Shown: piece by piece, positions 1 through 64,000 of the stretch | Layout of the letters: the number at the start of each line of letters is the position of its first letter | Position numbering within the stretch: the first letter of the stretch is position 1 | From: a virus | Lineage: Duplodnaviria; Caudoviricetes | Direction: 5' to 3' (one strand) | DNA: 64,000 nt | Virus record (IMG/VR): IMGVR_UViG_3300043010_000145 | Program-made: the position numbers and the translations under genes | The notes under the pieces: generated by a model | Told to the model about the DNA's origin: nothing | The model's database searches: none | Seen by the model: only the letters and a program-made list of their open reading frames with translations

Positions 1-10136: not shown

Positions 10137-10310
10137 GTGAAATATTCTGTAACTTATGCAGTAACGATTGATGTAGATGCAAATAGTTTAGAAGAAGCTG
10201 TATCTGCTGCTAATTTTGTCTTATATACTCAGCTTACTCCTAGTGAGTTTCTAACTTATTATTTAGCTTCCGTAGAAGATGCTAAGGGAAATTGTATTTA
10301 TGAAAGCTAG
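10137..10310 (+). CDS. DpnD/PcfM-like small protein, paralog 4
   Basis: GAGAGGTG RBS, GTG start; VDANSLEEAVSAA...VEDAKGN. Confidence 0.65.
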   Translation: MKYSVTYAVTIDVDANSLEEAVSAANFVLYTQLTPSEFLTYYLASVEDAKGNCIYES

Positions 10311-10478
10311 GCTTATACAGTTTATAAAATAACTTCTTGCATGAAATCTAGCTACTAATTTCTATTTATTCTCCACAAAAACTATTTTTAAAACTATTCT
10401 TAACAAAAATACTTGCAATATTCACATATTGCAAGTATAATTATATACAAAGATAATAGCAAAAGGAGATAGCAACAC

Positions 10479-11060
10479 ATGACAAACACAAAACCAACGA
10501 TTAAAGCTGAACGAACTGCCCTCTTGCACGAACTTAATCTTACCGAAGAAGAAATGAACCAAATCTGGAAAGATTGTGTTAAAAATTCTTACAAGTGCAG
10601 AGTAATCGCTGACACTGGCAGAGATTGGACAGACCTTGCCTTATCCGAAATTCGCAAGCTGCCTAACCTTGTAGAAGAAACAAAGAAATATCAGGCAGAG
10701 AAAGAACGGATTGCACGAGAAAAGCAAGAGCAGAAAGAAAAAGAAGAGCAAGAAAAAGAGTATTATAAGCACCATTTTGATGAGTTGATGCTGAAAAAGA
10801 TTGATTCCGAAGAAGAACTTACTTCTGATGAACTTTCCGAACTTGTATACGGGTATGATGTAGAAACAAATTATGATGACAACCGCCGTTGGACAAGAAC
10901 AGCACACACTATTGTAAAACTTGCAGATAGATATTTTGAAATCGAATGGGAAGAAGGCTTAACAGAATATCAAGAGAACGAATTCTTAGAGCAGCCTGTC
11001 GAAGTAGTAAAGCACGAATACCAGAAAACAATTACAGTTGTAGAATGGTTAGCAAAATAG
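10479..11060 (+). CDS. Phage-like acidic hypothetical protein (one KLADRYF domain)
   Basis: Promoter and AAGGAG RBS; C-terminal domain shared with 11518-12120. Confidence 0.8.
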   Translation: MTNTKPTIKAERTALLHELNLTEEEMNQIWKDCVKNSYKCRVIADTGRDWTDLALSEIRKLPNLVEETKKYQAEKERIAREKQEQKEKEEQEKEYYKHHFDELMLKKIDSEEELTSDELSELVYGYDVETNYDDNRRWTRTAHTIVKLADRYFEIEWEEGLTEYQENEFLEQPVEVVKHEYQKTITVVEWLAK

Positions 11061-11140
11061 CATAATATACAACTTATGCAACCTATACTCGCTTGAATAA
11101 TTCAGGCGGGTATTTTGTTTGCTTGCTATTTTATTCTATG

Positions 11141-11160
11141 TAGTTAGTAAATACTAACTA
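11141..11160. promoter_or_regulatory. Palindromic operator TAGTTAGTA-AA-TACTAACTA; variants at 12192, 13615, 13837
   Basis: Perfect or near-perfect inverted repeat 28 bp upstream of the -35 box of four sRNA cassettes. Confidence 0.65.
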
Positions 11161-11221
11161 GTTTTTTATAAAAATATTCATTTTATGCTTGCAATTCATT
11201 TATATAAGAGTATACTTATAG

Positions 11222-11371
11222 ATAGAAAGAAACAAGTAAATCTTCAACAAAGTAAAATTCAATCGTGTAATTATAATTTCAACAAACTACTTGTTTCTTT
11301 CCGTTTCATAATAATTTCCTTTCTAAAAAGCGAAAGAGCTGTGAATTCCCCACACGGCTCTTTCCTTTTTT
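11222..11371 (+). ncRNA. sRNA cassette copy A
   Basis: TTGCAA-16-TATACT; 14-bp stem GAAAGAAACAAGTA/TACTTGTTTCTTTC; CAT-6nt-TTCCTTTCT; terminator. Confidence 0.65.
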
Positions 11372-11517
11372 TATTTTGCTATTTTCCTTAATTGCTATTC
11401 ATTCTGCTATATTCTATACAATACTATTTTTAAAAAAAATTTCTATGTAACTATTGCAATATATTCTTATTTGGTGTATATTATATATGCAGATAGCGAT
11501 AGGCTATTAAGGAGGAT

Positions 11518-12120
11518 ATGAATATGACTAATACTGAATGGAACAATTTTGAGGAAATCAATCGCTGGAATCAGCACGAAGCGGATTTGCTTAAACAAAT
11601 TGATGCTCACGAGCAACTCACTGCTGCCGAATTATCTGAACTTGTAGAAGATTGCGGTATTGAAACAACTTATGAAGAAAACAATCATTTCTACCAAACA
11701 GCTTATACCACAATTAAATTGGCAGACAGATATTTCACAATTGAGTGGCAAGAAGCATTAAGCCATGTGAATGAGAATATTTTTGAAGAACAGCCTGTTG
11801 AAGTAAAGCAGTTTGATGAAATATACTGGAAAAACTTTGAAGGAATTGCCTTGCACAAGATTGATGCAAAGGAAGAACTGGAATCAATCGAATTGAGCGA
11901 ACTTGTTTCCTTGTACGAAGTAGACCGAAGCTATGAAACAGAAGGGCATTGGTCTAATACAATTCATTCCATTGTAAAACTTGCAGACAGATATTTCTTA
12001 ATTGAATGGGACGAAGATACAACAGAATGTGGTGAAGATGAATTTGTTGCTCAGCCTATTGAAGTTTTAAAAGAAGAAGTTCAGCAAACAATTACAGTTG
12101 TGAACTGGGTTGAAAAATAA
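11518..12120 (+). CDS. Phage-like acidic hypothetical protein (two tandem KLADRYF domains)
   Basis: AGGAGG RBS; internal duplication; paralog of 10479-11060. Confidence 0.8.
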   Translation: MNMTNTEWNNFEEINRWNQHEADLLKQIDAHEQLTAAELSELVEDCGIETTYEENNHFYQTAYTTIKLADRYFTIEWQEALSHVNENIFEEQPVEVKQFDEIYWKNFEGIALHKIDAKEELESIELSELVSLYEVDRSYETEGHWSNTIHSIVKLADRYFLIEWDEDTTECGEDEFVAQPIEVLKEEVQQTITVVNWVEK

Positions 12121-12272
12121 ATTAAATACAGCATATACTCGCTTGAACAACTCAGGCGGGTATTTTTATTTGCTTGCTTTTTTATTCTATTCAGTTAGTA
12201 AACACTAACTATTATTTGATTAAAATATTTATTTTATGCTTGCATTTCGTAAATATAGGAGTATACTTATAA

Positions 12273-12393
12273 TCAGAAAGAGGTACAGAAAACCTTATAA
12301 TAAAACCTTTTGCAAAAACTTCCCCTCTTTCTAATTTAGACATTATTTTTTCCTTTCTGAGAAGAAGCCGTGAATTCCCCACACGGCTTTTTC
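12273..12393 (+). ncRNA. sRNA cassette copy B
   Basis: TTGCAT-16-TATACT; AGAAAGAGG/CCTCTTTCT stem; CAT-6nt-TTCCTTTCT; terminator. Confidence 0.65.
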
Positions 12394-12460
12394 TTTGTCA
12401 AAATTTCTATATCTAATATCAGTAATTAAACAAATAGAAATATACGGAAAGGTGAAAATT

Positions 12461-13621
12461 ATGAACTACATCTCATTATTTAGCAGTGCTGGTGTTGGCT
12501 GCTATGGTTTTCAAAAAGAAAATTATGATTGCATAGCAACAGTGGAAATGTTACCAAGACGAATGGCAATACAACGATATAACAACAAATGTAAATACGA
12601 TACTGGATATATTTGTGGAGATATAACAAAGAAAGATATTCACAACCAAATATTCGAGCAAATTAAACTTTGGAATGAGCCAGTTGATGTCGTCATTGCC
12701 ACTCCGCCATGTCAAGGTATGTCCGTAGCGAATCTAAAAAAGAAAGCAGATAAGGAACTCATTCGTAATTCATTAGTAGTTGAAGCAATTAAGCTCATTA
12801 AATCTATTCAGCCAAAATTCTTTATTTTTGAGAATGTGCCAACTTTTTTGAAAACAATCTGTACGGACACAGACCATTTAGATAAACCAATAGGGCAAGC
12901 CATAGAAGAAAATCTTGCACAAGAATATATTTATGAAGCAAGAACACTAAATTTTGTAAATTATGGCAACAATTCCAGTAGAACGAGAACTCTTGTGATA
13001 GGAGTTTCTCGTTCATATTCTACAAAAATCAAGCCAGCATCATTGTTTCCACAAGAAACAAAGGCAAAGACCGTAAGAGAAGTAATCGGGTATTTGCCAG
13101 CATTACATACTTTTGAAGAAATATCTGCAACAGACATTTATCATTCTTTCCGACCTTATGCTCCACAAATGCGAGAATGGATTTCTTGTCTAAACGAAGG
13201 TGAATCTGCTTTCGATAATGAAGATGATTTAAAGAAACCGCATAAGGTTGTAGACGGGAAGATTGTAATACATCAGCAGAAAAGCCATGATAAATATAAG
13301 CGACAATTCTGGGATAAGCCAGCTTTTTGTGTACACACAAGAATGGATACCTTATCCAGCCAGAATACAATTCACCCACAAGACGATAGAGTTTTTAGTA
13401 TAAGAGAACTAATGCTTCTAATGACCATACCCGAAGATTTTAAATGGTGCGAGCAAAGTTTGGAAGAACTCAATGCTCTGCCAGTAGAAGAAAAGAAGAA
13501 ATATTTGCGAAAAGAAGCACCTACAATTCGTAAAGCAATAGGTGAAGCTGTGCCTACAAGTATATTTCAGCAGATAGCAAGAAATATAAAAGGACAATCT
13601 AGTCTGCTACTGAATAATTAG
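12461..13621 (+). CDS. dcm: C5-cytosine DNA methyltransferase, orphan
   Basis: YISLFSSAG (I), TPPCQG (IV), ENV (VI), IGEAVP (X); RBS before ATG 12461. Confidence 0.9.
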   Translation: MNYISLFSSAGVGCYGFQKENYDCIATVEMLPRRMAIQRYNNKCKYDTGYICGDITKKDIHNQIFEQIKLWNEPVDVVIATPPCQGMSVANLKKKADKELIRNSLVVEAIKLIKSIQPKFFIFENVPTFLKTICTDTDHLDKPIGQAIEENLAQEYIYEARTLNFVNYGNNSSRTRTLVIGVSRSYSTKIKPASLFPQETKAKTVREVIGYLPALHTFEEISATDIYHSFRPYAPQMREWISCLNEGESAFDNEDDLKKPHKVVDGKIVIHQQKSHDKYKRQFWDKPAFCVHTRMDTLSSQNTIHPQDDRVFSIRELMLLMTIPEDFKWCEQSLEELNALPVEEKKKYLRKEAPTIRKAIGEAVPTSIFQQIARNIKGQSSLLLNN

Positions 13622-13695
13622 TAAATACTAATTACTTTTATTCATAAATTTATATTTTGTGCTTGCAATTTATTTATATATGAGTATACTTATAG

Positions 13696-13815
13696 ATAGA
13701 AAGAAGCTAGAGAAAACCTATTAAATACAACAAACTATAATATTCGCTTCTTTCCATTTAAATTACGTCATTGATTTTCAGAAAGAGCAGTGGTTGTTTA
13801 CCACTGTTTTTTCTT
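13696..13815 (+). ncRNA. sRNA cassette copy C
   Basis: Operator plus TTGCAA-16-TATACT; GAAAGAAGC/GCTTCTTTC stem; terminator; anti-SD degenerate. Confidence 0.55.
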
Positions 13816-13917
13816 TGTCTGTACTAGCCATTTTTGAAGTTAGTAAGTACTAACTATATTTCTACACAAATTTATATTTTATGCTTGCAATCTAAAACTA
13901 TAAGAGTATAATAATAA

Positions 13918-14046
13918 TCAGAAAGAGGGTTCACATCTAACGAGCTATGCAAAACAAAAACATTAAATAATTAAAAAGAACCCATCTTTCATGTATATTT
14001 CATTTTGTGTCCTTTCTGAAAACACCGTGCGACTGCACGGTGTTTT
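13918..14046 (+). ncRNA. sRNA cassette copy D
   Basis: Operator plus TTGCAA-16-TATAAT; GAAAGAGGGTTC/GAACCC(A)TCTTTC stem; CAT-6nt-TCCTTTCT; terminator AAAACACCGTGC/GCACGGTGTTTT. Confidence 0.65.
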
Positions 14047-14143
14047 CCATTTTCTCCTCCAATCCAAAAGATTTTCTGTTTCTATCATTATTTCTCAAAA
14101 ATATAGTATACTAATTATACACACAAGGAGGAAATTGCCCACT

Positions 14144-14551
14144 ATGGAAAATAACAACGAAGCATTACTTCACGAAGCAGAACTCGAAGCAGAAAAAGGC
14201 TTAAACGAGCAACTTCAACCTGAACCAGAAACTTTCACGGGTTTCCGTCCGGGAGCTTTCGATAACCCACCGCAACAGCCAATGCCACCACATCAGCCAC
14301 AGCCATTAGATGCAAAATTTGATGAGTTACACCGTAAACTTGATGCTTTTGAAGTGAAGCTGTCAGCCATGGAAGGTGAGGCTGCTAAAATTCACGAAGA
14401 CTTAGGTGTTATACGTGAAGAATTTGACAAACAAGATGAAGAATTATCCGTTCAGCACGATAAACTGAATTCTATCATTACTGTTGCAGTAATTGTTTTA
14501 CTTGCTACGGGATATATTGCGGGTATTCTTACTTCACAAGTTTTCTTTTAA
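14144..14551 (+). CDS. Coiled-coil protein with C-terminal TM anchor
   Basis: AAGGAGG RBS; heptad-like region; hydrophobic C-terminus. Confidence 0.75.
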   Translation: MENNNEALLHEAELEAEKGLNEQLQPEPETFTGFRPGAFDNPPQQPMPPHQPQPLDAKFDELHRKLDAFEVKLSAMEGEAAKIHEDLGVIREEFDKQDEELSVQHDKLNSIITVAVIVLLATGYIAGILTSQVFF

Positions 14552-14651
14552 TTTGTTTTACCAAGTCCTTGCCTAAGGACTTTTTATTTTGTCTGCTCTT
14601 TTCTCTTTTACTTGAAATCTGTATGTATTATAGAAAAGGAGTTTTTACAAA

Positions 14652-15545
14652 ATGATTGATTTAGACAAGTATTGGGAAAAACATATCAATTTTCTTTCTA
14701 ACTCTGCACATATAAATTTTTTAGCTAAAAACAAAGATTCCAGTTCTGCACCATTTAATCAGATTTTCTATAAACACGGTTTTGATGTTTCTGTTTATGC
14801 TCAAATCTTCTGGAACTATGCTAATACCACAGACAAGAATTTTCTTGAACTATTTCCAAATAAAACGGAAGAAGATATTCAAAGATTGCTTGTTGCTCTT
14901 TCGTACTTGCACGATATAGGGAAACTGGCAGAAAGCAACCAACAACTCATTTGCAACAACAAGGTAACACCTACACACCCATTTGCAAGTGTTGTTGTTC
15001 TTTCTAATCTTTCCAACATTTCTACACAAGAATTATCTGCAACCAACCTACCAAGCTGGCTTGAACTTATCTATATGCACCACGGCTGGCTGTCCGAAAA
15101 GTTTGAAGCAAGTTTGTCTGCTTATAGCCACTCTGACAAAATTTCTAACCTATTTGCTCTAAGCAAAGAAGCGGTAGAATATATTCGTACTTATTACCGA
15201 ACTTATATTGAAGATTTGCAGAATTTAGCACAAGACTTGGATTTATGGCAAGAACTTGTACTTCTTAATATTTTAATTCTCGCAGACAATATTGCTTCTA
15301 ATCTGGAACAATACAAACTTCCGACAGAGTTCCAATCCGCCACAGATTATCAGACATATCTGCAACAGCAACCAGATTATAATTTCTATGATTTTGCCTA
15401 TGTCTATCGGGTATTACACAACAGTATGGAGCAAGATACTCGTTCCATTATGCAATATTGCAAAGACAATGATATTACAAAGCTGGAAACATTGAGGAAG
15501 CTAGGGTATCAGTTTTGTGCAAAAGAGCTTGAATTAGCATTATAA
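14652..15545 (+). CDS. Stand-alone HD-domain protein, Cas3''-like
   Basis: H...LHDIGK...H...MHHG...LADNIAS motif order. Confidence 0.75.
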   Translation: MIDLDKYWEKHINFLSNSAHINFLAKNKDSSSAPFNQIFYKHGFDVSVYAQIFWNYANTTDKNFLELFPNKTEEDIQRLLVALSYLHDIGKLAESNQQLICNNKVTPTHPFASVVVLSNLSNISTQELSATNLPSWLELIYMHHGWLSEKFEASLSAYSHSDKISNLFALSKEAVEYIRTYYRTYIEDLQNLAQDLDLWQELVLLNILILADNIASNLEQYKLPTEFQSATDYQTYLQQQPDYNFYDFAYVYRVLHNSMEQDTRSIMQYCKDNDITKLETLRKLGYQFCAKELELAL

Positions 15546-15711
15546 AAGCAGAAAGAGTTTTCTTTCTGCTTTTCTTTTCGCTTAGCAGAAGCAAGCCTCC
15601 TCATACTTCGGAAACCTTGCTTCTGCCTGATATTAGTTATTTCTTATATTAAACTAAGGCACGAGACCTCGCTTTCTTTCATTCCATTCAAGAAACCGGA
15701 CTTCGTGCCTT

Positions 15712-15950
15712 GTCTTGCACCAGTTTTTATCTAACCGTAGTTTTTGTCTTGCCCTAGTTTTCATCTAACCGCAGTTTTTGTCTTGCCCTAGTTTTCATCT
15801 AACCGCAGTTTTTGTCTTGCCCTAGTTTTCATCTAACCGCAGTTTTTGTCTAGCCGTAGTAATTGTCTAGCCGTAGCTTTTATCTAGCCACAGTAATTGT
15901 CTAGCCATAGCTCCCGCATAGCCTCACCATTTTCTTGCCCTAGTTTCTTT
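15712..15950. repeat. 17/34-bp tandem repeats
   Basis: AGTTTTCATCTAACCGC-AGTTTTTGTCTTGCCCT about 3.5 copies, then degenerate TCTAGCC(G/A)TAG 17-mers. Confidence 0.9.
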
Positions 15951-16041
15951 TCAGCCACATTTCCATTTTGCCCGCTGACATTTTGCCCAATATTTAGCAA
16001 AAAACAATATGATTTGTGTAAAACTTAGAAAGGAGAACATC

Positions 16042-17124
16042 ATGAATGAAAAACTTTTCCAAGAACTCTATGCCCAAAGCCAAAGCAGTCAGCACAAAGA
16101 ATATCTTGCCAAAACATCGAGCCTTGCACCATTAGAAAGCAATGGGTACTTCTTTACTCATGCCATGGACTCAGCCATATTTGCAGATATGTTTGTCGAA
16201 GAATTTATTGCCCAATGTAAGCATTACCCAGACCTTCTTGCTTTCATTAAGGCAAATGTCAATCTTGAAGAAATTGTTGTCAGCTATGCAAAACTGCACG
16301 ACTTAGGAAAGTTAGAGAAAAAACTTCAAGCTATGTTTAAAGATAATAATAAAACAGATTCGCTTGATTCACATTCTTTTGGTTCAGCAGTTATCTGCAA
16401 CAATATTCTAAACCACAAACCAATAACACAGTTTGAATTAGAAAAATTAGAAACTTTGCCCGCATTTATTGATATTTTGAGTCTGCATCACCTACAACTT
16501 GTAGATACTTATATTACTAGAATGAGAAATTATGAAATTAATCTAGGTTCAAAAGAACCTAACCACTACATTACCAAAGAAACCGTAAAGTATCTGCAAA
16601 CCTATTTTGCCCGAGATATAGAGAATATGCGAGGGCAAGACAAATCTATTCCGCTTGTTGTTCGTATGCTTGTGTTGAATTTAGTAAAAATGGCCGATGA
16701 TTTAGCCTCGAATAAAGAAAGGTACACAGAGCAGCCGTTCAATTCAGCCAAAGTGTATGCCACTTATTATGATAAACACAAGTATGAATATGGCTATACC
16801 AATATGGCTCATACTTATAATTTGTTGTACCAATCATTAGGCAATAGGCAAGAGAGCATTTTGTATTATTGCAAGCGAAACAACATTAAAGACTTAATTC
16901 CAAAGCGAAAGCTAGGGTATGCATTTGTTCTTAGTGAAGCACAGAGCTTAATCAACTTACGGTATCAGCAAGAGAAAGATAAACAGCAGTACTTAGCGAC
17001 AATCAGCAAACAAGCTGGGACAATACAGATATTACAGAAGTATAAGCAAGATTTAGAGCAAGAGAATGCTCAGCTTAAAGCACAATTGCCTAAGCCAAAG
17101 AAGAAAAGATTCTTTTGGTTCTAA
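16042..17124 (+). CDS. Stand-alone HD-domain protein, Cas3''-like, with coiled-coil tail
   Basis: H...LHDLGK...H...LHH...MADDLAS; paralog of 14652; ends KKKRFFWF. Confidence 0.75.
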   Translation: MNEKLFQELYAQSQSSQHKEYLAKTSSLAPLESNGYFFTHAMDSAIFADMFVEEFIAQCKHYPDLLAFIKANVNLEEIVVSYAKLHDLGKLEKKLQAMFKDNNKTDSLDSHSFGSAVICNNILNHKPITQFELEKLETLPAFIDILSLHHLQLVDTYITRMRNYEINLGSKEPNHYITKETVKYLQTYFARDIENMRGQDKSIPLVVRMLVLNLVKMADDLASNKERYTEQPFNSAKVYATYYDKHKYEYGYTNMAHTYNLLYQSLGNRQESILYYCKRNNIKDLIPKRKLGYAFVLSEAQSLINLRYQQEKDKQQYLATISKQAGTIQILQKYKQDLEQENAQLKAQLPKPKKKRFFWF

Positions 17125-17749
17125 TCCGAAGCAAGATGAACTACATCTTGCTTTTCTTTTGCTCTAACATTCTGATTTCATAGGGTATTTTTCGTTCTAA
17201 AACCTCGGAAACTGTACTCTCCGTCTTGTTGTAAATAGCTAAAATAGAACGAAATCAAGCCATTTTAGAAGTATTATAAACATATTTAACACCATATTAG
17301 AAAAGAATTAAGCCAAATAAGAAAAGAACTCAAAAAAAGAAAGCAAAAATAATTGCAGACTTTTTGTTTTTCATTATCACATTAGACATAGAACAAAATC
17401 AAAATAGAAAGAATTTTTCTTCTCTCTTTCAGAAAATTTCTTTCATATTTAGCTAATGAAACATATTGTTTTCATAATTATAAAAATACATAAAAATTTT
17501 GTAATTTTTGCTTGCAAATGAGTTCAAATTTGATAAAATATACTTGTCTCATGGCAAAGCAGAGACCTCAAACAAATTCCAATTGGTACTCTCTCCTACA
17601 ACCTTTAGAATTTGACCTCACATTTGTCATGGAAAAGCTGTTTTAGGTAAAAAATTTGGGAACTATATCTGAAACTAGCAAAATCTGAAACTAGCAAAGG
17701 ACAAAGGCGAACAGTTACCTCCTGTTCGCCTTTTTTAATTTTGCTCTAT

Positions 17750-18124
17750 TCACTTTTTAAAAGTATAAACTACACCGTCATAATACACGATAGCATAGCC
17801 ATTTCTTTCACCCGAACATTGTCTGCCGTTAGTACATCTGTTAACCATTTGTCTTGTTGTCTTGTCTAATGTGAACTTACTTGTAAACTCTTTCCAAAAC
17901 TCTTGACTTCGTTCGGATTCTGCAACAGTTTCTACACTCCAAAGCGGCAAGCTTTCCTTAAATTGAACCATATCTTGAATTGTGCTGTCTGCCTGAGCAT
18001 AAAAAGATTGTTCCGCTTCTTGCTGTTCTGCCGTTTTATCTTCGTAGAACTCAAATGTTTCTGTTAATGAATTTTCTTGCATGGTAATCATAACCTCCAA
18101 TTCATAAAGATATATCTTTTTCAA
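17750..18124 (-). CDS. Hypothetical protein
   Basis: 124-aa ORF followed by a hairpin terminator. Confidence 0.55.
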   Translation of the reverse strand: MKKIYLYELEVMITMQENSLTETFEFYEDKTAEQQEAEQSFYAQADSTIQDMVQFKESLPLWSVETVAESERSQEFWKEFTSKFTLDKTTRQMVNRCTNGRQCSGERNGYAIVYYDGVVYTFKK

Positions 18125-18350
18125 GATTATTTCGTTTCAACACCCTCAGTTTTCTATGTTGTATCTTCTTTATTTTACTATATCTTTTAAATTTTGCATT
18201 CCCTACTCGCCAGAACTCCTTTATTGATATCAGCCTAACAGTTTGCTCTTAGCTTCTTTTATCCTTTGCTACACTAACTATTTTTCCTCTCTTTTAACAT
18301 ACATTTAATATAAAAAGGTATAGCATTTGCTTATAATAGGAGGTAAAAAT

Positions 18351-18968
18351 ATGAGCAAGAGATACTATTTAGGTGTCTTGTCTGCGGGACTATTGGCAGT
18401 AAGTCTCGGCATAACAGGCAGCCTTGCTTTTAGAACTACGACCAATTCCAAAGAGAATGTATTTCTTATCGGAGATGATTTTGGCACGGGTGATACAAGC
18501 AAGATTACTCTTACTGAACCAAGCTGGAAAGACAGCTCGGCAAATGGTGTGATTGCCAGTCAGAGTATAAAAAAAGACCCAACTGTAACCAACAATTCAG
18601 ACATTCCAGTCTATGCCTTTCTTGTTGTGGAAGAGCCTTTAATTACTTTGAATTCACAATCAACAACTTTATTCAATTATACTTTAAATGACGGTTGGGT
18701 AAAACTATCCAGCTACCAAATTCCAGACATGAAGACAACGGTATATGCTTATGCCAAGGATTCAGCTATGACCGTTCTTGCACCAACGGAAAGTGCTACA
18801 CTCTTTAATAAGATTGTAGCAGCCAGTTCTTTTGGTACAGAAACACAAGTGGCTGGAACAGAGCAGACTTTCACCGTTCGAGCTTATGTCATTCAGTCGC
18901 AAGGATTGAAAAGCACCAATCCTTATGATGTATGGGATATTGTAGAAGAACAAGGAGAAACAGCATGA
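18351..18968 (+). CDS. SipW-class signal peptide protein (TasA/pilin-like), copy 1
   Basis: GITGSLAF signal; LTEPSW...KKDPTVTN motif; AGGAGG RBS. Confidence 0.75.
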   Translation: MSKRYYLGVLSAGLLAVSLGITGSLAFRTTTNSKENVFLIGDDFGTGDTSKITLTEPSWKDSSANGVIASQSIKKDPTVTNNSDIPVYAFLVVEEPLITLNSQSTTLFNYTLNDGWVKLSSYQIPDMKTTVYAYAKDSAMTVLAPTESATLFNKIVAASSFGTETQVAGTEQTFTVRAYVIQSQGLKSTNPYDVWDIVEEQGETA

Positions 18969-21628
18969 CGTTGAGAAATTATTTACGAAAGGTTGCTGTT
19001 TCCGTTTCTGTTTTGCTTTCTTCTATTCTTTCTAGTTCTTATTCCGCACCTTTACTTGTTTATGCAAAGGATTCGACAGATATTTCTTTTACGGTAAATA
19101 CTTCTTTTACAGACAGTGAAGGAAATTCCACAGATACCTATACGGGCGGAAAAGTTTATGACCGCACAACTGTTGATGAAGTTGCTTCTGTCACCAACAC
19201 GGGTGCTTCTTGCTATCTGCGAGCAAAGATAAAAACGAACAACTGGGACGATTTTGTTGAAGTTTCCTTCGGTTCTGATTGGGTTGAGAAACCTGACGGG
19301 TATTATTACTACACAAATGTTGTTGCTTCAAAGGAAACTGTAACGATTTTCGATAGTATTACTTTTGCTGACGGTATCGTGAAAGAATCTGATAAGCGGT
19401 TGTCTAAATCAATCACCTTGGGTATTTCCGTAGATGCTGTTGCAGATGCTATTGCTCCCGATTTTAATTCGGATACACCATGGAATGCTTCTCCAAGTGA
19501 AATTGTAACAAAGGAAACGAATAGCTTCTCTACGGGTATTGATTCTAATTTATGGTATGCAGTTGCGGTTGTTCTTGCTTTATTTTCTTTGCTGCTTCTT
19601 GTGTATTTGAATAAGCAAACTATTCTTTCACATTTACAGAATAAAAGCATAATTTTTATTTTGATAGTTCTGCTCGTTTTAATTGGTTCTATTAGTTTAT
19701 TTACCAAAGGAACATATTCTTATATTTTATCTACGGATAAAGTGATTGAAAGAAAAATACAATTTGCTAAGGAATCGTATGCTGCTACTCTTGAACTAGG
19801 TACAAAGTTTAATGCACATATTCCTGATACTGCAACAGAAGTTATATTTACAGATGTAGCTGCTCCGAGTGGTGCTTCTTTAATAGATGTATCTGAGGCA
19901 CAAGATAATTCTATCGTAGCTTGGTTAGCTGACACAACATTTTATGTTTCTACACAAGATTCGGCGGGTAAGATATATGCAAATAAATCTTGCAAAGATA
20001 TGTTCTACAATAAAAAATCTATTGAAACAATACAGTTTTTGAATTTTGATACGAGCAATACAACTAGTATGTTTCAAATGTTCAAGTTTTGTACGAATTT
20101 AAAAAGCATAGATTTATCTTCTTTTGATACAAGAAATGTTACGTCAATGTATTATATGTTTCAAGGTTGTAATGCTTTGAGTAATTTAGATGTTAGTGCT
20201 TTTGATACATCAAAAGTTACAAATATGGCGGGAATGTTTTCATCTTGCAGCAACTTAGAGAGTATTGATTTGTCTAATTTTGATACATCAAAGGTTACAA
20301 CTATGCAGAGTATGTTTCAATATTGTAGTAATATGAAATCATTAGATTGTAGTATGTTTGACACGAGTTCCTTGGAAAGTATATATTATATGTTCTTTGG
20401 CTGCAGTAATCTGGTCTCTTTAAATTTAAATGGATTTAACACAGAAAAAGTGGATTCTTTTGATTCATTGTTTAGGAGTTGTAGCAGTTTAGAAAAGATA
20501 GATGTATCAAGTTTTGATACGAGTAATGCTACCGGATTTGGTTCTATGTTTAGGGAATGCACATCATTAGTTAATCTCAATCTAACAAATTTTGATACAA
20601 GCAAGGCTACGGATTGTTCCTATATGTTTAGTGGTTGTTCAGCTTTAACAGAACTTGATATAACGAATTTTGATGTGAGTAATGTTACGACCTTTGATTA
20701 TATGTTCAAATCTTGTGCAAAGCTATCTAGTTTAAATTTAGAGAACTTTTATACAAGTAAAGCTACTAGTATGACTGCTATGTTTATGAATTGTAGTTCC
20801 ATAAAAGAGTTAGATGTGGAAGCCTTAGACTTGTCTAATGTAACTAATACAGATTATATGTTCCAGAATATGTCAAGTTTAACTACATTATCAATTATTG
20901 ATAGCTATAAAAGTACAAAATCTGTAACCAGTTCAAGCTATATGTTTGACGGTTGTACTTCATTGGTTGGCGGTATAAAATACAATTCCTCGAAAATTGA
21001 TATTACTTACTATAAATCTAGCGGAGGATATCTAACAGTTGCACCTTATAGCTATGCTATTAAATCAGTTGATGTATTTAGGGAACAGCTGACAGACAGC
21101 ATTACGGGTATTGTCTTTACAACAGAGGGTGCTCCATTCTGGGCAATTTGCAGCGGTTTGTCCAGAGATGATTCCGTAATTTGTTGGACAAATCAAAATA
21201 TATTGTATGTTTCTGTAACTCTTGGCTATGATGATATTTATGGTGATGCAGAAGAACATTTCATACATGCACCAACGGATATGACGGGCATGTTTAAGGA
21301 TTTGCCGAATGTTACATCAATAGACTTTACTGGTTTGATTACTGATAACACTACAAATATGAAAGATTTATTTTCAGGCAGTACTGGTTTAACAGAATTA
21401 GACCTTAGTACATTTACATTTGATAAGGTAACGAATACAAGTCGTATGTTTAAAAACTGCTCCAATTTAACAACTATTTACACTTCTTCCAATCCAAACC
21501 TTTCAGCTGTAATCAACAGCACAGATATGTTCGCTGGTTGTACTTCATTAAAAGGTGCAAAAGCTTTTGATGTAGATAAGATTGATTTCAAATACTTTAA
21601 TTTATCCTATTATCTAACACAGAAATAA
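18965..21628 (+). CDS. Surface protein: N-terminal domain, internal TM and signal, BspA/DUF285 LRR repeats
   Basis: FDTSxVTxMxxMFxxCxxLxxLDxSx repeats; DGYYYY N-domain; ATGA coupling. Confidence 0.85.
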   Translation: MTLRNYLRKVAVSVSVLLSSILSSSYSAPLLVYAKDSTDISFTVNTSFTDSEGNSTDTYTGGKVYDRTTVDEVASVTNTGASCYLRAKIKTNNWDDFVEVSFGSDWVEKPDGYYYYTNVVASKETVTIFDSITFADGIVKESDKRLSKSITLGISVDAVADAIAPDFNSDTPWNASPSEIVTKETNSFSTGIDSNLWYAVAVVLALFSLLLLVYLNKQTILSHLQNKSIIFILIVLLVLIGSISLFTKGTYSYILSTDKVIERKIQFAKESYAATLELGTKFNAHIPDTATEVIFTDVAAPSGASLIDVSEAQDNSIVAWLADTTFYVSTQDSAGKIYANKSCKDMFYNKKSIETIQFLNFDTSNTTSMFQMFKFCTNLKSIDLSSFDTRNVTSMYYMFQGCNALSNLDVSAFDTSKVTNMAGMFSSCSNLESIDLSNFDTSKVTTMQSMFQYCSNMKSLDCSMFDTSSLESIYYMFFGCSNLVSLNLNGFNTEKVDSFDSLFRSCSSLEKIDVSSFDTSNATGFGSMFRECTSLVNLNLTNFDTSKATDCSYMFSGCSALTELDITNFDVSNVTTFDYMFKSCAKLSSLNLENFYTSKATSMTAMFMNCSSIKELDVEALDLSNVTNTDYMFQNMSSLTTLSIIDSYKSTKSVTSSSYMFDGCTSLVGGIKYNSSKIDITYYKSSGGYLTVAPYSYAIKSVDVFREQLTDSITGIVFTTEGAPFWAICSGLSRDDSVICWTNQNILYVSVTLGYDDIYGDAEEHFIHAPTDMTGMFKDLPNVTSIDFTGLITDNTTNMKDLFSGSTGLTELDLSTFTFDKVTNTSRMFKNCSNLTTIYTSSNPNLSAVINSTDMFAGCTSLKGAKAFDVDKIDFKYFNLSYYLTQK

Positions 21629-21773
21629 TATAATTAAGCAAATATAAAGCACATTCGGAGAATGTGCTTTCTTTTTATATTTCTTATACTTTTCAAACCC
21701 ACTTTTTCCTCCTACATTCTCTTACATTTTTACAAAAATGTTATACTTTTTGCTTATGCTAGGAGGTAGATAC

Positions 21774-22388
21774 ATGAGCAAAAGACAACATTTAGGCATT
21801 TTGTCTGCGGGGTTACTGGCAGTAAGCCTCGGAATAACAGGCAGCCTAGCTTTTATGACCACTACCCAAGCGAAAGAGAATGTATTTCTCATAGGGGATG
21901 ACTTTGGTACTGGTGATACAAGCAAGATAACTCTCACAGAGCCAAACTGGAAAGAAAGTTTGGCACAAGATGTTGTTGCAAATCAAACACTAAAAAAAGA
22001 CCCGACTGTAACCAACAATTCGGACATACCAGTGTATGCTTTTATTGTTGTAGATGAGCCTTTGATTACAGTTGATTCAAAGACAACACCTTTATTTTCT
22101 TATTCTTTAAATTCAGGCTGGATTGCATTAGCAACAAGTGAAACTACTGACACCAAGACAACAGTATATGCTTATGCAACAAATCTAGCCATGACAACAC
22201 TCTCGCCAACTTCTAGCACAACTTTATTCGATTCCGTTACCACTGCTTCATTCCCTAGTGGTAATGCTGTGCAAGGAACAGACCAGACGATTACAGTAAA
22301 ATCTTATGTTATCCAAACACAAGGCTTGAAGAGTAATTATCCACAAGATGTTTGGCAAGTTGTTCTCGGACAAGGAGTGAATGCATGA
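21774..22388 (+). CDS. SipW-class signal peptide protein (TasA/pilin-like), copy 2
   Basis: Close paralog of 18351-18968. Confidence 0.75.
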   Translation: MSKRQHLGILSAGLLAVSLGITGSLAFMTTTQAKENVFLIGDDFGTGDTSKITLTEPNWKESLAQDVVANQTLKKDPTVTNNSDIPVYAFIVVDEPLITVDSKTTPLFSYSLNSGWIALATSETTDTKTTVYAYATNLAMTTLSPTSSTTLFDSVTTASFPSGNAVQGTDQTITVKSYVIQTQGLKSNYPQDVWQVVLGQGVNA

Positions 22389-25300
22389 CTTTAAAGAACC
22401 ATTTACAAGTTTTATTTCTAACCTTATTCACTCTTCTTTCTTCTTTGCTGACACAGCCTACACAGATTTTTGTAGCTGCTGTCGAAGATTCAGACGATAC
22501 AGTTCTGTCATTTACGGTAGACACTTTCTTTACCGATTCCACGGGCAACCAGTCGGAAAGCTACACGGGCGGGAAAGTGTACGATTTATCTACGGTTAGC
22601 GAAGTTGCTTCTGTTACCAATACGGGAAGTTCTTGCTATATACGAGCCAAGGTAACGACAAATGATTGGGACGATTATGTAACATGTTATTTTCTTTCTG
22701 ATTGGATAATGAAACCTGACGGGTATTATTACTACATGAAAGCAGTTCAGCCAAATGAAACTGTAACTATTTTCGAGGGTATTGAATTTGCAGATGGTTT
22801 AGTAAAAGAATCCAATAAAAGATTGTCTAAATCTGTTACGGTTGGCATTTCCGTTGATGCAATCACAGACGAGTTAGAAGCAGATTTCACTTCTGACACA
22901 CCTTGGGCTGCTCTGCTTGCTTATACACCAGAATTACCAGAGGAAGATGCTGATGTTGATACGGATACAGATTCTAACTCGAACTCTAATTCCAATTCTA
23001 ATTCCAACAGCAATACAGCAAATTCTAATAATGCAACTAACAGCAACACTTCCACAAACGGAGCAAATGAAATTGTTCTGCCTGATGATAAGATTGTAAC
23101 CGTTGAAAAGAATGTAGTTTCTACGGGTATCAATACAAATTTAGGTTATCTTGTAGCTTTATTGTTTGCAGCAGCTGCCTTACTTATTCTGATTTATCTG
23201 CACAAAGATTCCTTTACACCGACAATGCAGAATAAGACATTATCTTTATTTGCCTTATTTGCTCTTTTCGGTTCTGCAAGCATTTGTACTGCGGGAACAT
23301 ATTCCTACATTACTTCTACTGACCAAGGGATTGATAATAAAGTTTCTTTTGCCGCTTATGAGCCAAAAGCATTTCTTGAAACTGGGGGTAATTTCAATAG
23401 TCATATTCCGTATGGTACAACGGCTATTGTTTTTACAGATGAATCCGCACCAGCTTCTGCAAGTTTGATAGATGTTTCCGAAGATAAAGATAATTCTGTT
23501 GTTGGCTGGTCTGATAATGATACTTTCTATGTTTCCTCTCAACAAGACGGTGTGATAATTTATGCGAATGAATTATCCGATAATATGTTCTCTTATCAGT
23601 CTGATTTGGAAAGTATTGATTTTACAAATTTAAACACAAAAGATGTTACAACAATGGCGAGTATGTTCGAGGGCTGCAGTAGTCTGCAAAGTCTAGACCT
23701 TTCTAGTTTCGATACTTCCAATGTTACAAATATGTATTATATGTTTGGCGATTGCACGGAGTTGGAAACCTTAGATATTTCTAATTTTGACACTTCCAAG
23801 GTTGAGAATATGTCATATATGTTTTTCAGTTGCGAGGACTTAGGAACACTTGACCTGACACATTTTGATACATCAAATGTAACAACAATGGAACGAATGT
23901 TTCACGATTGTATGAATTTAACATCTTTAAATGTGAAAGGTTGGAATACTTCAAATGTAACTAACATGTCAAATATGTTTGCTTATTGTGAATTGTTGAC
24001 TTCATTGAATGTTTCTAGTTTCGATACAAGCAATGTTACAGATATGAGTTGCATGTTCTATTATGACCGTGGCTTAGAAAAGCTAAATATTACGAATTTT
24101 GATACTTCCAAGGTAACAACAATGCAAGGAATGTTCTATTCTTGTTCAAGTATTAAGACATTAGATGTTTCCAAACTCGAAACAAAGAATGTAACAAGCA
24201 CTAATGCAATGTTCGGGTATATGACTAGCCTGACAACTCTTTATGCAGAGAAAGACCCAACAGTAAGCAATGTAACAAATTCAAAGAATATGTTCTATGG
24301 CGATACTGTTCTGAAAGGAACGATTAAATACAATAGCAGCTATGTTACAGTTTCTTACTATAATTTCAAAGGGTATTTAACGAAGAAAGTATCCACTTAT
24401 GCTTTACTTTCAGGCACAGATTTCGCTGATGCCATTCCATCTTCTGCTACAAAGATTGTATTCACAGACAGTACTGCACCAGCTAGTGCCGAGTTAATTG
24501 ATATGACAGATGGCCAAGACGGTTCTGTTGTAGCTTGGCTTGACGGTACAATATTGTATATTTCCAGTCAAAAGAGCGGGCAAGTCATTTATGCACCAAC
24601 AAATGCGAGTGGAATGTTTGAGAATTTGACAAATATTGTTTCTATTGATTTGAGTAATTTAGATACAACTAAGACAACAAATATGAAAGGAATGTTCTAT
24701 AACTGTTCTTCCTTAACTGATGTGAACACCGATAAATTAGACACAACGAGTGTTACAGATATGTCATTTATGTTCGGTAAATGCTCTGCTTTAACAGATG
24801 TTGATACAAGCAATTTTACAACTTCAAAGGTAACAACTTTCGAGGGTATGTTCAACGGATGTACTTCGCTTACAGATTTAGATTTATCTAACTTTACAAC
24901 GAGTGCTGCTACAAATACTTCATTTATGTTTGCAGCTTGCTCTAACCTTAAAACCGTAGATATTTGTCATTGGAGTTTTGCCAATGTTACAGATTTAAAT
25001 AGTATGTTCCAAGGTGATTCAGCCTTAACTACAATCTATGCAAGCAGAACACCAGATTTGCAGAAAGTTACCGCACACAGCAATATGTTTGTAGGAGATA
25101 CAAATCTTGTTGGCGAAACTTCTTTCGATTCTGCCAACGTTGATGCAAATTATTTTAATTTAAACTCTTATTTGACGAAGCATGATGACGATAGCCTGAC
25201 TTATATTATGAATACTGGTTTATTTGTAAGAGATAATATATCCTCTGATATGACAGAAGTTATCTTTACGGGTATAACGGCACCAGTAGGTGTAGCTTTA

Positions 25301-27820
25301 ACAGATTTTTCTAATGCAAAGGACGGTTCTGTTGTCGGCTGGGTAGTTGATACAAAATTGTATATATCTTCACAGTATAACAAACAAGTTGTATATGCTT
25401 ATTCTGATTCAACTTATATGTTCCAAGATAAGTCTAATTTAACGAATATTGACTTTTCAAATTTAGACACTTCTAAGATTACGAATTTTGTCTATTTCTT
25501 CTTTAATTGTTCTGGTTTGAAAACATTAGATGTTAGCAATTTTAATACAGAAAGTGCCTACAATATGCAATATATGTTCTACGGTTGCAGTGGCTTGACG
25601 GAGTTGGATTTAACTTCTTTCAACACAGAAAATGTTACAGTTGCACAGAGAATGTTTATGAACTGCACAAATCTGGAATCATTAGATATTAGTAGTTTTC
25701 GCACACCTAAATGGGAGCAGTTCTACGGTATGTTTACAAATTGTGAGAGTTTGGAACAGATAGACCTAAGTAATTTTGATACTTCCGTAGCTACAACTAT
25801 GAGTTATATGTTCTCTGGTTGTGAGAGTCTAACATCATTAGATGTTAGTAACTTTAAGACTAGTAAAGTAAAAGATATGGATAGTATGTTTGCTTACTGT
25901 TCTAGTTTAACATCATTAGATGTTAGTAGTTTTGATACTTCAAATGTTACAAGTATGTCATATATGTTTTATAGTATGACTAATATTAAGACATTGGATT
26001 TATCTAACTTTAATACTGCAAAAGTTACAACAATGGAGTATATGTTCTGTTATGATAGCTCTCTTATAACAGCAGATGTTTCTAATTTTAACACAAAAAA
26101 TGTTACAAAAATGCAGTGGATGTTTAATCAATGTAAATCATTAGAATATTTTGATATAAGTGCTTGGGATATGTCCTCCGTTCAATATATAGGGTATTTC
26201 TGCTACGGTGATTCTAAACTTAAAACTATTTATTCCTTAACAGATAAAACTTACCCTAAGCTAAGAGATGGAATGTATGCTTTTGTGGATTGTACAAGCC
26301 TTTCTGGCTCGCAGAAATTTTATCAGTATTATACTTCTATTGCTTACATGACATTTGATTATTATTTAACATATAGAGATAAAACAGATGCTTCTTATAC
26401 TCTCAAAAATGGTTATGATTTAAATGAATTGATACCTGATAATACAACACAAGTTATTTTTACAGATGCTACTGCACCAACTTCTGTTTCTGTTACAGAT
26501 GTGAGCGATACAGAAGATTCTTCCGTTGTGGCTTGGTCAGTAGGTACGAAGTTCTATATTTCTACTCAGACGGAAAATCAGAAAGTATTAGCCAACAGTA
26601 ATACGAATCAGATGTTTAAGGATAAAACATCTTTGACAAGTATTGACTTTACAAATTTTGATACAAGCACGGCTAAATCTTTCTATGGTCTGTTCCGAGG
26701 TTGTACTGCTCTGAAAACCTTAGATTTAAGTAATTTTGATACAAGTCAGGTTACCAATATGTCCCTTATGTTCTATCAGTGCCGTGCTTTAACGAGTTTG
26801 AATGTTTCCATGTTCAACACAAGCAATGCAGTATTGATGGATTCTATGTTTGCATATTGCTCTGGATTAACAGCATTAAATGTGTCTAATTTTAATACAA
26901 GCAAAGCCACCACTATTGCAGGTATGTTTGCTGGGTGTAGTTCAATTACTTCCTTAGATATTTCCAATTTTGATACAAGCAAAGTAACATCTATAAGTTC
27001 TTTATTCTATAATTGTAGAAATCTTACGAATTTAAATATTACAGGATTAACAACAAGTAAAGCTAAGAGCTTGCAAAGTATGTTTAGTGATTGTATTAGT
27101 TTAACAGAGTTAACTCTTGACTTTGATTTAAGTTCTTGTACAACTTTAAATAGTATGTTTTCAAATTGTTACAGTTTAACAAATTTAACATTAAACTTTA
27201 AAAATACAACAGGTATTACGGATATGGATAATTTTGTATCCTCTTGTACGAGTCTGACAAGTATAGACTTAACTTGTCTTGCTAATTCAAGTTTAACGAC
27301 AATGGCAAGTTGGTTTAAGGGTTGTACCAACTTAGTTAGTATAGATTTAAGTATGTTAAATACAAGCAAAGTTACATACTTTACTAGCTTATTTGCTAAT
27401 TGTACATCTCTTGAAGAAGTGAATATGAGTTCATTTGATACGAGTAAGGTAATAAGTATGGCTTATATGTTCCAAAATTGCACTAGCCTTGAATCCATTG
27501 ATTTATCTAATTTTAATACTGCTTCCGTAACATCGAACTATGATATGTTCGCTGGCTGTACTTCTTTAACAGTATTAGATTTATCTTCTTTTACCTTTAC
27601 GAAGGTTTCCAATATGGCAGAGTTTGTTAAAGGTTGTACAAACCTTACAACAATCTATGTGTCCGAGAACCCTACTTTATCCGCCTTAAAACTTGGCGGC
27701 GGAAATGACCGTGAAATGTTCTCCGGCTGTACATCTCTGCAAGGAGCGATTGCTTACTCCGAAGATTGCATCGGCGGTGCATATTTCAACACAGAAACTG
27801 GGTATTTAACAATTAAATAG
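22385..27820 (+). CDS. Large BspA/DUF285 LRR surface protein (four LRR blocks)
   Basis: Paralog of 18965-21628; poly-(NS) linker; four cap-plus-LRR modules. Confidence 0.85.
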   Translation: MTLKNHLQVLFLTLFTLLSSLLTQPTQIFVAAVEDSDDTVLSFTVDTFFTDSTGNQSESYTGGKVYDLSTVSEVASVTNTGSSCYIRAKVTTNDWDDYVTCYFLSDWIMKPDGYYYYMKAVQPNETVTIFEGIEFADGLVKESNKRLSKSVTVGISVDAITDELEADFTSDTPWAALLAYTPELPEEDADVDTDTDSNSNSNSNSNSNSNTANSNNATNSNTSTNGANEIVLPDDKIVTVEKNVVSTGINTNLGYLVALLFAAAALLILIYLHKDSFTPTMQNKTLSLFALFALFGSASICTAGTYSYITSTDQGIDNKVSFAAYEPKAFLETGGNFNSHIPYGTTAIVFTDESAPASASLIDVSEDKDNSVVGWSDNDTFYVSSQQDGVIIYANELSDNMFSYQSDLESIDFTNLNTKDVTTMASMFEGCSSLQSLDLSSFDTSNVTNMYYMFGDCTELETLDISNFDTSKVENMSYMFFSCEDLGTLDLTHFDTSNVTTMERMFHDCMNLTSLNVKGWNTSNVTNMSNMFAYCELLTSLNVSSFDTSNVTDMSCMFYYDRGLEKLNITNFDTSKVTTMQGMFYSCSSIKTLDVSKLETKNVTSTNAMFGYMTSLTTLYAEKDPTVSNVTNSKNMFYGDTVLKGTIKYNSSYVTVSYYNFKGYLTKKVSTYALLSGTDFADAIPSSATKIVFTDSTAPASAELIDMTDGQDGSVVAWLDGTILYISSQKSGQVIYAPTNASGMFENLTNIVSIDLSNLDTTKTTNMKGMFYNCSSLTDVNTDKLDTTSVTDMSFMFGKCSALTDVDTSNFTTSKVTTFEGMFNGCTSLTDLDLSNFTTSAATNTSFMFAACSNLKTVDICHWSFANVTDLNSMFQGDSALTTIYASRTPDLQKVTAHSNMFVGDTNLVGETSFDSANVDANYFNLNSYLTKHDDDSLTYIMNTGLFVRDNISSDMTEVIFTGITAPVGVALTDFSNAKDGSVVGWVVDTKLYISSQYNKQVVYAYSDSTYMFQDKSNLTNIDFSNLDTSKITNFVYFFFNCSGLKTLDVSNFNTESAYNMQYMFYGCSGLTELDLTSFNTENVTVAQRMFMNCTNLESLDISSFRTPKWEQFYGMFTNCESLEQIDLSNFDTSVATTMSYMFSGCESLTSLDVSNFKTSKVKDMDSMFAYCSSLTSLDVSSFDTSNVTSMSYMFYSMTNIKTLDLSNFNTAKVTTMEYMFCYDSSLITADVSNFNTKNVTKMQWMFNQCKSLEYFDISAWDMSSVQYIGYFCYGDSKLKTIYSLTDKTYPKLRDGMYAFVDCTSLSGSQKFYQYYTSIAYMTFDYYLTYRDKTDASYTLKNGYDLNELIPDNTTQVIFTDATAPTSVSVTDVSDTEDSSVVAWSVGTKFYISTQTENQKVLANSNTNQMFKDKTSLTSIDFTNFDTSTAKSFYGLFRGCTALKTLDLSNFDTSQVTNMSLMFYQCRALTSLNVSMFNTSNAVLMDSMFAYCSGLTALNVSNFNTSKATTIAGMFAGCSSITSLDISNFDTSKVTSISSLFYNCRNLTNLNITGLTTSKAKSLQSMFSDCISLTELTLDFDLSSCTTLNSMFSNCYSLTNLTLNFKNTTGITDMDNFVSSCTSLTSIDLTCLANSSLTTMASWFKGCTNLVSIDLSMLNTSKVTYFTSLFANCTSLEEVNMSSFDTSKVISMAYMFQNCTSLESIDLSNFNTASVTSNYDMFAGCTSLTVLDLSSFTFTKVSNMAEFVKGCTNLTTIYVSENPTLSALKLGGGNDREMFSGCTSLQGAIAYSEDCIGGAYFNTETGYLTIK

Positions 27821-27955
27821 TTTGCTTAATCTATTACAAAAAGCACATTCTAACCGAATGTGCTTTTCTTTTACACAAAACCTTGACAATTTTGCCACAT
27901 TTTGCTATACTATTATATGTAATCAAATAGATTTAAGTTTTAGAGGGTTTTTATT

Positions 27956-28102
27956 ATGTTAGTTTTAAGTATTATATACACGGTATTCTTCGCCTTTCTC
28001 GAATCTACAACAAGAAAGCTCGAACGAAAAGATTTCTTTATCTATGCAACATTCTGCCTAATAGCAGCTAGTACATTATCCTATATTTTCAGCCTTGCTT
28101 AA
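27956..28102 (+). CDS. 48-aa two-TM peptide (not in ORF track)
   Basis: TTGACA-17-TATACT promoter, AGAGGG RBS, MLVLSIIYTVFFAFLE...YIFSLA*, hairpin after stop. Confidence 0.55.
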   Translation: MLVLSIIYTVFFAFLESTTRKLERKDFFIYATFCLIAASTLSYIFSLA

Positions 28103-28250
28103 AAGCAAGGCTTTAATTATTTAGCACCAAATTTTCTAGGATAATATTGTATTATTGAACCTTATACAGTATACTGTGTGTAATTACTACTGCCTTTTTG
28201 CAAGTATTATCATCTTTACTTAATCTATTGTTTTTTAGAAAGGACTTCCC

Positions 28251-28640
28251 ATGTTTCAAAAATACCGCAACTTATTCACACTCAACACCGATTCCCGCTA
28301 TCCCTTGCTTCTTATTCTTGCTTATACTTGCCTGAATATTTGCTTTTTATCTTGTGCAATCTATCTTCGCCACTTAGTCTTAACCAACACAATAGACTTA
28401 CCAACAACTTCCCCGCTGCCATTAGCAATTTTTAGTGCTTGTGTAGTATTTGCCCTAGTGATTTTTGCAACCAGCTTAATTTTAATCCTCAGTCGAGCCA
28501 CTCGCCTATTCTGTGTGGATACTTCTAAGCTCACCTATTCACTTGTTTACATTCTAGGTGGTTCTATTGCTTTTCTTTGCTTGTACTATATTGTGCTTTA
28601 CTGTTTGTACTTATATTACAATCTGGCTACCTTCGGATAA
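28251..28640 (+). CDS. Membrane protein, about 3 TM
   Basis: AGAAAGGA RBS, hydrophobic segments, terminator. Confidence 0.7.
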   Translation: MFQKYRNLFTLNTDSRYPLLLILAYTCLNICFLSCAIYLRHLVLTNTIDLPTTSPLPLAIFSACVVFALVIFATSLILILSRATRLFCVDTSKLTYSLVYILGGSIAFLCLYYIVLYCLYLYYNLATFG

Positions 28641-28778
28641 AAAGCCTTGCCTAACGGCAAGGCTTTTCTTTTTACTCTCATTTTTATACAAAACTATTTT
28701 TCAAAAAAATATGAATAAAGTGTTGCAATATTGCCAAATAGGAGTATACTGTAAGTATAAATAAAGGAGGAACTTAAT

Positions 28779-29045
28779 ATGTTCGAAAATACTGTCATCA
28801 CAATCTTTGCAATCGCAACTCTTTCCATTCTTGCTGTTACTATTCTTAAAAAAGTGATTTCTCACACACTTCGCACAATCATCCTTCGCACCGCACTCGC
28901 AACAATTCTTACTTGCTTTATTGCAGAAGGCTGGGCTCAAATTTACCACCCACAGATTTCAGCACTTGCAGATACAACAAATTATTGGCAGAATGTAGTA
29001 GATGCTTGGAACTCCTTCCCCGAAATCCCTGAATTCCCATTCTAA
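28779..29045 (+). CDS. Small membrane protein
   Basis: TTGCAA-TATACT promoter, AAGGAGG RBS, terminator. Confidence 0.7.
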   Translation: MFENTVITIFAIATLSILAVTILKKVISHTLRTIILRTALATILTCFIAEGWAQIYHPQISALADTTNYWQNVVDAWNSFPEIPEFPF

Positions 29046-29138
29046 TAGAATTATACAGAACAGGCTCTAAGCCTGTTCTTTTTGGTTTCTAGTTTATTTG
29101 TGGTAAAATAATATTCATATAAGAAAGGCGGTATTTTC

Positions 29139-30677
29139 ATGGCAATACATTTCTACAAAGGACACTTAACAGGCGATTACTTAGATGATGCTCTTTGCGA
29201 TAGGCTCCTTAAAATTCAACAGCTTTCCGAAGAAGGTGTTTCATTTGAAGCATTAAGGCATATCATATATGATTTAACACCAGAGCATATTGCACAAGTC
29301 ATGCAAACCAAAGAACCAATTTCACCCGAAACACTTGCACCCGAAGAAACTGGAACATTGACCTCTTTACAAACCGTTGGTGTTGCCTATATGTATCTTG
29401 CCAAGCGATTACTCTTAGCCGATTCCGTTGGTTTTGGTAAAACTCCGCAAGTTGCTGGTTTAATCAGATATATGCAAGAATTATCCCCAGATAAACAACC
29501 GCCCCGTTTTCTATATTGCACAAAAGCTAGTCTAATCGACAAAGACCACAGCGAGTTAATTCGCTTCACCAACTTACCCGTTCAACTATTACACGGTACA
29601 ACAAGTAAGCTAAAAAAAGAACTTGCTAAAAATCCAGATAGTTCCTATGTTGCACCGCATTCCATTATAAAAAATGCCACATTTCAAGAATGGCTGCTCC
29701 TTCACCCAGATGTTTTCGATATTATTGTTATAGATGAATCTGGTGCAGTTGGAACGGCTGGCACAACAGATTTCACCAAACCCGCTCAGCGAATTTGCAG
29801 TATGTCAGACCGAGTGATTTTGTTAAATGCCACACCATTCGAGTGTCGCTTAGATTCCTTTTGGAGTCAGCTCAATCTTGTAGACCCTACATTATTGCCT
29901 TCCCGTACAGAATTCCGCAGAATGTTCCAGCAGCAAGAATTTGACGGGTACTCTTGGCATTTCGTAGAAAAATACAAAAACCCCGCAGAGTTTAAAGAAG
30001 CAATACAACTTCGCTTTTTATCTCGCAAACGAATTACAACAGGCGGAACTATGACAAACTGTTCCGCAGAACTGATTACCCTAGGTAAGTCTGCTATACA
30101 AAAGAAGCTTGATGCCCTAACTACACAACATCAGCTTGTCTATGATTGTCCGAGCTTGATTGACAAAGATATTGATACCGATGTATCTACAACACCAAAA
30201 CTAGCCAAAACATTGGAACTTGTGCAATCACACCCAGATGAGCCAAGAATTCTAATTTATTGCCCGTATATCGAAGCACAAGCAGCTATACAACAGACTT
30301 TACAGCAATATGGATACAATACTCTTATTTTAAACGGACAAACTAAGCAAGATGACCGCTTAGCCATTACACAGCAGTTTACAAACAATGAAAAGCAAAT
30401 TCTCATAACCAATGTTATGGAGGGTATGAACCTAGGTAATTGCCACATGCTCATTTACTACACCTTATGCCCTAGTGCCAGCAAAATCGTGCAAGTGGAA
30501 GGTCGTATTACTCGTGAGCAAAATATCCAAGACAAACATGTTTATGTTTTAGCTACAAAAGGTAGAGAAATTAGCTATATACATAAAACGATAGCAAACA
30601 GAGCACGAGCTATGCAAGAGTTCCAAGGCAGAGATTTTAGCATGGTGCTTGACTTGTTAGAACAGGCGGGAGTTTAA
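29139..30677 (+). CDS. SNF2-like SF2 helicase/ATPase
   Basis: LADSVGFGKT (Walker A), VIDES, NATP, EGMNL, QVEGRITR. Confidence 0.85.
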   Translation: MAIHFYKGHLTGDYLDDALCDRLLKIQQLSEEGVSFEALRHIIYDLTPEHIAQVMQTKEPISPETLAPEETGTLTSLQTVGVAYMYLAKRLLLADSVGFGKTPQVAGLIRYMQELSPDKQPPRFLYCTKASLIDKDHSELIRFTNLPVQLLHGTTSKLKKELAKNPDSSYVAPHSIIKNATFQEWLLLHPDVFDIIVIDESGAVGTAGTTDFTKPAQRICSMSDRVILLNATPFECRLDSFWSQLNLVDPTLLPSRTEFRRMFQQQEFDGYSWHFVEKYKNPAEFKEAIQLRFLSRKRITTGGTMTNCSAELITLGKSAIQKKLDALTTQHQLVYDCPSLIDKDIDTDVSTTPKLAKTLELVQSHPDEPRILIYCPYIEAQAAIQQTLQQYGYNTLILNGQTKQDDRLAITQQFTNNEKQILITNVMEGMNLGNCHMLIYYTLCPSASKIVQVEGRITREQNIQDKHVYVLATKGREISYIHKTIANRARAMQEFQGRDFSMVLDLLEQAGV

Positions 30678-30681
30678 TTCT

Positions 30682-32064
30682 ATGGCAACAATTTTACAAT
30701 GGTTACACAAAGATGATGTGTGTACCACAATACAGCTAACCGATGACGGTATGGTGCAGTTCGAGAACCATACATCAGACCCTTTTCTTTGTGCATTTGG
30801 CACATTGCCAAGTCCAGTGGATTTTGGCGAATTTGATGCTTTACTCAAAACAAGATTTTGCCCGAAACGTGGCAAGTATGCCGATTATATGCTTGCTAAA
30901 AATTTAGGCATTGATAAAGCCAAAGTAGGCGAGCAGTTAGTTGATATCAATCATGGTATGGTTATTGATGACTTTTTCTGGTTAAAAGCACCAGAAGAAA
31001 ATCTGACATTTGCACAAGTTCGTTCCAAACTAGGTATATCAGGCAAAAAAACGAGTTGGCAGAATCTATCAACAAAACCACTTCGGACTGACAATTTTTA
31101 TTCTAAGCTGGCTGTTACAACCAAAGCAAGCCAAGTGAAATATGCCAAAAATGGCTGGTTGATTAAAAGAGATACTTATGCTTGCGAGGGCTTGTGCGAA
31201 GCTTTAAATTACTTAATCAGTCGGTATGTCAAGGATTTAGATATTTTAGAGTATCGTTTACTTCCGCAAGAAGTGGAAGGCAGAGGAGTTTGTGCTTCAC
31301 CAATTTTTACAGACAGTAACGATATTGAGATTTTTACACAATGGGATATTATACAAAAGTTTGATTTATATCCTGTTTTGTCTATGTATCAGGATAATGG
31401 TGCAGAATTGCTTGCTCAAACTATTGCTATGACAAGCGATATATTGGGTATCACTACTCACGATTATATTCACCGTATGCTTATGTGGGATGCCCTCACG
31501 ATGAATTTAGACAGACATTACAATAATTGGGGTTTTGGTAGGCGACAAGACGGTACATTTTGCTATATACCATATTATGACCAAGGTTTAACATTACACG
31601 GTTATTCTTTGTTGGGTATACAGAAAGGTGTAAAAGAGTGTGTGTACGATGCTAGACCTCGTATGTATGCAGCCAGTTTTGATGACTTAGCTTTAATGCT
31701 AGATTCTTCTTTAATTTTGCAGATTGACCTTGACGGACTGGTTGGGTGCTTAAAACGGCAGCACAAGAAATTCCGTAAAATTGGCGGGGTTTTATACGAG
31801 GAATATGTTGTACTAGAAAATTTCTTATATAAACGACTTCGTAATACAGAAGGCACGATTTGGAAAGAAAATCCTGAAAAACCGTCCACTGCAAAGTATA
31901 GGAAGTATTTCGAGCAACATGCTGATTCTTTACCAGATAGCTGTGTGCCAGAACAAAGACATCTGTTGGGTACGGACACTTCTAACACATTAGCCGAAGA
32001 AGTTTATGGTAATCATTATTGCCACGAAGGTGAAAGTATCACAGTTGAGGAAATTGATTACTAA
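30682..32064 (+). CDS. HipA/CtkA-like kinase
   Basis: DALTMNLDRHYNNW and PYYDQG catalytic motifs. Confidence 0.7.
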   Translation: MATILQWLHKDDVCTTIQLTDDGMVQFENHTSDPFLCAFGTLPSPVDFGEFDALLKTRFCPKRGKYADYMLAKNLGIDKAKVGEQLVDINHGMVIDDFFWLKAPEENLTFAQVRSKLGISGKKTSWQNLSTKPLRTDNFYSKLAVTTKASQVKYAKNGWLIKRDTYACEGLCEALNYLISRYVKDLDILEYRLLPQEVEGRGVCASPIFTDSNDIEIFTQWDIIQKFDLYPVLSMYQDNGAELLAQTIAMTSDILGITTHDYIHRMLMWDALTMNLDRHYNNWGFGRRQDGTFCYIPYYDQGLTLHGYSLLGIQKGVKECVYDARPRMYAASFDDLALMLDSSLILQIDLDGLVGCLKRQHKKFRKIGGVLYEEYVVLENFLYKRLRNTEGTIWKENPEKPSTAKYRKYFEQHADSLPDSCVPEQRHLLGTDTSNTLAEEVYGNHYCHEGESITVEEIDY

Positions 32065-32117
32065 AATTGGTATAGAATATATAAGGTTGGCAACCTTGCC
32101 AACCTTTCTTTTTATCA

Positions 32118-32480
32118 ATGAAAGGATTGATTACATCTATGACCGACTACCCCAGTGGGCAGCCAATACAACACACGAACCTTGTGAAAGGTGAAATATA
32201 CACAACAAAATATGGCTTGATACAGTATCTACAATCTACTAGCAAAGGATTTACATATAAAGCAACCTCTTATACAAATCCGCATAGTCCTAGAACTCTG
32301 CCACGAGATACTGTCTTTTTACCAGCTTTGATACCACACCAAAGTTACACCATAGGTAATAATCTTGTTGTAACTTTTGACGGCACAATATATCAGTCTA
32401 ACCAGACTCTATTCGTTTTTTCCAATCCTACTTATTATCAGGAGTATACTTTTGATGAGCTATTCTCTATCTTTTCTTAA
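32118..32480 (+). CDS. Hypothetical protein
   Basis: ORF; start may be 32139 after GAAAGGA. Confidence 0.55.
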   Translation: MKGLITSMTDYPSGQPIQHTNLVKGEIYTTKYGLIQYLQSTSKGFTYKATSYTNPHSPRTLPRDTVFLPALIPHQSYTIGNNLVVTFDGTIYQSNQTLFVFSNPTYYQEYTFDELFSIFS

Positions 32481-32529
32481 TTTTTACTTTACCAATTACC
32501 TATAATATGTGTAGAAAAGGAGGCTTGCT

Positions 32530-32919
32530 ATGAGCATAATTGATGATATTAAAGAGTTCCACCAAGTTTTCTTTACCGACCAGCTCCACGAGTTAGGTCT
32601 AGACCAGCCTGATGCAATCATCTCTAAATACCCACAACAGCAACAAAATACCGAATCCGTATCCATGCAAGCCACACCTGAGCAAATGCAACAGCCACAG
32701 CGGCAAGCTATGAATGGATATAATCAAATGCAACAGCAGATGCCTATGCAATCTGCATATAGCACTATGGGCAGTATGTCTATGGGAGGAATTGGTGGCG
32801 GTGGCTTTAATTCCATGGGTTCTATGGGAAGCGGTAGCCTAGGCGGGCAGTACTCTATACCAGATTCTGGGGGGTATTCCCTTGCAGATATTGATTTTGG
32901 TGATGATGACGATTTTTAG
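32530..32919 (+). CDS. Gln/Met/Gly-rich low-complexity protein with acidic-aromatic tail
   Basis: AAGGAGG RBS; ends DIDFGDDDDF. Confidence 0.75.
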   Translation: MSIIDDIKEFHQVFFTDQLHELGLDQPDAIISKYPQQQQNTESVSMQATPEQMQQPQRQAMNGYNQMQQQMPMQSAYSTMGSMSMGGIGGGGFNSMGSMGSGSLGGQYSIPDSGGYSLADIDFGDDDDF

Positions 32920-33005
32920 ATATATCTGATTATTTATGCTATAATTTGGTTAGAGAGTAATACAAGTTTAAGTATATCAAATTTATGCGGTGTAGCTTAA
33001 TGACA

Positions 33006-33198
33006 ATGGTGCGAACCTTTGACACACATAAAATTGTGGGAGGTTCGCACCTATTTTTAGTTAGATGATGACAGTATTTGTGTTTAATTGGAATGAGCAA
33101 CAGGTTTTGTTGGTTTTTGTGGAGTGGTATGCTACAATAAAAATGTAAAAAGAAACAGATTTGAGAGAAAATGCTATTATTTTTGTATTCTTTTTACT
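33006..33198 (+). promoter_or_regulatory. CRISPR leader 1
   Basis: GGTGCGAACC...GGTTCGCACC inverted repeat; homologous to leader 2. Confidence 0.85.
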
Positions 33199-34254
33199 GT
33201 TGCACTCCATACGGAGTGCGTGGATTGAAATCTTGGATTTTTTGCAATTCTAACAAGTCAGCCAGCAGGTTGCACTCCATACGGAGTGCGTGGATTGAAA
33301 TTTCATTACTTTTAGTAATATCTTCTGTAATAGCCAGTTGCACTCCATACGGAGTGCGTGGATTGAAATTTCTGTATCTTTGTCTTTGTCTTTGTCTGCT
33401 TCTACGAGTTGCACTCCATACGGAGTGCGTGGATTGAAATATAAATTGGAGCATAATCATAGGACATGCCCGACGTTGCACTCCATACGGAGTGCGTGGA
33501 TTGAAATGCAATACAACAGATAGGAATAGGCATAGCCTACATGTTGCACTCCATACGGAGTGCGTGGATTGAAATATAAGATTTTTTTCACGGACCAGCT
33601 CCACGAGTTGTTGCACTCCATACGGAGTGCGTGGATTGAAATATTATCAGGTTCGAAGGTGCAAGTATACCCATAGGTTGCACTCCATACGGAGTACGTG
33701 GATTGAAATTTCTATACCTAGTATGTCAAAGATACAGGTACAGTAGTTGCACTCCATACGGAGTGCGTGGATTGAAATATCGAAATATATCTGCCTTGAT
33801 ACATGCCGATTTTGTTGCACTCCATACGGAGTGCGTGGATTGAAATGAATTACTAATGCAATAAATGCTAGTAAAATCAGGTTGCACTCCATACGGAGTG
33901 TGTGGATTGAAATTCCACTCTGTGTGCTCAATGCTTACTGTATCGCCGTTGCACTCCATACGGAGTGCGTGGGTTGAAATATCTGCACCAAGCAAAACAT
34001 AGCACAAATCTTTATGTTGCACTCCATACGGAGTGCATGGATTGAAATTATCATTAATATTGTATAATTGAAGCCATGTTTTTTCCGTTGAACTCAATAC
34101 GGAGTTCATAGAGTTCATGGATTGAAATAATACATACAGCCTTACAGCAATGTTGCACTCCATACGGAGTGCGGGGATTGAAACGAAAGTGCCAGTGATG
34201 GATTACAAAATAACATATAGTTGTACTCCTTACGAGTGTGTGGGTTATCTAAAT
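33199..34254 (+). CRISPR. Type I-C array 1: 16 repeats (trailer repeats degenerate), 15 spacers
   Basis: 33-bp repeat GTTGCACTCCATACGGAGTGCGTGGATTGAAAT; spacers 34-38 nt, one of 23 nt. Confidence 0.98.
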
Positions 34255-34279
34255 CAAAAAGAAAGGGTGGAATACTGCT

Positions 34280-36469
34280 TTGCCAAACCAATCTAAAAAA
34301 TATATTGCACATAAGCGAGCAGACGGCACAGAGCAGTCGCTCGAAACACATCTGCAAAATGTAGCTGATAAAACAAGTTTCTTTTCTGCCCAATTCGGTT
34401 GCCCAACTTGTGGTTCTGTAATTGGTTATAGACATGATGCAGGTAAGTATTCCGCTGAATTTCAGACACGAATAAAAGAACATGGACCAAAGGTAGACCA
34501 TTCTACTTTTGGTGCAATTGGTTTAAAAAACCTACCCGGCTTACGAATGTTTTTGGGTATGCCTATTGCTTGTCATCATACAGGCTTGATTAACACGATG
34601 TTATCCGATAATTCAACTACTCCTAAAACATTTCAAGAGCGAATGAGTGATACTTATGTGATACCTTCCGTGTCCGTGGATTTGCCTAGTATTAAACAAG
34701 GTGATAAAACCTTCAATGCTTGTGTACAAGAGAGAAATAGCAAAATAGCAAATGTTAAAGATACGTTTGCCTATTCTTTTTACATTCGTATGTTATTATC
34801 TTGCCTTGTCGATGCCGATTACTTGGACACAGAAGCTTTTATGACCAATAATCGTGTACAGCGAGGGTATAACATATCTATGCTCAATCTACGAGATAGG
34901 TTAAACGATTATATTAAACCTTGGTTGTCTAATACAGATTTAACTACTGTTGGTGGTCATCGTACACAGATATTAAAAGAATGTATTACATCAGGTACAA
35001 ATAGCGAGCAAGGTTTGTTTACTCTTACAGTACCAACAGGTGGAGGTAAAACGGTATCCTCGTTGGCTTTTGCTTTAAATCATGCTATTGCAAATAAGCT
35101 AGACCGTATCATTTATGTCATACCTTACACAAGTATTATTGAGCAAAATGCACAAGTTTTTAGGAATATTTTAGGTGAAGACATTGTTCTAGAACATCAT
35201 TCCTCAGCCGATTTTGATGATAAAGAGGGTATTGATGAATATAGACTGAAATTAGCAACAGAAAATTGGGATATACCCGTAATTGTTACAACAAGTGTAC
35301 AATTTTTTACATCTTTTTATGCAACAAAAACATCTAAAGTACGAAAGTTGCATAATGTAGCAAATAGTGTGGTGATTTTCGATGAAGTGCAAATGTTGCC
35401 TAGACATATTTTATTACCATGCTTGAAAGTAATAAATACTTTGGTATCATTTTATAATACTACGACTATTTTATGTACTGCTACACAGCCTGCTTTTAAT
35501 ACATTAGGCATTTGGGACAAGCAACCTATGGAAATATGTCATACAGTCAACGAGCAATTTGCTTATTTTGACCGTGTAACTTATGAATATCTAGGCGATA
35601 ACTTGGCAACGGATACCTTTTATGACAAACTCATTACCTCTTATAATACTTATAAACAAGTACTTTGTATTGTAGACAGTAAGCAGAGGGCACAAAAGAT
35701 ATTTGATACTTTGCAAGATAAAGGCCTTACTGTTATGCATTTATCCGCATCTATGACACCATATCACCGCAAGCGAGCTGTTAAGCAAATTAAAGATATG
35801 CTCGCAAATAATGTGCCTGTCATTGTTGTGGCAACAACAGTTGTTGAGGCTGGTGTAGATTTAGATTTCCCTATTGTGTATAGACAAATAGCTGGCATGG
35901 ATTCAATTATACAGGCTGCTGGCCGTTGTAACCGCAACGGAAATCGTTCTAAACTGGATAGTTTTGTATATATTTTTGATTTTGCACAAAATAAGAGTTG
36001 GCTGAAGAGACAAGTAGAATATGTGGAAACACTTAAATATTTGCAGATAGACGTGAATCTTTTAAAAGACATAAATGCTTTGCAAAAGTATTTTTCTGAG
36101 TTGTATAATTTAGCCCAAGGTGGAGGTGGCCATAACAGTTTAGACGACAATGGTGTATTAGATTGTTTCTCTAAATTTACTCCCCAGTACATTGATGCAA
36201 GTGCTAAATTCGATTTTTTTGACACGGAAAATGGTGGTTTAACTTTATATATAGATTACGATTTGTATACTAGTATTGCTAGTAAGGAAATTGTTACAAA
36301 TGCGGATTATCGGGTATTAAGTCAGCATGCTGTATCTATAACAAAGCAGCGAGCTAGTGAATTACAAAATGATAATATCATATTACCAGCTTTTGGTACG
36401 GACTATTGTTTTGTATTGATTAACCCAGAATATTATGATACCAAATATAAAGGGTTATTATACCAATAA
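34280..36469 (+). CDS. cas3: CRISPR-associated helicase/nuclease Cas3
   Basis: HD domain (HDAGK, HH, DADYLDT), VPTGGGKT, DEVQ, TAT, QAAGRCNR. Confidence 0.95.
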   Translation: MPNQSKKYIAHKRADGTEQSLETHLQNVADKTSFFSAQFGCPTCGSVIGYRHDAGKYSAEFQTRIKEHGPKVDHSTFGAIGLKNLPGLRMFLGMPIACHHTGLINTMLSDNSTTPKTFQERMSDTYVIPSVSVDLPSIKQGDKTFNACVQERNSKIANVKDTFAYSFYIRMLLSCLVDADYLDTEAFMTNNRVQRGYNISMLNLRDRLNDYIKPWLSNTDLTTVGGHRTQILKECITSGTNSEQGLFTLTVPTGGGKTVSSLAFALNHAIANKLDRIIYVIPYTSIIEQNAQVFRNILGEDIVLEHHSSADFDDKEGIDEYRLKLATENWDIPVIVTTSVQFFTSFYATKTSKVRKLHNVANSVVIFDEVQMLPRHILLPCLKVINTLVSFYNTTTILCTATQPAFNTLGIWDKQPMEICHTVNEQFAYFDRVTYEYLGDNLATDTFYDKLITSYNTYKQVLCIVDSKQRAQKIFDTLQDKGLTVMHLSASMTPYHRKRAVKQIKDMLANNVPVIVVATTVVEAGVDLDFPIVYRQIAGMDSIIQAAGRCNRNGNRSKLDSFVYIFDFAQNKSWLKRQVEYVETLKYLQIDVNLLKDINALQKYFSELYNLAQGGGGHNSLDDNGVLDCFSKFTPQYIDASAKFDFFDTENGGLTLYIDYDLYTSIASKEIVTNADYRVLSQHAVSITKQRASELQNDNIILPAFGTDYCFVLINPEYYDTKYKGLLYQ

Positions 36470-36498
36470 AACTGTGGGGTTTTATCCCACAGTTTTTT
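36468..36498 (+). terminator. Terminator-like hairpin after cas3
   Basis: AAAACTGTGGG/CCCACAGTTTT plus T run; TTGTAT-17-TATACT promoter follows. Confidence 0.6.
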
Positions 36499-36603
36499 AT
36501 TTAGAAGCAAAGTTTTTTTGTATTCCCACATTCTATGTTGTATACTGAGTTTGTAAATAAAAGCGAGTGCTTTTACTGCTTTTACACGGAAAGGGGCAAA
36601 TAT

Positions 36604-37278
36604 ATGGGAAAAGGTATAATCTTGCACGTCTGGGGAGACGGTGCTGTTTATAGCAGACCAGAGTTGAAAGTCGAACGATACAGTTATGATGTTATAACAC
36701 CATCTGCAGCAAGAGGTATTTTAGATAGTATATTGTGGCATCCCGGTATGGAATGGGTTATTGATAAAATACATGTTATCAAACCAATACAAAGGGCAAG
36801 TATACAGCGGCGAGAATTGAAAAAGGTAATATCTAGTCGAAATGCGGCCAATATGCAAGATATTAGTATTTTAACATCTGATACAAGCAATAGTACTCTA
36901 CGATATACATCTTATTTGAAGCAAGTTGAGTATGTCATTGAAGCACATTTTATTATGACACCGCAAGCACACCCAAGCGATTATGACGGTAAATTCTATA
37001 AAATGGCAATCCGGCGAATGAGTAACGGGCAATGCTACAAGCAGCCATATTTTGGTTGCAGAGAATTCCCTGTCCATTTTGAACTTTTACGAAGTCCAGA
37101 AGATATACCAAAGTCTTATTATGCCAATACGGACACATATGATTTAGGTGTTATGCTTTACGATATGGATTATCAGTACAATAAGCCAAGCACAGTTAGA
37201 AAGATATCACCCATATGGTATCATGCTATTATGCACAAAGGTGTTATTGATTTAACAAATGTGGAGTTATTACGATGA
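36604..37278 (+). CDS. cas5c: Type I-C Cas5 (Cas5c/Cas5d)
   Basis: RPELKVERYSYDVITPSAARGIL...PYFGCREF. Confidence 0.95.
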   Translation: MGKGIILHVWGDGAVYSRPELKVERYSYDVITPSAARGILDSILWHPGMEWVIDKIHVIKPIQRASIQRRELKKVISSRNAANMQDISILTSDTSNSTLRYTSYLKQVEYVIEAHFIMTPQAHPSDYDGKFYKMAIRRMSNGQCYKQPYFGCREFPVHFELLRSPEDIPKSYYANTDTYDLGVMLYDMDYQYNKPSTVRKISPIWYHAIMHKGVIDLTNVELLR

Positions 37279-39203
37279 TATTACAGGATTTAGTAGCATG
37301 CTACGATATGTTGGCAGAAGATGAAACAGTACAAATACCAAAGATGGGCTATTCTTTTAGCCCAGTAGACTGGTGTTTAGTAGTTAATGACCAAGGCGAT
37401 TTAGTGGGTATGTATACCTGTGAAAGTACAACAGGTGTTACACCTAGTAAGGACCAACCAAAATCTGAATCTAAATCAAAAGCTAAGAAGCAGAAAACAC
37501 TCCGAAAAACTATGCTTGTACCTATTTTACCACCTCGTACAAGGAATGTAGATGCAGGAGTATTATATGATAATTTAGAATATATGTTGGGTTATAATAG
37601 CTTAGGTTATACGGGCACGACAGTAGAAAAGTATGTAAATTTTAGAGATAAAAATACGGAATTTCTAAAAGATATTGATACACCCGCAGCCAAAGCTGTT
37701 GTGAATTTCTATGCAAATTGGTCTCCACAGAATATTTCTAATCATTCTATTATTTCTGAACTTGGACAAGTACAAAAAATAGATGGTAAACAAATGGCTG
37801 TTTTTGTTTACGAGGGCACAGGCGAGTATGTGCTGCAAGATGAAGAAATCAAAGCAAAATGTGATAGTACTTGTGCAAAAAGGTATGCAAAAGATTTCAT
37901 AAAGCAAACAGATGAAACTCAATCTGCCATATCTTTGGTTTCTGGCGATAAAGTTGATGCCACTTGCTATAAGCATACTCAGATTAAAGGATTGCATAAT
38001 TCTCAGCCTAGCGGTGCCTCTTTGGTATCCTTTAATGCAGACTCTTTTTGTTCTTACGGTTTAGAGCAGTCCTATAATGCACCTGTCGGTGTCATTGATA
38101 TGTATAAATATACAACAGCTCTTAATTATCTTATAAAAGCTGGTAGCGGATATAATCGAAGAATTGATGATACAACCACAATTGTGTATTGGTCTGCTGA
38201 TAAAAGTGTGAACGATATAGATTCAGACCTATTCAATACTGATAGTGCAAAGTTGACAGAAGTATTGCATTTATTACAAGGCAATACAACTACTATTACT
38301 GATAAACATCTGCAAGTAGATTTATCTGCACCTTATTTTATTGCTTTTTTTAAGCTAAATCATGGTGCAAGGATATATGTTGAGCGGTATATCACAACCA
38401 ATGTGGGCAATTTGTTGCAAGGTTCGTATAACCACTATAAGCGATTAGAGATGTTTAGAGCATCCTATGAATCAGCAAGCGGGGTAGCACCCTATCATAT
38501 TTTGCAACAAACACTTCGAGAAGCAGATAGAAAAGGTGAAACTTATTCTGGCAAGTTTGAGGGTAGTATACTATCTGATTTATATATGTCTATTGTAACA
38601 GATACACCTTATCCACAGGCTCTTGCTGATAGTATTATGAATCGTATAAGTAAGTCTATGCAAGATGATTACCAGATAAATTATACAAATATGTCTTTTT
38701 TGAAGGCGTATTTGATTAAGAATAAAAATCTACAAGGAGGAGAAAAATATATGGCATTAAATGAAGAATCTGAGAATACAATGTATAATATTGGTCGTCT
38801 AATTGCAGTTTGTGATTATGCACAAACCATTTATAGTAATGATAAGAGGACTAGACCAATTCGCAAAAAATATCTTGTAGGTGTAACGGAACACCCATCA
38901 AGCTTGTTACCGCAGCTCTTAGCAAAACACAATGTGTATGTAACAGCCCTCCTTGCCAAAGATACCGAAAAAAAGCATACAGGCACTTTCCTTGATAGAT
39001 GTACAGCAGATATTTTAGCAAAAATTGATAATGTGCCTGCAACTACAAAGCAAGAGGACCAGATGATGTGCTATTTAGGGTATTATCATCAGTTAAAAAA
39101 GTTCTATACAAAAAAAACTGATAAAGATACCGTAGATAAAGATACAATTGATGTCAATACAGATATGCAGTCCAATACAGAAACAACAGAAGGAGATGAC
39201 TAG
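37275..39203 (+). CDS. cas8c: Type I-C Cas8c/Csd1
   Basis: MILQDL start, LVSFN..SF.SYG..Q..NAP, LGYYHQ. Confidence 0.93.
   Translation: MILQDLVACYDMLAEDETVQIPKMGYSFSPVDWCLVVNDQGDLVGMYTCESTTGVTPSKDQPKSESKSKAKKQKTLRKTMLVPILPPRTRNVDAGVLYDNLEYMLGYNSLGYTGTTVEKYVNFRDKNTEFLKDIDTPAAKAVVNFYANWSPQNISNHSIISELGQVQKIDGKQMAVFVYEGTGEYVLQDEEIKAKCDSTCAKRYAKDFIKQTDETQSAISLVSGDKVDATCYKHTQIKGLHNSQPSGASLVSFNADSFCSYGLEQSYNAPVGVIDMYKYTTALNYLIKAGSGYNRRIDDTTTIVYWSADKSVNDIDSDLFNTDSAKLTEVLHLLQGNTTTITDKHLQVDLSAPYFIAFFKLNHGARIYVERYITTNVGNLLQGSYNHYKRLEMFRASYESASGVAPYHILQQTLREADRKGETYSGKFEGSILSDLYMSIVTDTPYPQALADSIMNRISKSMQDDYQINYTNMSFLKAYLIKNKNLQGGEKYMALNEESENTMYNIGRLIAVCDYAQTIYSNDKRTRPIRKKYLVGVTEHPSSLLPQLLAKHNVYVTALLAKDTEKKHTGTFLDRCTADILAKIDNVPATTKQEDQMMCYLGYYHQLKKFYTKKTDKDTVDKDTIDVNTDMQSNTETTEGDD
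38751..39203 (+). CDS. cas11: Internally translated Cas11 small subunit
   Basis: In-frame ATG (MALNEES..YNIGRL) preceded by AAGGAGG inside cas8c, as known for type I-C. Confidence 0.8.
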   Translation: MALNEESENTMYNIGRLIAVCDYAQTIYSNDKRTRPIRKKYLVGVTEHPSSLLPQLLAKHNVYVTALLAKDTEKKHTGTFLDRCTADILAKIDNVPATTKQEDQMMCYLGYYHQLKKFYTKKTDKDTVDKDTIDVNTDMQSNTETTEGDD

Positions 39204-39204
39204 T

Positions 39205-40089
39205 ATGACAGCTTTAAATAACAAATATGATTTTATATTGCTTTTTGATGTAACTGACGGTAACCCAAACGGAGACCCTGATGCAGACAATATGCCAAGA
39301 AGAGACTATGAAACAGGGCATGGTATTGTTACAGATGTTTGTATTAAACATAAAATCCGTAATTATGTCGAGCAAGTAAAAAAAGGCGAGGACGGTTATG
39401 ATTTATATATTAAGTCAGGTATTTCATTAAATACAAAAGATAATCAAGCTCTGGATGAATTAGGTGTTCCTAAATCTAAGACGAAATCAGGGAAAAAAGA
39501 TAAAGATACGGATAAAAAAATAAAAGAGTATATGTGCCATAAATATTTTGATATTCGTACCTTTGGTGCAGTTATGACAACATTTACACAAGGGGCATTA
39601 AATTCAGGACAAATAACAGGCCCAGTTCAACTTACTTTTGCTCGTAGTGTTGACCCTATTACTGTGAACAATTATACTTTGACTCGTTGTGTAATTACTA
39701 AGGAAGACGAAGCCGAAACTAAGAATAATACTATGGGTAAAAAACCTATGGTTTACTATGGCTTATATAAAATGTATGGACATATTAATGCAAATCTAGC
39801 AAACGATGTAACACATTTTTCCGAGGAAGACTTAGAGTTACTTTGGCAAGCAATCGAGGGTATGTTCGAATTGGACCATGCGGCTGCACGAGGAACTATT
39901 AATTTACGAGAGCTGATTATTTTCAAGCATGAATCTGTATATGGTAATTGTGCAAGCTATAAGCTGTTTGACCGTGTGCATATCACTAAAAAAGATGGTG
40001 TAGTATATCCAAGAGAATATTCTGACTATACTGTGGATATTGATACAAAAGATATGCCTGCAAATGTTACTCTGATTCGCAGAGGTTAA
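39205..40089 (+). CDS. cas7c: Type I-C Cas7/Csd2
   Basis: GNPNGDPDADNMPR, FDIRTFGAV, GPVQL, TMG.K. Confidence 0.95.
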   Translation: MTALNNKYDFILLFDVTDGNPNGDPDADNMPRRDYETGHGIVTDVCIKHKIRNYVEQVKKGEDGYDLYIKSGISLNTKDNQALDELGVPKSKTKSGKKDKDTDKKIKEYMCHKYFDIRTFGAVMTTFTQGALNSGQITGPVQLTFARSVDPITVNNYTLTRCVITKEDEAETKNNTMGKKPMVYYGLYKMYGHINANLANDVTHFSEEDLELLWQAIEGMFELDHAAARGTINLRELIIFKHESVYGNCASYKLFDRVHITKKDGVVYPREYSDYTVDIDTKDMPANVTLIRRG

Positions 40090-40123
40090 TATAATATAAA
40101 ATTTCTGATTTGAGGAAATTTTT

Positions 40124-40328
40124 AATGGTGCGAACCTTTAACACACATAAAAGTGCGGGAGGTTCGCACCTATTTTTTAGTTAAATGTTGTTAAATGTTG
40201 ACAGTATTTGGTGTTAGTTAGAATAAGCAACGAGTTTTTGTTGTTTTATGCAGAGGGTATGGTATAATAAAAATACAAAAAGAAATAGATTTAATGAAAA
40301 CTGCTATTATTTTTGTATTCTTTTTGCT
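40124..40328 (+). promoter_or_regulatory. CRISPR leader 2
   Basis: Diverged duplicate of leader 1. Confidence 0.85.
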
Positions 40329-41376
40329 GTTGCACTCCATACGGAGTGCGTGGATTGAAATACCTACACGGCTAGGCACGGGTATAGACTGGACTGTTGC
40401 ACTCCATACGGAGTGCGTGGATTGAAATTGTAGATATTGCATGCAGCCAAGTAATCCATTTAAGTTGCACTCCATACGGAGTGCGTGGATTGAAATATTT
40501 TTGTGTGTAGTACGGATACCATAGGTGTGTGAGTGTTGCACTCCATACGGAGTGCGTGGATTGAAATTACTAGCTATATGGATTTTGCTAAAAATCCGCT
40601 GGGTTGCACTCCATACGGAGTGCGTGGATTGAAATTTCAAAAATAAGCTTGGCTTGTGAATCATCATTAGGTTGCACTCCATACGGAGTGCGTGGATTGA
40701 AATAATAATTTAATCAATTTTTTAACTACAAAATAACAGTTGCACTCCATACGGAGTGCGTGGATTGAAATAGGAAAAGAAAAGCACAAGTCATTCGACT
40801 TGTGCTAGTTGCACTCCATACGGAGTGCGTGGATTGAAATCATCTTTTAAGATTCGTACTATGTCGAGTACATGTTGCACTCCATACGGAGTGCGTGGAT
40901 TGAAATCTCCGTGACCATACACAAGCCAAGACTGACTTCACGTTGCACTCCATACGGAGTGCGTGGATTGAAATAACCAAGCTACAACAGAAGCACCTGA
41001 AGGAACTGAGGTTGCACTCCATACGGAGTGCGTGGATTGAAATACTTGCAGGCAACAACCCGCCCCGCTTTATATTAGCAGGTTGCACTCCATACGGAGT
41101 GCGTGGATTGAAATTACGGTTTTACTGATACCCGTAGAAAGTGTATCATGTTGCACTCCATACGGAGTGCGTGGATTGAAATAGCCTATGTTAGCAATCT
41201 TTACCAATACACAGAGTTGCACTCCATACGAAGTGCGTGGATTGAAATCTGAAAGGAATGAGATAATTCTGCAACTAGCAGGCAAAATTGCACTCCATAC
41301 GGAGTGCGGGGATTGAAATATTACTTGTACAGGCAAAGAACTCACAGGTGATAGTTGCACTCCATACGGAGTGGAT
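40329..41376 (+). CRISPR. Type I-C array 2: 16 repeats (last truncated), 15 spacers
   Basis: Same 33-bp repeat; no spacer shared with array 1; terminator at 41385-41415. Confidence 0.98.
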
Positions 41377-41469
41377 GACACTAGAAAAGCCACCATGATT
41401 ACATGGTGGCTTTTGCTTTTTAACTAAAACACATACATTATATGATATAATCAAATAAAAGGAGGATTT

Positions 41470-42585
41470 ATGGGACTAAGCAAATTTATTTTATCACTAT
41501 CCGTGTATATCATTAAACTATTTACATTTTGGTTGCCCCAAGATAGAAATCGCATCACATGTATTACTTGCACGGGCAAAGAGCTAACAGGAGATATGGA
41601 GCAAGTGTACAACTACCTTGAAACACATACTAATTATAAGTTAAAGAAAATTTGCTACAACTACAAGCCAACCATTAAGAGCAAACTAGGTTACTTTTGG
41701 AATTGCTTGCACCAATACATTGCCCTAAAACGTAGCAAATTAGTCATTATCAACGACAACAACTACATCATCTCCCGCCACAAGCCAAAACACACACAAG
41801 TTATTCAACTTTGGCACGCCTGTGGTGCTGTGAAAAAATGTGGCAATCAAACCAAAAGAGCTTACAAAATCAAAAATTATGACATAGTTACAGCCACATC
41901 ACCAGCTTGGCGAGATGTCTACACACAAGCATTTAATGTCAATCGCTGGCAAGTACATGTAACGGGCATGCCTCGTATTGATTACTTTTTGTCTGATTAC
42001 ACCGATAAAATTGCTGCTTTTTATGATAAATACCCAATGTTGAAAGATAAAAAAATTGTATTGTATGCACCAACATTTCGTGGCACAACCACTAAGAAAG
42101 ATATACATTTAGATGTGCCAAATTATGCAGATTTACTTTCTAAGCTAAATACTGACACAAATGATTATGCTATTGTCTGCAAATATCATCCGCTTTTGCA
42201 GATTAAGACAGAGCAAACGGATACTATCATAGATTGCTCAGGCGAGGATTTATACACCTTAATGCACATTTGCGATTGCTTGATTACTGATTACAGCAGT
42301 ATTATTTTCGACTACTCCTTGTTGGGTAAACCTTGTATTTTATATGTTCCTGACTTAGACAATTACACAGACAATGTTGGTTTAAACTTAACCATAGATG
42401 AATTGCAAGATTTTGCCACAGTTATCAAAAGTGAAGAAGATTTACCCACAGCCATTCAGGGTATCGACACCACCACAGCATCTGTTAAAGCAAAAGAATT
42501 TGCAAACAAATATATGCCAAATGCAGATACCAATAACTGCAAAAGAGTTTGTGAATTAATTGAGCAGAGAATGACTTATTATTGA
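41470..42585 (+). CDS. CDP-glycerol glycerophosphotransferase family (TagB/TagF-like)
   Basis: QLWHACGAVKK, GMPRID, LYAPTFR, ITDYSSIIFDY. Confidence 0.9.
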   Translation: MGLSKFILSLSVYIIKLFTFWLPQDRNRITCITCTGKELTGDMEQVYNYLETHTNYKLKKICYNYKPTIKSKLGYFWNCLHQYIALKRSKLVIINDNNYIISRHKPKHTQVIQLWHACGAVKKCGNQTKRAYKIKNYDIVTATSPAWRDVYTQAFNVNRWQVHVTGMPRIDYFLSDYTDKIAAFYDKYPMLKDKKIVLYAPTFRGTTTKKDIHLDVPNYADLLSKLNTDTNDYAIVCKYHPLLQIKTEQTDTIIDCSGEDLYTLMHICDCLITDYSSIIFDYSLLGKPCILYVPDLDNYTDNVGLNLTIDELQDFATVIKSEEDLPTAIQGIDTTTASVKAKEFANKYMPNADTNNCKRVCELIEQRMTYY

Positions 42586-42618
42586 TACAAATAAAAATCC
42601 GAGTTTACACTCGGATTT

Positions 42619-43302
42619 TTATTTTAATGTATCTAACAGAAGTTTTTGGTTCTTCTTGTTCTTCAATAACAACTGACAAGCCATAGTATAACTAATACTA
42701 TAATTATACTCTACCCATTTCTCCCAATCGCCACCTACTGCACGGACAATTTCTTCTGCTAACTCATCAAACATTTCTCCCAAGGCGATGAAAAAGTTTG
42801 TCTGCTCATACATTTCGACAAATGTATTATTCTTCCCCAAATCATATTGCATATACCCGTCCACAACTCGCTGGGTTTCTGGGTTATACATCTCTCGTGT
42901 ATTCCCCTCACTCTTATAAATATCCATGCAAAATCTCTCATACTGTCTGCCCGTTTTCCAAGTACAGCTCATGTACACTCCGTCCAGACCTTCTTGCACA
43001 GACATTACAGCCGTTTTTCTTGCTTTTTCTTCGGTTTCAAACTCATCAGGGTATGAAGTTAATAGCAGTTGTGTTGTTTCCTTTATGGCTTCTGCCACAT
43101 CTTCCCGCTGTAAAATCTTACTAAAAACTCCGTTATCCGTAACATCGTATTCAATGTTATATAAATCATCATATAGATACTCTACATCATAGCTTTTAAG
43201 TACGGTATCGTTGTTAAAATAAGCAAGAAATAATTGGTACATCTTGTTGTACCATTCGGTAGAATCAAAATAATCTACAAATGTTTCGTAATTTTTATAC
43301 AT
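42619..43302 (-). CDS. Acidic hypothetical protein, paralog A
   Basis: Shares YLYDD.YNI, QYDL..N..F and QLLL.N.KN with its neighbour. Confidence 0.8.
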   Translation of the reverse strand: MYKNYETFVDYFDSTEWYNKMYQLFLAYFNNDTVLKSYDVEYLYDDLYNIEYDVTDNGVFSKILQREDVAEAIKETTQLLLTSYPDEFETEEKARKTAVMSVQEGLDGVYMSCTWKTGRQYERFCMDIYKSEGNTREMYNPETQRVVDGYMQYDLGKNNTFVEMYEQTNFFIALGEMFDELAEEIVRAVGGDWEKWVEYNYSISYTMACQLLLKNKKNQKLLLDTLK

Positions 43303-43304
43303 TT

Positions 43305-43988
43305 CTATTCCTCACTTTCAAAGCCAAGCAACTCTCGATTTTTCGGATTTTGCAACAATAATTGCAACAACATATCCGCCGTAATGCCATAGTCTGCATC
43401 ATACCACGCTATCCTATCTATACCTAGACTAGCCAGTATTTCTGTACTCAAATCTATGACCACATCATTTACAGCAGCAATCAAGCCACTTGTGTTGTAA
43501 ATTGCCATAAATTCCGTATTTGTACTCAAATCATACTGTACAAAAGTTTGCATAATTTTATTCGTATCTGGTGCAAACAACTCTTTGCCCGTCCTTTTTG
43601 CCAAAGCTAACACCAGCTTGTAATAAGTGTTGTCTCCTCGCCAATAACAATCGAAGCACAAATAGTCCAAGTAATCTGCTACTCTGCTCTCAACACCTTC
43701 TCTTGCAGTTTCATCATTATCCGCAAAATAAGGGTATTCTGTCCGTGCGATTTTTGTCAATTTTTGTATGTAAGCCTCTGCTTGCTCGCTTGCCATAATG
43801 CTCGCTACAACATCTTTTGCTGTAAAATTATGTGTAATGTTATAAAAATCATCATAGAGATATTGCACATTGTTTTCTGCCAACATATCATCTGTAAAGT
43901 AACCTAAATATAGGTTAAATATCTGGTTATGCACATAAGCCGAATTTATGTAATTATCTAGTAGAGGGTATCTCACCTTGTCAATCAT
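43305..43988 (-). CDS. Acidic hypothetical protein, paralog B
   Basis: GAGGAGG RBS; same length (227 aa) as its neighbour. Confidence 0.8.
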   Translation of the reverse strand: MIDKVRYPLLDNYINSAYVHNQIFNLYLGYFTDDMLAENNVQYLYDDFYNITHNFTAKDVVASIMASEQAEAYIQKLTKIARTEYPYFADNDETAREGVESRVADYLDYLCFDCYWRGDNTYYKLVLALAKRTGKELFAPDTNKIMQTFVQYDLSTNTEFMAIYNTSGLIAAVNDVVIDLSTEILASLGIDRIAWYDADYGITADMLLQLLLQNPKNRELLGFESEE

Positions 43989-44098
43989 ATGTTGCCTCCT
44001 CTTTGTTTCTTTCAGTTTTTGCCTTAGTATTTGCTTACATTATATACTATCTTTGCTATTTTTACAAATAAAAAGGTGGTCTAACCACCTTTTCCCAT

Positions 44099-44623
44099 TC
44101 AATCCACCGTATTCGTTGCATCAAACACAGGCATAATATGTTCCAACAATCGCTGTACACATCTTTGTTCTACACCAATCCGTTCATTTATGCTCACATA
44201 CGGTGTTGAACTAATTTTAAGCACATTATCCAATACACTCACATAAGCCAAATCACCATAAGCATTAGAGATTGTTGCTTCAAAATTTTCTCCGTCAAAC
44301 TCCGCTTGCACTACCAACAAATCGTGATGTAAAAACCCGTGCATATTTGCATCAATTACTACACCCCTACACTGCTGGTCATAGCACATATACTGCACCA
44401 CTGCTCTGTCTAAATCGTCAGCTTCATACGGAGTTAAATCTGCATCGGCATAATCATGCAGAGATTTGTCTAATATCTTCGTCAGCTTGCTCTTTTTGAT
44501 ATATTTTATGCCTTGTTCATCTGCTCGCTTCATTACAAACTTATGCTTTTTTCGGCTGCCACTCTTCTTTGAGGTTATGGCTAACTCTAACAAGACAATC
44601 TGTTCGTTTAATAAATAATTCAT
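44099..44623 (-). CDS. Hypothetical protein
   Basis: GGGAG RBS, operon context. Confidence 0.7.
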   Translation of the reverse strand: MNYLLNEQIVLLELAITSKKSGSRKKHKFVMKRADEQGIKYIKKSKLTKILDKSLHDYADADLTPYEADDLDRAVVQYMCYDQQCRGVVIDANMHGFLHHDLLVVQAEFDGENFEATISNAYGDLAYVSVLDNVLKISSTPYVSINERIGVEQRCVQRLLEHIMPVFDATNTVD

Positions 44624-44635
44624 CTACTCCCCGCC

Positions 44636-44866
44636 TTATCTTGCAACTTCCAAGCAACCATGTCGCCAAGCATCGTATTCTGCATCTGTCATTTCTTCTG
44701 CCAGTCTTTCTTCGTCCAAACCCCAACAGAAAATCTCATCGCATTTGCCTATTGCATTTAATTCTTGCCAAATCGGGCAATCTTCCCAATAGTCGCAGCA
44801 GGCACAATCTTCTTTTGTGTAGCCTAACCCGAGTTCTTTGAATCTTTTCTTTGGCATTTTCGCCAT
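44636..44866 (-). CDS. Small Cys-rich protein
   Basis: AAGGAGG RBS; CACC...CP...C...C. Confidence 0.7.
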   Translation of the reverse strand: MAKMPKKRFKELGLGYTKEDCACCDYWEDCPIWQELNAIGKCDEIFCWGLDEERLAEEMTDAEYDAWRHGCLEVAR

Positions 44867-44889
44867 AGTTCTTATCCTCCTTGATTCTA

Positions 44890-45456
44890 TTATTGTACTT
44901 GTTTTGCTAATGCAATCGCATTATTTACCAATCTTTGCAGTTCAGCCAGTAATCTTGGTGCAATACCGTAGATATACATTTCTGGTGCTTCCTTGTACTG
45001 CACATCATCACTTGTGATAAAAAGTTCATGTTTCCACATATATACGGTAACTACTTTACCTGTCTCGGTATTTTTAAAGTCTGCATAGCATTCAGTATTT
45101 TCTGATACCATACATTCTATGCATTCAATTTTACTCCAATCATCAAAGAAGTGCAATACACTGTTATCAATCGTAGTAAAGTGTGTAGTCATATCTGTTA
45201 GGGTATTTTCTGTACCTTGTTCCACAATATAAGTAATATCAGACGAGTATACAGTGCTTTCTTTCGTGCTGTATTCCTCTTTTTCCTCTCGAATATCGCC
45301 AAGAATAGCTTCTAAGCTCGTAAATGTTGACAGAATGGTTTCTTTACCACAATTCTCTACATAAACACCCGTGCCTTCTGCTGTGTTTTCATCGTAAACA
45401 GCAATCATTTTCCCAGAATCATTTGCAGTAATTTGTAACTTTTTAATCATAATCAT
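44890..45456 (-). CDS. Hypothetical protein
   Basis: AAGGAG RBS. Confidence 0.7.
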   Translation of the reverse strand: MIMIKKLQITANDSGKMIAVYDENTAEGTGVYVENCGKETILSTFTSLEAILGDIREEKEEYSTKESTVYSSDITYIVEQGTENTLTDMTTHFTTIDNSVLHFFDDWSKIECIECMVSENTECYADFKNTETGKVVTVYMWKHELFITSDDVQYKEAPEMYIYGIAPRLLAELQRLVNNAIALAKQVQ

Positions 45457-45777
45457 TTCTCCTTTTCAACTTTCTGACCTAATTTTAGCAAAAATATTTT
45501 TCTCTTTCAACTTGCCTCAAAAAGCTTTTTGACATATAATATAAAATGAGGAAAACTATGAAAAAAGCAAGGCAACTGCCTTGCTTTTTCTCACATACTA
45601 CCCAGCCAAAGAATACATTATAAGCTATAAGATTTACAATTTCTTCTATATTCTAAAACTATTAAAAATAACATTGTATGTTTATTAAATTTTGTTAATA
45701 TAAAATATATAAACTAATATATAATACTGAAACTAGAACAAAAAGAACAAACCCGCAAGAGCGGAAGAGGAGAGATT

Positions 45778-46806
45778 ATGTCTAAGGTAATAGCCATAGT
45801 GTTCGACTTTGACGGAACTCTCGTGGACGGCTGCATGGAAAAAGGCTTCTTTGAAGATGATGCTGCTGAGGGTGAGTTTTGGAATAATGTAAATGATGAA
45901 ATTAAACAATTTAATGGTACTGTATCAAATACTATGTATTTTATGTCTCGCTTTATAGAATTAAATACTAAATATGTACTTAATGCAACTGATACAAAAC
46001 CAAGTTCGTTTCAGCTTCAAACATGGCCAAATTCTGTGAAAGAATCGAACTTAACTAATATCCTGAATAATCGTACATTGTCAGACTTTGGCAAGGCAAT
46101 TGTCAACCCAGACTCAACAACAGAGCAAAAAGAACACACTCTGTACTATTACAAAGGTGTTGTGAAACTATTCCAAGAATTAAGCACCTTATTTAAAGAC
46201 GACATTTATAAAAAATACAAAAATCTGGGTATAACAATTGAGCTTTATATTGTCAGCACAGGCTTTGCAGAACTCGTAAGAGGCACAGAGCTGGCACAGT
46301 ATACATCTGATATTTATGGTTGTGAGTGTGTTGAGAAAAAGTATGAAACTTTTACTTTTTACTCAGACTTGCAATATGTAATGGAAAATGAATCCAAAGT
46401 ACAAGCACTTGCTTCTATAAGTAAAGGTGTAGGTGTCATTGAAGGAATGGATGTAAATGCAAAAAGTAAAGACGGTAATTATCGAATACCTTATGAAAAT
46501 ATGCTATATGTTGGGGACGGACCTAGCGATATACCAGCTTATGCCTATATGAATGATAAAGGTGGGCATACTTTGGCTGTCTACTCTGAAACAAATAAAA
46601 ATTTAGCATTAAATACGGATGATGAAACTCCATTTCAAAAGGCATATAAGTTGCATGAAAATGGCTGGGCAGATTCCTTTGCACCAGCGGATTACACAAA
46701 GGGTTCTTCTGCTTATCTGACGATTAAGCAGACAATTTTAGACATTGCCGAGCGAATAAGTCAAGAAACACAATCTAATATTGTGAAGAATAAGGTTAGC
46801 TACTAG
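45778..46806 (+). CDS. HAD-superfamily hydrolase
   Basis: FDFDGTL, IVSTG, K, YVGDGPSD. Confidence 0.85.
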   Translation: MSKVIAIVFDFDGTLVDGCMEKGFFEDDAAEGEFWNNVNDEIKQFNGTVSNTMYFMSRFIELNTKYVLNATDTKPSSFQLQTWPNSVKESNLTNILNNRTLSDFGKAIVNPDSTTEQKEHTLYYYKGVVKLFQELSTLFKDDIYKKYKNLGITIELYIVSTGFAELVRGTELAQYTSDIYGCECVEKKYETFTFYSDLQYVMENESKVQALASISKGVGVIEGMDVNAKSKDGNYRIPYENMLYVGDGPSDIPAYAYMNDKGGHTLAVYSETNKNLALNTDDETPFQKAYKLHENGWADSFAPADYTKGSSAYLTIKQTILDIAERISQETQSNIVKNKVSY

Positions 46807-47152
46807 TTAACCTTTTCTTTTGCTCTAATTATCGGGTATTTCTTGCACTTATTTATTTGCTCTTAGTTAGTTTATAGCATTCTTAATTAAAGCCAGCCTA
46901 TCTAATATTAGCTTATCTAATATTAGATTATCTGCACATCTTCGTGTGCATCATTTTTATCCACCACAGAATTTTTCTAAGGAAAAACCCTATAAAAGAT
47001 GACAACTAGGCCTAACAAGAGGAACAACTATACCAAGATTTTCCTCTCAAAAACCCTATTTCCGCACCAAAAACCCACTTTTCCAACCTGTCTGCGAGAA
47101 ACTTTTCAAACCTCTCGCAGACTTTTTACGATTTTTTCTACACCCAGCCAAT

Positions 47153-47186
47153 GGCTTGGCTTGGCTTGGCTTGGCTTGGCTTGGCT
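47153..47186. repeat. GGCTT pentamer microsatellite
   Basis: About 7 tandem copies. Confidence 0.9.
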
Positions 47187-47259
47187 ACAATACTTTACTA
47201 GCTTGCCTATTGCTATATCTGGTTAAATAAGGGAAATAGAGAGCCATATTGAAATTGAG

Positions 47260-47400
47260 CTAGAATAAGATTGAGCCATGTTTAGATTAAGCCAGAATAA
47301 GATTAAGCCAGAATAAGATTAAGCCAGAATAAGATTAAGCCAGAATAAGATTAAGCCAGAATAAGATTGAGCCAGAATAAGATTTAGCCAAAAAAGATAG
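47260..47400. repeat. 16-bp tandem repeat GATTAAGCCAGAATAA
   Basis: About 6-8 copies. Confidence 0.9.
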
Positions 47401-47502
47401 AGCAAGATAATCTGTATTTTTCTGTATTTTATTGGTTAGGACAGGCGAGCAACCTAGCATCACTTCGTTCTGCTGACCGCTCGCCTATCTTTGTAGGCAG
47501 CT

Positions 47503-47712
47503 AGCACAAGGTTTAGCAGAGCAAGGTTTAGCAGAGCAAGGTTTAGCAGAGCAAGGTTTAGCAGAGCAAGGTTTAGCAGAGCAAGGTTTAGCAGAGCAAG
47601 GTTTAGCAGCACAAGGTTTAGCAGAGTAAGGTTTAGCAGAGCAAGGTTTAGCAGAGCAAGGTTTAGCAGAGCAAGGTTTAGCAGAGCAAGGTTTAGCAGA
47701 GCAAGGTTTAGA
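47503..47712. repeat. 15-bp tandem repeat AGCAAGGTTTAGCAG
   Basis: About 14 copies. Confidence 0.95.
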
Positions 47713-47819
47713 TAAATCAACACATTTTAAATTTCAATAACTTAGATAGGCGGGATACCTCGTTTTCGTTTCACTCAAACGGACTTCCCGCCTATCGTTG
47801 TAGGTAGTTAAATTTAACC

Positions 47820-48160
47820 GTAGTTAAATCTAGCCATAGCTAAACCAAGGCAAAGTTAAATCTAGCCATAGCTAAACCAAGGCAAAGTTAAATCTAGCCA
47901 TAGCTAAACCAAGGCAAAGTTAAATCTAGCCATAGCTAAACCAAGGCAAAGTTAAATCTAGCCATAGCTAAACCAAGGCAAAGTTAAATCTAGCCATAGC
48001 TAAGCCAAGGCAAAGTTAAATCTAGCCATAGCTAAGCCAAGGCAGAATTATATACAGCCATAGCTAAACCAAGGCACAGATAAACTTAGCCGTAGCTAAA
48101 CCAAGGCAGAGCTAAATCTAGCCCTAGCTAAACCAAGGCAGATTTATATTCAGCCATATT
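47820..48160. repeat. 32-bp (2x16) tandem repeat AAAGTTAAATCTAGCCATAGCTAAACCAAGGC
   Basis: About 10 copies, degenerate at the right end. Confidence 0.95.
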
Positions 48161-48424
48161 ATATTTTTACTCACCCCTACCCCACCACCTTATCTAAAAC
48201 AAGATTGTGATAGAGCCAGCGGAAGATATAGAGCCAGAGAAAGAGCTTCAGCCAGAAGGTATAGAACGAGCAACGGTAACGGCTGACTCTATTACGGCAA
48301 GAACAATCGCCCCGATACTCGTACCATACGGGGTTTCATCTACTGCAAGATATTACTGCTGCCAGCGGTAGAGATTTATATAGTAAGAAGCAGGCGGAAG
48401 ACCTAAAGACTTTCCGCCTGCTTT

Positions 48425-48735
48425 TGTCTTAGCTCTATCTTGCCCTATCTTGCCTTGCCTTATCTTGTCTTGCCTTGCCTTGTCTTGCCTTGTCTCTTGT
48501 CTTAGCTCTATCTTGCCTTGCCTTATCTTGTCTTGTCTCTTGCCTTAGCTCTATCTTGCCCTACCTTGCCTTGCCTTGTCTCTTGTCTTATCTCTTACCT
48601 TGTCTTGCTCTATCTCTATCTTGCTCTATCTCTATCTTGCTCTGTTTTTCTTGCTCTATCTCTATCTTGCTCTGTTTCCTCTTGCTCTATCTCTATCTTG
48701 CTCTGTTTCCTCTTGCTCTATATTTGTCTTGCACC
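48425..48735. repeat. Pyrimidine-rich TCTTGC/CTATCT low-complexity repeats
   Basis: Direct inspection. Confidence 0.85.
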
Positions 48736-48879
48736 GTGATAATCAGCCTGCCCTTTCTTGTTCGGGTACTTCATAGCCCAGACACCTATCTGCTCGCCGC
48801 AATGTTTTCTTCTGTTGCTTCTTGCTTCTTGCTTCTTGTTTCTTGCTTCTTGCTTCTTGCTTGGGTATCTTCACTCAGC

Positions 48880-51800
48880 ATACATTCTCGCCTATTTAAT
48901 CTAGCTCCTTCTGAATCTAGGCGAAGTCCCCAGCAGCCTACCTATGCGAAGCAATGAAATTGCTTCGCATAGGTAGCTAATAACTCGGAGAGTTATTTTT
49001 ATTCAGGCTAAGCAATATACTAAGGCAAGGGTATCTTGTCGCAGCATATACTTGCTTCGTCCTATCTTCGTGCAGATTTACATACAGCATGTAAATCTAG
49101 GCTTGTTTTATTTAGCTTCTATACTCTCGTGCAGCCACTGCCCGCCTTATCGCATAGCATCAGCCGTAGGTAATATTCGCCCAACACTAGTCAGGCGAAG
49201 GTAAATAGGTGAAGTGCCTGTCTACACTCAGGCAGATTTCTGCCAGTACTCTATCCATATTATATAGGCAAGCCATAGCAACTTGTTCGGGTATTTCTTG
49301 CAATCAGCCATATTGGCCAGTATAGAATTATTGTTAGATAGATAGAGAGAGAATTGCACGAAGCGGAATACAGCGGAACTGTGTTCCGCTGTATTCATTT
49401 GCACCTACTTCTAGTACTAAGGCAATCAGCTAGCTGACTGTTTTAGTACTAGAACTAGGTGTTACCTAAAACCACAAAGCAAGTTTTACCCACCATAAGT
49501 AAGTTAACTTACTTATGGTGGGTGGTTGTGGTTTTGTATCTTCGTGCGGCTCTATCTCTTATCCAGTTAGTAATAACTAACCAAGAAGCAATCTTTTTTC
49601 CTTTCTTCATCAGCCTGCTCATTGGGTATTTTATCTGCATGCAGAAAAACCTAAGCCAAGCAATCCTCTATCCTCTTTTCTTCTTCTTCTGCCTGCTGTT
49701 ATTTCTTCCAGCCACTCTCTCGGGTATTTTGCTGCACCTTCCCAGATACACGAAGCTACTCTATAGCTTCGTGTATCTAATCAGGCAGAGCCTGATTCCT
49801 TTCCATATGCAAGGAGTATCCCAAAGAATGGGGGCAATAAAGTTACTTCTTGCATGTACTTAGGCTTTACCTAATTCATATCTTCGCCTATTTAATCTAG
49901 CTCCTACCATATACCTAAGCAGCTTGCAAGCAAGCTGCTTAGGTATAATCTAGGCGAGGTTTCTATATAGCTAAGCAATAGACTAAGGCAAAAGACATAT
50001 TTTGCTGGATACCTACACCTATTGCATAGGCAGATTATTATGCAAACGATTCAGCCAGCCTTATCTTTTTGTCATACCAAGCAATAAGCAAGGCAAGGGT
50101 ATTTTGTCGTGGACAACCTCTAAGCAGAAAACCTTGTTGTTAAAAATCAAGCCAACTCGGTCTGCACGAAGATATGGTCCTTCTATCTTCGTAGACAGTT
50201 CTTTTATCTTCGTGAAGTTTCAAGCTGCCAGAAAACAATAATGGTGTAGTTTCTGTCTTCGACTGTCTTATATTTGCCTGAGTTTTATCTTCGCCCGTAC
50301 ACATTATGAGCGAGCTACATACTGTCTCGTACCCATATTATTCAGAACAGCATCTAACTCGGGTATTTATCTTCGCCAAACTCCTATATCTAATGTAAGG
50401 AACACAAGGAGGAACTAACAAATGTCAAAAGTATACTTACCGAGAAGCTTAAAAGAAAGAATAGTAAATTATGGTTGGACTGTTGACTGGCAATACGAGA
50501 AGCCAGATGAATTAGTTCAGTACACATTCACAAGTCTGCAAGTGAATCCGCCATATGCAATTAAAATTACAGTACCAGTAGCACACTTAAAGACAACGAA
50601 AGATGTAATGTGGCAGCTGGCTGTTTGCCTATGTAAATACCTTGCTGATTACAATGCATTAGATGATATGAATTTCTGGCAATATATAGAAGGTCTTGAC
50701 GAAGATGCCAGCTACGAATTTGCAAGCGATATGAAAGAAGAAATCAGAGGTCTAGAATTAATGGTTGAAACCCATGCAATCAGCCTATAAGGGTATACAG
50801 TCATGGCTCACTTGTATATTGCTTTTGAAGAATATATAAATCATATAAAATATAATTGCTAAAGGCACGGGCTTCGCCCGTGCCTTTACTTATAGCATAG
50901 AGCATATTGCCCCCCGCCATTGTATCTTTCCCACACCGATATAAAAGCAATCTAAGAGCATTCTTCCCTACCGTGAACATTTACTTAGGCAGTTGAAAGA
51001 TTGCCCGCATATCCACTTTATGAAGCCAACACATGCCAGCATATAGCAACTTGTTTGGGTATCTTTATTACTCAGGCATTCAACCAAGATTTATTACTTG
51101 TTCCTTTCTTTTCTGCTTATCCTCCATGCGGGTATTTTAGGAAAGGAATTTATTCTGTGCAGTGGTGCCACGCTGCACGAATGTGCCCTTACATAAGGTA
51201 AAGGTACACCTTTACCTTATGCATGAGTAAGCCCCGAAAATTAAAGGTATCCTTTCGGATACCTTTAATATACGAGTAATCCCGTGGATTACTCGTATCA
51301 TAAGGGGCAATCCCCGAAGGATTACTCATGCCTGAGGGGCAAGACCTTGCTTTTTTCTATCTTCGTAGGTAGACTTTCTGTCTTCGTGAAGTAATCCTCA
51401 ATATTAGAGATATTCAGGCAAGTAGCTATTTGAGAAAGCAAGCAACCTCCTAATTACTAGAACAGAAAAGCTAAAGCCTTTCTGTTCTAATAAATTCCGT
51501 AGTCACGGAATTTATTCCGTAAAGGAGCAGCTTGCTTGCACTAGGTTTAGTATATCTTTGTTTAGATTTTCGGGTATTGTTTTATTTAGAGATAGAGCTG
51601 CACGCAGATTCCATACACCTATCTTCGTAGGCAGTTCTTCCGTCTTCGTGCAGAAATACTTTGCACAAATATCTTTCTTCGTGCACCTTCCCAGACACAA
51701 AAAGCAACTTTATTGCTTTTTGTGTCTAATTAGGCTCTGCCTAATTCCAATACTCAGGCAAGCATTTGTTCTTGCCTGCAAATCCGTCTCTTCATCTTGG

Positions 51801-52860
51801 TGAAGTTATCCTTCCGCCCTTCCTTTGTTCCGCAGCAGATTTTGTCTTCGCCTATTCCTATCTTCGCCTGATTTCTTTCTGCATAGCTTTTTATCTTCGT
51901 GTACCTCCCCAGACACACAAAGCAACTTTATTGCTTTGTGTGTCTAATTAGGCTCTGCCTAATTCCAATACTCAGCCAAGCAATTCTTTGCTGTCTATAC
52001 TTCACCTCTCGTGTAGTTTAGTTCTTCTCGCAGATTCCCTATTCCTCTATATTCACTGCATGCAGATGCCAGCTATTCATATTCTCTATCTTCCCCGCCT
52101 TACTTTCGGGTATATCATTTTCGCCTGTATACTCTAAGCCTATTTTTTGTCTAGGCTCAACATTCACTGCACCTACCCACATACAATCAGGCAAAGCCTG
52201 ATTACCCAGATAATAGCTGTTCACACCTTACCTAATTGTATTTCTGTTTATCTATAAGTTAGTCATAACTAACTCTATTATTCAGCCAGCCATATTCTAG
52301 GGTATTTGTCTGCACGAAGTATTAGTTCATAGCATAGTTCATATTCTTGCACAAAAACATCTAGGCGAAGCCATATTTTCTGCCGACTTTACATATCAGG
52401 CCGTTTCATTTTTGCCCGTTTCCATTCAGGCGAATTTCTATCTTCCCGTGTAATATCCTTGGGTATCTTCATCTTGTCGAAACACCCAGCCATGCCTAAT
52501 TCATTTGCAATCAGCCAATTTTCGCCTAGAATATCTACAAGCAGAAAATAGCAGGGAACAGCCACAGGCTATGCCTGTGGCTGTTCTTAGCTTGTACCAT
52601 ATTATATTAGGCGAACATTACTTGCAATTAGAAAATAGCAGGCGGAACATTGGATTTAGTAAATGGAATTGGTTCACTGACTATCTAGGGTATTTTTTCT
52701 GGTCGGAGGTGAATTTTTTCACTTAGCCGTATTTCGCCTAGTTTTCTTCTGCTTACAGATAGTTGGGCGAAGAGTATATGAGTGTAGATGGAGTTGCGAC
52801 CAGCTCCGTCTCCTTACATCTAATCAGGAAAAGCAGTTAGTAAGCACTAACTCACATTCC
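48880..52860. other. Palindrome-dense, largely non-coding region
   Basis: More than 15 perfect or near-perfect inverted repeats, several in repeated families. Confidence 0.8.
50422..50790 (+). CDS. Hypothetical protein
   Basis: AAGGAGG RBS; normal composition amid non-coding DNA. Confidence 0.7.
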   Translation: MSKVYLPRSLKERIVNYGWTVDWQYEKPDELVQYTFTSLQVNPPYAIKITVPVAHLKTTKDVMWQLAVCLCKYLADYNALDDMNFWQYIEGLDEDASYEFASDMKEEIRGLELMVETHAISL

Positions 52861-52933
52861 TCAGCCATATCCTTGGGTACTTCCTACTTTTACAAGGAAA
52901 ACAGCTATACCCAATACAAGCGGAGGAACTAGA

Positions 52934-53887
52934 ATGAGCAACGAATACACACATGTTTCCCTCTTTTCAGGAGCAGGCGGGTTAGACATTGGGCTGGAAC
53001 AAGCAGGATTCAAAACGATATGGGCGAACGATTTTTCACGAGATGCATGTGCTACACACAGATTATGGAGCGATGCAGAAGTAGTTGAAGGCGACATCGG
53101 AGCCTTAGATTTTAATACCATACCGAATTGTGATTTAGTCTCTTTTGGTTTCCCATGTCAAGGCTTCAGCCTTGCTGGGCCTAGGAAGATAGATGATTCC
53201 CGCAACTCGCTGTATCGGTACTGTGTCAAGTTTGTAGAGATGAAGCAGCCACCAGTCTTTCTTGCAGAGAATGTAAAAGGTTTGCTTACTTTGGGCAAAG
53301 GACAGATAAAAGAAGCGATTGTGGAAGATTTTGCCAGCAAAGGCTATCAGCTTTCTATACATCTCGTCAATGCAGCCGATTACCATGTTCCGCAAGACAG
53401 ATATCGAGTTATCATCGTGGGTATCAGGCAAGATTTAGCCACCAAGTACAACCTAGCATTCACTATGCCAGAACCCGCCCTCACCCGCACAAATCTTCGC
53501 CAAGCATTATCCCCTCTACCAGAACCAGCTGCAGCAGATATTTGCCAAGCACCGTATTCTTCTAGGTTCATGTCGAGAAATCGCAAGCGAGGTTGGGAAG
53601 ATGTATCTTTCACCATACCAGCTATGGCAAAGCAAGTACCCTTGCACCCTAGTTCGCCTGATATGATAAAGTTAGAAAGAGACCATTGGGTATTCGGTTC
53701 TAACTCCAATCAGCCCACTCGAAGATTATCATGGCAAGAAGCGGCAGCGATACAGACATTTCCACCGAATATGCAGTTTTGCGGGGATTTAACCAGCAAG
53801 TATAAGCAGATAGGCAATGCCGTACCTTGTGAGTTGGCAAGAGTTGTTGGTGTCGAACTTTCTGCTCTTCTAGACAAATGTAAATAG
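52934..53887 (+). CDS. dcm: C5-cytosine DNA methyltransferase with HaeIII/BspRI-like TRD architecture, orphan
   Basis: SLFSGAGG, GFPCQGFS, ENVKG, QDRYRV, MSRNR TRD, YKQIGNAVP. Confidence 0.92.
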   Translation: MSNEYTHVSLFSGAGGLDIGLEQAGFKTIWANDFSRDACATHRLWSDAEVVEGDIGALDFNTIPNCDLVSFGFPCQGFSLAGPRKIDDSRNSLYRYCVKFVEMKQPPVFLAENVKGLLTLGKGQIKEAIVEDFASKGYQLSIHLVNAADYHVPQDRYRVIIVGIRQDLATKYNLAFTMPEPALTRTNLRQALSPLPEPAAADICQAPYSSRFMSRNRKRGWEDVSFTIPAMAKQVPLHPSSPDMIKLERDHWVFGSNSNQPTRRLSWQEAAAIQTFPPNMQFCGDLTSKYKQIGNAVPCELARVVGVELSALLDKCK

Positions 53888-53930
53888 CAAACAGGCATTC
53901 CCTACGGGAATGCCCGCTCTTTTCTTCTTA

Positions 53931-54539
53931 TCAATCTTTTGGTACATATCTGCTCAAATCCAGAATATACTCTTCACCATACTTGCCAAACCAATCCACA
54001 AGAGCATTTGCAATATCACAATAAATATCATACTGCTCGCCCAGTGTTTCTTCACTTACACCATTCTGCCACAGAATTTGAATTGGTGCTCCTTCCTCTT
54101 CAAGTGTTTTGTATAAATCAGCAACCAAAGAAATTCTATTCGCAGCTTCTTCCTGTTCTAAGACATCTAAGCGATAGAATATCTTATCCCCGCATTCATT
54201 CACCAGCTGTAAAGCAAATACCTCTTGTAATTGGTGTTTGCTTGCAAGCACACGGTCAATATGATACTGTCCTCGCAGATAATTTACGGGTACATGTAGG
54301 AATAGATGCATTTTCGGTACGGATTCACAAGCTGCCGTAAAGTGCGACAATGCACCGCCTAATATCCTTCGGGTATTTTCTTGTCGAAGATGGATTTCCA
54401 TACGAAACAAAGCATTATCAGGATAATGAAATTCAAAATCAGATAGATAGCTCGTTGTATTATAGAATTCATCAAAATAATATACTTGCTGAATGTTATC
54501 TGCCTCCGTAATAGCAGGCAATACCAATTTGTTTTCCAT
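53931..54539 (-). CDS. Paralog array member (subfamily ending LSRYVPK)
   Basis: Homologous to 55289-55909 and 56994-57587. Confidence 0.8.
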   Translation of the reverse strand: MENKLVLPAITEADNIQQVYYFDEFYNTTSYLSDFEFHYPDNALFRMEIHLRQENTRRILGGALSHFTAACESVPKMHLFLHVPVNYLRGQYHIDRVLASKHQLQEVFALQLVNECGDKIFYRLDVLEQEEAANRISLVADLYKTLEEEGAPIQILWQNGVSEETLGEQYDIYCDIANALVDWFGKYGEEYILDLSRYVPKD

Positions 54540-54556
54540 AGTCCGTCCCCTCTTTT

Positions 54557-55138
54557 CTACATCAAATATTTCTGCATGAACTCTTGCACTGCACGAGTAT
54601 AATTCATACCAATCTCAAAACATTCAGGAAACTCATCAATTTTTGTCAAAGTCGCTTCTTCTGTTTCACCAAAAGGACTTGTTGTGCTTGATGTCAGCAT
54701 AATATTTAAGTCCACGGTATCTGTCTGCTTCACAATAAGAGTTAAAAACAACTCATCATCCTCCGCAGAAAGCAGTTTCACCAAGTAATAATCTTTTTTC
54801 CCCAAATTCATCCAATACACATCGCCCGTTGCATGTAATTCTGTCCGAAAAGCATCCAGCGGTACTTCTTCCATACCAAATCGTGTCAATTTGTATTTTA
54901 CATGCTTGCCATTCAGCAATCCCGTTACATCTTCATCGGTATACTCAAAACACTCGTTCTTGCATTGATTGATTACATATAAACCTTGCTCGCCAAAGTA
55001 ATAGTGAATATCCCAGTATTGAACCGAATCGAATTCATCTTTCAGAAAGAATTGAATACCATTCAGATTGAATTCCTCCGCCGTAGGTTTCAGTTCTTCC
55101 CGCCCGTCCATTCTTGTCAAATGTTTTACTTTCATCAT
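54557..55138 (-). CDS. Paralog array member (divergent)
   Basis: Ends AVQEFMQKYLM; AAGGAG RBS. Confidence 0.75.
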   Translation of the reverse strand: MMKVKHLTRMDGREELKPTAEEFNLNGIQFFLKDEFDSVQYWDIHYYFGEQGLYVINQCKNECFEYTDEDVTGLLNGKHVKYKLTRFGMEEVPLDAFRTELHATGDVYWMNLGKKDYYLVKLLSAEDDELFLTLIVKQTDTVDLNIMLTSSTTSPFGETEEATLTKIDEFPECFEIGMNYTRAVQEFMQKYLM

Positions 55139-55288
55139 ATTTTTATGCTCCTTTATACACACATATTAGCATAGAATAGTATATTATGCAATATCTTCAT
55201 AGCATTTCCTAGGGTATTCACTCCTAATTTTTAAATTTACAATACTAAAAACACAGGAATTCCCTACGGGAATTCCTGCTCTTTTTTC

Positions 55289-55909
55289 TTAGCACTCTTT
55301 CGGCACATATCTGCTCAAATCCAGAATATACTCTTCACCATACTTGCCAAACCAATCCACAAGTGCATTTACAATGTCGCAATAAATATCATATTGCTTG
55401 CCCAGTGCATCATCATCTACACCATTCTGCCACGAAACTTGAATGAATGCTTTTTCGGAATAATGGGCATTACATAAATCAGCCATCCAATAAATCCCAT
55501 CTTCGCCCTCCGCAGTTCCTTCAACTGCATCTAAGCGAAAGAACAATTCATCTCCGTATTCATTCAGCAATTGTATAGCGAACATGTCCCGTAAAAGAAG
55601 CGGTATTGGACTTGGAAGAACACAATCAATATGATAATGCCCTCGCAGACATTTCACAGGCATATCGAAGGATAGAAACATACGGGGAATTTCTGAACAA
55701 AGTTTATTTAGGTTGTGTAGTGTTCCCTCTAAGGTTGTTTCGCCATTTTTCTGCTGCACAGTGAGTTCCATATCATAAATGGCAGTCTCATCTAAACGAA
55801 ATAGTAGAAATGTTGTGTATCTAGTTCTATTGTAAAATGTATTGAATACATAGGTTTGTGAAGTTTCATTTGCTGCTGTAAAAGCAGGCAATACTAACTT
55901 GTTTCTCAT
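55289..55909 (-). CDS. Paralog array member (subfamily ending LSRYVPK)
   Basis: 3' end nearly identical to the 53931 gene. Confidence 0.8.
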   Translation of the reverse strand: MRNKLVLPAFTAANETSQTYVFNTFYNRTRYTTFLLFRLDETAIYDMELTVQQKNGETTLEGTLHNLNKLCSEIPRMFLSFDMPVKCLRGHYHIDCVLPSPIPLLLRDMFAIQLLNEYGDELFFRLDAVEGTAEGEDGIYWMADLCNAHYSEKAFIQVSWQNGVDDDALGKQYDIYCDIVNALVDWFGKYGEEYILDLSRYVPKEC

Positions 55910-55922
55910 ATTTATCACTCCT

Positions 55923-56462
55923 TTATGCAATTTCTTCTAAAATATAATCTTGCACAGCCTGAACCCATTCTGCAAACCAATCCAAATTATACTCCTGTGT
56001 ATGCATCCAGCCGTCCATATCTCGCTTTGCTCTGCTTTCAGACATCAGCCACAGCTGGAATGGTGTCTTTTCCGAATGTTTTTCTAACTCTTCAACTTCC
56101 AAATAAACTGTATCACCTAGCATAGAAACAAAAGGAATACGGTATTGCAGCATTTTCTCAGGTTCATAATATACTTCTTCCTTGCATTGAAGCGGAGCTA
56201 ACAGAGTATGCATAGGAATGTCATTTATCCAAAAATATTTGAAGTAGCATTCTGCTTCATCTAATTTCTCAAAAGCACATCTGTGCAAAATTGCATGCAC
56301 AAGACAATCACCGTCATCCATTTGAGCCTGAAACAGCCAGTTTTGAGCCAAGTTGCCTTCTTCATCTTGCACAATGAAGCCACTCGCTGGGTATTTCTTT
56401 ATACCTGCTTCTGTGTTCTCTACATGCAGCACATCTATTTGCAGTTTCTTCATTTTTATCAT
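55923..56462 (-). CDS. Paralog array member
   Basis: SMLGDTVYL; AVQDYILEEIA. Confidence 0.8.
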   Translation of the reverse strand: MIKMKKLQIDVLHVENTEAGIKKYPASGFIVQDEEGNLAQNWLFQAQMDDGDCLVHAILHRCAFEKLDEAECYFKYFWINDIPMHTLLAPLQCKEEVYYEPEKMLQYRIPFVSMLGDTVYLEVEELEKHSEKTPFQLWLMSESRAKRDMDGWMHTQEYNLDWFAEWVQAVQDYILEEIA

Positions 56463-56463
56463 T

Positions 56464-57003
56464 TCAGGCAACCTCTTCCAAAATAAAATCTTGCACCGCA
56501 TGAACAACATCTAAGCACCAGTCGATATCCACACCTTCATCTTCTGCCGAAACCAGTTCCCACTCAGACCAATTAGGCACAACTTTCTCGGCAGGCCACA
56601 AATTAAAACGAACCTTTTTCTTTTCACCTTTCTCCACTGTTTCCCAGTAAATATTCAAATAGAATTTATCTCCTAGCACAGTTCCCAAGGGTATTTTATA
56701 GTGGTGCGGTAGTGGAGTGTATTTGTAGAACTCGCCCGTACTTTGTAGAGGCACATAGAGTTTCTCTAATACCATATATTGCAAAATGACAGACACAATG
56801 TCTGCTGCATGTTCTCCTTGAAAAGCACCGCCGTAGAAAACACTATATGCGGTATCTTTTTCCACCACCCAATATTGAGTAGGGTATCCACTCTCCTCAG
56901 CATACAAATAGAAATCACCCTTCCGCAACTCCATTTCACCTGTATCTTTACAATACTGCTTGGGAAACGGTTTTGTTGTTTTCTTTACTCTAATCATCTC
57001 CAC
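56464..57003 (-). CDS. Paralog array member
   Basis: TVLGDKFYL; AVQDFILEEVA. Confidence 0.8.
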   Translation of the reverse strand: MEMIRVKKTTKPFPKQYCKDTGEMELRKGDFYLYAEESGYPTQYWVVEKDTAYSVFYGGAFQGEHAADIVSVILQYMVLEKLYVPLQSTGEFYKYTPLPHHYKIPLGTVLGDKFYLNIYWETVEKGEKKKVRFNLWPAEKVVPNWSEWELVSAEDEGVDIDWCLDVVHAVQDFILEEVA

Positions 57004-57587
57004 ACATACTCCTTAACATATCTGCTTTCATCCATTAAAACTTCATCATTCGTTAAGCACCAGTCCACAACTGCATTCACGAATTCTCTGCATCGCCCGT
57101 ACTCAGCAGCCAGCTTTTCCAAGCCATCTTCTTCTTTCCACACAACAACATCATACGAGCCAACGATGTAATCACATCTTGAACTTCCCTTACCTACCAA
57201 GCAGGCATCTCGAATCATCTCATCTATTTGCAAATACAACACATCACCCAATGTGGAAATCATATGCACCACAACGGTATCTTGAAAGAACTTGTCCGTA
57301 CTCCGCATGACTTTTACCACCTTGTAGAAATTGTGAAACATACTTAGACTTACATCTACGATATTCACACAGCTGAGATGCTCTTTATAACTTCCCGAAA
57401 CATATGCTCGAATGGGAATATTTCCCGCAAAGCTGTCTATGTGGATAGTCAGGCTTAGTAAGTTGTTACCTTTTCTAAGATAAGTGGCACTTGTTCTATA
57501 TTCGGATTTGTTTGCTTCGTTTCGGGGAATATAATCTTGATGAAAGCTAAATGCTTCCGCTATTTCAGGTATTACGAATTCTGACAT
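56994..57587 (-). CDS. Paralog array member
   Basis: STLGDVLYL; NAVVDW...SRYV. Confidence 0.8.
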   Translation of the reverse strand: MSEFVIPEIAEAFSFHQDYIPRNEANKSEYRTSATYLRKGNNLLSLTIHIDSFAGNIPIRAYVSGSYKEHLSCVNIVDVSLSMFHNFYKVVKVMRSTDKFFQDTVVVHMISTLGDVLYLQIDEMIRDACLVGKGSSRCDYIVGSYDVVVWKEEDGLEKLAAEYGRCREFVNAVVDWCLTNDEVLMDESRYVKEYVWR

Positions 57588-58059
57588 ACTCGCTCCTTTC
57601 TATGCAGTTATATGTTTCCATTACTTATATTTGTGCAATTCTATGCTTATATTATATATTATGTGCTTTAAATAAGCAAGCAGGCAATCGGGTATTTTCT
57701 TCCAACTCTTCCCTCTATCTAAGTGCTTTATATAAATCCCCAGCTATACAGAGCAATAAAGTTGCTCTGTATAGCTAATCATTCTGAAAGAATGATTTAG
57801 GCAGATTTCAGAACACATTTGCACCAGAGCGATTTCTAGCACAACTCCTTGCCAGTTGTCCACATTTTCGCCTAGCACCTATGCTCACGAGCTTTATTTC
57901 GTAAAACTTCATTTAGCACACTCTCCGCATTTCTGCAAGTCCAGAAAATGCACTCTCCGAGTTTTTAGAACAGAAACAACTTTATCTAATTTTTCTCGAA
58001 AAAGTTCAATAAATTTCTTCTACAAATAAACAAAGCCACACCTACGGTGCGGCTTCTTT

Positions 58060-58632
58060 CTATGCCAACTTCTCTAACACAAACTCCTGTACTGCTTCCA
58101 AGCATTCCATACAAAGCTGCAAGCAATCAGGTTCTGCTTGAAAATCTTCCGTTTCATACCAATATTCTTTCTCAAACTCTACCGTTCCTTCCAGTAAAGT
58201 AATGCTCACAGGAACTTCACCCACAGTCCTTTTGTAAGTGTCTATAAATAGATAAAACTTTTCACCCAGCAGATTTTCCAGCACCATTACGGCATCTGCA
58301 TTCGGTTTGGTTCTTTTCAAAATTTTTCCCGTCAACTTCATCGGATACAGCAGTGAGCTAAGCTCCACCGAGTCTATAATAAAGCGAGAAATAAAACAGC
58401 CAAAACCCTCGCATGTACTCTCTTCAAATGCCCTAGAATTTAATGCACAATATACATCTACATCATGTCCGTTCTTTTCTTTCTGAATTTCCCAAACTTG
58501 TGTAAATGTATGATTATTGTAAAACTCATAATGCCCGCTCACTACTTCCTCGCAGCCAGTTTGGGTATTGTACTCCTTATGAAATAAATTGTCTGCATTC
58601 ACAGGTTTCAATCGTACAGGTTCTCTTGCCAT
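58060..58632 (-). CDS. Paralog array member
   Basis: NLLGEKFYL; AVQEFVLEKLA. Confidence 0.8.
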   Translation of the reverse strand: MAREPVRLKPVNADNLFHKEYNTQTGCEEVVSGHYEFYNNHTFTQVWEIQKEKNGHDVDVYCALNSRAFEESTCEGFGCFISRFIIDSVELSSLLYPMKLTGKILKRTKPNADAVMVLENLLGEKFYLFIDTYKRTVGEVPVSITLLEGTVEFEKEYWYETEDFQAEPDCLQLCMECLEAVQEFVLEKLA

Positions 58633-58657
58633 TTTCCGTCCTCTCCCTTTACCGCAT

Positions 58658-59224
58658 CTAAGCCATATATTCCAAAATGAAATCTTGTGTTGCATGCAGA
58701 TAATCTAAGCACAACTGAATATCTAAGCCTTTATACATCTCATTCGGATAAATATCTATCCATTCTTTTATATTGAAGTCTTCATTATCTGGTGCAATCA
58801 ATGTAAGCCGTACATCTTCCGCTGTTCTTTTCACACCTAATGTATCCATCTCTAAATACACTTTATCACCCAATGCAGACTCCAATTCAGCCAGAAAGCA
58901 CGATGGCATATCCCATTCCACATAATAGAAGCCTGTGTAATGCCATGGAGTAAGCAGTCTGCTCAATCGCATGGAACTGATTGTTACATCCATCACCTTG
59001 GCTTTGCCTTGGGTATCTTCATCAATCAATGAGAAGCATTTGCCGTAGATATGTCCTGTAATGCTAATATCTTCTTTATCTTCCTTGTACTTTAAATACC
59101 AACTTTGGGCATCCACATTTGTATCAGGTAAGTTGAAGGAATACCAATTATCTACCAGTTTCCACTCGCCCGTTTCTTCCCGCTTTCTGTGAAAGTGAGC
59201 ATTTACATCTTTTACTTTAACCAT
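58658..59224 (-). CDS. Paralog array member
   Basis: SALGDKVYL; ATQDFILEYMA. Confidence 0.8.
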   Translation of the reverse strand: MVKVKDVNAHFHRKREETGEWKLVDNWYSFNLPDTNVDAQSWYLKYKEDKEDISITGHIYGKCFSLIDEDTQGKAKVMDVTISSMRLSRLLTPWHYTGFYYVEWDMPSCFLAELESALGDKVYLEMDTLGVKRTAEDVRLTLIAPDNEDFNIKEWIDIYPNEMYKGLDIQLCLDYLHATQDFILEYMA

Positions 59225-59261
59225 GCCGTACTACCTCTCCTTTTCCGTTTTATCTATCTGT

Positions 59262-59801
59262 CTAAGCCATATATTCAAGTACAAAATTCTGTACTTCTTG
59301 CATATACTCTAAGAACAAATTCGTATCTAAGCATTTATACAATTCTTTCTCACTAACCTTATACCAGTCCCGAATATCGAAATCACCATCTTCTTCCGAA
59401 ACAAGTGTCAGATAAACCTCTTCTTGTTCGTAAGTCTGCATTTGCAGATAAACAATATCTCCAACAGCTGATTCCAATTCAGCCAGAAAGTAATCTGTGT
59501 ACCCATAATCTCGATAGTATGTACCTGTGAGATGCCACGGTGTCAGCAGCCGATGTAAGCGAATAGGATTGATTTCCACCTGATGAATTCGGGTATCTTG
59601 TGTATCAAATGCATCTGGTTCCAATGTGCCTTGTACAATCGTTTCTCCACCACCATCTTCAAATGTCAAATACCACTGCTGGACTTCGCTCTCACAATCT
59701 TCTGTATAGAAGTTGTAAATACCTTCGTCCAGTTCCCAATCATCTGTTCCATTGATTTGTGTTTTAGGGAAATATGCATCCGTTTTCTTTAATGTAATCA
59801 T
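59262..59801 (-). CDS. Paralog array member
   Basis: SAVGDIVYL; VQNFVLEYMA. Confidence 0.8.
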   Translation of the reverse strand: MITLKKTDAYFPKTQINGTDDWELDEGIYNFYTEDCESEVQQWYLTFEDGGGETIVQGTLEPDAFDTQDTRIHQVEINPIRLHRLLTPWHLTGTYYRDYGYTDYFLAELESAVGDIVYLQMQTYEQEEVYLTLVSEEDGDFDIRDWYKVSEKELYKCLDTNLFLEYMQEVQNFVLEYMA

Positions 59802-59924
59802 TTTGTGTACCTCACTGTATCTGTCTATAATATACACCCATTTCCTACATATTACAAGCAAATAATAGCATATTTTACCTTCTTCACACCACAAAAAGAA
59901 AGCAGTACTCCGTACTGCTTTCTT

Positions 59925-60509
59925 TTACACCATATGTTCTAAGACAAAATCTTGCACCGCATGCAAGCATTTCATATAGAACTCTAATTGAGATGGATTC
60001 GGGTAGTTGCATAATCTTTTCTCCTCGCACAATTCTGTTTTCTTGTGTGTTTCATCAATCAGCATAAGATACCCGTTCTCGATATGCAGATACAACTTGT
60101 CTCCCAGCAAGGATTCAAGCTCCACTAGACATTCACAATATCCTTTATATACTTTACCTGTTGTCTGCAAAGGAGTATATAAGCAAGATAATTCCACATT
60201 GAAGATTTGAAATTGAACAAATGGGTATGTCCAACATAGTGCAGTAGCGTTCTTAAGTATAAAAGCTGGTCCGACTAATCTGCAATAAACATTCACATCA
60301 TGCTTGTGTTCATTGTATTGTATCTGCCAAAATTCAGTTGGCTGCCCTTTATCTACAAGAAACTCATAAGTTCCTGCTTCAATTTTTAGACCATCTGTTT
60401 GAGCATCGTATATAAACGGAAATTCTTCATCTATTTCTTGTAGCAGAATTTGATATTGTTCTTCTTTCTTTGCTTTGCCTTGCTTTTTCTTCTTGTTCTT
60501 CCTACTCAT
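59925..60509 (-). CDS. Paralog array member with basic N-terminus
   Basis: SLLGDKLYL; AVQDFVLEHMV. Confidence 0.8.
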   Translation of the reverse strand: MSRKNKKKKQGKAKKEEQYQILLQEIDEEFPFIYDAQTDGLKIEAGTYEFLVDKGQPTEFWQIQYNEHKHDVNVYCRLVGPAFILKNATALCWTYPFVQFQIFNVELSCLYTPLQTTGKVYKGYCECLVELESLLGDKLYLHIENGYLMLIDETHKKTELCEEKRLCNYPNPSQLEFYMKCLHAVQDFVLEHMV

Positions 60510-60595
60510 AGCCCTTACCTCACAATCTTTTAGTACTCCATTATATAATAAAAGAAGTTCTGCTACCAGAACTTCTCCTTTTTTTTTCTTTTTAC

Positions 60596-61150
60596 CTAAA
60601 CCATATATTCCAAGATAAAATCTTGCACCGCCTGCACACAATCCAAGCATTCGTTCAGATATTCAGGCACTTCCGTAGTTTCTCTCCAATAATTCGCATC
60701 CAGTGGTTCTTGAAAACTGTCTCGCAAACTAAGAGTTAGACATCTATGCTCCTCTTTATTTTGCAGTTCTTCTATTTCTAGATAAAATCGAGCACCTAGT
60801 TCTGTACCAAGTTCTACATTATATGTATAAGTAAACTTGCCATTGCGATAGCCACCATGTCTGCACATCTTACCTGTTGCATACAATGGCGGGTATAATT
60901 CGTGCAGTTCTGCTGTTTCTATTCGAAACATTTCTACGATATAGCCACATTTCAGCAAACCGTGTTGCGTAAAAGCTTCTTTATCAAGCAAACAATAGAC
61001 ATCTGTATTATGCATTAAATCATAGCGGATTTCCCAAGTATGATGCTTGTTCTGAAAGGTATATTTCCCAGCAGCAATTTGCCATGTATTTGTTTCTGGA
61101 TTGTATTCTTTTCTAAAATGTTCTTTATTCCGTATTTTAATGAGTTTCAT
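60596..61150 (-). CDS. Paralog array member
   Basis: TELGARFYL; CVQAVQDFILEYMV. Confidence 0.8.
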   Translation of the reverse strand: MKLIKIRNKEHFRKEYNPETNTWQIAAGKYTFQNKHHTWEIRYDLMHNTDVYCLLDKEAFTQHGLLKCGYIVEMFRIETAELHELYPPLYATGKMCRHGGYRNGKFTYTYNVELGTELGARFYLEIEELQNKEEHRCLTLSLRDSFQEPLDANYWRETTEVPEYLNECLDCVQAVQDFILEYMV

Positions 61151-61167
61151 TATTTTGCTCCTCAGTT

Positions 61168-61719
61168 CTAAACCATATATTCTAAGATAAAATCTTGCAC
61201 CGCCTGTACACAATCCAAACATTCACCGATATACTCAGGCATTTCATCACTTTCAATCCAAGATTCATCTACAAGAAACAAATTTTTATCTATTAAATCA
61301 ATATTAATGCATTTGTCGAATTTTACAGCCAGCCAAGTTCCTAATCGCAGATAAAATATATCGCCCAGATTGGACACGAGTCTCACCAGATATTCCCACC
61401 TTGCTGAACCGTCATCTGCAAATACTAATCGTTTGTAAACAACACCATTCGGGTACAGTGGTTTGTATAAGCTTTGCAATTCTACATTGGTAATCTCAAA
61501 ATGCCCTAAGATATAGTCCCCGAACTTACCTTTATGTGTAAAAGCATATCTGTCTAATCTGCAACCAACTCTTGCAATGTTATTTTCATCATATGCAATA
61601 TTCCAGTTGTGATGTCCCGCATGTAAGGAGTACTTTCCACTTGCAAGCAATACACTATCTGTTTCTTCATCGTATATTCTACGGAAAGGATATTTGTTCC
61701 GTATTTTAACTAGTTTCAT
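61168..61719 (-). CDS. Paralog array member
   Basis: SNLGDIFYL; CVQAVQDFILEYMV. Confidence 0.8.
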   Translation of the reverse strand: MKLVKIRNKYPFRRIYDEETDSVLLASGKYSLHAGHHNWNIAYDENNIARVGCRLDRYAFTHKGKFGDYILGHFEITNVELQSLYKPLYPNGVVYKRLVFADDGSARWEYLVRLVSNLGDIFYLRLGTWLAVKFDKCINIDLIDKNLFLVDESWIESDEMPEYIGECLDCVQAVQDFILEYMV

Positions 61720-61871
61720 CTTTGCACCTACCTTATTCCACTTAATATACAAAATATACTCTTGCTTTTTATCTTAAAGCAGAAAACTTTGTCAAATAAA
61801 GCAGCCACAGGCAACCTATTTCATAGCCACCTGTGGCTTTCTTGTACCAGCTATATTTTACTTACTTTTAT

Positions 61872-62429
61872 CTAAGCGATATAATCTACCAAAAACTCTT
61901 GCACTGCACTCAGACAGTCTAATGCAAACGGTAAGAATTCAGTTCCTTCTTCCACATCACACCAATATCCTTCCTCATATTCTTCACCCTTATTCTCTCG
62001 CAAATAGACTGCATATGGTTCTGAATGCTTTGCTTGCTGCCAGTCCAGATAGAATTTATCTCCACACAAAGATTCTACTTCAAAGCGATAAGTCAGTTCC
62101 TTATCTACATCAGGTGAGTAAATATGTTTGTATACTTTGTCGGAAGACAGTTTCAGTGGTGTATATACAGATTTCATTTCGACATTATCCAAGCAAACCA
62201 CACCTAATTTCTTTTGCAGTTCACAATCGGATTGTTCCCAAGCTTTATCAAAAACAGCTGCAAAAAGATTTACATCGTGTCCTTCCCGATTGTATTGCAA
62301 GAACCATAATTGTGTATTGATATCACCTAAATCATAGCGGGTCTTCGGAGCATTAGCAGGAATAGTGCCATCCTTTTTATACATCGGCTTTTTCCAAGAT
62401 TTCAAGTTTTCAGGTTTAATCATTTTCAT
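61872..62429 (-). CDS. Paralog array member
   Basis: SLCGDKFYL; AVQEFLVDYIA; GGAGG RBS. Confidence 0.8.
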   Translation of the reverse strand: MKMIKPENLKSWKKPMYKKDGTIPANAPKTRYDLGDINTQLWFLQYNREGHDVNLFAAVFDKAWEQSDCELQKKLGVVCLDNVEMKSVYTPLKLSSDKVYKHIYSPDVDKELTYRFEVESLCGDKFYLDWQQAKHSEPYAVYLRENKGEEYEEGYWCDVEEGTEFLPFALDCLSAVQEFLVDYIA

Positions 62430-62585
62430 TTTAATATCCTCCCGTACCGCATTTGGTACTTTTATCTTACATCTATACTATACACCCATTTTCTACATAT
62501 TGCAAGCAAAATAATAGCATAATACATATTTTTTCAGGCAAAAACAAAAAGGAAATCATACATTCGTATGATTTCCTTTTTTACT

Positions 62586-63182
62586 CTAAGCCAAGTATTC
62601 AACCATGAATTCTTGTGCCGCATTTACACATTCTAAGCCAAGCTGATAGCATTCAGGTTCTTCCGCAATCCGTTTCCAGAAAGTATCCTCACAAGAAGGA
62701 TAACTGCTGTCTTGTTCCTCGAACAAACCAACGGTATAAGTATATGGCTGATAAGCATCTTTTGACTGGAAGATAACCATTCGGAATGCATCGCCAAGTG
62801 CAGATTTTAATTCAAAGAGATAAGCAGCAATCGTATCCTCTTCATCACCTTCATCTGTTTCCTCATAAATGTGTTGATACATTCTGCATGTGCTTGTTCT
62901 TTTCAATGGAGTATACAATGTAGGCAGTTCCAGATGCTCGAAGTAAACATATTCCAATTTATCTTGTAATGCATTTCCCGATTCCTCAAAAGCTGTTTTG
63001 TCTACATGGCTGCGAACATTTATCTTATGACCTTGGGTATTGTTGTGGAGTGTCCAATCTTGCACTTCTTTTCCATGCACATGAAAGCTATAATTTCCGT
63101 TTGCAATAGAAACATTTTCTTTTGCATCATGTTCTCTTGTGTAGTAATTTTTGCTTTCATCTGTAAGTTTTAAATTCATCAT
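62586..63182 (-). CDS. Paralog array member
   Basis: SALGDAFRM; AAQEFMVEYLA; GGAGG RBS. Confidence 0.8.
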   Translation of the reverse strand: MMNLKLTDESKNYYTREHDAKENVSIANGNYSFHVHGKEVQDWTLHNNTQGHKINVRSHVDKTAFEESGNALQDKLEYVYFEHLELPTLYTPLKRTSTCRMYQHIYEETDEGDEEDTIAAYLFELKSALGDAFRMVIFQSKDAYQPYTYTVGLFEEQDSSYPSCEDTFWKRIAEEPECYQLGLECVNAAQEFMVEYLA

Positions 63183-63611
63183 TTTTCATATCCTCCCGCA
63201 CCGCATTGGGTACTTTTATCATCTGTCTACACTATACACCCACTTTTTACATATTGCAAGCAAAACAATAGTATAATACATATTTTTCAGGCAAAAACAA
63301 AAAAACAGATATGCACTAGCATATCTGCTCTTTTTCTCTTACAGTAGCAGTTTATGTAGAAAAATAAGAGCCGAAGCTCTTACCCTTCCACAAAGGTACC
63401 TACGTTGACCATAACTACTAGCAGCTGTGTCTAACATTGCTTATAGAAATCCTCTGGCTTCTAAAAAGATAATAGATACTGCTAGTAGCTATTTATAGTA
63501 TATCACCCACTAATATCTTTTGCAAGCATTTTTATAAGAAATTTTTCAGATGATTTATACAGTAAATACATTATTTATGTAGTATTTTTCTTTAAAACTG
63601 GTTGCTGCTAT

Positions 63612-64000
63612 TTACACCATAAATTCTAGGACAAAATCCTGCAAAGCTGGAATACTTTCTTCACACAACTCAAAATATTCTGGCACACCTTCTGTCTTCT
63701 GCCACCCTTCCTCAGAATTCTGAGCCTTTCGCCACCAACTCCAAGCTTTACTGCTGCCGCATATTGTTACACCAACCTTTGTGTTCTCCAACAGTTCACT
63801 ATAAAGAAATACTTCATTTCCCGAAAGACTTTGCATACCATAGAGATGCTCCGTATGTCCTTCCCTATCGCTTCTGCTATAATTTTCACCTGTAAAATGC
63901 AACGGTGTGATTGCATCATAAAGTACAATATTGCTTAAACCAAGATTGTTCAGTACAAAATCTTTCACCTTTGTAGAGCAGTAAATCTTGTTTTTATCGA
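63612..64000 (-). CDS. Paralog array member, 5' partial
   Basis: Frame open to the window edge; SLSGNEVFL; ALQDFVLEFMV. Confidence 0.75.
   Translation of the reverse strand, partial: DKNKIYCSTKVKDFVLNNLGLSNIVLYDAITPLHFTGENYSRSDREGHTEHLYGMQSLSGNEVFLYSELLENTKVGVTICGSSKAWSWWRKAQNSEEGWQKTEGVPEYFELCEESIPALQDFVLEFMV

Follow-up and report, generated by a model that had tools for sequence, protein, structure and literature searches.

A type I-C CRISPR-Cas cassette on a large low-GC element carries spacers resembling diverged alleles of both of its flanking genes, probably directed against sibling elements

Introduction

Targeting of close relatives at sites next to the CRISPR array is an already published pattern, established for the Saccharolobus portogloboviruses SPV1 and SPV2, whose virus-borne mini-CRISPR arrays have array-proximal targets in closely related viruses (Medvedeva et al. 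2019, PMC6858448). Phages and prophages, too, have mini-arrays and solitary repeat units whose spacers, in so far as that paper summarises them, target adjacent genes in close relatives (Faure et al. 2019, via PMC6858448). The CRISPR systems of huge phages, which include type I-C variants, are usually devoid of Cas1, Cas2 and Cas4 (Al-Shayeb et al. 2020, PMC7162821), while omega-RNA-guided homing by TnpB/IscB of the IS200/IS605 elements relies on a flank-matching guide and leads to biased inheritance of the element (Meers et al. 2023, 10.1101/2023.03.14.532601).

The locus described here lies in a window of 64,000 nucleotides, the whole stretch of DNA that was analysed, which was followed into a 17 kb extension (81 kb together). 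Like the SPV1/SPV2 systems, it combines arrays on the element itself, targets near the array, leaders and spacer turnover with mutation of the carrier's own orthologous sites, predicted to prevent self-targeting (PMC6858448). The SPV1/SPV2 arrays, however, hold 1–2 spacers, have no cas genes and use host effectors, whereas the present arrays, on a bacterial-type element, have 29 spacers and accompany a complete Cas3-Cascade module of type I-C; their spacers match a closely related virus in hand, whereas an allelic origin is read here from synonymous divergence. The mini-arrays of Faure et al. similarly target the adjacent genes of siblings and not the carrier but, according to the same summary, lack leaders and cas genes, their spacers being thought to have been gained by recombination. 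Absence of adaptation genes, a very large carrier and a proposed role in competitor elimination are shared with the huge-phage systems, but the helicase that replaces Cas3 in the huge-phage I-C variant contrasts with the HD motifs retained by Cas3 here, and the present arrays, on a carrier whose phage identity is putative, exceed the huge-phage median of six repeats (PMC7162821).

The locus also resembles TnpB/IscB as a natural RNA-guided nuclease with a guide corresponding to DNA flanking the element, although the TnpB/IscB guide is hard-wired from the flank, is perfect to the vacated site and serves a single-protein effector, whereas the spacers here are acquired and diverged from the resident flank. 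In phages, free-standing homing endonucleases (T4 SegF/SegG, MobE) mediate intronless homing and marker exclusion: the protein itself recognises the site, a single double-strand break is made and co-conversion is demonstrated, whereas Cas3 degrades processively; as at the present locus, the nuclease locus adjoins the gene whose foreign allele is targeted, and the resident allele is immune (by prediction here) through polymorphism. CRISPR-associated transposons (types I-F3, I-B and V-K) carry homing spacers together with tnsA/B/C-tniQ and lack Cas3. A terminal spacer with atypical repeats that matches the gene beside the element recalls these homing spacers, but assignment of the locus to CRISPR-associated transposons was rejected, as Cas3 is present and the flanking ORFs are without transposase matches.

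Results and discussion

Organisation of the cassette

The 8.4-kb cassette spans positions 33005–41386 of the window and is ordered leader–array 1 (14 spacers), cas3-cas5-cas8c-cas7, leader–array 2 (15 spacers), with all features on the plus strand. Leader 1 (33005–33198), a hairpin followed by a promoter-like AT-rich stretch, is duplicated as leader 2 (40124–40328), the two being recognisable in the sequence as direct repeats. Array 1 (33199–34184) has 14 spacers among 15 copies of a 33-nt repeat (GTTGCACTCCATACGGAGTGCGTGGATTGAAAT), its final two units being degenerate, while array 2 (40329–41386) has 15 spacers, a truncated terminal repeat and, at its end, an intrinsic terminator (41385–41414). 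The window therefore holds 29 spacers (14 + 15) and not the 30 originally counted; a 30th exists in sample L001, which has one additional spacer at the leader end of array 2.

The product of cas3 (34280–36469; 729 aa) has helicase domains detected with Pfam and an N-terminal HD region, in which the motifs H, HD, DH, HH and D can be read from the translation and to which the HMM match is weak. It is followed by cas5c (36535–37278; PF09704, 1e-33), cas8c (Csd1; 37275–39203; PF09709, 7e-101), whose closest relatives share only about 30% identity, and cas7 (39205–40089; PF05107, 1e-95; 294 aa per the gene call in sample L001). A single operon holds the type I-C gene set of cas3 (HD plus helicase), cas5c, cas8c and cas7, with cas6 absent from the locus, as for type I-C. 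The repeat has the 32–33-nt length, stem-loop and ATTGAAA(C/T) end of type I-C repeats, and close variants of it are present in I-C arrays of Clostridia and Bacillales. Judged by its gene content, which is complete for interference, this type I-C system looks functional, with activity assumed from the family. Neither the cassette nor the rest of the 81 kb examined contains the adaptation module cas4-cas1-cas2, yet spacer acquisition is ongoing, as L001 carries the extra leader-end spacer, so adaptation is probably supplied in trans.

The carrier and the flanking genes

The carrier is a large, clonal and otherwise orphan low-GC element with contigs that reach 577 kb. Samples in which it is present are JGI 3300043085, 3300043009, 3300049151/2 and 3300035504, with the runs SRR11793927/8 and SRR11793836. 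Its sequence around the locus encodes many methyltransferases and tandem paralogue families and no housekeeping genes, and the 81 kb yielded no recognisable genes for virions, conjugation or replication. The left flanking gene (32530–32919, plus strand) is an ORFan identified from its open reading frame, and its 129-aa translation combines a short helical region at the N terminus with a disordered stretch rich in Q, M, G and S and the acidic tail DIDFGDDDDF. It had no match in Pfam, PHROG or PADLOC and no homologue among 1.84 billion representatives or 5.8 billion clusters, weak matches to one TPR and one fn3 protein were rejected as spurious, and a search for related loci with this gene found nothing. 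The right flanking gene (41470–42585, plus strand) encodes, on the evidence of its homologues and a PF04464 match (1e-62), a TagB/TagF-like CDP-glycerol/ribitol-phosphate transferase of 371 aa, the closest relative sharing 45% identity.

Two spacers resemble the flanking genes

Spacer A1S06 (33576–33609, plus strand), the 6th of 14 in array 1, sits mid-array between perfect repeats and agrees with a resident site in the left gene (32561–32594, plus strand) at 27 of 34 positions, the mismatches falling at 2, 3, 5, 6, 11, 14 and 17. Spacer A2S15 (41320–41353, plus strand), the oldest of array 2, sits between variant repeats and agrees at 29 of 34 positions with a site in the right TagF-like gene (41563–41596, plus strand), with mismatches at 9, 12, 21, 24 and 30. 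The differences are mostly synonymous, as had been claimed: all five A2S15 mismatches are synonymous third positions (hypergeometric P = 0.0017), and five of the seven in A1S06 are at third positions (P = 0.024), the other two corresponding to Q>K and V>I. When each of the two spacers was shuffled 300 times and compared with the 81 kb, no shuffle scored higher than 25, against the observed 27 and 29, and a chance origin of the two matches was rejected. The other 27 spacers gave no above-noise match at the nucleotide or peptide level in the window and its 17 kb extension, the borderline matches of A2S12 and A2S13 (0.70–0.71 identity) falling inside the null range. Both arrays and both flank matches of the original prediction are therefore real, and its statement that these are the only two clear matches in the window holds, also over the extension.

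Both sites lie on the same strand and no more than 650 bp from the cassette, although the non-locus sequence amounts to 72.7 kb (P about 3e-4 under uniform placement), so that the proposed clustering of self-like matches at the locus is borne out for the 81 kb examined. The end of the left site is 411 bp away from leader 1 (33005), in agreement with the earlier estimate of about 410 bp, while the distance from the truncated last repeat (41386) to the start of the right site is 177 bp and not about 190 bp. An additional guide-like unit in the window, of a second guide type, likewise copies its own neighbouring gene.

Because the differences between spacers and resident sites are almost all synonymous, the sequence comparison assigns A1S06 and A2S15 to foreign alleles of the flanking genes, as the original prediction had proposed, and indicates that these alleles were functional and 15–20% diverged. 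Synonymous or conservative mismatches of this kind indicate divergence between two coding alleles and not drift of an unconstrained spacer, and donor alleles at this distance point to a sibling element as the source, the existence and nature of which we infer. A paralogue within the element was rejected as donor, as no paralogue of either flanking gene was present in the collections, including the proteins of the 577-kb contig.

Loss of the PAM at the resident sites

The PAM of type I-C systems, assumed here from the family, is 5'-TTC. The 5' flanks of the resident sites are TCC (left) and TGT (right), in line with the earlier claim that neither copy has this motif. The left TCC is a single synonymous change away from TTC. 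The right PAM position coincides with codon 31 of the TagF-like gene (41560–41562, plus strand), which is TGT (Cys) in the resident, whereas the homologue alignment has Phe at this position in 18 of 20 aligned proteins; a Phe codon (TTY) here supplies the I-C TTC PAM. TTC can be reconstructed at both donor sites, and no actual PAM-bearing protospacer was found in the collections searched. As judged from these flanks, the resident sites are altered such that the carrier is predicted to escape targeting, with the PAM absent at both and seed mismatches at the left; the resident alleles would be spared because TTC is missing, through a synonymous difference on the left and a Phe-to-Cys replacement on the right. 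This replacement of a near-invariant residue falls precisely on the PAM, a footprint which suggests that avoidance of self-cutting mattered.

Searches for siblings and empty sites

Neither a sibling element nor an empty site nor a perfect protospacer was found in any collection searched, and the empty-site relatives with PAM-bearing perfect protospacers that the original prediction had suggested looking for did not appear in these collections. The exact A2S15 sequence was absent from the viral contigs searched, 28-mers of the three newest spacers had no match in viral contigs, and degenerate codon patterns for both target peptides had none in metagenome contigs or viral contigs. Comparison of both arrays with phage and plasmid records gave matches only to repeats of other arrays, and comparison of a 19-kb region with phages and plasmids revealed no sibling or protospacer. 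All arrays recovered with the repeat pattern were unrelated I-C arrays of Clostridia that had variant loops; their spacers had no match in the window, and the window spacers had none in these arrays.

Exclusion of sibling elements and competing explanations

We favour, with a probability of roughly 0.58, exclusion of sibling elements by spacers that are linked to resident alleles escaping cutting, with homing as a possible by-product. The spacers would have been taken, presumably by Cas1-Cas2-Cas4 acting in trans, from the functional alleles that a sibling carries of the two flanking genes, and the crRNAs would most likely guide a presumably active Cascade-Cas3 to destroy co-entering sibling elements (heterotypic exclusion). 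The position of the targets next to the arrays may reflect linkage, because, when siblings recombine, a spacer would be safe in the recombinants only when co-inherited with its non-target allele, and array-proximal targets would persist for this reason. Recombinational rescue of a cut sibling would co-convert the cassette, a homing-like process that would be a by-product.

It is unlikely that the spacers were instead acquired from the element itself at an array-proximal hot spot, after which autoimmunity selected for PAM loss and for replacement of the flanking alleles from a relative, leaving the spacers as relics. The nearness of the sites to the arrays agrees with such a history, as does the position of A2S15 as the oldest spacer between variant repeats, and the non-synonymous substitution of Cys for a near-invariant Phe resembles an emergency escape at the PAM. 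However, five to seven nearly all synonymous differences per 34 nt can be neither escape mutations nor spacer drift and presuppose another coding allele. Allele replacement would have been needed twice independently, once per flank and with retention of the cassette, and useless spacers would hardly stay intact between perfect repeats, as A1S06 does in the middle of its array.

CRISPR-guided homing or gene drive, in which the two spacers cut cassette-less siblings on both sides and repair copies the 8.4-kb cassette and its flanks, we consider rather improbable. Targets that lie on either side of the cassette, no more than 650 bp from it, and resident immunity that depends on polymorphism would fit it, as would a processive Cas3 that, as in its family, would leave a gap spanning the insertion site. 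RNA-guided homing with guides that equal flanking DNA is also natural in TnpB/IscB (10.1101/2023.03.14.532601). On the other hand, exclusion plus linkage predicts an identical layout, merely 2 of the 29 spacers are of this kind, Cas3 degradation usually destroys its target rather than converting it, and neither an empty-site relative nor any sibling was found in the collections searched. As the two target sites share a strand, the layout is not specific for the two-sided design of the original prediction, and Cas3 recruited to the left site would travel in the direction away from the cassette.

Spacers that guard the locus in an addiction-like manner, by killing recombinants or destroying incoming DNA that would exchange the flanks and delete the cassette, would resemble post-segregational killing by restriction-modification systems. 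The same positional evidence is compatible with this and it would work whether the carrier is a chromosome or a mobile element, but it requires Cascade to persist after loss of the cassette and no precedent was found in the literature searched, and we give it little credence. Self-regulation, in which partly matching crRNAs let Cascade bind and repress the resident flanking genes, is very improbable: A2S15 pairs perfectly with the resident site at positions 1–8 and three of its five mismatches (12, 24 and 30) are at the every-sixth positions that Cascades of this family leave unread, but the right site lacks a PAM (TGT), the left combines seed mismatches at 2, 3 and 5 with a TCC flank, and both sites are within ORFs and not promoters.

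Significance

Compared with the published cas-less mini-arrays, the present locus adds an element-borne, full Cas3-containing effector, targets on both flanks and a Phe-to-Cys change at the PAM position. A bolder and doubtful generalisation is that the locus is a natural CRISPR-guided drive and that anti-sibling, array-proximal spacers form a poison-antidote linkage strategy common to many large phage-like elements; if true, this linkage would explain the array proximity left unexplained by Medvedeva et al. The two guide types that copy neighbouring genes raise the question of whether linking a guide to its immune allele does no more than stabilise exclusion or drives the conversion of rivals. 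The locus most likely marks warfare between sibling elements, and may possibly represent a CRISPR-guided gene drive.

CRISPR-Cas cassette and its arrays

The compact CRISPR-Cas cassette (33005–41386, plus strand) consists, in order, of leader 1 (194 nt, directly 5' of array 1), array 1 (33199–34184; 14 spacers among 15 repeats of 33 nt, the final two units degenerate), cas3, cas5c, cas8c, cas7, leader 2 (a second leader copy 5' of array 2, ~90% identical to leader 1) and array 2 (40329–41386; 15 spacers, with the terminal repeat truncated), which is closed by a terminator, all on the same strand. The Cas genes form a type I-C set, with a Cas8c at most ~30% identical to known proteins in protein searches and a Cas3 whose N-terminus matches the HD profile weakly, with H, HD, DH, HH and D motifs readable in its translation. 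Near-identical repeats were found in arrays of Clostridia MAGs, metagenomes and Bacillales megaplasmids. In the penultimate repeat of array 1 the stem has paired changes and 9 nt of its 3' arm are duplicated; with the short, 23-nt spacer that follows it just 5' of cas3, it occupies 34087–34151 and may represent either a crRNA-like unit with a regulatory role or mere decay.

Where they overlap the window, contigs of at least six samples match it at 100% identity, the few mismatches being confined to one contig end. One copy of the element (contig L001, JGI sample 3300043085), 100% identical over 17.8 kb in other respects, contains an extra spacer (L001:17833–17867), placed between leader 2 and what is the first spacer of array 2 in the window; this leader-end addition shows that spacer acquisition is polarised and ongoing. 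Neither the cassette nor the 81 kb of the element examined contains cas1, cas2 or cas4, and the adaptation proteins presumably come in trans. Two spacers of array 2, A2S07 (40772–40807) and A2S04 (40568–40602), are palindromic and terminator-like, so that some spacer donors were probably intergenic hairpins.

Spacers matching the two flanking genes

Ungapped comparison of all spacers, on both strands, with the window and a 17 kb extension upheld the original observation that two spacers match the genes on either side of the cassette. Spacer 6 of 14 in array 1 (A1S06) is identical at 27 of 34 positions to 32561–32594 in the left 129-aa gene, and the oldest spacer of array 2 (A2S15) at 29 of 34 to 41563–41596 in the right, TagF-like gene. 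These were the only spacers above noise (best shuffled score ≤25 in 300 trials per spacer), and a peptide-level search recovered both again and no further spacer. All five differences between A2S15 and the right gene are synonymous third-position changes (P = 0.0017), while five of the seven between A1S06 and the left gene fall at third positions, the remaining two being Q>K and V>I. Since unconstrained spacer drift would affect all codon positions, this pattern indicates divergence between two coding alleles, and the donors were functional homologues with about 15–20% nucleotide divergence.

The self-like matches cluster at the locus, neither being more than 650 bp from the cassette (P ~3e-4 under uniform placement in the 72.7 kb of non-cassette sequence). 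If the other 27 spacers also derived from a colinear sibling, ~3.4 more self-like matches would be expected within the sequence covered; none was observed (P ~0.03), so that sibling exclusion acting uniformly along the element does not fully explain the pattern.

Collections that included the longest contig of the element (577 kb) yielded no paralogue of either flanking gene, which places the donors outside the element. For the left gene, neither 5.8 billion clusters nor 1.84 billion representatives contained a homologue, and the closest TagF-like protein to the right gene was 45% identical. Exact and degenerate pattern scans of viral and metagenome collections, searches of phage and plasmid records and protein searches returned none of the predicted siblings, and so none of the empty sites with perfect, TTC-flanked protospacers that homing predicts.

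PAM positions and self-protection

The resident 5' flanks read TCC at the left site and TGT at the right. At the left site, Phe-His is encoded as TTC-CAC; the synonymous TTT-CAT would give a TTC flank followed by AT, the start of the spacer. In addition, positions 2, 3 and 5 of the seed are mismatched at the resident left site. The right flank is codon 31; across 20 aligned homologues this column holds Phe in 18 and Leu in one, with Cys in the resident alone. Given this near-invariance, an ancestral Phe codon, TTC, would provide the donor with the canonical I-C PAM, and the resident PAM appears to have been lost through an amino-acid change (Phe to Cys) at a near-invariant site. The right resident site pairs perfectly with A2S15 at positions 1–8, and three of the five mismatches occupy every-sixth positions, which Cascade does not read, so that it is PAM loss that would protect this site. 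In our reading, this loss bears the mark of selection to avoid self-cutting and, by extension, of genuine interference. The sequence supports resident alleles self-protected through the PAM and spacers of sibling-allele origin.

Gene content around the cassette

The product of the left ORFan (32530–32919), 3' of a SNF2-type helicase (29139–30677), has a disordered, Q/M/G/S-rich C-terminus with an acidic tip (DIDFGDDDDF), which recalls the tails at the C-termini of single-stranded-DNA-binding proteins. The TagF-like gene (41470–42585) is immediately followed by two adjacent paralogous 227-aa genes on the minus strand (42619–43302, 43305–43988). Further along, a family of 16 or more tandem paralogues (about 180–240 aa, all on the minus strand; no Pfam or PHROG match) spans 53931–64000 and ~10 kb beyond (contigs L017 and L026), interleaved with a second family of three members. 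Two giant DUF285/BspA-like leucine-rich-repeat surface proteins (18932–21628, 898 aa; 22352–27820, 1822 aa) are each preceded by a paralogous gene of ~215 aa. Across the 81 kb there are at least four DNA methyltransferases of N6 and C5 types (3540–5177, 12395–13621, 52934–53887, L026:527–2593), a single tRNA (tRNA-Leu(TAA), 6453–6540), and no housekeeping genes. Such a gene content resembles a mobile element's, but hallmark genes were not found.

One type I-E-like repeat (9728–9755) stands alone in its own transcription unit (9463–9856). The guide-like 51 nt 3' of it (9757–9807) reproduce, in frame and at 41/51 identity, the final 16 codons and the stop codon of a gene 454 bp upstream (9074–9274), which makes this unit a third case, beside A1S06 and A2S15, of resemblance to a nearby gene; several assemblies end exactly at the repeat (contig ends 9754 and 9729). 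It could act as a guide directed at a sibling's allele; because the region is rich in tandem paralogues, it could equally be a paralogue remnant. Two paralogous stand-alone Cas3 HD-nuclease-domain proteins without helicase (14652–15545, 297 aa; 16009–17124, 371 aa), 17–19 kb from the I-C cassette, could serve such cas-less guide units.

Proposed exclusion of sibling elements

Our preferred account is that Cascade-Cas3 would exclude sibling elements. The homing, or gene-drive, reading first put forward, in which a cut sibling is rescued by recombination and inherits the cassette, is a possible but improbable consequence, not demanded by the layout. The two sites share the plus strand, and their PAM side faces left; Cas3 recruited to the right site would move across the insertion point, but recruitment at the left site would send it away from that point. 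Acquisition from the element itself, with later escape and replacement of the alleles, is less parsimonious, as all of the divergence is coding-type and the alleles would have to be replaced twice, independently. A guard of the addiction type, which would keep the cassette from being replaced, is improbable, and self-regulation of the flanking genes by the spacers is unlikely, given the lack of a PAM or of a seed match.

Targeting of siblings close to the array is not new in kind. Medvedeva et al. 2019 (PMC6858448) reported that the carrier's own sites are mutated or deleted, and called the origin and consequences of array proximity unclear; they also describe mini-arrays of phages that are aimed at neighbouring genes in close relatives. 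Against such cas-less mini-arrays, the present case stands out by its complete Cas3-bearing effector, by having a target on either side and by the Phe-to-Cys change where the PAM would be. An account of huge-phage CRISPR systems (PMC7162821) describes them as mostly without adaptation genes and thought to eliminate competitors. Under sibling exclusion by Cascade-Cas3, the proximity would follow from linkage: in a recombining population a spacer would be safe only if the immune allele travels along, and targets would lie near the array because the two must be inherited together.

Follow-up and report, generated by a model that had tools for sequence, protein, structure and literature searches.

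Two CRISPR spacers encoded by a type I-C island, spacer 6 of array 1 and spacer 15 of array 2, are best explained as guides against a sibling of the element that carries them, rather than against resident DNA. Based on comparison of the sequences, this reading is assigned a probability of roughly 0.6. The island is located within the 64-kb stretch of DNA that was analysed (the window), and each of the two spacers resembles a site in one of the two genes that directly abut it. In the first-pass annotation of this DNA, spacer 6 was treated alone. The presence of a mirror-image match on the other flank changes the meaning of that spacer.

The island spans ~8.4 kb and all of its parts lie on the plus strand in the order leader 1, array 1, cas3, cas5c, cas8c, cas7c, leader 2 and array 2 (Table 1). 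In PADLOC, the cas3 product matches the Cas3c model over residues 4-723 (8e-196) and the Cas3-HD model over residues 21-184 (1e-23), and the best models for the other effector genes are Cas8c, Cas5c and Cas7c. Judged by these family assignments, the island is a type I-C system with a complete interference set (Cas3, Cas5c, Cas8c and Cas7c). Neither cas1, cas2 nor cas4 was found among the roughly 58 open reading frames (ORFs) scanned in the window, a set that included all ORFs of at least 250 aa. Within the locus, there is no room for a cas4-cas1-cas2 module between cas7 and leader 2, the unit of which starts about 40 nt past cas7, or between array 1 and cas3. A search of GTDB with the repeat returned one Clostridiaceae metagenome-assembled genome that has a related repeat but no Cas8c match, and a search of IMG/VR with Cas7 returned no relative.

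Table 1 Features of the type I-C island, its flanking genes and the two spacer/look-alike pairs (window positions).
Feature	Position	Strand	Description
Flanking gene L (P0001)	32530..32919	+	129-aa ORFan, upstream of island
Resident look-alike of array 1 spacer 6	32561-32594	+	27/34 identical; flank 32558-32560 = TCC; TTC at 32557-32559
Leader 1	32920..33198	+	Terminator hairpin (about 33009-33058), promoter-like region, AT-rich leader; duplicated as leader 2
CRISPR array 1	33199..34252	+	33-nt repeats, 15 spacers, degenerate repeats at far end
Array 1 spacer 6	33576-33609	+	34 nt; subject of the finding
cas3 (HD nuclease + helicase), I-C type	34280..36469	+	Pfam DEAD, Helicase_C, Cas3-like_C_2
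cas5c	36535..37278	+	PF09704 1e-33; PADLOC Cas5c 8e-60
cas8c (Csd1)	37275..39203	+	PF09709 7e-101; PADLOC Cas8c 6e-90
cas7c (Csd2)	39148..40089	+	PF05107 1e-95; PADLOC Cas7c 8e-93
Leader 2	40090..40328	+	Directly after cas7, the usual place of cas4-cas1-cas2
CRISPR array 2	40329..41374	+	15 spacers, truncated terminal repeat
Array 2 spacer 15	41320-41353	+	Oldest of array 2; most likely a diverged copy of the downstream gene
Flanking gene R	41470..42585	+	371-aa CDP-glycerol/ribitol phosphotransferase-like, TagB/F family; PF04464 1e-62
Resident look-alike of array 2 spacer 15	41563-41596	+	Flank TGT; seed positions 1-8 intact

The two leader regions share a unit of roughly 230 nt, and their alignment has a mean column identity of 83%. 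The repeat folds into a 7-bp stem with a 4-nt loop and a 12-nt 3′ tail (−12.9 kcal/mol, z = −3.6), in agreement with the I-C expectation of an about 32-33-nt repeat with a stable hairpin and an 11-12-nt tail that serves as the crRNA 5′ handle. The 3′ tail, too, appears to be in keeping with the I-C consensus. Matches to the repeats are found in CRISPR arrays on Bacillus and Paenibacillus plasmids. Because degenerate repeats are located at the far ends, both arrays are read from left to right, and position 1 of each spacer is PAM-proximal. A contig from another sample (L001) is 100% identical over 20 kb except in array 2, which has one more spacer at its leader end. The simplest reading of this difference is a recent polarised acquisition; its loss from the variant in the window instead is a possible alternative. 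The arrays thus appear active, and recent acquisition at a locus that lacks adaptation genes points to adaptation proteins supplied from elsewhere on the element or by the host.

Spacer 6 aligns to its resident look-alike without gaps at 27 of 34 positions, and the last 17 nt (positions 18-34) are identical. The mismatches fall at spacer positions 2, 3, 5, 6, 11, 14 and 17, so that all seven are confined to the 17 PAM-proximal nucleotides. The same pair was recovered independently by a repeat search of the window. The site corresponds to codons 11-22 of the 129-aa ORF, in the frame of which the spacer encodes HKIFFTDQLHE and the resident gene HQVFFTDQLHE. Five of the differences affect third codon positions; the other two affect first positions and result in the conservative exchanges Q/K and V/I. 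Among silent sites, five of six are changed in the first half of the spacer versus none of five in the second (Fisher p about 0.013, by our own arithmetic). In 300 shuffles of spacer 6, the best matches to the window reached 20-23 of 34 positions, and by our own arithmetic only about 0.004 exact 17-mers are expected by chance between 30 spacers and the window. On re-alignment, the coordinates, identity, identical 17-nt end, peptide pair and TCC flank given for this spacer in the first-pass annotation were all reproduced, as was its statement that mismatches concentrate on the seed side. Its assignment of spacer 6 to the upstream Gln/Met-rich gene, as a divergent copy, is further in agreement with the coding signature of the differences. 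Spacer 6 is probably an ordinary type I-C spacer taken from a moderately diverged version (about 20% different) of the gene upstream of the island.

A scan of all 30 spacers against the window revealed a second pair. Of the 29 spacers other than spacer 6, 28 reach at most 25/35, and the sole exception is spacer 15 of array 2, which matches its look-alike in the downstream gene at 29 of 34 positions. The five mismatches (positions 9, 12, 21, 24 and 30) are all at third codon positions, silent and evenly spread, and spacer and site encode the identical 11-residue peptide ITCTGKELTGD. In a six-frame peptide scan of every spacer against the window, only spacers 6 and 15 stand out; the scores of the two are 51 and 60, versus at most 39 in 60 shuffles. 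Of 31 spacers, none besides these two matches the window at the nucleotide or peptide level. When the two pairs are pooled, third codon positions account for 10 of the 12 differences (binomial p = 4e-4), and the raw silent-site divergence is 5/11 in each pair. The look-alike sites lie at distances of 605 bp and 183 bp from the arrays; the guides are on the same strand, no more than about 0.6 kb from the island, and, given two matches in the window, the chance of one in each abutting gene is 2.8e-4. A chance resemblance of the two spacers to their neighbours, for which only the AT-rich composition speaks, has a negligible probability and was rejected on three grounds: no shuffle exceeds 23/34, the two pairs share the codon-phase signature, and both sites lie beside the island (p = 3e-4, rounded). 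The codon-phase signature indicates that the templates of both spacers were most likely functional but diverged versions of the flanking genes, and the equal silent-site divergence fits a single donor lineage. As read from these substitution patterns, spacers 6 and 15 are most likely copies of functional flanking-gene homologues at a similar evolutionary distance and not of the resident genes.

The sequences beside the resident sites bear on whether these sites could be attacked. The PAMs reported for type I-C systems are TTC, followed by TTT, CTC and TCC, and TGT is not among them (PMC5602111). The first-pass annotation proposed that the resident copy of the spacer 6 site has lost its PAM by a synonymous change, such that TTT-CAT, which would provide TTC, became TTC-CAC. 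Part of this proposal can be retained, in that it is possible that the donor read TTT-CAT, with a canonical TTC PAM and the Phe-His pair kept. The loss itself is unsupported: the word "lost" implies a direction of change, and the data do not give one. In addition, acquisition from TTC with a +1 slip is recognised in type I-C systems by what looks like a TCN PAM preceded by a T (Rao et al. 2017, PMC5602111), and the resident TTC-C flank matches this signature exactly. The donor may therefore have read TTC-CAT like the resident gene, again with Phe-His kept, and spacer 6 may have been acquired with a +1 slip. Moreover, TCC is listed as a weak functional interference PAM for the I-C system of Bacillus halodurans (Leenay 2016, as cited in PMC5602111). 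TCC is thus not a clearly dead PAM, and tolerance is more safely attributed to the seed mismatches at positions 2, 3 and 5. For spacer 15, if a TTC PAM is strictly required, the donor must also differ from the resident gene by a Cys to Phe exchange at the flank, a point that counts against the sibling explanation.

Based on these features, the resident copies should be spared, that of spacer 6 by the seed mismatches at positions 2, 3 and 5 and that of spacer 15 by the TGT flank. The element's own orthologous sites differ from the spacers in the seed and by a non-canonical flank for spacer 6, and by TGT and five mismatches for spacer 15. Within the window, neither spacer has a near-perfect match joined to a functional PAM (7 and 5 mismatches, flanks TCC and TGT), and plain autoimmunity was rejected on this basis. 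A related possibility is that the spacers are regulatory self-guides, similar to CreTA or CRISPRi, through which Cascade represses the neighbouring genes by partial complementarity. The spacers do match adjacent genes, and the seed of spacer 15 is intact against the resident gene. Type I Cascade leaves every sixth target position unpaired, and three of the five spacer 15 mismatches fall on such positions. However, the seed of spacer 6 is broken at positions 2, 3 and 5, the TGT flank of spacer 15 is outside the reported I-C PAMs, both sites lie within coding regions and not promoters, and the silent-site pattern points to capture from a homologue rather than to a guide shaped for its target. 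A regulatory role is consequently considered very improbable and was rejected.

The identity of the flanking genes restricts the possible donors. P0001 is preceded by a strong Shine-Dalgarno sequence, AAAGGAGG, 7 nt upstream, and its product consists of a short N-terminal segment, followed by a disordered body rich in Gln, Met, Gly and Ser and by an acidic tip with a final Phe. No family in Pfam, PHROG or PADLOC was found for this protein; among 5.8e9 protein clusters its only homologue is itself, and against 1.84e9 representative proteins only TPR-repeat and low-complexity matches, judged to be due to chance, were returned. The Atlas structure model has a pLDDT of 0.34 and gave no usable match. 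The PDB matches of P0001 are FLAG-tag linkers and not homologues, and the neighbouring 129-aa ORF at 28251-28640 was ruled out as a paralogue on comparison. The gene on the other flank begins about 95 bp past the end of array 2 and encodes a TagF-like protein for which the closest non-self relative among 5.8e9 proteins is 45% identical. Both flanking genes are thus nearly unique to this element, and a donor with 80-85% DNA identity to them must be a close relative of the element.

The proximity of the two sites to the arrays could also be accounted for if the spacers were derived from the element's own flanking genes and the targets were later mutated, or replaced by a sibling allele through recombination. 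This scenario, which is considered unlikely, would explain the adjacency directly, since array-proximal hotspots of self-derived spacers are documented (PMC5737086; PMC10011333), and the confinement of the spacer 6 differences to the PAM-proximal half would be expected after escape, or if a recombination breakpoint lay within the site. However, a single PAM or seed change suffices for escape, and 7 and 5 differences are observed. Furthermore, seed positions 1-8 of spacer 15 are untouched and its silent changes are evenly spread, a pattern that looks like long divergence. There is also no sign of ongoing diversification: across six of six contigs from different samples, the P0001 gene is identical at the nucleotide level, and L001, the sole compared contig that extends to the TagF-like gene, carries an identical copy of it. 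The clustering of silent differences in spacer 6 counts against the sibling explanation to the extent that it also fits escape or a recombination breakpoint.

A sibling allele was sought in several collections. The exact sequences of spacers 6 and 15 are absent from IMG/VR, as are those of four further spacers. A degenerate DNA pattern encoding H[QK][VI]FFTDQLHEL was not found in IMG/VR, GTDB genomes or JGI metagenome contigs, and the corresponding pattern for the spacer 15 peptide was not found in the metagenome contigs. In phage and plasmid records, a tBLASTn search with the 129-aa protein, similar to the check proposed in the first-pass annotation, returned no match. Comparison of both arrays with these records produced only repeat-to-repeat matches and one AT-rich match of 30/34 (E = 0.3). 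With no true protospacer in the collections searched, no PAM can be derived from the data. The element itself was found in just a handful of metagenomes, in identical copies throughout; JGI samples 3300043085, 3300049151, 3300049152 and 3300035504 and runs SRR11793927 and SRR11793836 contain it, and the longest contig is 577 kb. We therefore infer the sibling replicon, no allele of which is present in the databases searched, from the two spacers.

The preferred explanation, guides against a sibling, can be set out as a sequence of proposed steps. A sibling replicon would share a cell with the element, and Cas1-Cas2(-Cas4) supplied from outside would insert fragments of the sibling into the leader-equipped arrays. 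Supply in trans is commonly assumed for CRISPR systems on mobile elements, which often lack adaptation genes and are aimed at competitors (PMC9071438; PMC7162821). The I-C Cascade and Cas3 of the island, as predicted from family membership, would then destroy siblings that carry matching alleles. Only spacers unable to attack the resident alleles would persist, with the observed mismatches presumably conferring tolerance. Such a survivorship filter is enough to explain both the location of the spacer 6 differences on the PAM side and the non-PAM TGT flank of spacer 15. Finally, provided that siblings have an equivalent array, a capture hotspot around active arrays would act on the equivalent locus of the sibling and over-sample its flanks, with perfect self-matches subsequently purged. 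Array-proximal protospacer hotspots have been described for the E. coli I-E system and for Pyrococcus, and are attributed to nicking of the leader-repeat junction during integration (PMC5737086; PMC10011333). The location of both sources beside the island is most simply proposed to reflect such a hotspot; alternatively, linkage to the island may have been selected for.

The sibling-guide explanation can be extended functionally to CRISPR-guided homing, or drive, in which the guides would cut siblings at the site of the island, whether empty or otherwise occupied, and repair would copy the island in. The island would then be a homing cassette with one guide for the foreign allele of each flanking gene, and siblings would be either eliminated or converted to carry the island. 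This extension is judged improbable, somewhat more so than an origin of the spacers in the element's own flanks. It is consistent with the presence of one guide per flank on the same strand within about 0.6 kb and with the predicted immunity of the resident alleles. In addition, a solitary I-E-like repeat in the window likewise precedes a diverged version of the end of its neighbouring gene; if homing occurred, this cas-less repeat-plus-guide could, with similarly low probability, be a smaller version of the device that uses the effector of the host. Against homing, Cas3 degrades DNA processively and makes no clean break, and the about 15-20% divergence between donor and resident sequences would be a poor substrate for homologous repair, which argues against efficient conversion. 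At the right-flank site, which is only 183 bp from the island, no homogenised tract is seen, the capture hotspot accounts for adjacency with no need for drive, and no sibling, empty site or recombinant was observed in the collections searched.

The remainder of the window suggests that the carrier is an element of very large size, mobile or extrachromosomal, with a host in the Bacillota. Most of its ORFs match no family, and no housekeeping gene was seen. Outside of the island, the window encodes several DNA methyltransferases, defence-type genes, two stand-alone Cas3-HD-like proteins, a SNF2 helicase, giant DUF285/LRR surface proteins, an M60 peptidase and one tRNA, and it contains long tandem-repeat tracts. 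None of the genes in the 64 kb was recognised as a capsid, terminase, replication or conjugation gene. The solitary I-E-type repeat occupies 9726-9755, and the roughly 51 nt after it are similar to the final 16 codons of the neighbouring gene (41/54). These nucleotides are the second instance in this window of a guide-like copy of an adjacent gene. For a neighbouring 460-aa protein, the best relative is 35% identical, and a distant homologue sits among ArdC, SpaA, PARP and GmrSD genes.

The general pattern, in which CRISPR guides on a mobile element are directed against the array-adjacent genes of its siblings, is already known (Medvedeva et al. 2019; Faure et al. 2019). The mini-arrays of the portoglobovirus pair SPV1 and SPV2 carry spacers against siblings, the targets are near the arrays, and the carrier itself is mutated at its corresponding locus (Medvedeva et al. 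2019, PMC6858448). Prophage mini-arrays with spacers against adjacent genes in closely related viruses were described by Faure et al. 2019, as cited in the same paper. The present locus resembles SPV1/SPV2 in having leader-bearing arrays on an element that does not look chromosomal, spacers probably directed at close relatives and spacer turnover, as well as putative targets near the array or in adjacent genes and an own orthologous site that differs, which should prevent self-targeting. In contrast to SPV1/SPV2, the arrays are long (15 spacers each) and are accompanied by a full I-C interference set instead of one borrowed from the host, and the pattern is restricted to one spacer per array. 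Moreover, SPV1 and SPV2 match each other at 100%, whereas the sibling here is putative, and the carrier has no viral hallmark gene in the window. What is new is the context: a full I-C effector island without adaptation genes, two leader-equipped arrays and one flank-directed guide per side.

The combination of interference genes and arrays without cas1, cas2 and cas4 is shared with systems on plasmids and huge phages (Pinilla-Redondo et al. 2021, PMC9071438; Al-Shayeb et al. 2020, PMC7162821), for which adaptation is likewise presumed to occur in trans and the spacers are directed against competing elements. Among the huge phages, an I-C variant without Cas1 and Cas2 is reported (PMC7162821). 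Relative to the systems in these two surveys, cas3 is intact here, with both HD and helicase domains, and guides against both cassette-flanking genes are present, which the surveys do not report. The I-C system of Pseudomonas aeruginosa pKLC102, as outlined by Leon et al. 2021 (PMC7913775), is a further example of a mobile-element I-C system in inter-element conflict. The locus is also similar to array-proximal hotspots, in which spacers are drawn preferentially from beside active arrays (Levy et al. 2015, as cited in PMC5737086; Shiimori et al. 2017, PMC5737086). However, the spacers in the hotspot studies are self-derived and come from experiments without selection, whereas those described here are 15-20% off the resident flanks. 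With this divergence, a hotspot must act on the locus of the sibling, or the flanks must have been replaced later.

The origin of target-array proximity in SPV1/SPV2 is called unclear by Medvedeva et al. (PMC6858448), and the present locus provides a clean bacterial example of the targeting of array-adjacent genes in relatives. Its unusual traits, a complete I-C effector set, two active-looking arrays and a symmetric pair of flank guides, make it a good substrate to separate a capture hotspot, sibling exclusion and CRISPR-based drive. The two pairs also illustrate that partial self-matches should be read in codon phase before self-targeting or PAM loss is called.

Comparison of the window with L001, an otherwise identical contig from another sample, showed 100% identity over 20 kb, except for one extra leader-proximal spacer in array 2 of L001 (coordinates of the features are listed in the table). 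Although the island is devoid of cas1, cas2 and cas4, this difference points, from sequence comparison, to a recent spacer gain in array 2 or a loss in the variant represented by the window. Within array 2, spacer 12 (41115-41149) also matches a giant DUF285 gene (23109-23143, minus strand) at 25/35 positions, with an exact run of 15 nt. This match is slightly over the shuffle ceiling of 23, the best window match of shuffled spacer 6, and could have arisen by chance; it is considered borderline. A near-identical I-C repeat, with 3 differences, is found in L007, a contig of the MAG Clostridiaceae bacterium (JAPXME010000080.1), which is the only GTDB species genome that contains such a repeat. 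The L007 array is located at a contig end, its spacers are unrelated, and a Cas8c match was not found in this incomplete 1.7-Mb MAG. The likeness of the repeats provides a weak hint that the host lineage may be Clostridiaceae.

Features accompanying the I-C island and their coordinates
Feature	Position	Remark
Solitary type I-E-like repeat	window 9726-9755	one copy only within the window
Repeat and guide-like segment	window 9726-9807	resembled site 9224-9274 in gene 8963-9274
Two stand-alone Cas3-HD-like proteins (PF18019)	window 14652-15545, 16009-17124	
Tandem repeats, 17- and 34-nt	window 15710-15923	between the two Cas3-HD-like genes
SNF2-family helicase, then 460-aa protein	window 29139-32064	just upstream of the island
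Near-perfect dense tandem repeats, ~1.6 kb	window 47254-48862	coding potential low
~12 back-to-back ORFs, 180-240 aa	window 53931-63182	minus strand
Extra array-2 spacer, leader end	L001 17833-17867	

The 129-aa ORFan resembled by spacer 6 (32530-32919) is predicted to be disordered. Its short N-terminal segment is followed by a linker rich in Gln, Met, Gly and Ser, which leads to an acidic tip, DFGDDDDF. We take this linker and tip to resemble those at the C-terminus of bacterial SSB, the tip of which is DFDDDIPF in E. coli. By this analogy, the ORFan could be a candidate decoy or adaptor for SSB-binding proteins. The neighboring SNF2-family helicase shows weak ZorD, BrxH and DrmD-like matches, and the 460-aa protein weak PDC-M03A and PHROG matches; together, they may constitute a putative defence gene pair. 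Distant homologues of the 460-aa protein (L008-L011) are surrounded by PARP, HD, GmrSD, ArdC and SpaA genes.

Elsewhere in the window, the ~1.6-kb tandem repeats have periods of 15, 16, 32, 43 and others, and the ORFs scanned from the minus-strand run matched 0 Pfam families. In PADLOC, both Cas3-HD-like proteins score best against the model for the HD portion of Cas3e (type I-E); neither contains a helicase, and no further I-E cas genes are present nearby. Approximately 51 nt directly following the type I-E-like repeat resemble the end of the neighboring gene, covering its final 16 codons and the stop codon (41/54), and the two corresponding peptides are VCDKDWNFILSADFND and ICDKDWNFICSADFEE. 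The resident site is directly preceded by AAT. Although its repeat type is foreign and it is unaccompanied by cas genes, this unit shares a common theme with the I-C island finding: a guide that resembles a neighboring gene.

Follow-up and report, generated by a model that had tools for sequence, protein, structure and literature searches.

What could an apparently mobile element gain from a CRISPR spacer that resembles the gene right beside the array? The question is raised by a window of 64,000 nt (the whole stretch of DNA that was analysed; IMG/VR record IMGVR_UViG_3300043010_000145, Duplodnaviria; Caudoviricetes), in which the last spacer of a CRISPR array is a near-copy of a stretch of the adjacent TagB/TagF-like gene. 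The element to which the window belongs is contained in ~10 samples, with copies that are 100% identical wherever they were retrieved, and its largest contigs reach 577 kb. Among its genes are many ORFs without homologues, methylases and a SNF2 helicase, and zero housekeeping genes; the apparent classification as a mobile element is based on this gene content and not on a hallmark phage or conjugation gene.

The core of the locus consists of the type I-C interference genes cas3-cas5c-cas8c-cas7, bracketed by two CRISPR arrays with an identical 33-nt repeat; genes and arrays are encoded on the + strand. At the left edge lies an ORF of 129 aa (32530..32919) for which no homologues were found. 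It is followed by the leader of array 1 (33005-33198) and by array 1 itself (33199..34260), which comprises ~16 spacers, has degenerate trailer repeats and is positioned 5' of cas3. The cas3 gene (34280..36469) encodes an HD nuclease (TIGR01596, residues 21-184) and a helicase (TIGR01587 core, residues 248-583). Downstream are cas5c (36535..37278; TIGR01876, 170 bits versus a cut-off of 85), cas8c/csd1 (37275..39203; TIGR01863, 276 bits versus 219) and cas7/csd2 (39205..40089; TIGR02589, 309 bits versus 182); the type I-C calls are based on scores above the NCBIfam cut-offs and additional Pfam matches. The leader of array 2 (40124..40328, + strand) is ~73% alike to that of array 1 and precedes array 2 (40329..41374), which has 15 full repeats, 15 spacers and a truncated terminal repeat. 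The right flank is formed by the gene of a TagB/TagF-like CDP-glycerol/ribitol phosphotransferase (41470..42585; 371 aa, PF04464), whose product retains the family-invariant residues. Array 2 begins 240 bp 3' of cas7 with no cas4-cas1-cas2 in between, and the ORFs flanking the locus contain no cas4, cas1 or cas2 domains either. By its genes and its repeat, the system is thus of type I-C, with an intact set of interference genes, minus the adaptation module.

The direction in which the arrays are read is given by the repeat. Type I-C repeats form a stem-loop followed by an 11-nt 3' part that ends in ATTGAAA(C/T) and becomes the 5' handle of the crRNA. The repeat common to both arrays, GTTGCACTCCATACGGAGTGCGTGGATTGAAAT, of which 29 copies were counted, has both features: it folds as a 7-bp hairpin (-12.9 kcal/mol), and its 3' end is GGATTGAAAT. 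Since this 3' end corresponds to the I-C handle, the repeat reads in the + direction; consequently, the + strand spacers, which are 33-38 nt long, are the crRNA guides, and a PAM is expected 5' of the + strand protospacer. Related repeats were found by blastn against phage and plasmid records in I-C-like arrays of Paenibacillus and Bacillus.

The spacer under study (41320..41353, + strand; 34 nt) is located at the trailer end of array 2, and the original prediction regarded it as the oldest of this array. Its position bears this out: it adjoins the truncated terminal repeat (41354..41374, + strand), which keeps 6 of 7 hairpin pairs, and beyond it lies an intrinsic terminator with a 13-bp stem and a T run (41385..41420, + strand) that would end the array transcript. 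Two sister contigs from another sample (L001 and L004), which are otherwise 100% identical, have one additional spacer at the cas7-proximal end of the array. Because this gain occurred at the opposite, leader end, the spacer at 41320-41353 is the oldest one, and the array evidently still acquires spacers, although adaptation genes are not nearby. Spacer variants at the end of a further contig (L007) consist of seven mismatches clustered at the contig end and were judged to be assembly noise. The penultimate repeat (41287..41319, + strand) is a variant (G1A, T23G) with an intact hairpin and would provide the 5' handle of the last crRNA, while the truncated terminal repeat could be the source of its 3' hairpin. 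Both repeats that border the last spacer are degenerate, and, being the oldest, this spacer could be a relic without present function.

The similarity between the spacer and the neighbouring gene was reread from the sequence and is exactly as claimed originally. The look-alike stretch of the TagB/TagF-like gene (41563..41596, + strand; codons 32-43 of the ORF) matches the spacer at 29/34 positions, with identity at positions 1-8 and mismatches at 9, 12, 21, 24 and 30. Its first base is also the first base of a codon, each of the five mismatches affects codon position 3 of the ORF 41470-42585, and the peptide ITCTGKELTGD is obtained from spacer and gene alike. Five randomly placed mismatches would all come to lie on third positions with P=0.0017. 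When the last spacer was shuffled (n=400), the best match was 24/34, and the best matches of the other spacers to the window comprise 20-25 of 33-38 positions, apart from the left-flank case described below. A chance match is ruled out by the shuffles, and the probability of a chance origin is negligible. Over this short stretch, ~45% of the third codon positions differ between spacer and resident gene (5/11). At 4 of the 5 mismatched sites, the resident gene uses the rarer codon and the spacer the commoner one, but this codon-preference comparison is non-significant and too weak to count.

From which gene, then, was the spacer derived? The original prediction was a homologue with conserved protein sequence, located either on a sibling element or in the host as a tag gene that the element replaces. 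The first part of this proposal is strengthened by the exclusively synonymous differences in combination with a peptide that is lacking in the 119 nearest homologues, all at <=45% identity. At the position of the spacer, these homologues read ISLTQDHLTSD-like and not ITCTGKELTGD; the residues T33, C34 and G36, common to spacer and resident gene, do not occur in them. The shared residues therefore argue for a close relative as the donor and not for an ordinary tag gene. Concerning the two proposed sources, a host tag gene is unlikely as far as the sampled homologues go, none of which exceeds 45% identity or contains the peptide; an unsampled sibling element is the more probable source. A donor paralogue elsewhere on the element itself was rejected, since a database containing the 577-kb contig holds no protein of >45% identity.

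The donor allele and related loci were sought in different sequence collections. Among 5.8 billion protein clusters, the best non-self match of the TagB/TagF-like protein has 45% identity, and a homologue search with residues 20-62 alone retrieved nothing but the protein itself. In clusters at 90% identity, eight proteins encoded in and around the locus (including P0001, the left ORF, Cas7 and Cas8c) have 1-2 members each and no variant alleles. A fully degenerate pattern for ITCTGKELTGD, covering all synonymous spellings, gave 0 matches in viral, genome and metagenome contigs; as the pattern missed the resident gene as well, those contig collections do not hold this element. No related loci were detected among metagenome and viral contigs, the exact repeat had 0 matches in genome contigs, two leader-end spacers had 0 matches in viral contigs, and when phage and plasmid records were queried by blastn with the gene and the arrays, repeats of other arrays were the only matches. 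The exact protospacer, from which the trinucleotide at its 5' side and the replicon type of the donor were to be read, occurs in none of these collections, and we thus infer both.

For the trinucleotide, the resident gene and its homologues provide a strong indication. The resident look-alike is preceded by TGT (41560..41562, + strand), as had been stated, which is codon 31 of the ORF and encodes Cys. This Cys is unusual: when the 119 best homologues are aligned, the residue at position 31 is Phe in 116 and Leu in 2, and Cys in none. Within the TagB/TagF-like gene itself, Phe is encoded ten times by TTT and once by TTC, and a single transversion separates TGT from TTT. In type I Cascade complexes, every sixth position is flipped out and remains unpaired. 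The mismatches at 12, 24 and 30 fall on such positions, so that only those at 9 and 21 remain as pairing mismatches. With the seed (positions 1-8) intact and two pairing mismatches only, the resident copy seems to be spared mainly through its PAM codon.

Neither array contains a spacer with a known target (blastn against phage and plasmid records; pattern scans of viral contigs), and the PAM of the present system is therefore assumed from other I-C systems; the only pointers to a 5'-TTC PAM within the element are indirect, namely the Phe-codon contexts of the two look-alikes. In the native I-C system of L. pneumophila, TTC and then TTT are the best PAMs in acquisition as well as interference, and >99.5% of the acquired spacers come from TTC or TTT, or from slips or flips thereof (PMC5602111). 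The I-C system of B. halodurans works with TTC, CTC, TCC and TTT (PMC5602111). TGT is absent among the seven PAMs for which this study gives >=95% protection. The suggestion that a Phe codon in the donor allele would create a PAM hence gains support: 116 of the 119 homologues have Phe at codon 31, and TTT and TTC both act as PAMs in I-C systems. Very probably, therefore, a Phe codon, and with it a PAM, was located 5' of the protospacer in the donor allele. The resident Cys31 (TGT) would abolish this PAM.

A parallel case is present on the other side of the locus. Spacer 6 of array 1 (33576..33609, + strand) reads as a diverged version of the ORF on the left flank, whose resident look-alike (32561..32594, + strand) matches it at 27/34 positions, with mismatches at 2, 3, 5, 6, 11, 14 and 17. 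In frame, the spacer encodes HKIFFTDQLHE and the resident ORF HQVFFTDQLHE, which amounts to differences at 5/11 third positions and two conservative amino-acid replacements. The context of this look-alike, GAG TTC C|ACC, corresponds to a TTC PAM with a +1 slip, the adjacent trinucleotide being TCC; the +1 slip is a described signature of I-C acquisition, and TCC is a working PAM in two I-C systems (PMC5602111). In this case, mismatches within the seed (2, 3, 5 and 6) probably protect the resident copy. The proportion of silent differences is the same on either side of the locus (5/11), which fits a single diverged donor lineage. The look-alikes of these two spacers lie in the genes that directly border the locus, at a distance from the arrays of 410 bp on the left and 190 bp on the right. 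All other spacers, including those at the degenerate trailer of array 1 and the extra one of L001, have no look-alike in ~88 kb, i.e. the window plus ~24 kb of extra flank obtained by contig walking (100% identical to the window wherever overlapping), which is ~15% of the 577-kb element. Elsewhere in the window, a solitary I-E-like repeat is found at ~9727, and the sequence behind it resembles the end of the ORF 8963-9274.

The best explanation, to which we assign a probability of roughly 60%, is that the last spacer of array 2 serves as a guide from the diverged tag allele of a sibling element and excludes incoming siblings, while the own copy is spared by its Cys31 codon. The spacer would accordingly be a genuine, normally acquired type I-C spacer, taken from a diverged TagB/TagF-like allele on a related, unsampled element, where Phe was most likely encoded immediately 5' of the protospacer, by TTT or TTC, either of which is an I-C PAM. 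Owing to its Cys codon, the resident copy would go unrecognised, although the seed is intact and the pairing mismatches are just 9 and 21. The last repeat-spacer-repeat unit would be transcribed along with the array and cut by Cas5c, which would find the handle and hairpin in the upstream repeat and 6 of 7 pairs in the truncated one. The resulting crRNA would then enter the element's own Cas5c-Cas8c-Cas7 complex and, upon recruitment of Cas3, an incoming sibling with the Phe allele would be destroyed. Expression of the crRNA and actual interference are what we infer from a complete interference module and from a last unit that keeps handle, hairpin and terminator, both of which count for a working system. 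Virus-borne arrays are known to target close relatives of their carriers, to coincide with point mutations in the carriers' orthologous loci, and to have targets close to the arrays (PMC6858448). It counts against the sibling reading that neither a sibling nor the donor allele is contained in the protein clusters, contigs, and phage and plasmid records searched. The proximity of arrays and targets could arise in different ways: (i) mechanically, as acquisition hotspots exist around active CRISPR arrays in P. furiosus and E. coli (PMC5737086); (ii) by selection, because guide and resistant allele would have to remain linked; or (iii) by drive, as considered below.

The spacer may alternatively be the scar of an autoimmune event: it would have been taken from the own flank, the PAM codon would have mutated from Phe to Cys, and silent drift would have followed, leaving the spacer as a functionless relic. 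Documented protospacer hotspots around active arrays (PMC5737086) are in line with such an origin, and a Cys that is confined to the resident gene at a position with 97% Phe, one transversion from TTT, resembles PAM escape. Degenerate repeats on both sides of the spacer and a sibling that is not sampled anywhere point in the same direction, as does, weakly and non-significantly, the rarer codon of the resident gene at 4 of the 5 mismatched codons. We nevertheless consider a scar unlikely. A single PAM change suffices for escape and leaves the five further silent changes unexplained, three of which are on non-pairing every-sixth positions, where they would be of no help to escape. Neutral drift of the spacer would mostly produce spacer-side changes at codon positions 1 and 2, none of which is seen (rough P ~0.01), and this makes a drifted self-copy unlikely. 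Moreover, the left-flank spacer shows the same 5/11 along with two replacements, for which one diverged donor is a better fit than two escapes.

Exclusion of siblings would acquire a different meaning if the cassette and its resistant flanking alleles together formed a selfish homing or poison-antidote unit. With guides against foreign alleles of both neighbours, Cas3 would cut a co-resident sibling at both flanks of the cassette's site, the sibling would gain the CRISPR cassette with the linked resistant alleles when the resident copy served as repair template, and tight linkage would hold guide and resistant allele together. Indeed, the sole two look-alike spacers in ~88 kb hit both immediate flanking genes (410 and 190 bp away), and the two resident alleles are resistant by different routes, on the right through the PAM and on the left through the seed. 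In Haloferax, Cas3-dependent targeting skews recombination toward the CRISPR-positive parent (bioRxiv 10.1101/2025.06.18.660351), and the I-E-like repeat at ~9727 with its look-alike of a neighbouring ORF suggests that the neighbour-allele pattern recurs in the element. Drive is nonetheless improbable, more so than a scar, because a sibling, an empty site or a conversion tract was not observed, array-proximal acquisition hotspots explain the proximity equally well, Cas3 degrades processively instead of making a clean break, and the look-alike scan covered ~15% of the 577-kb element. A regulatory role is less probable still and can be largely discounted: in the manner of CreA or crlRNA, a crRNA-like guide would bring Cascade to the neighbouring gene, which would be bound but left uncut, so that its transcription is tuned. 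In CreTA-type regulators, the complementarity is partial, confined to the seed and directed at a promoter that has a functional PAM next to it. The last unit, with degenerate repeats on either side, is 190 bp from a partial target to which its seed is completely complementary, and crRNA-like regulators beside cas loci are known (bioRxiv 10.1101/2023.03.03.530964). However, the target is flanked by TGT, which is no recognised I-C PAM (PMC5602111), and lies within the ORF at codons 32-43 and not in a promoter; the complementarity (29/34) spans the whole spacer and not the seed alone, and the strict confinement of the mismatches to third codon positions indicates a coding homologue as the source. 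On the grounds of target position, full-length match and TGT flank, a CreA-like regulator was rejected. Another candidate was a homing guide of the CRISPR-associated transposon type. Such transposons comprise Tn7-like tnsA/B/C-tniQ and no Cas3, with a guide that matches the attachment site by the element end. Here, the locus encodes a complete Cas3, no transposase domains occur in the flanking ORFs, and the geometry is wrong, as the cassette lies PAM-proximal to the right-hand target; this candidate was also rejected.

If the sibling reading is true, this large uncultured element uses a type I-C system that it encodes itself to police elements of its own kind, and is protected by the replacement of a single amino acid, that of the PAM codon, in an enzyme that is conserved otherwise. 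Phe versus Cys at codon 31 would then constitute a clean allele pair for measuring CRISPR-based exclusion of sibling elements. The locus also bears on whether CRISPR loci bias recombination to their own advantage; should the drive reading hold instead, it would represent a natural CRISPR-guided homing or poison-antidote drive among large mobile elements.

The locus shares features with several known systems. Self-targeting spacers, which Stern et al. in 2010 reportedly interpreted as autoimmunity with escape by mutation of PAM or target, likewise resemble a gene of their own replicon, with a non-functional PAM and degenerate adjacent repeats. In contrast to those of the self-targeting cases (Stern et al. 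2010), the differences between the last spacer of array 2 and its resident look-alike are exclusively silent and far beyond what escape needs, and a second spacer is equally diverged. With the canonical I-C systems of B. halodurans, D. vulgaris and L. pneumophila, the system has cas8c, cas5c, cas7, cas3 and the repeat hairpin in common, and its protospacer contexts agree with TTC/TTT or a +1 slip (PMC5602111), whereas an adjacent cas4-cas1-cas2 is missing and the cas genes lie between two arrays whose leaders are related. CRISPR-Cas loci on plasmids and phages (Pinilla-Redondo et al. 2022, PMC9071438; Koonin and Makarova 2024, PMC11656645) similarly combine an interference module and arrays with no cas1/cas2 beside them, and are presumed to act in the competition between elements. 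What differs from these loci is that rival alleles of both immediate flanking genes are targeted, and that the resident copy on the right apparently owes its protection to an altered amino acid at the PAM codon.

The closest resemblance in targets is to the mini-arrays of the Saccharolobus portogloboviruses SPV1 and SPV2 (Medvedeva et al. 2019, PMC6858448). The spacers carried by these viruses target close relatives, as those of the present element probably do; point mutations in the carrier's orthologous locus prevent self-targeting (here, the counterparts are TGT and five silent changes on the right and seed mismatches on the left), and the targets are close to the arrays, a proximity that the authors leave unexplained. 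While the SPV mini-arrays contain 1-2 spacers, lack cas genes and depend on effectors of the host, the arrays of the present element are long (15-16 spacers), bacterial and of type I-C. They are accompanied by their own cas3-cas5c-cas8c-cas7, so that no borrowed host effector is needed. SPV1 and SPV2 co-occur with 100% matches, whereas the relative targeted here was not found (best protein identity 45%). The two targeted flanks would add a bacterial, cas-equipped case to the unexplained array-proximal targets of archaeal viruses. The general phenomenon, arrays on mobile elements that are directed against siblings, is already described; new here are a Cys at a PAM codon that encodes Phe with 97% conservation and the targeting of both flanking genes.

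Array 2 of the window lacks a leader-end spacer, AAACAGAAAATAAAATCGTCATTGATGTAATGACA, that is present in two sister contigs, L001 and L004 (from JGI samples 3300043086 and 3300043085). The additional spacer follows the leader and precedes the first spacer of array 2 (L001:8825-8859; L004:17833-17867), and apart from this single addition both contigs are 100% identical to the window. No cas1, cas2 or cas4 was found near the I-C locus; spacer acquisition is nevertheless ongoing. Two stand-alone proteins (window 14652-15545 and 16009-17124), each with the Cas3 HD-nuclease domain (PF18019 / TIGR01596) as its sole domain, are encoded 18-20 kb from the I-C locus, the Cas3 of which already has an HD domain of its own.

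The trailer of array 1 (window 34049-34260) is decayed, with an internal insertion inside one repeat (about 34087-34128) and one short spacer of 23 nt. Because the T23G change is common to one of the trailer repeats and the penultimate repeat of array 2, both arrays may share an ancestral repeat form. Several pieces of the phage record MT838487.1, a human-faecal contig of 5.2 kb labelled ‘Bacteriophage sp.’, match both arrays at 71-75% identity (hits H1 and H22), and this record probably carries a related array.

A different repeat type occurs at window 9727-9810, where the ~51 nt that come after a lone I-E-like repeat, GTGTTTGCCCCGCACGGGCGGGGATG, resemble the final codons of the adjoining ORF 8963-9274, as far as the stop codon (counterpart at 9224-9274). 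As judged by eye, the differences between the two stretches appear mostly silent. The ~51-nt stretch is a further guide-like copy of a neighbouring gene; cas genes matching this I-E-like repeat are absent from the window.

Elsewhere, an M60 enhancin-like peptidase is encoded at the start of the window, and two giant surface-type proteins of 898 and 1822 aa (18932-27820) are made up of DUF285 and leucine-rich repeats. The 1.7 kb at 47150-48870 are dense with different short tandem repeats (periods of 5, 15, 16, 32 and 43 nt), among them a 32-nt unit present in 10.5 copies (47822-48158). This stretch is where several sister contigs terminate. On the minus strand, some fifteen ORFs, each of 180-240 aa and arranged head to tail (53931-63182), gave no Pfam hits. 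They may constitute a diverged paralogue family, since weak alignments (10-52% identity) and a few common motifs (LGD, W and AVQDF..EY) link ten of them.

The left flanking ORF (32530-32919) had no homologue among 5.8 billion clusters. Its product is Q/G/M-rich and closes with an acidic tip, DIDFGDDDDF, reminiscent of the C-terminal tail found in single-strand-binding proteins.
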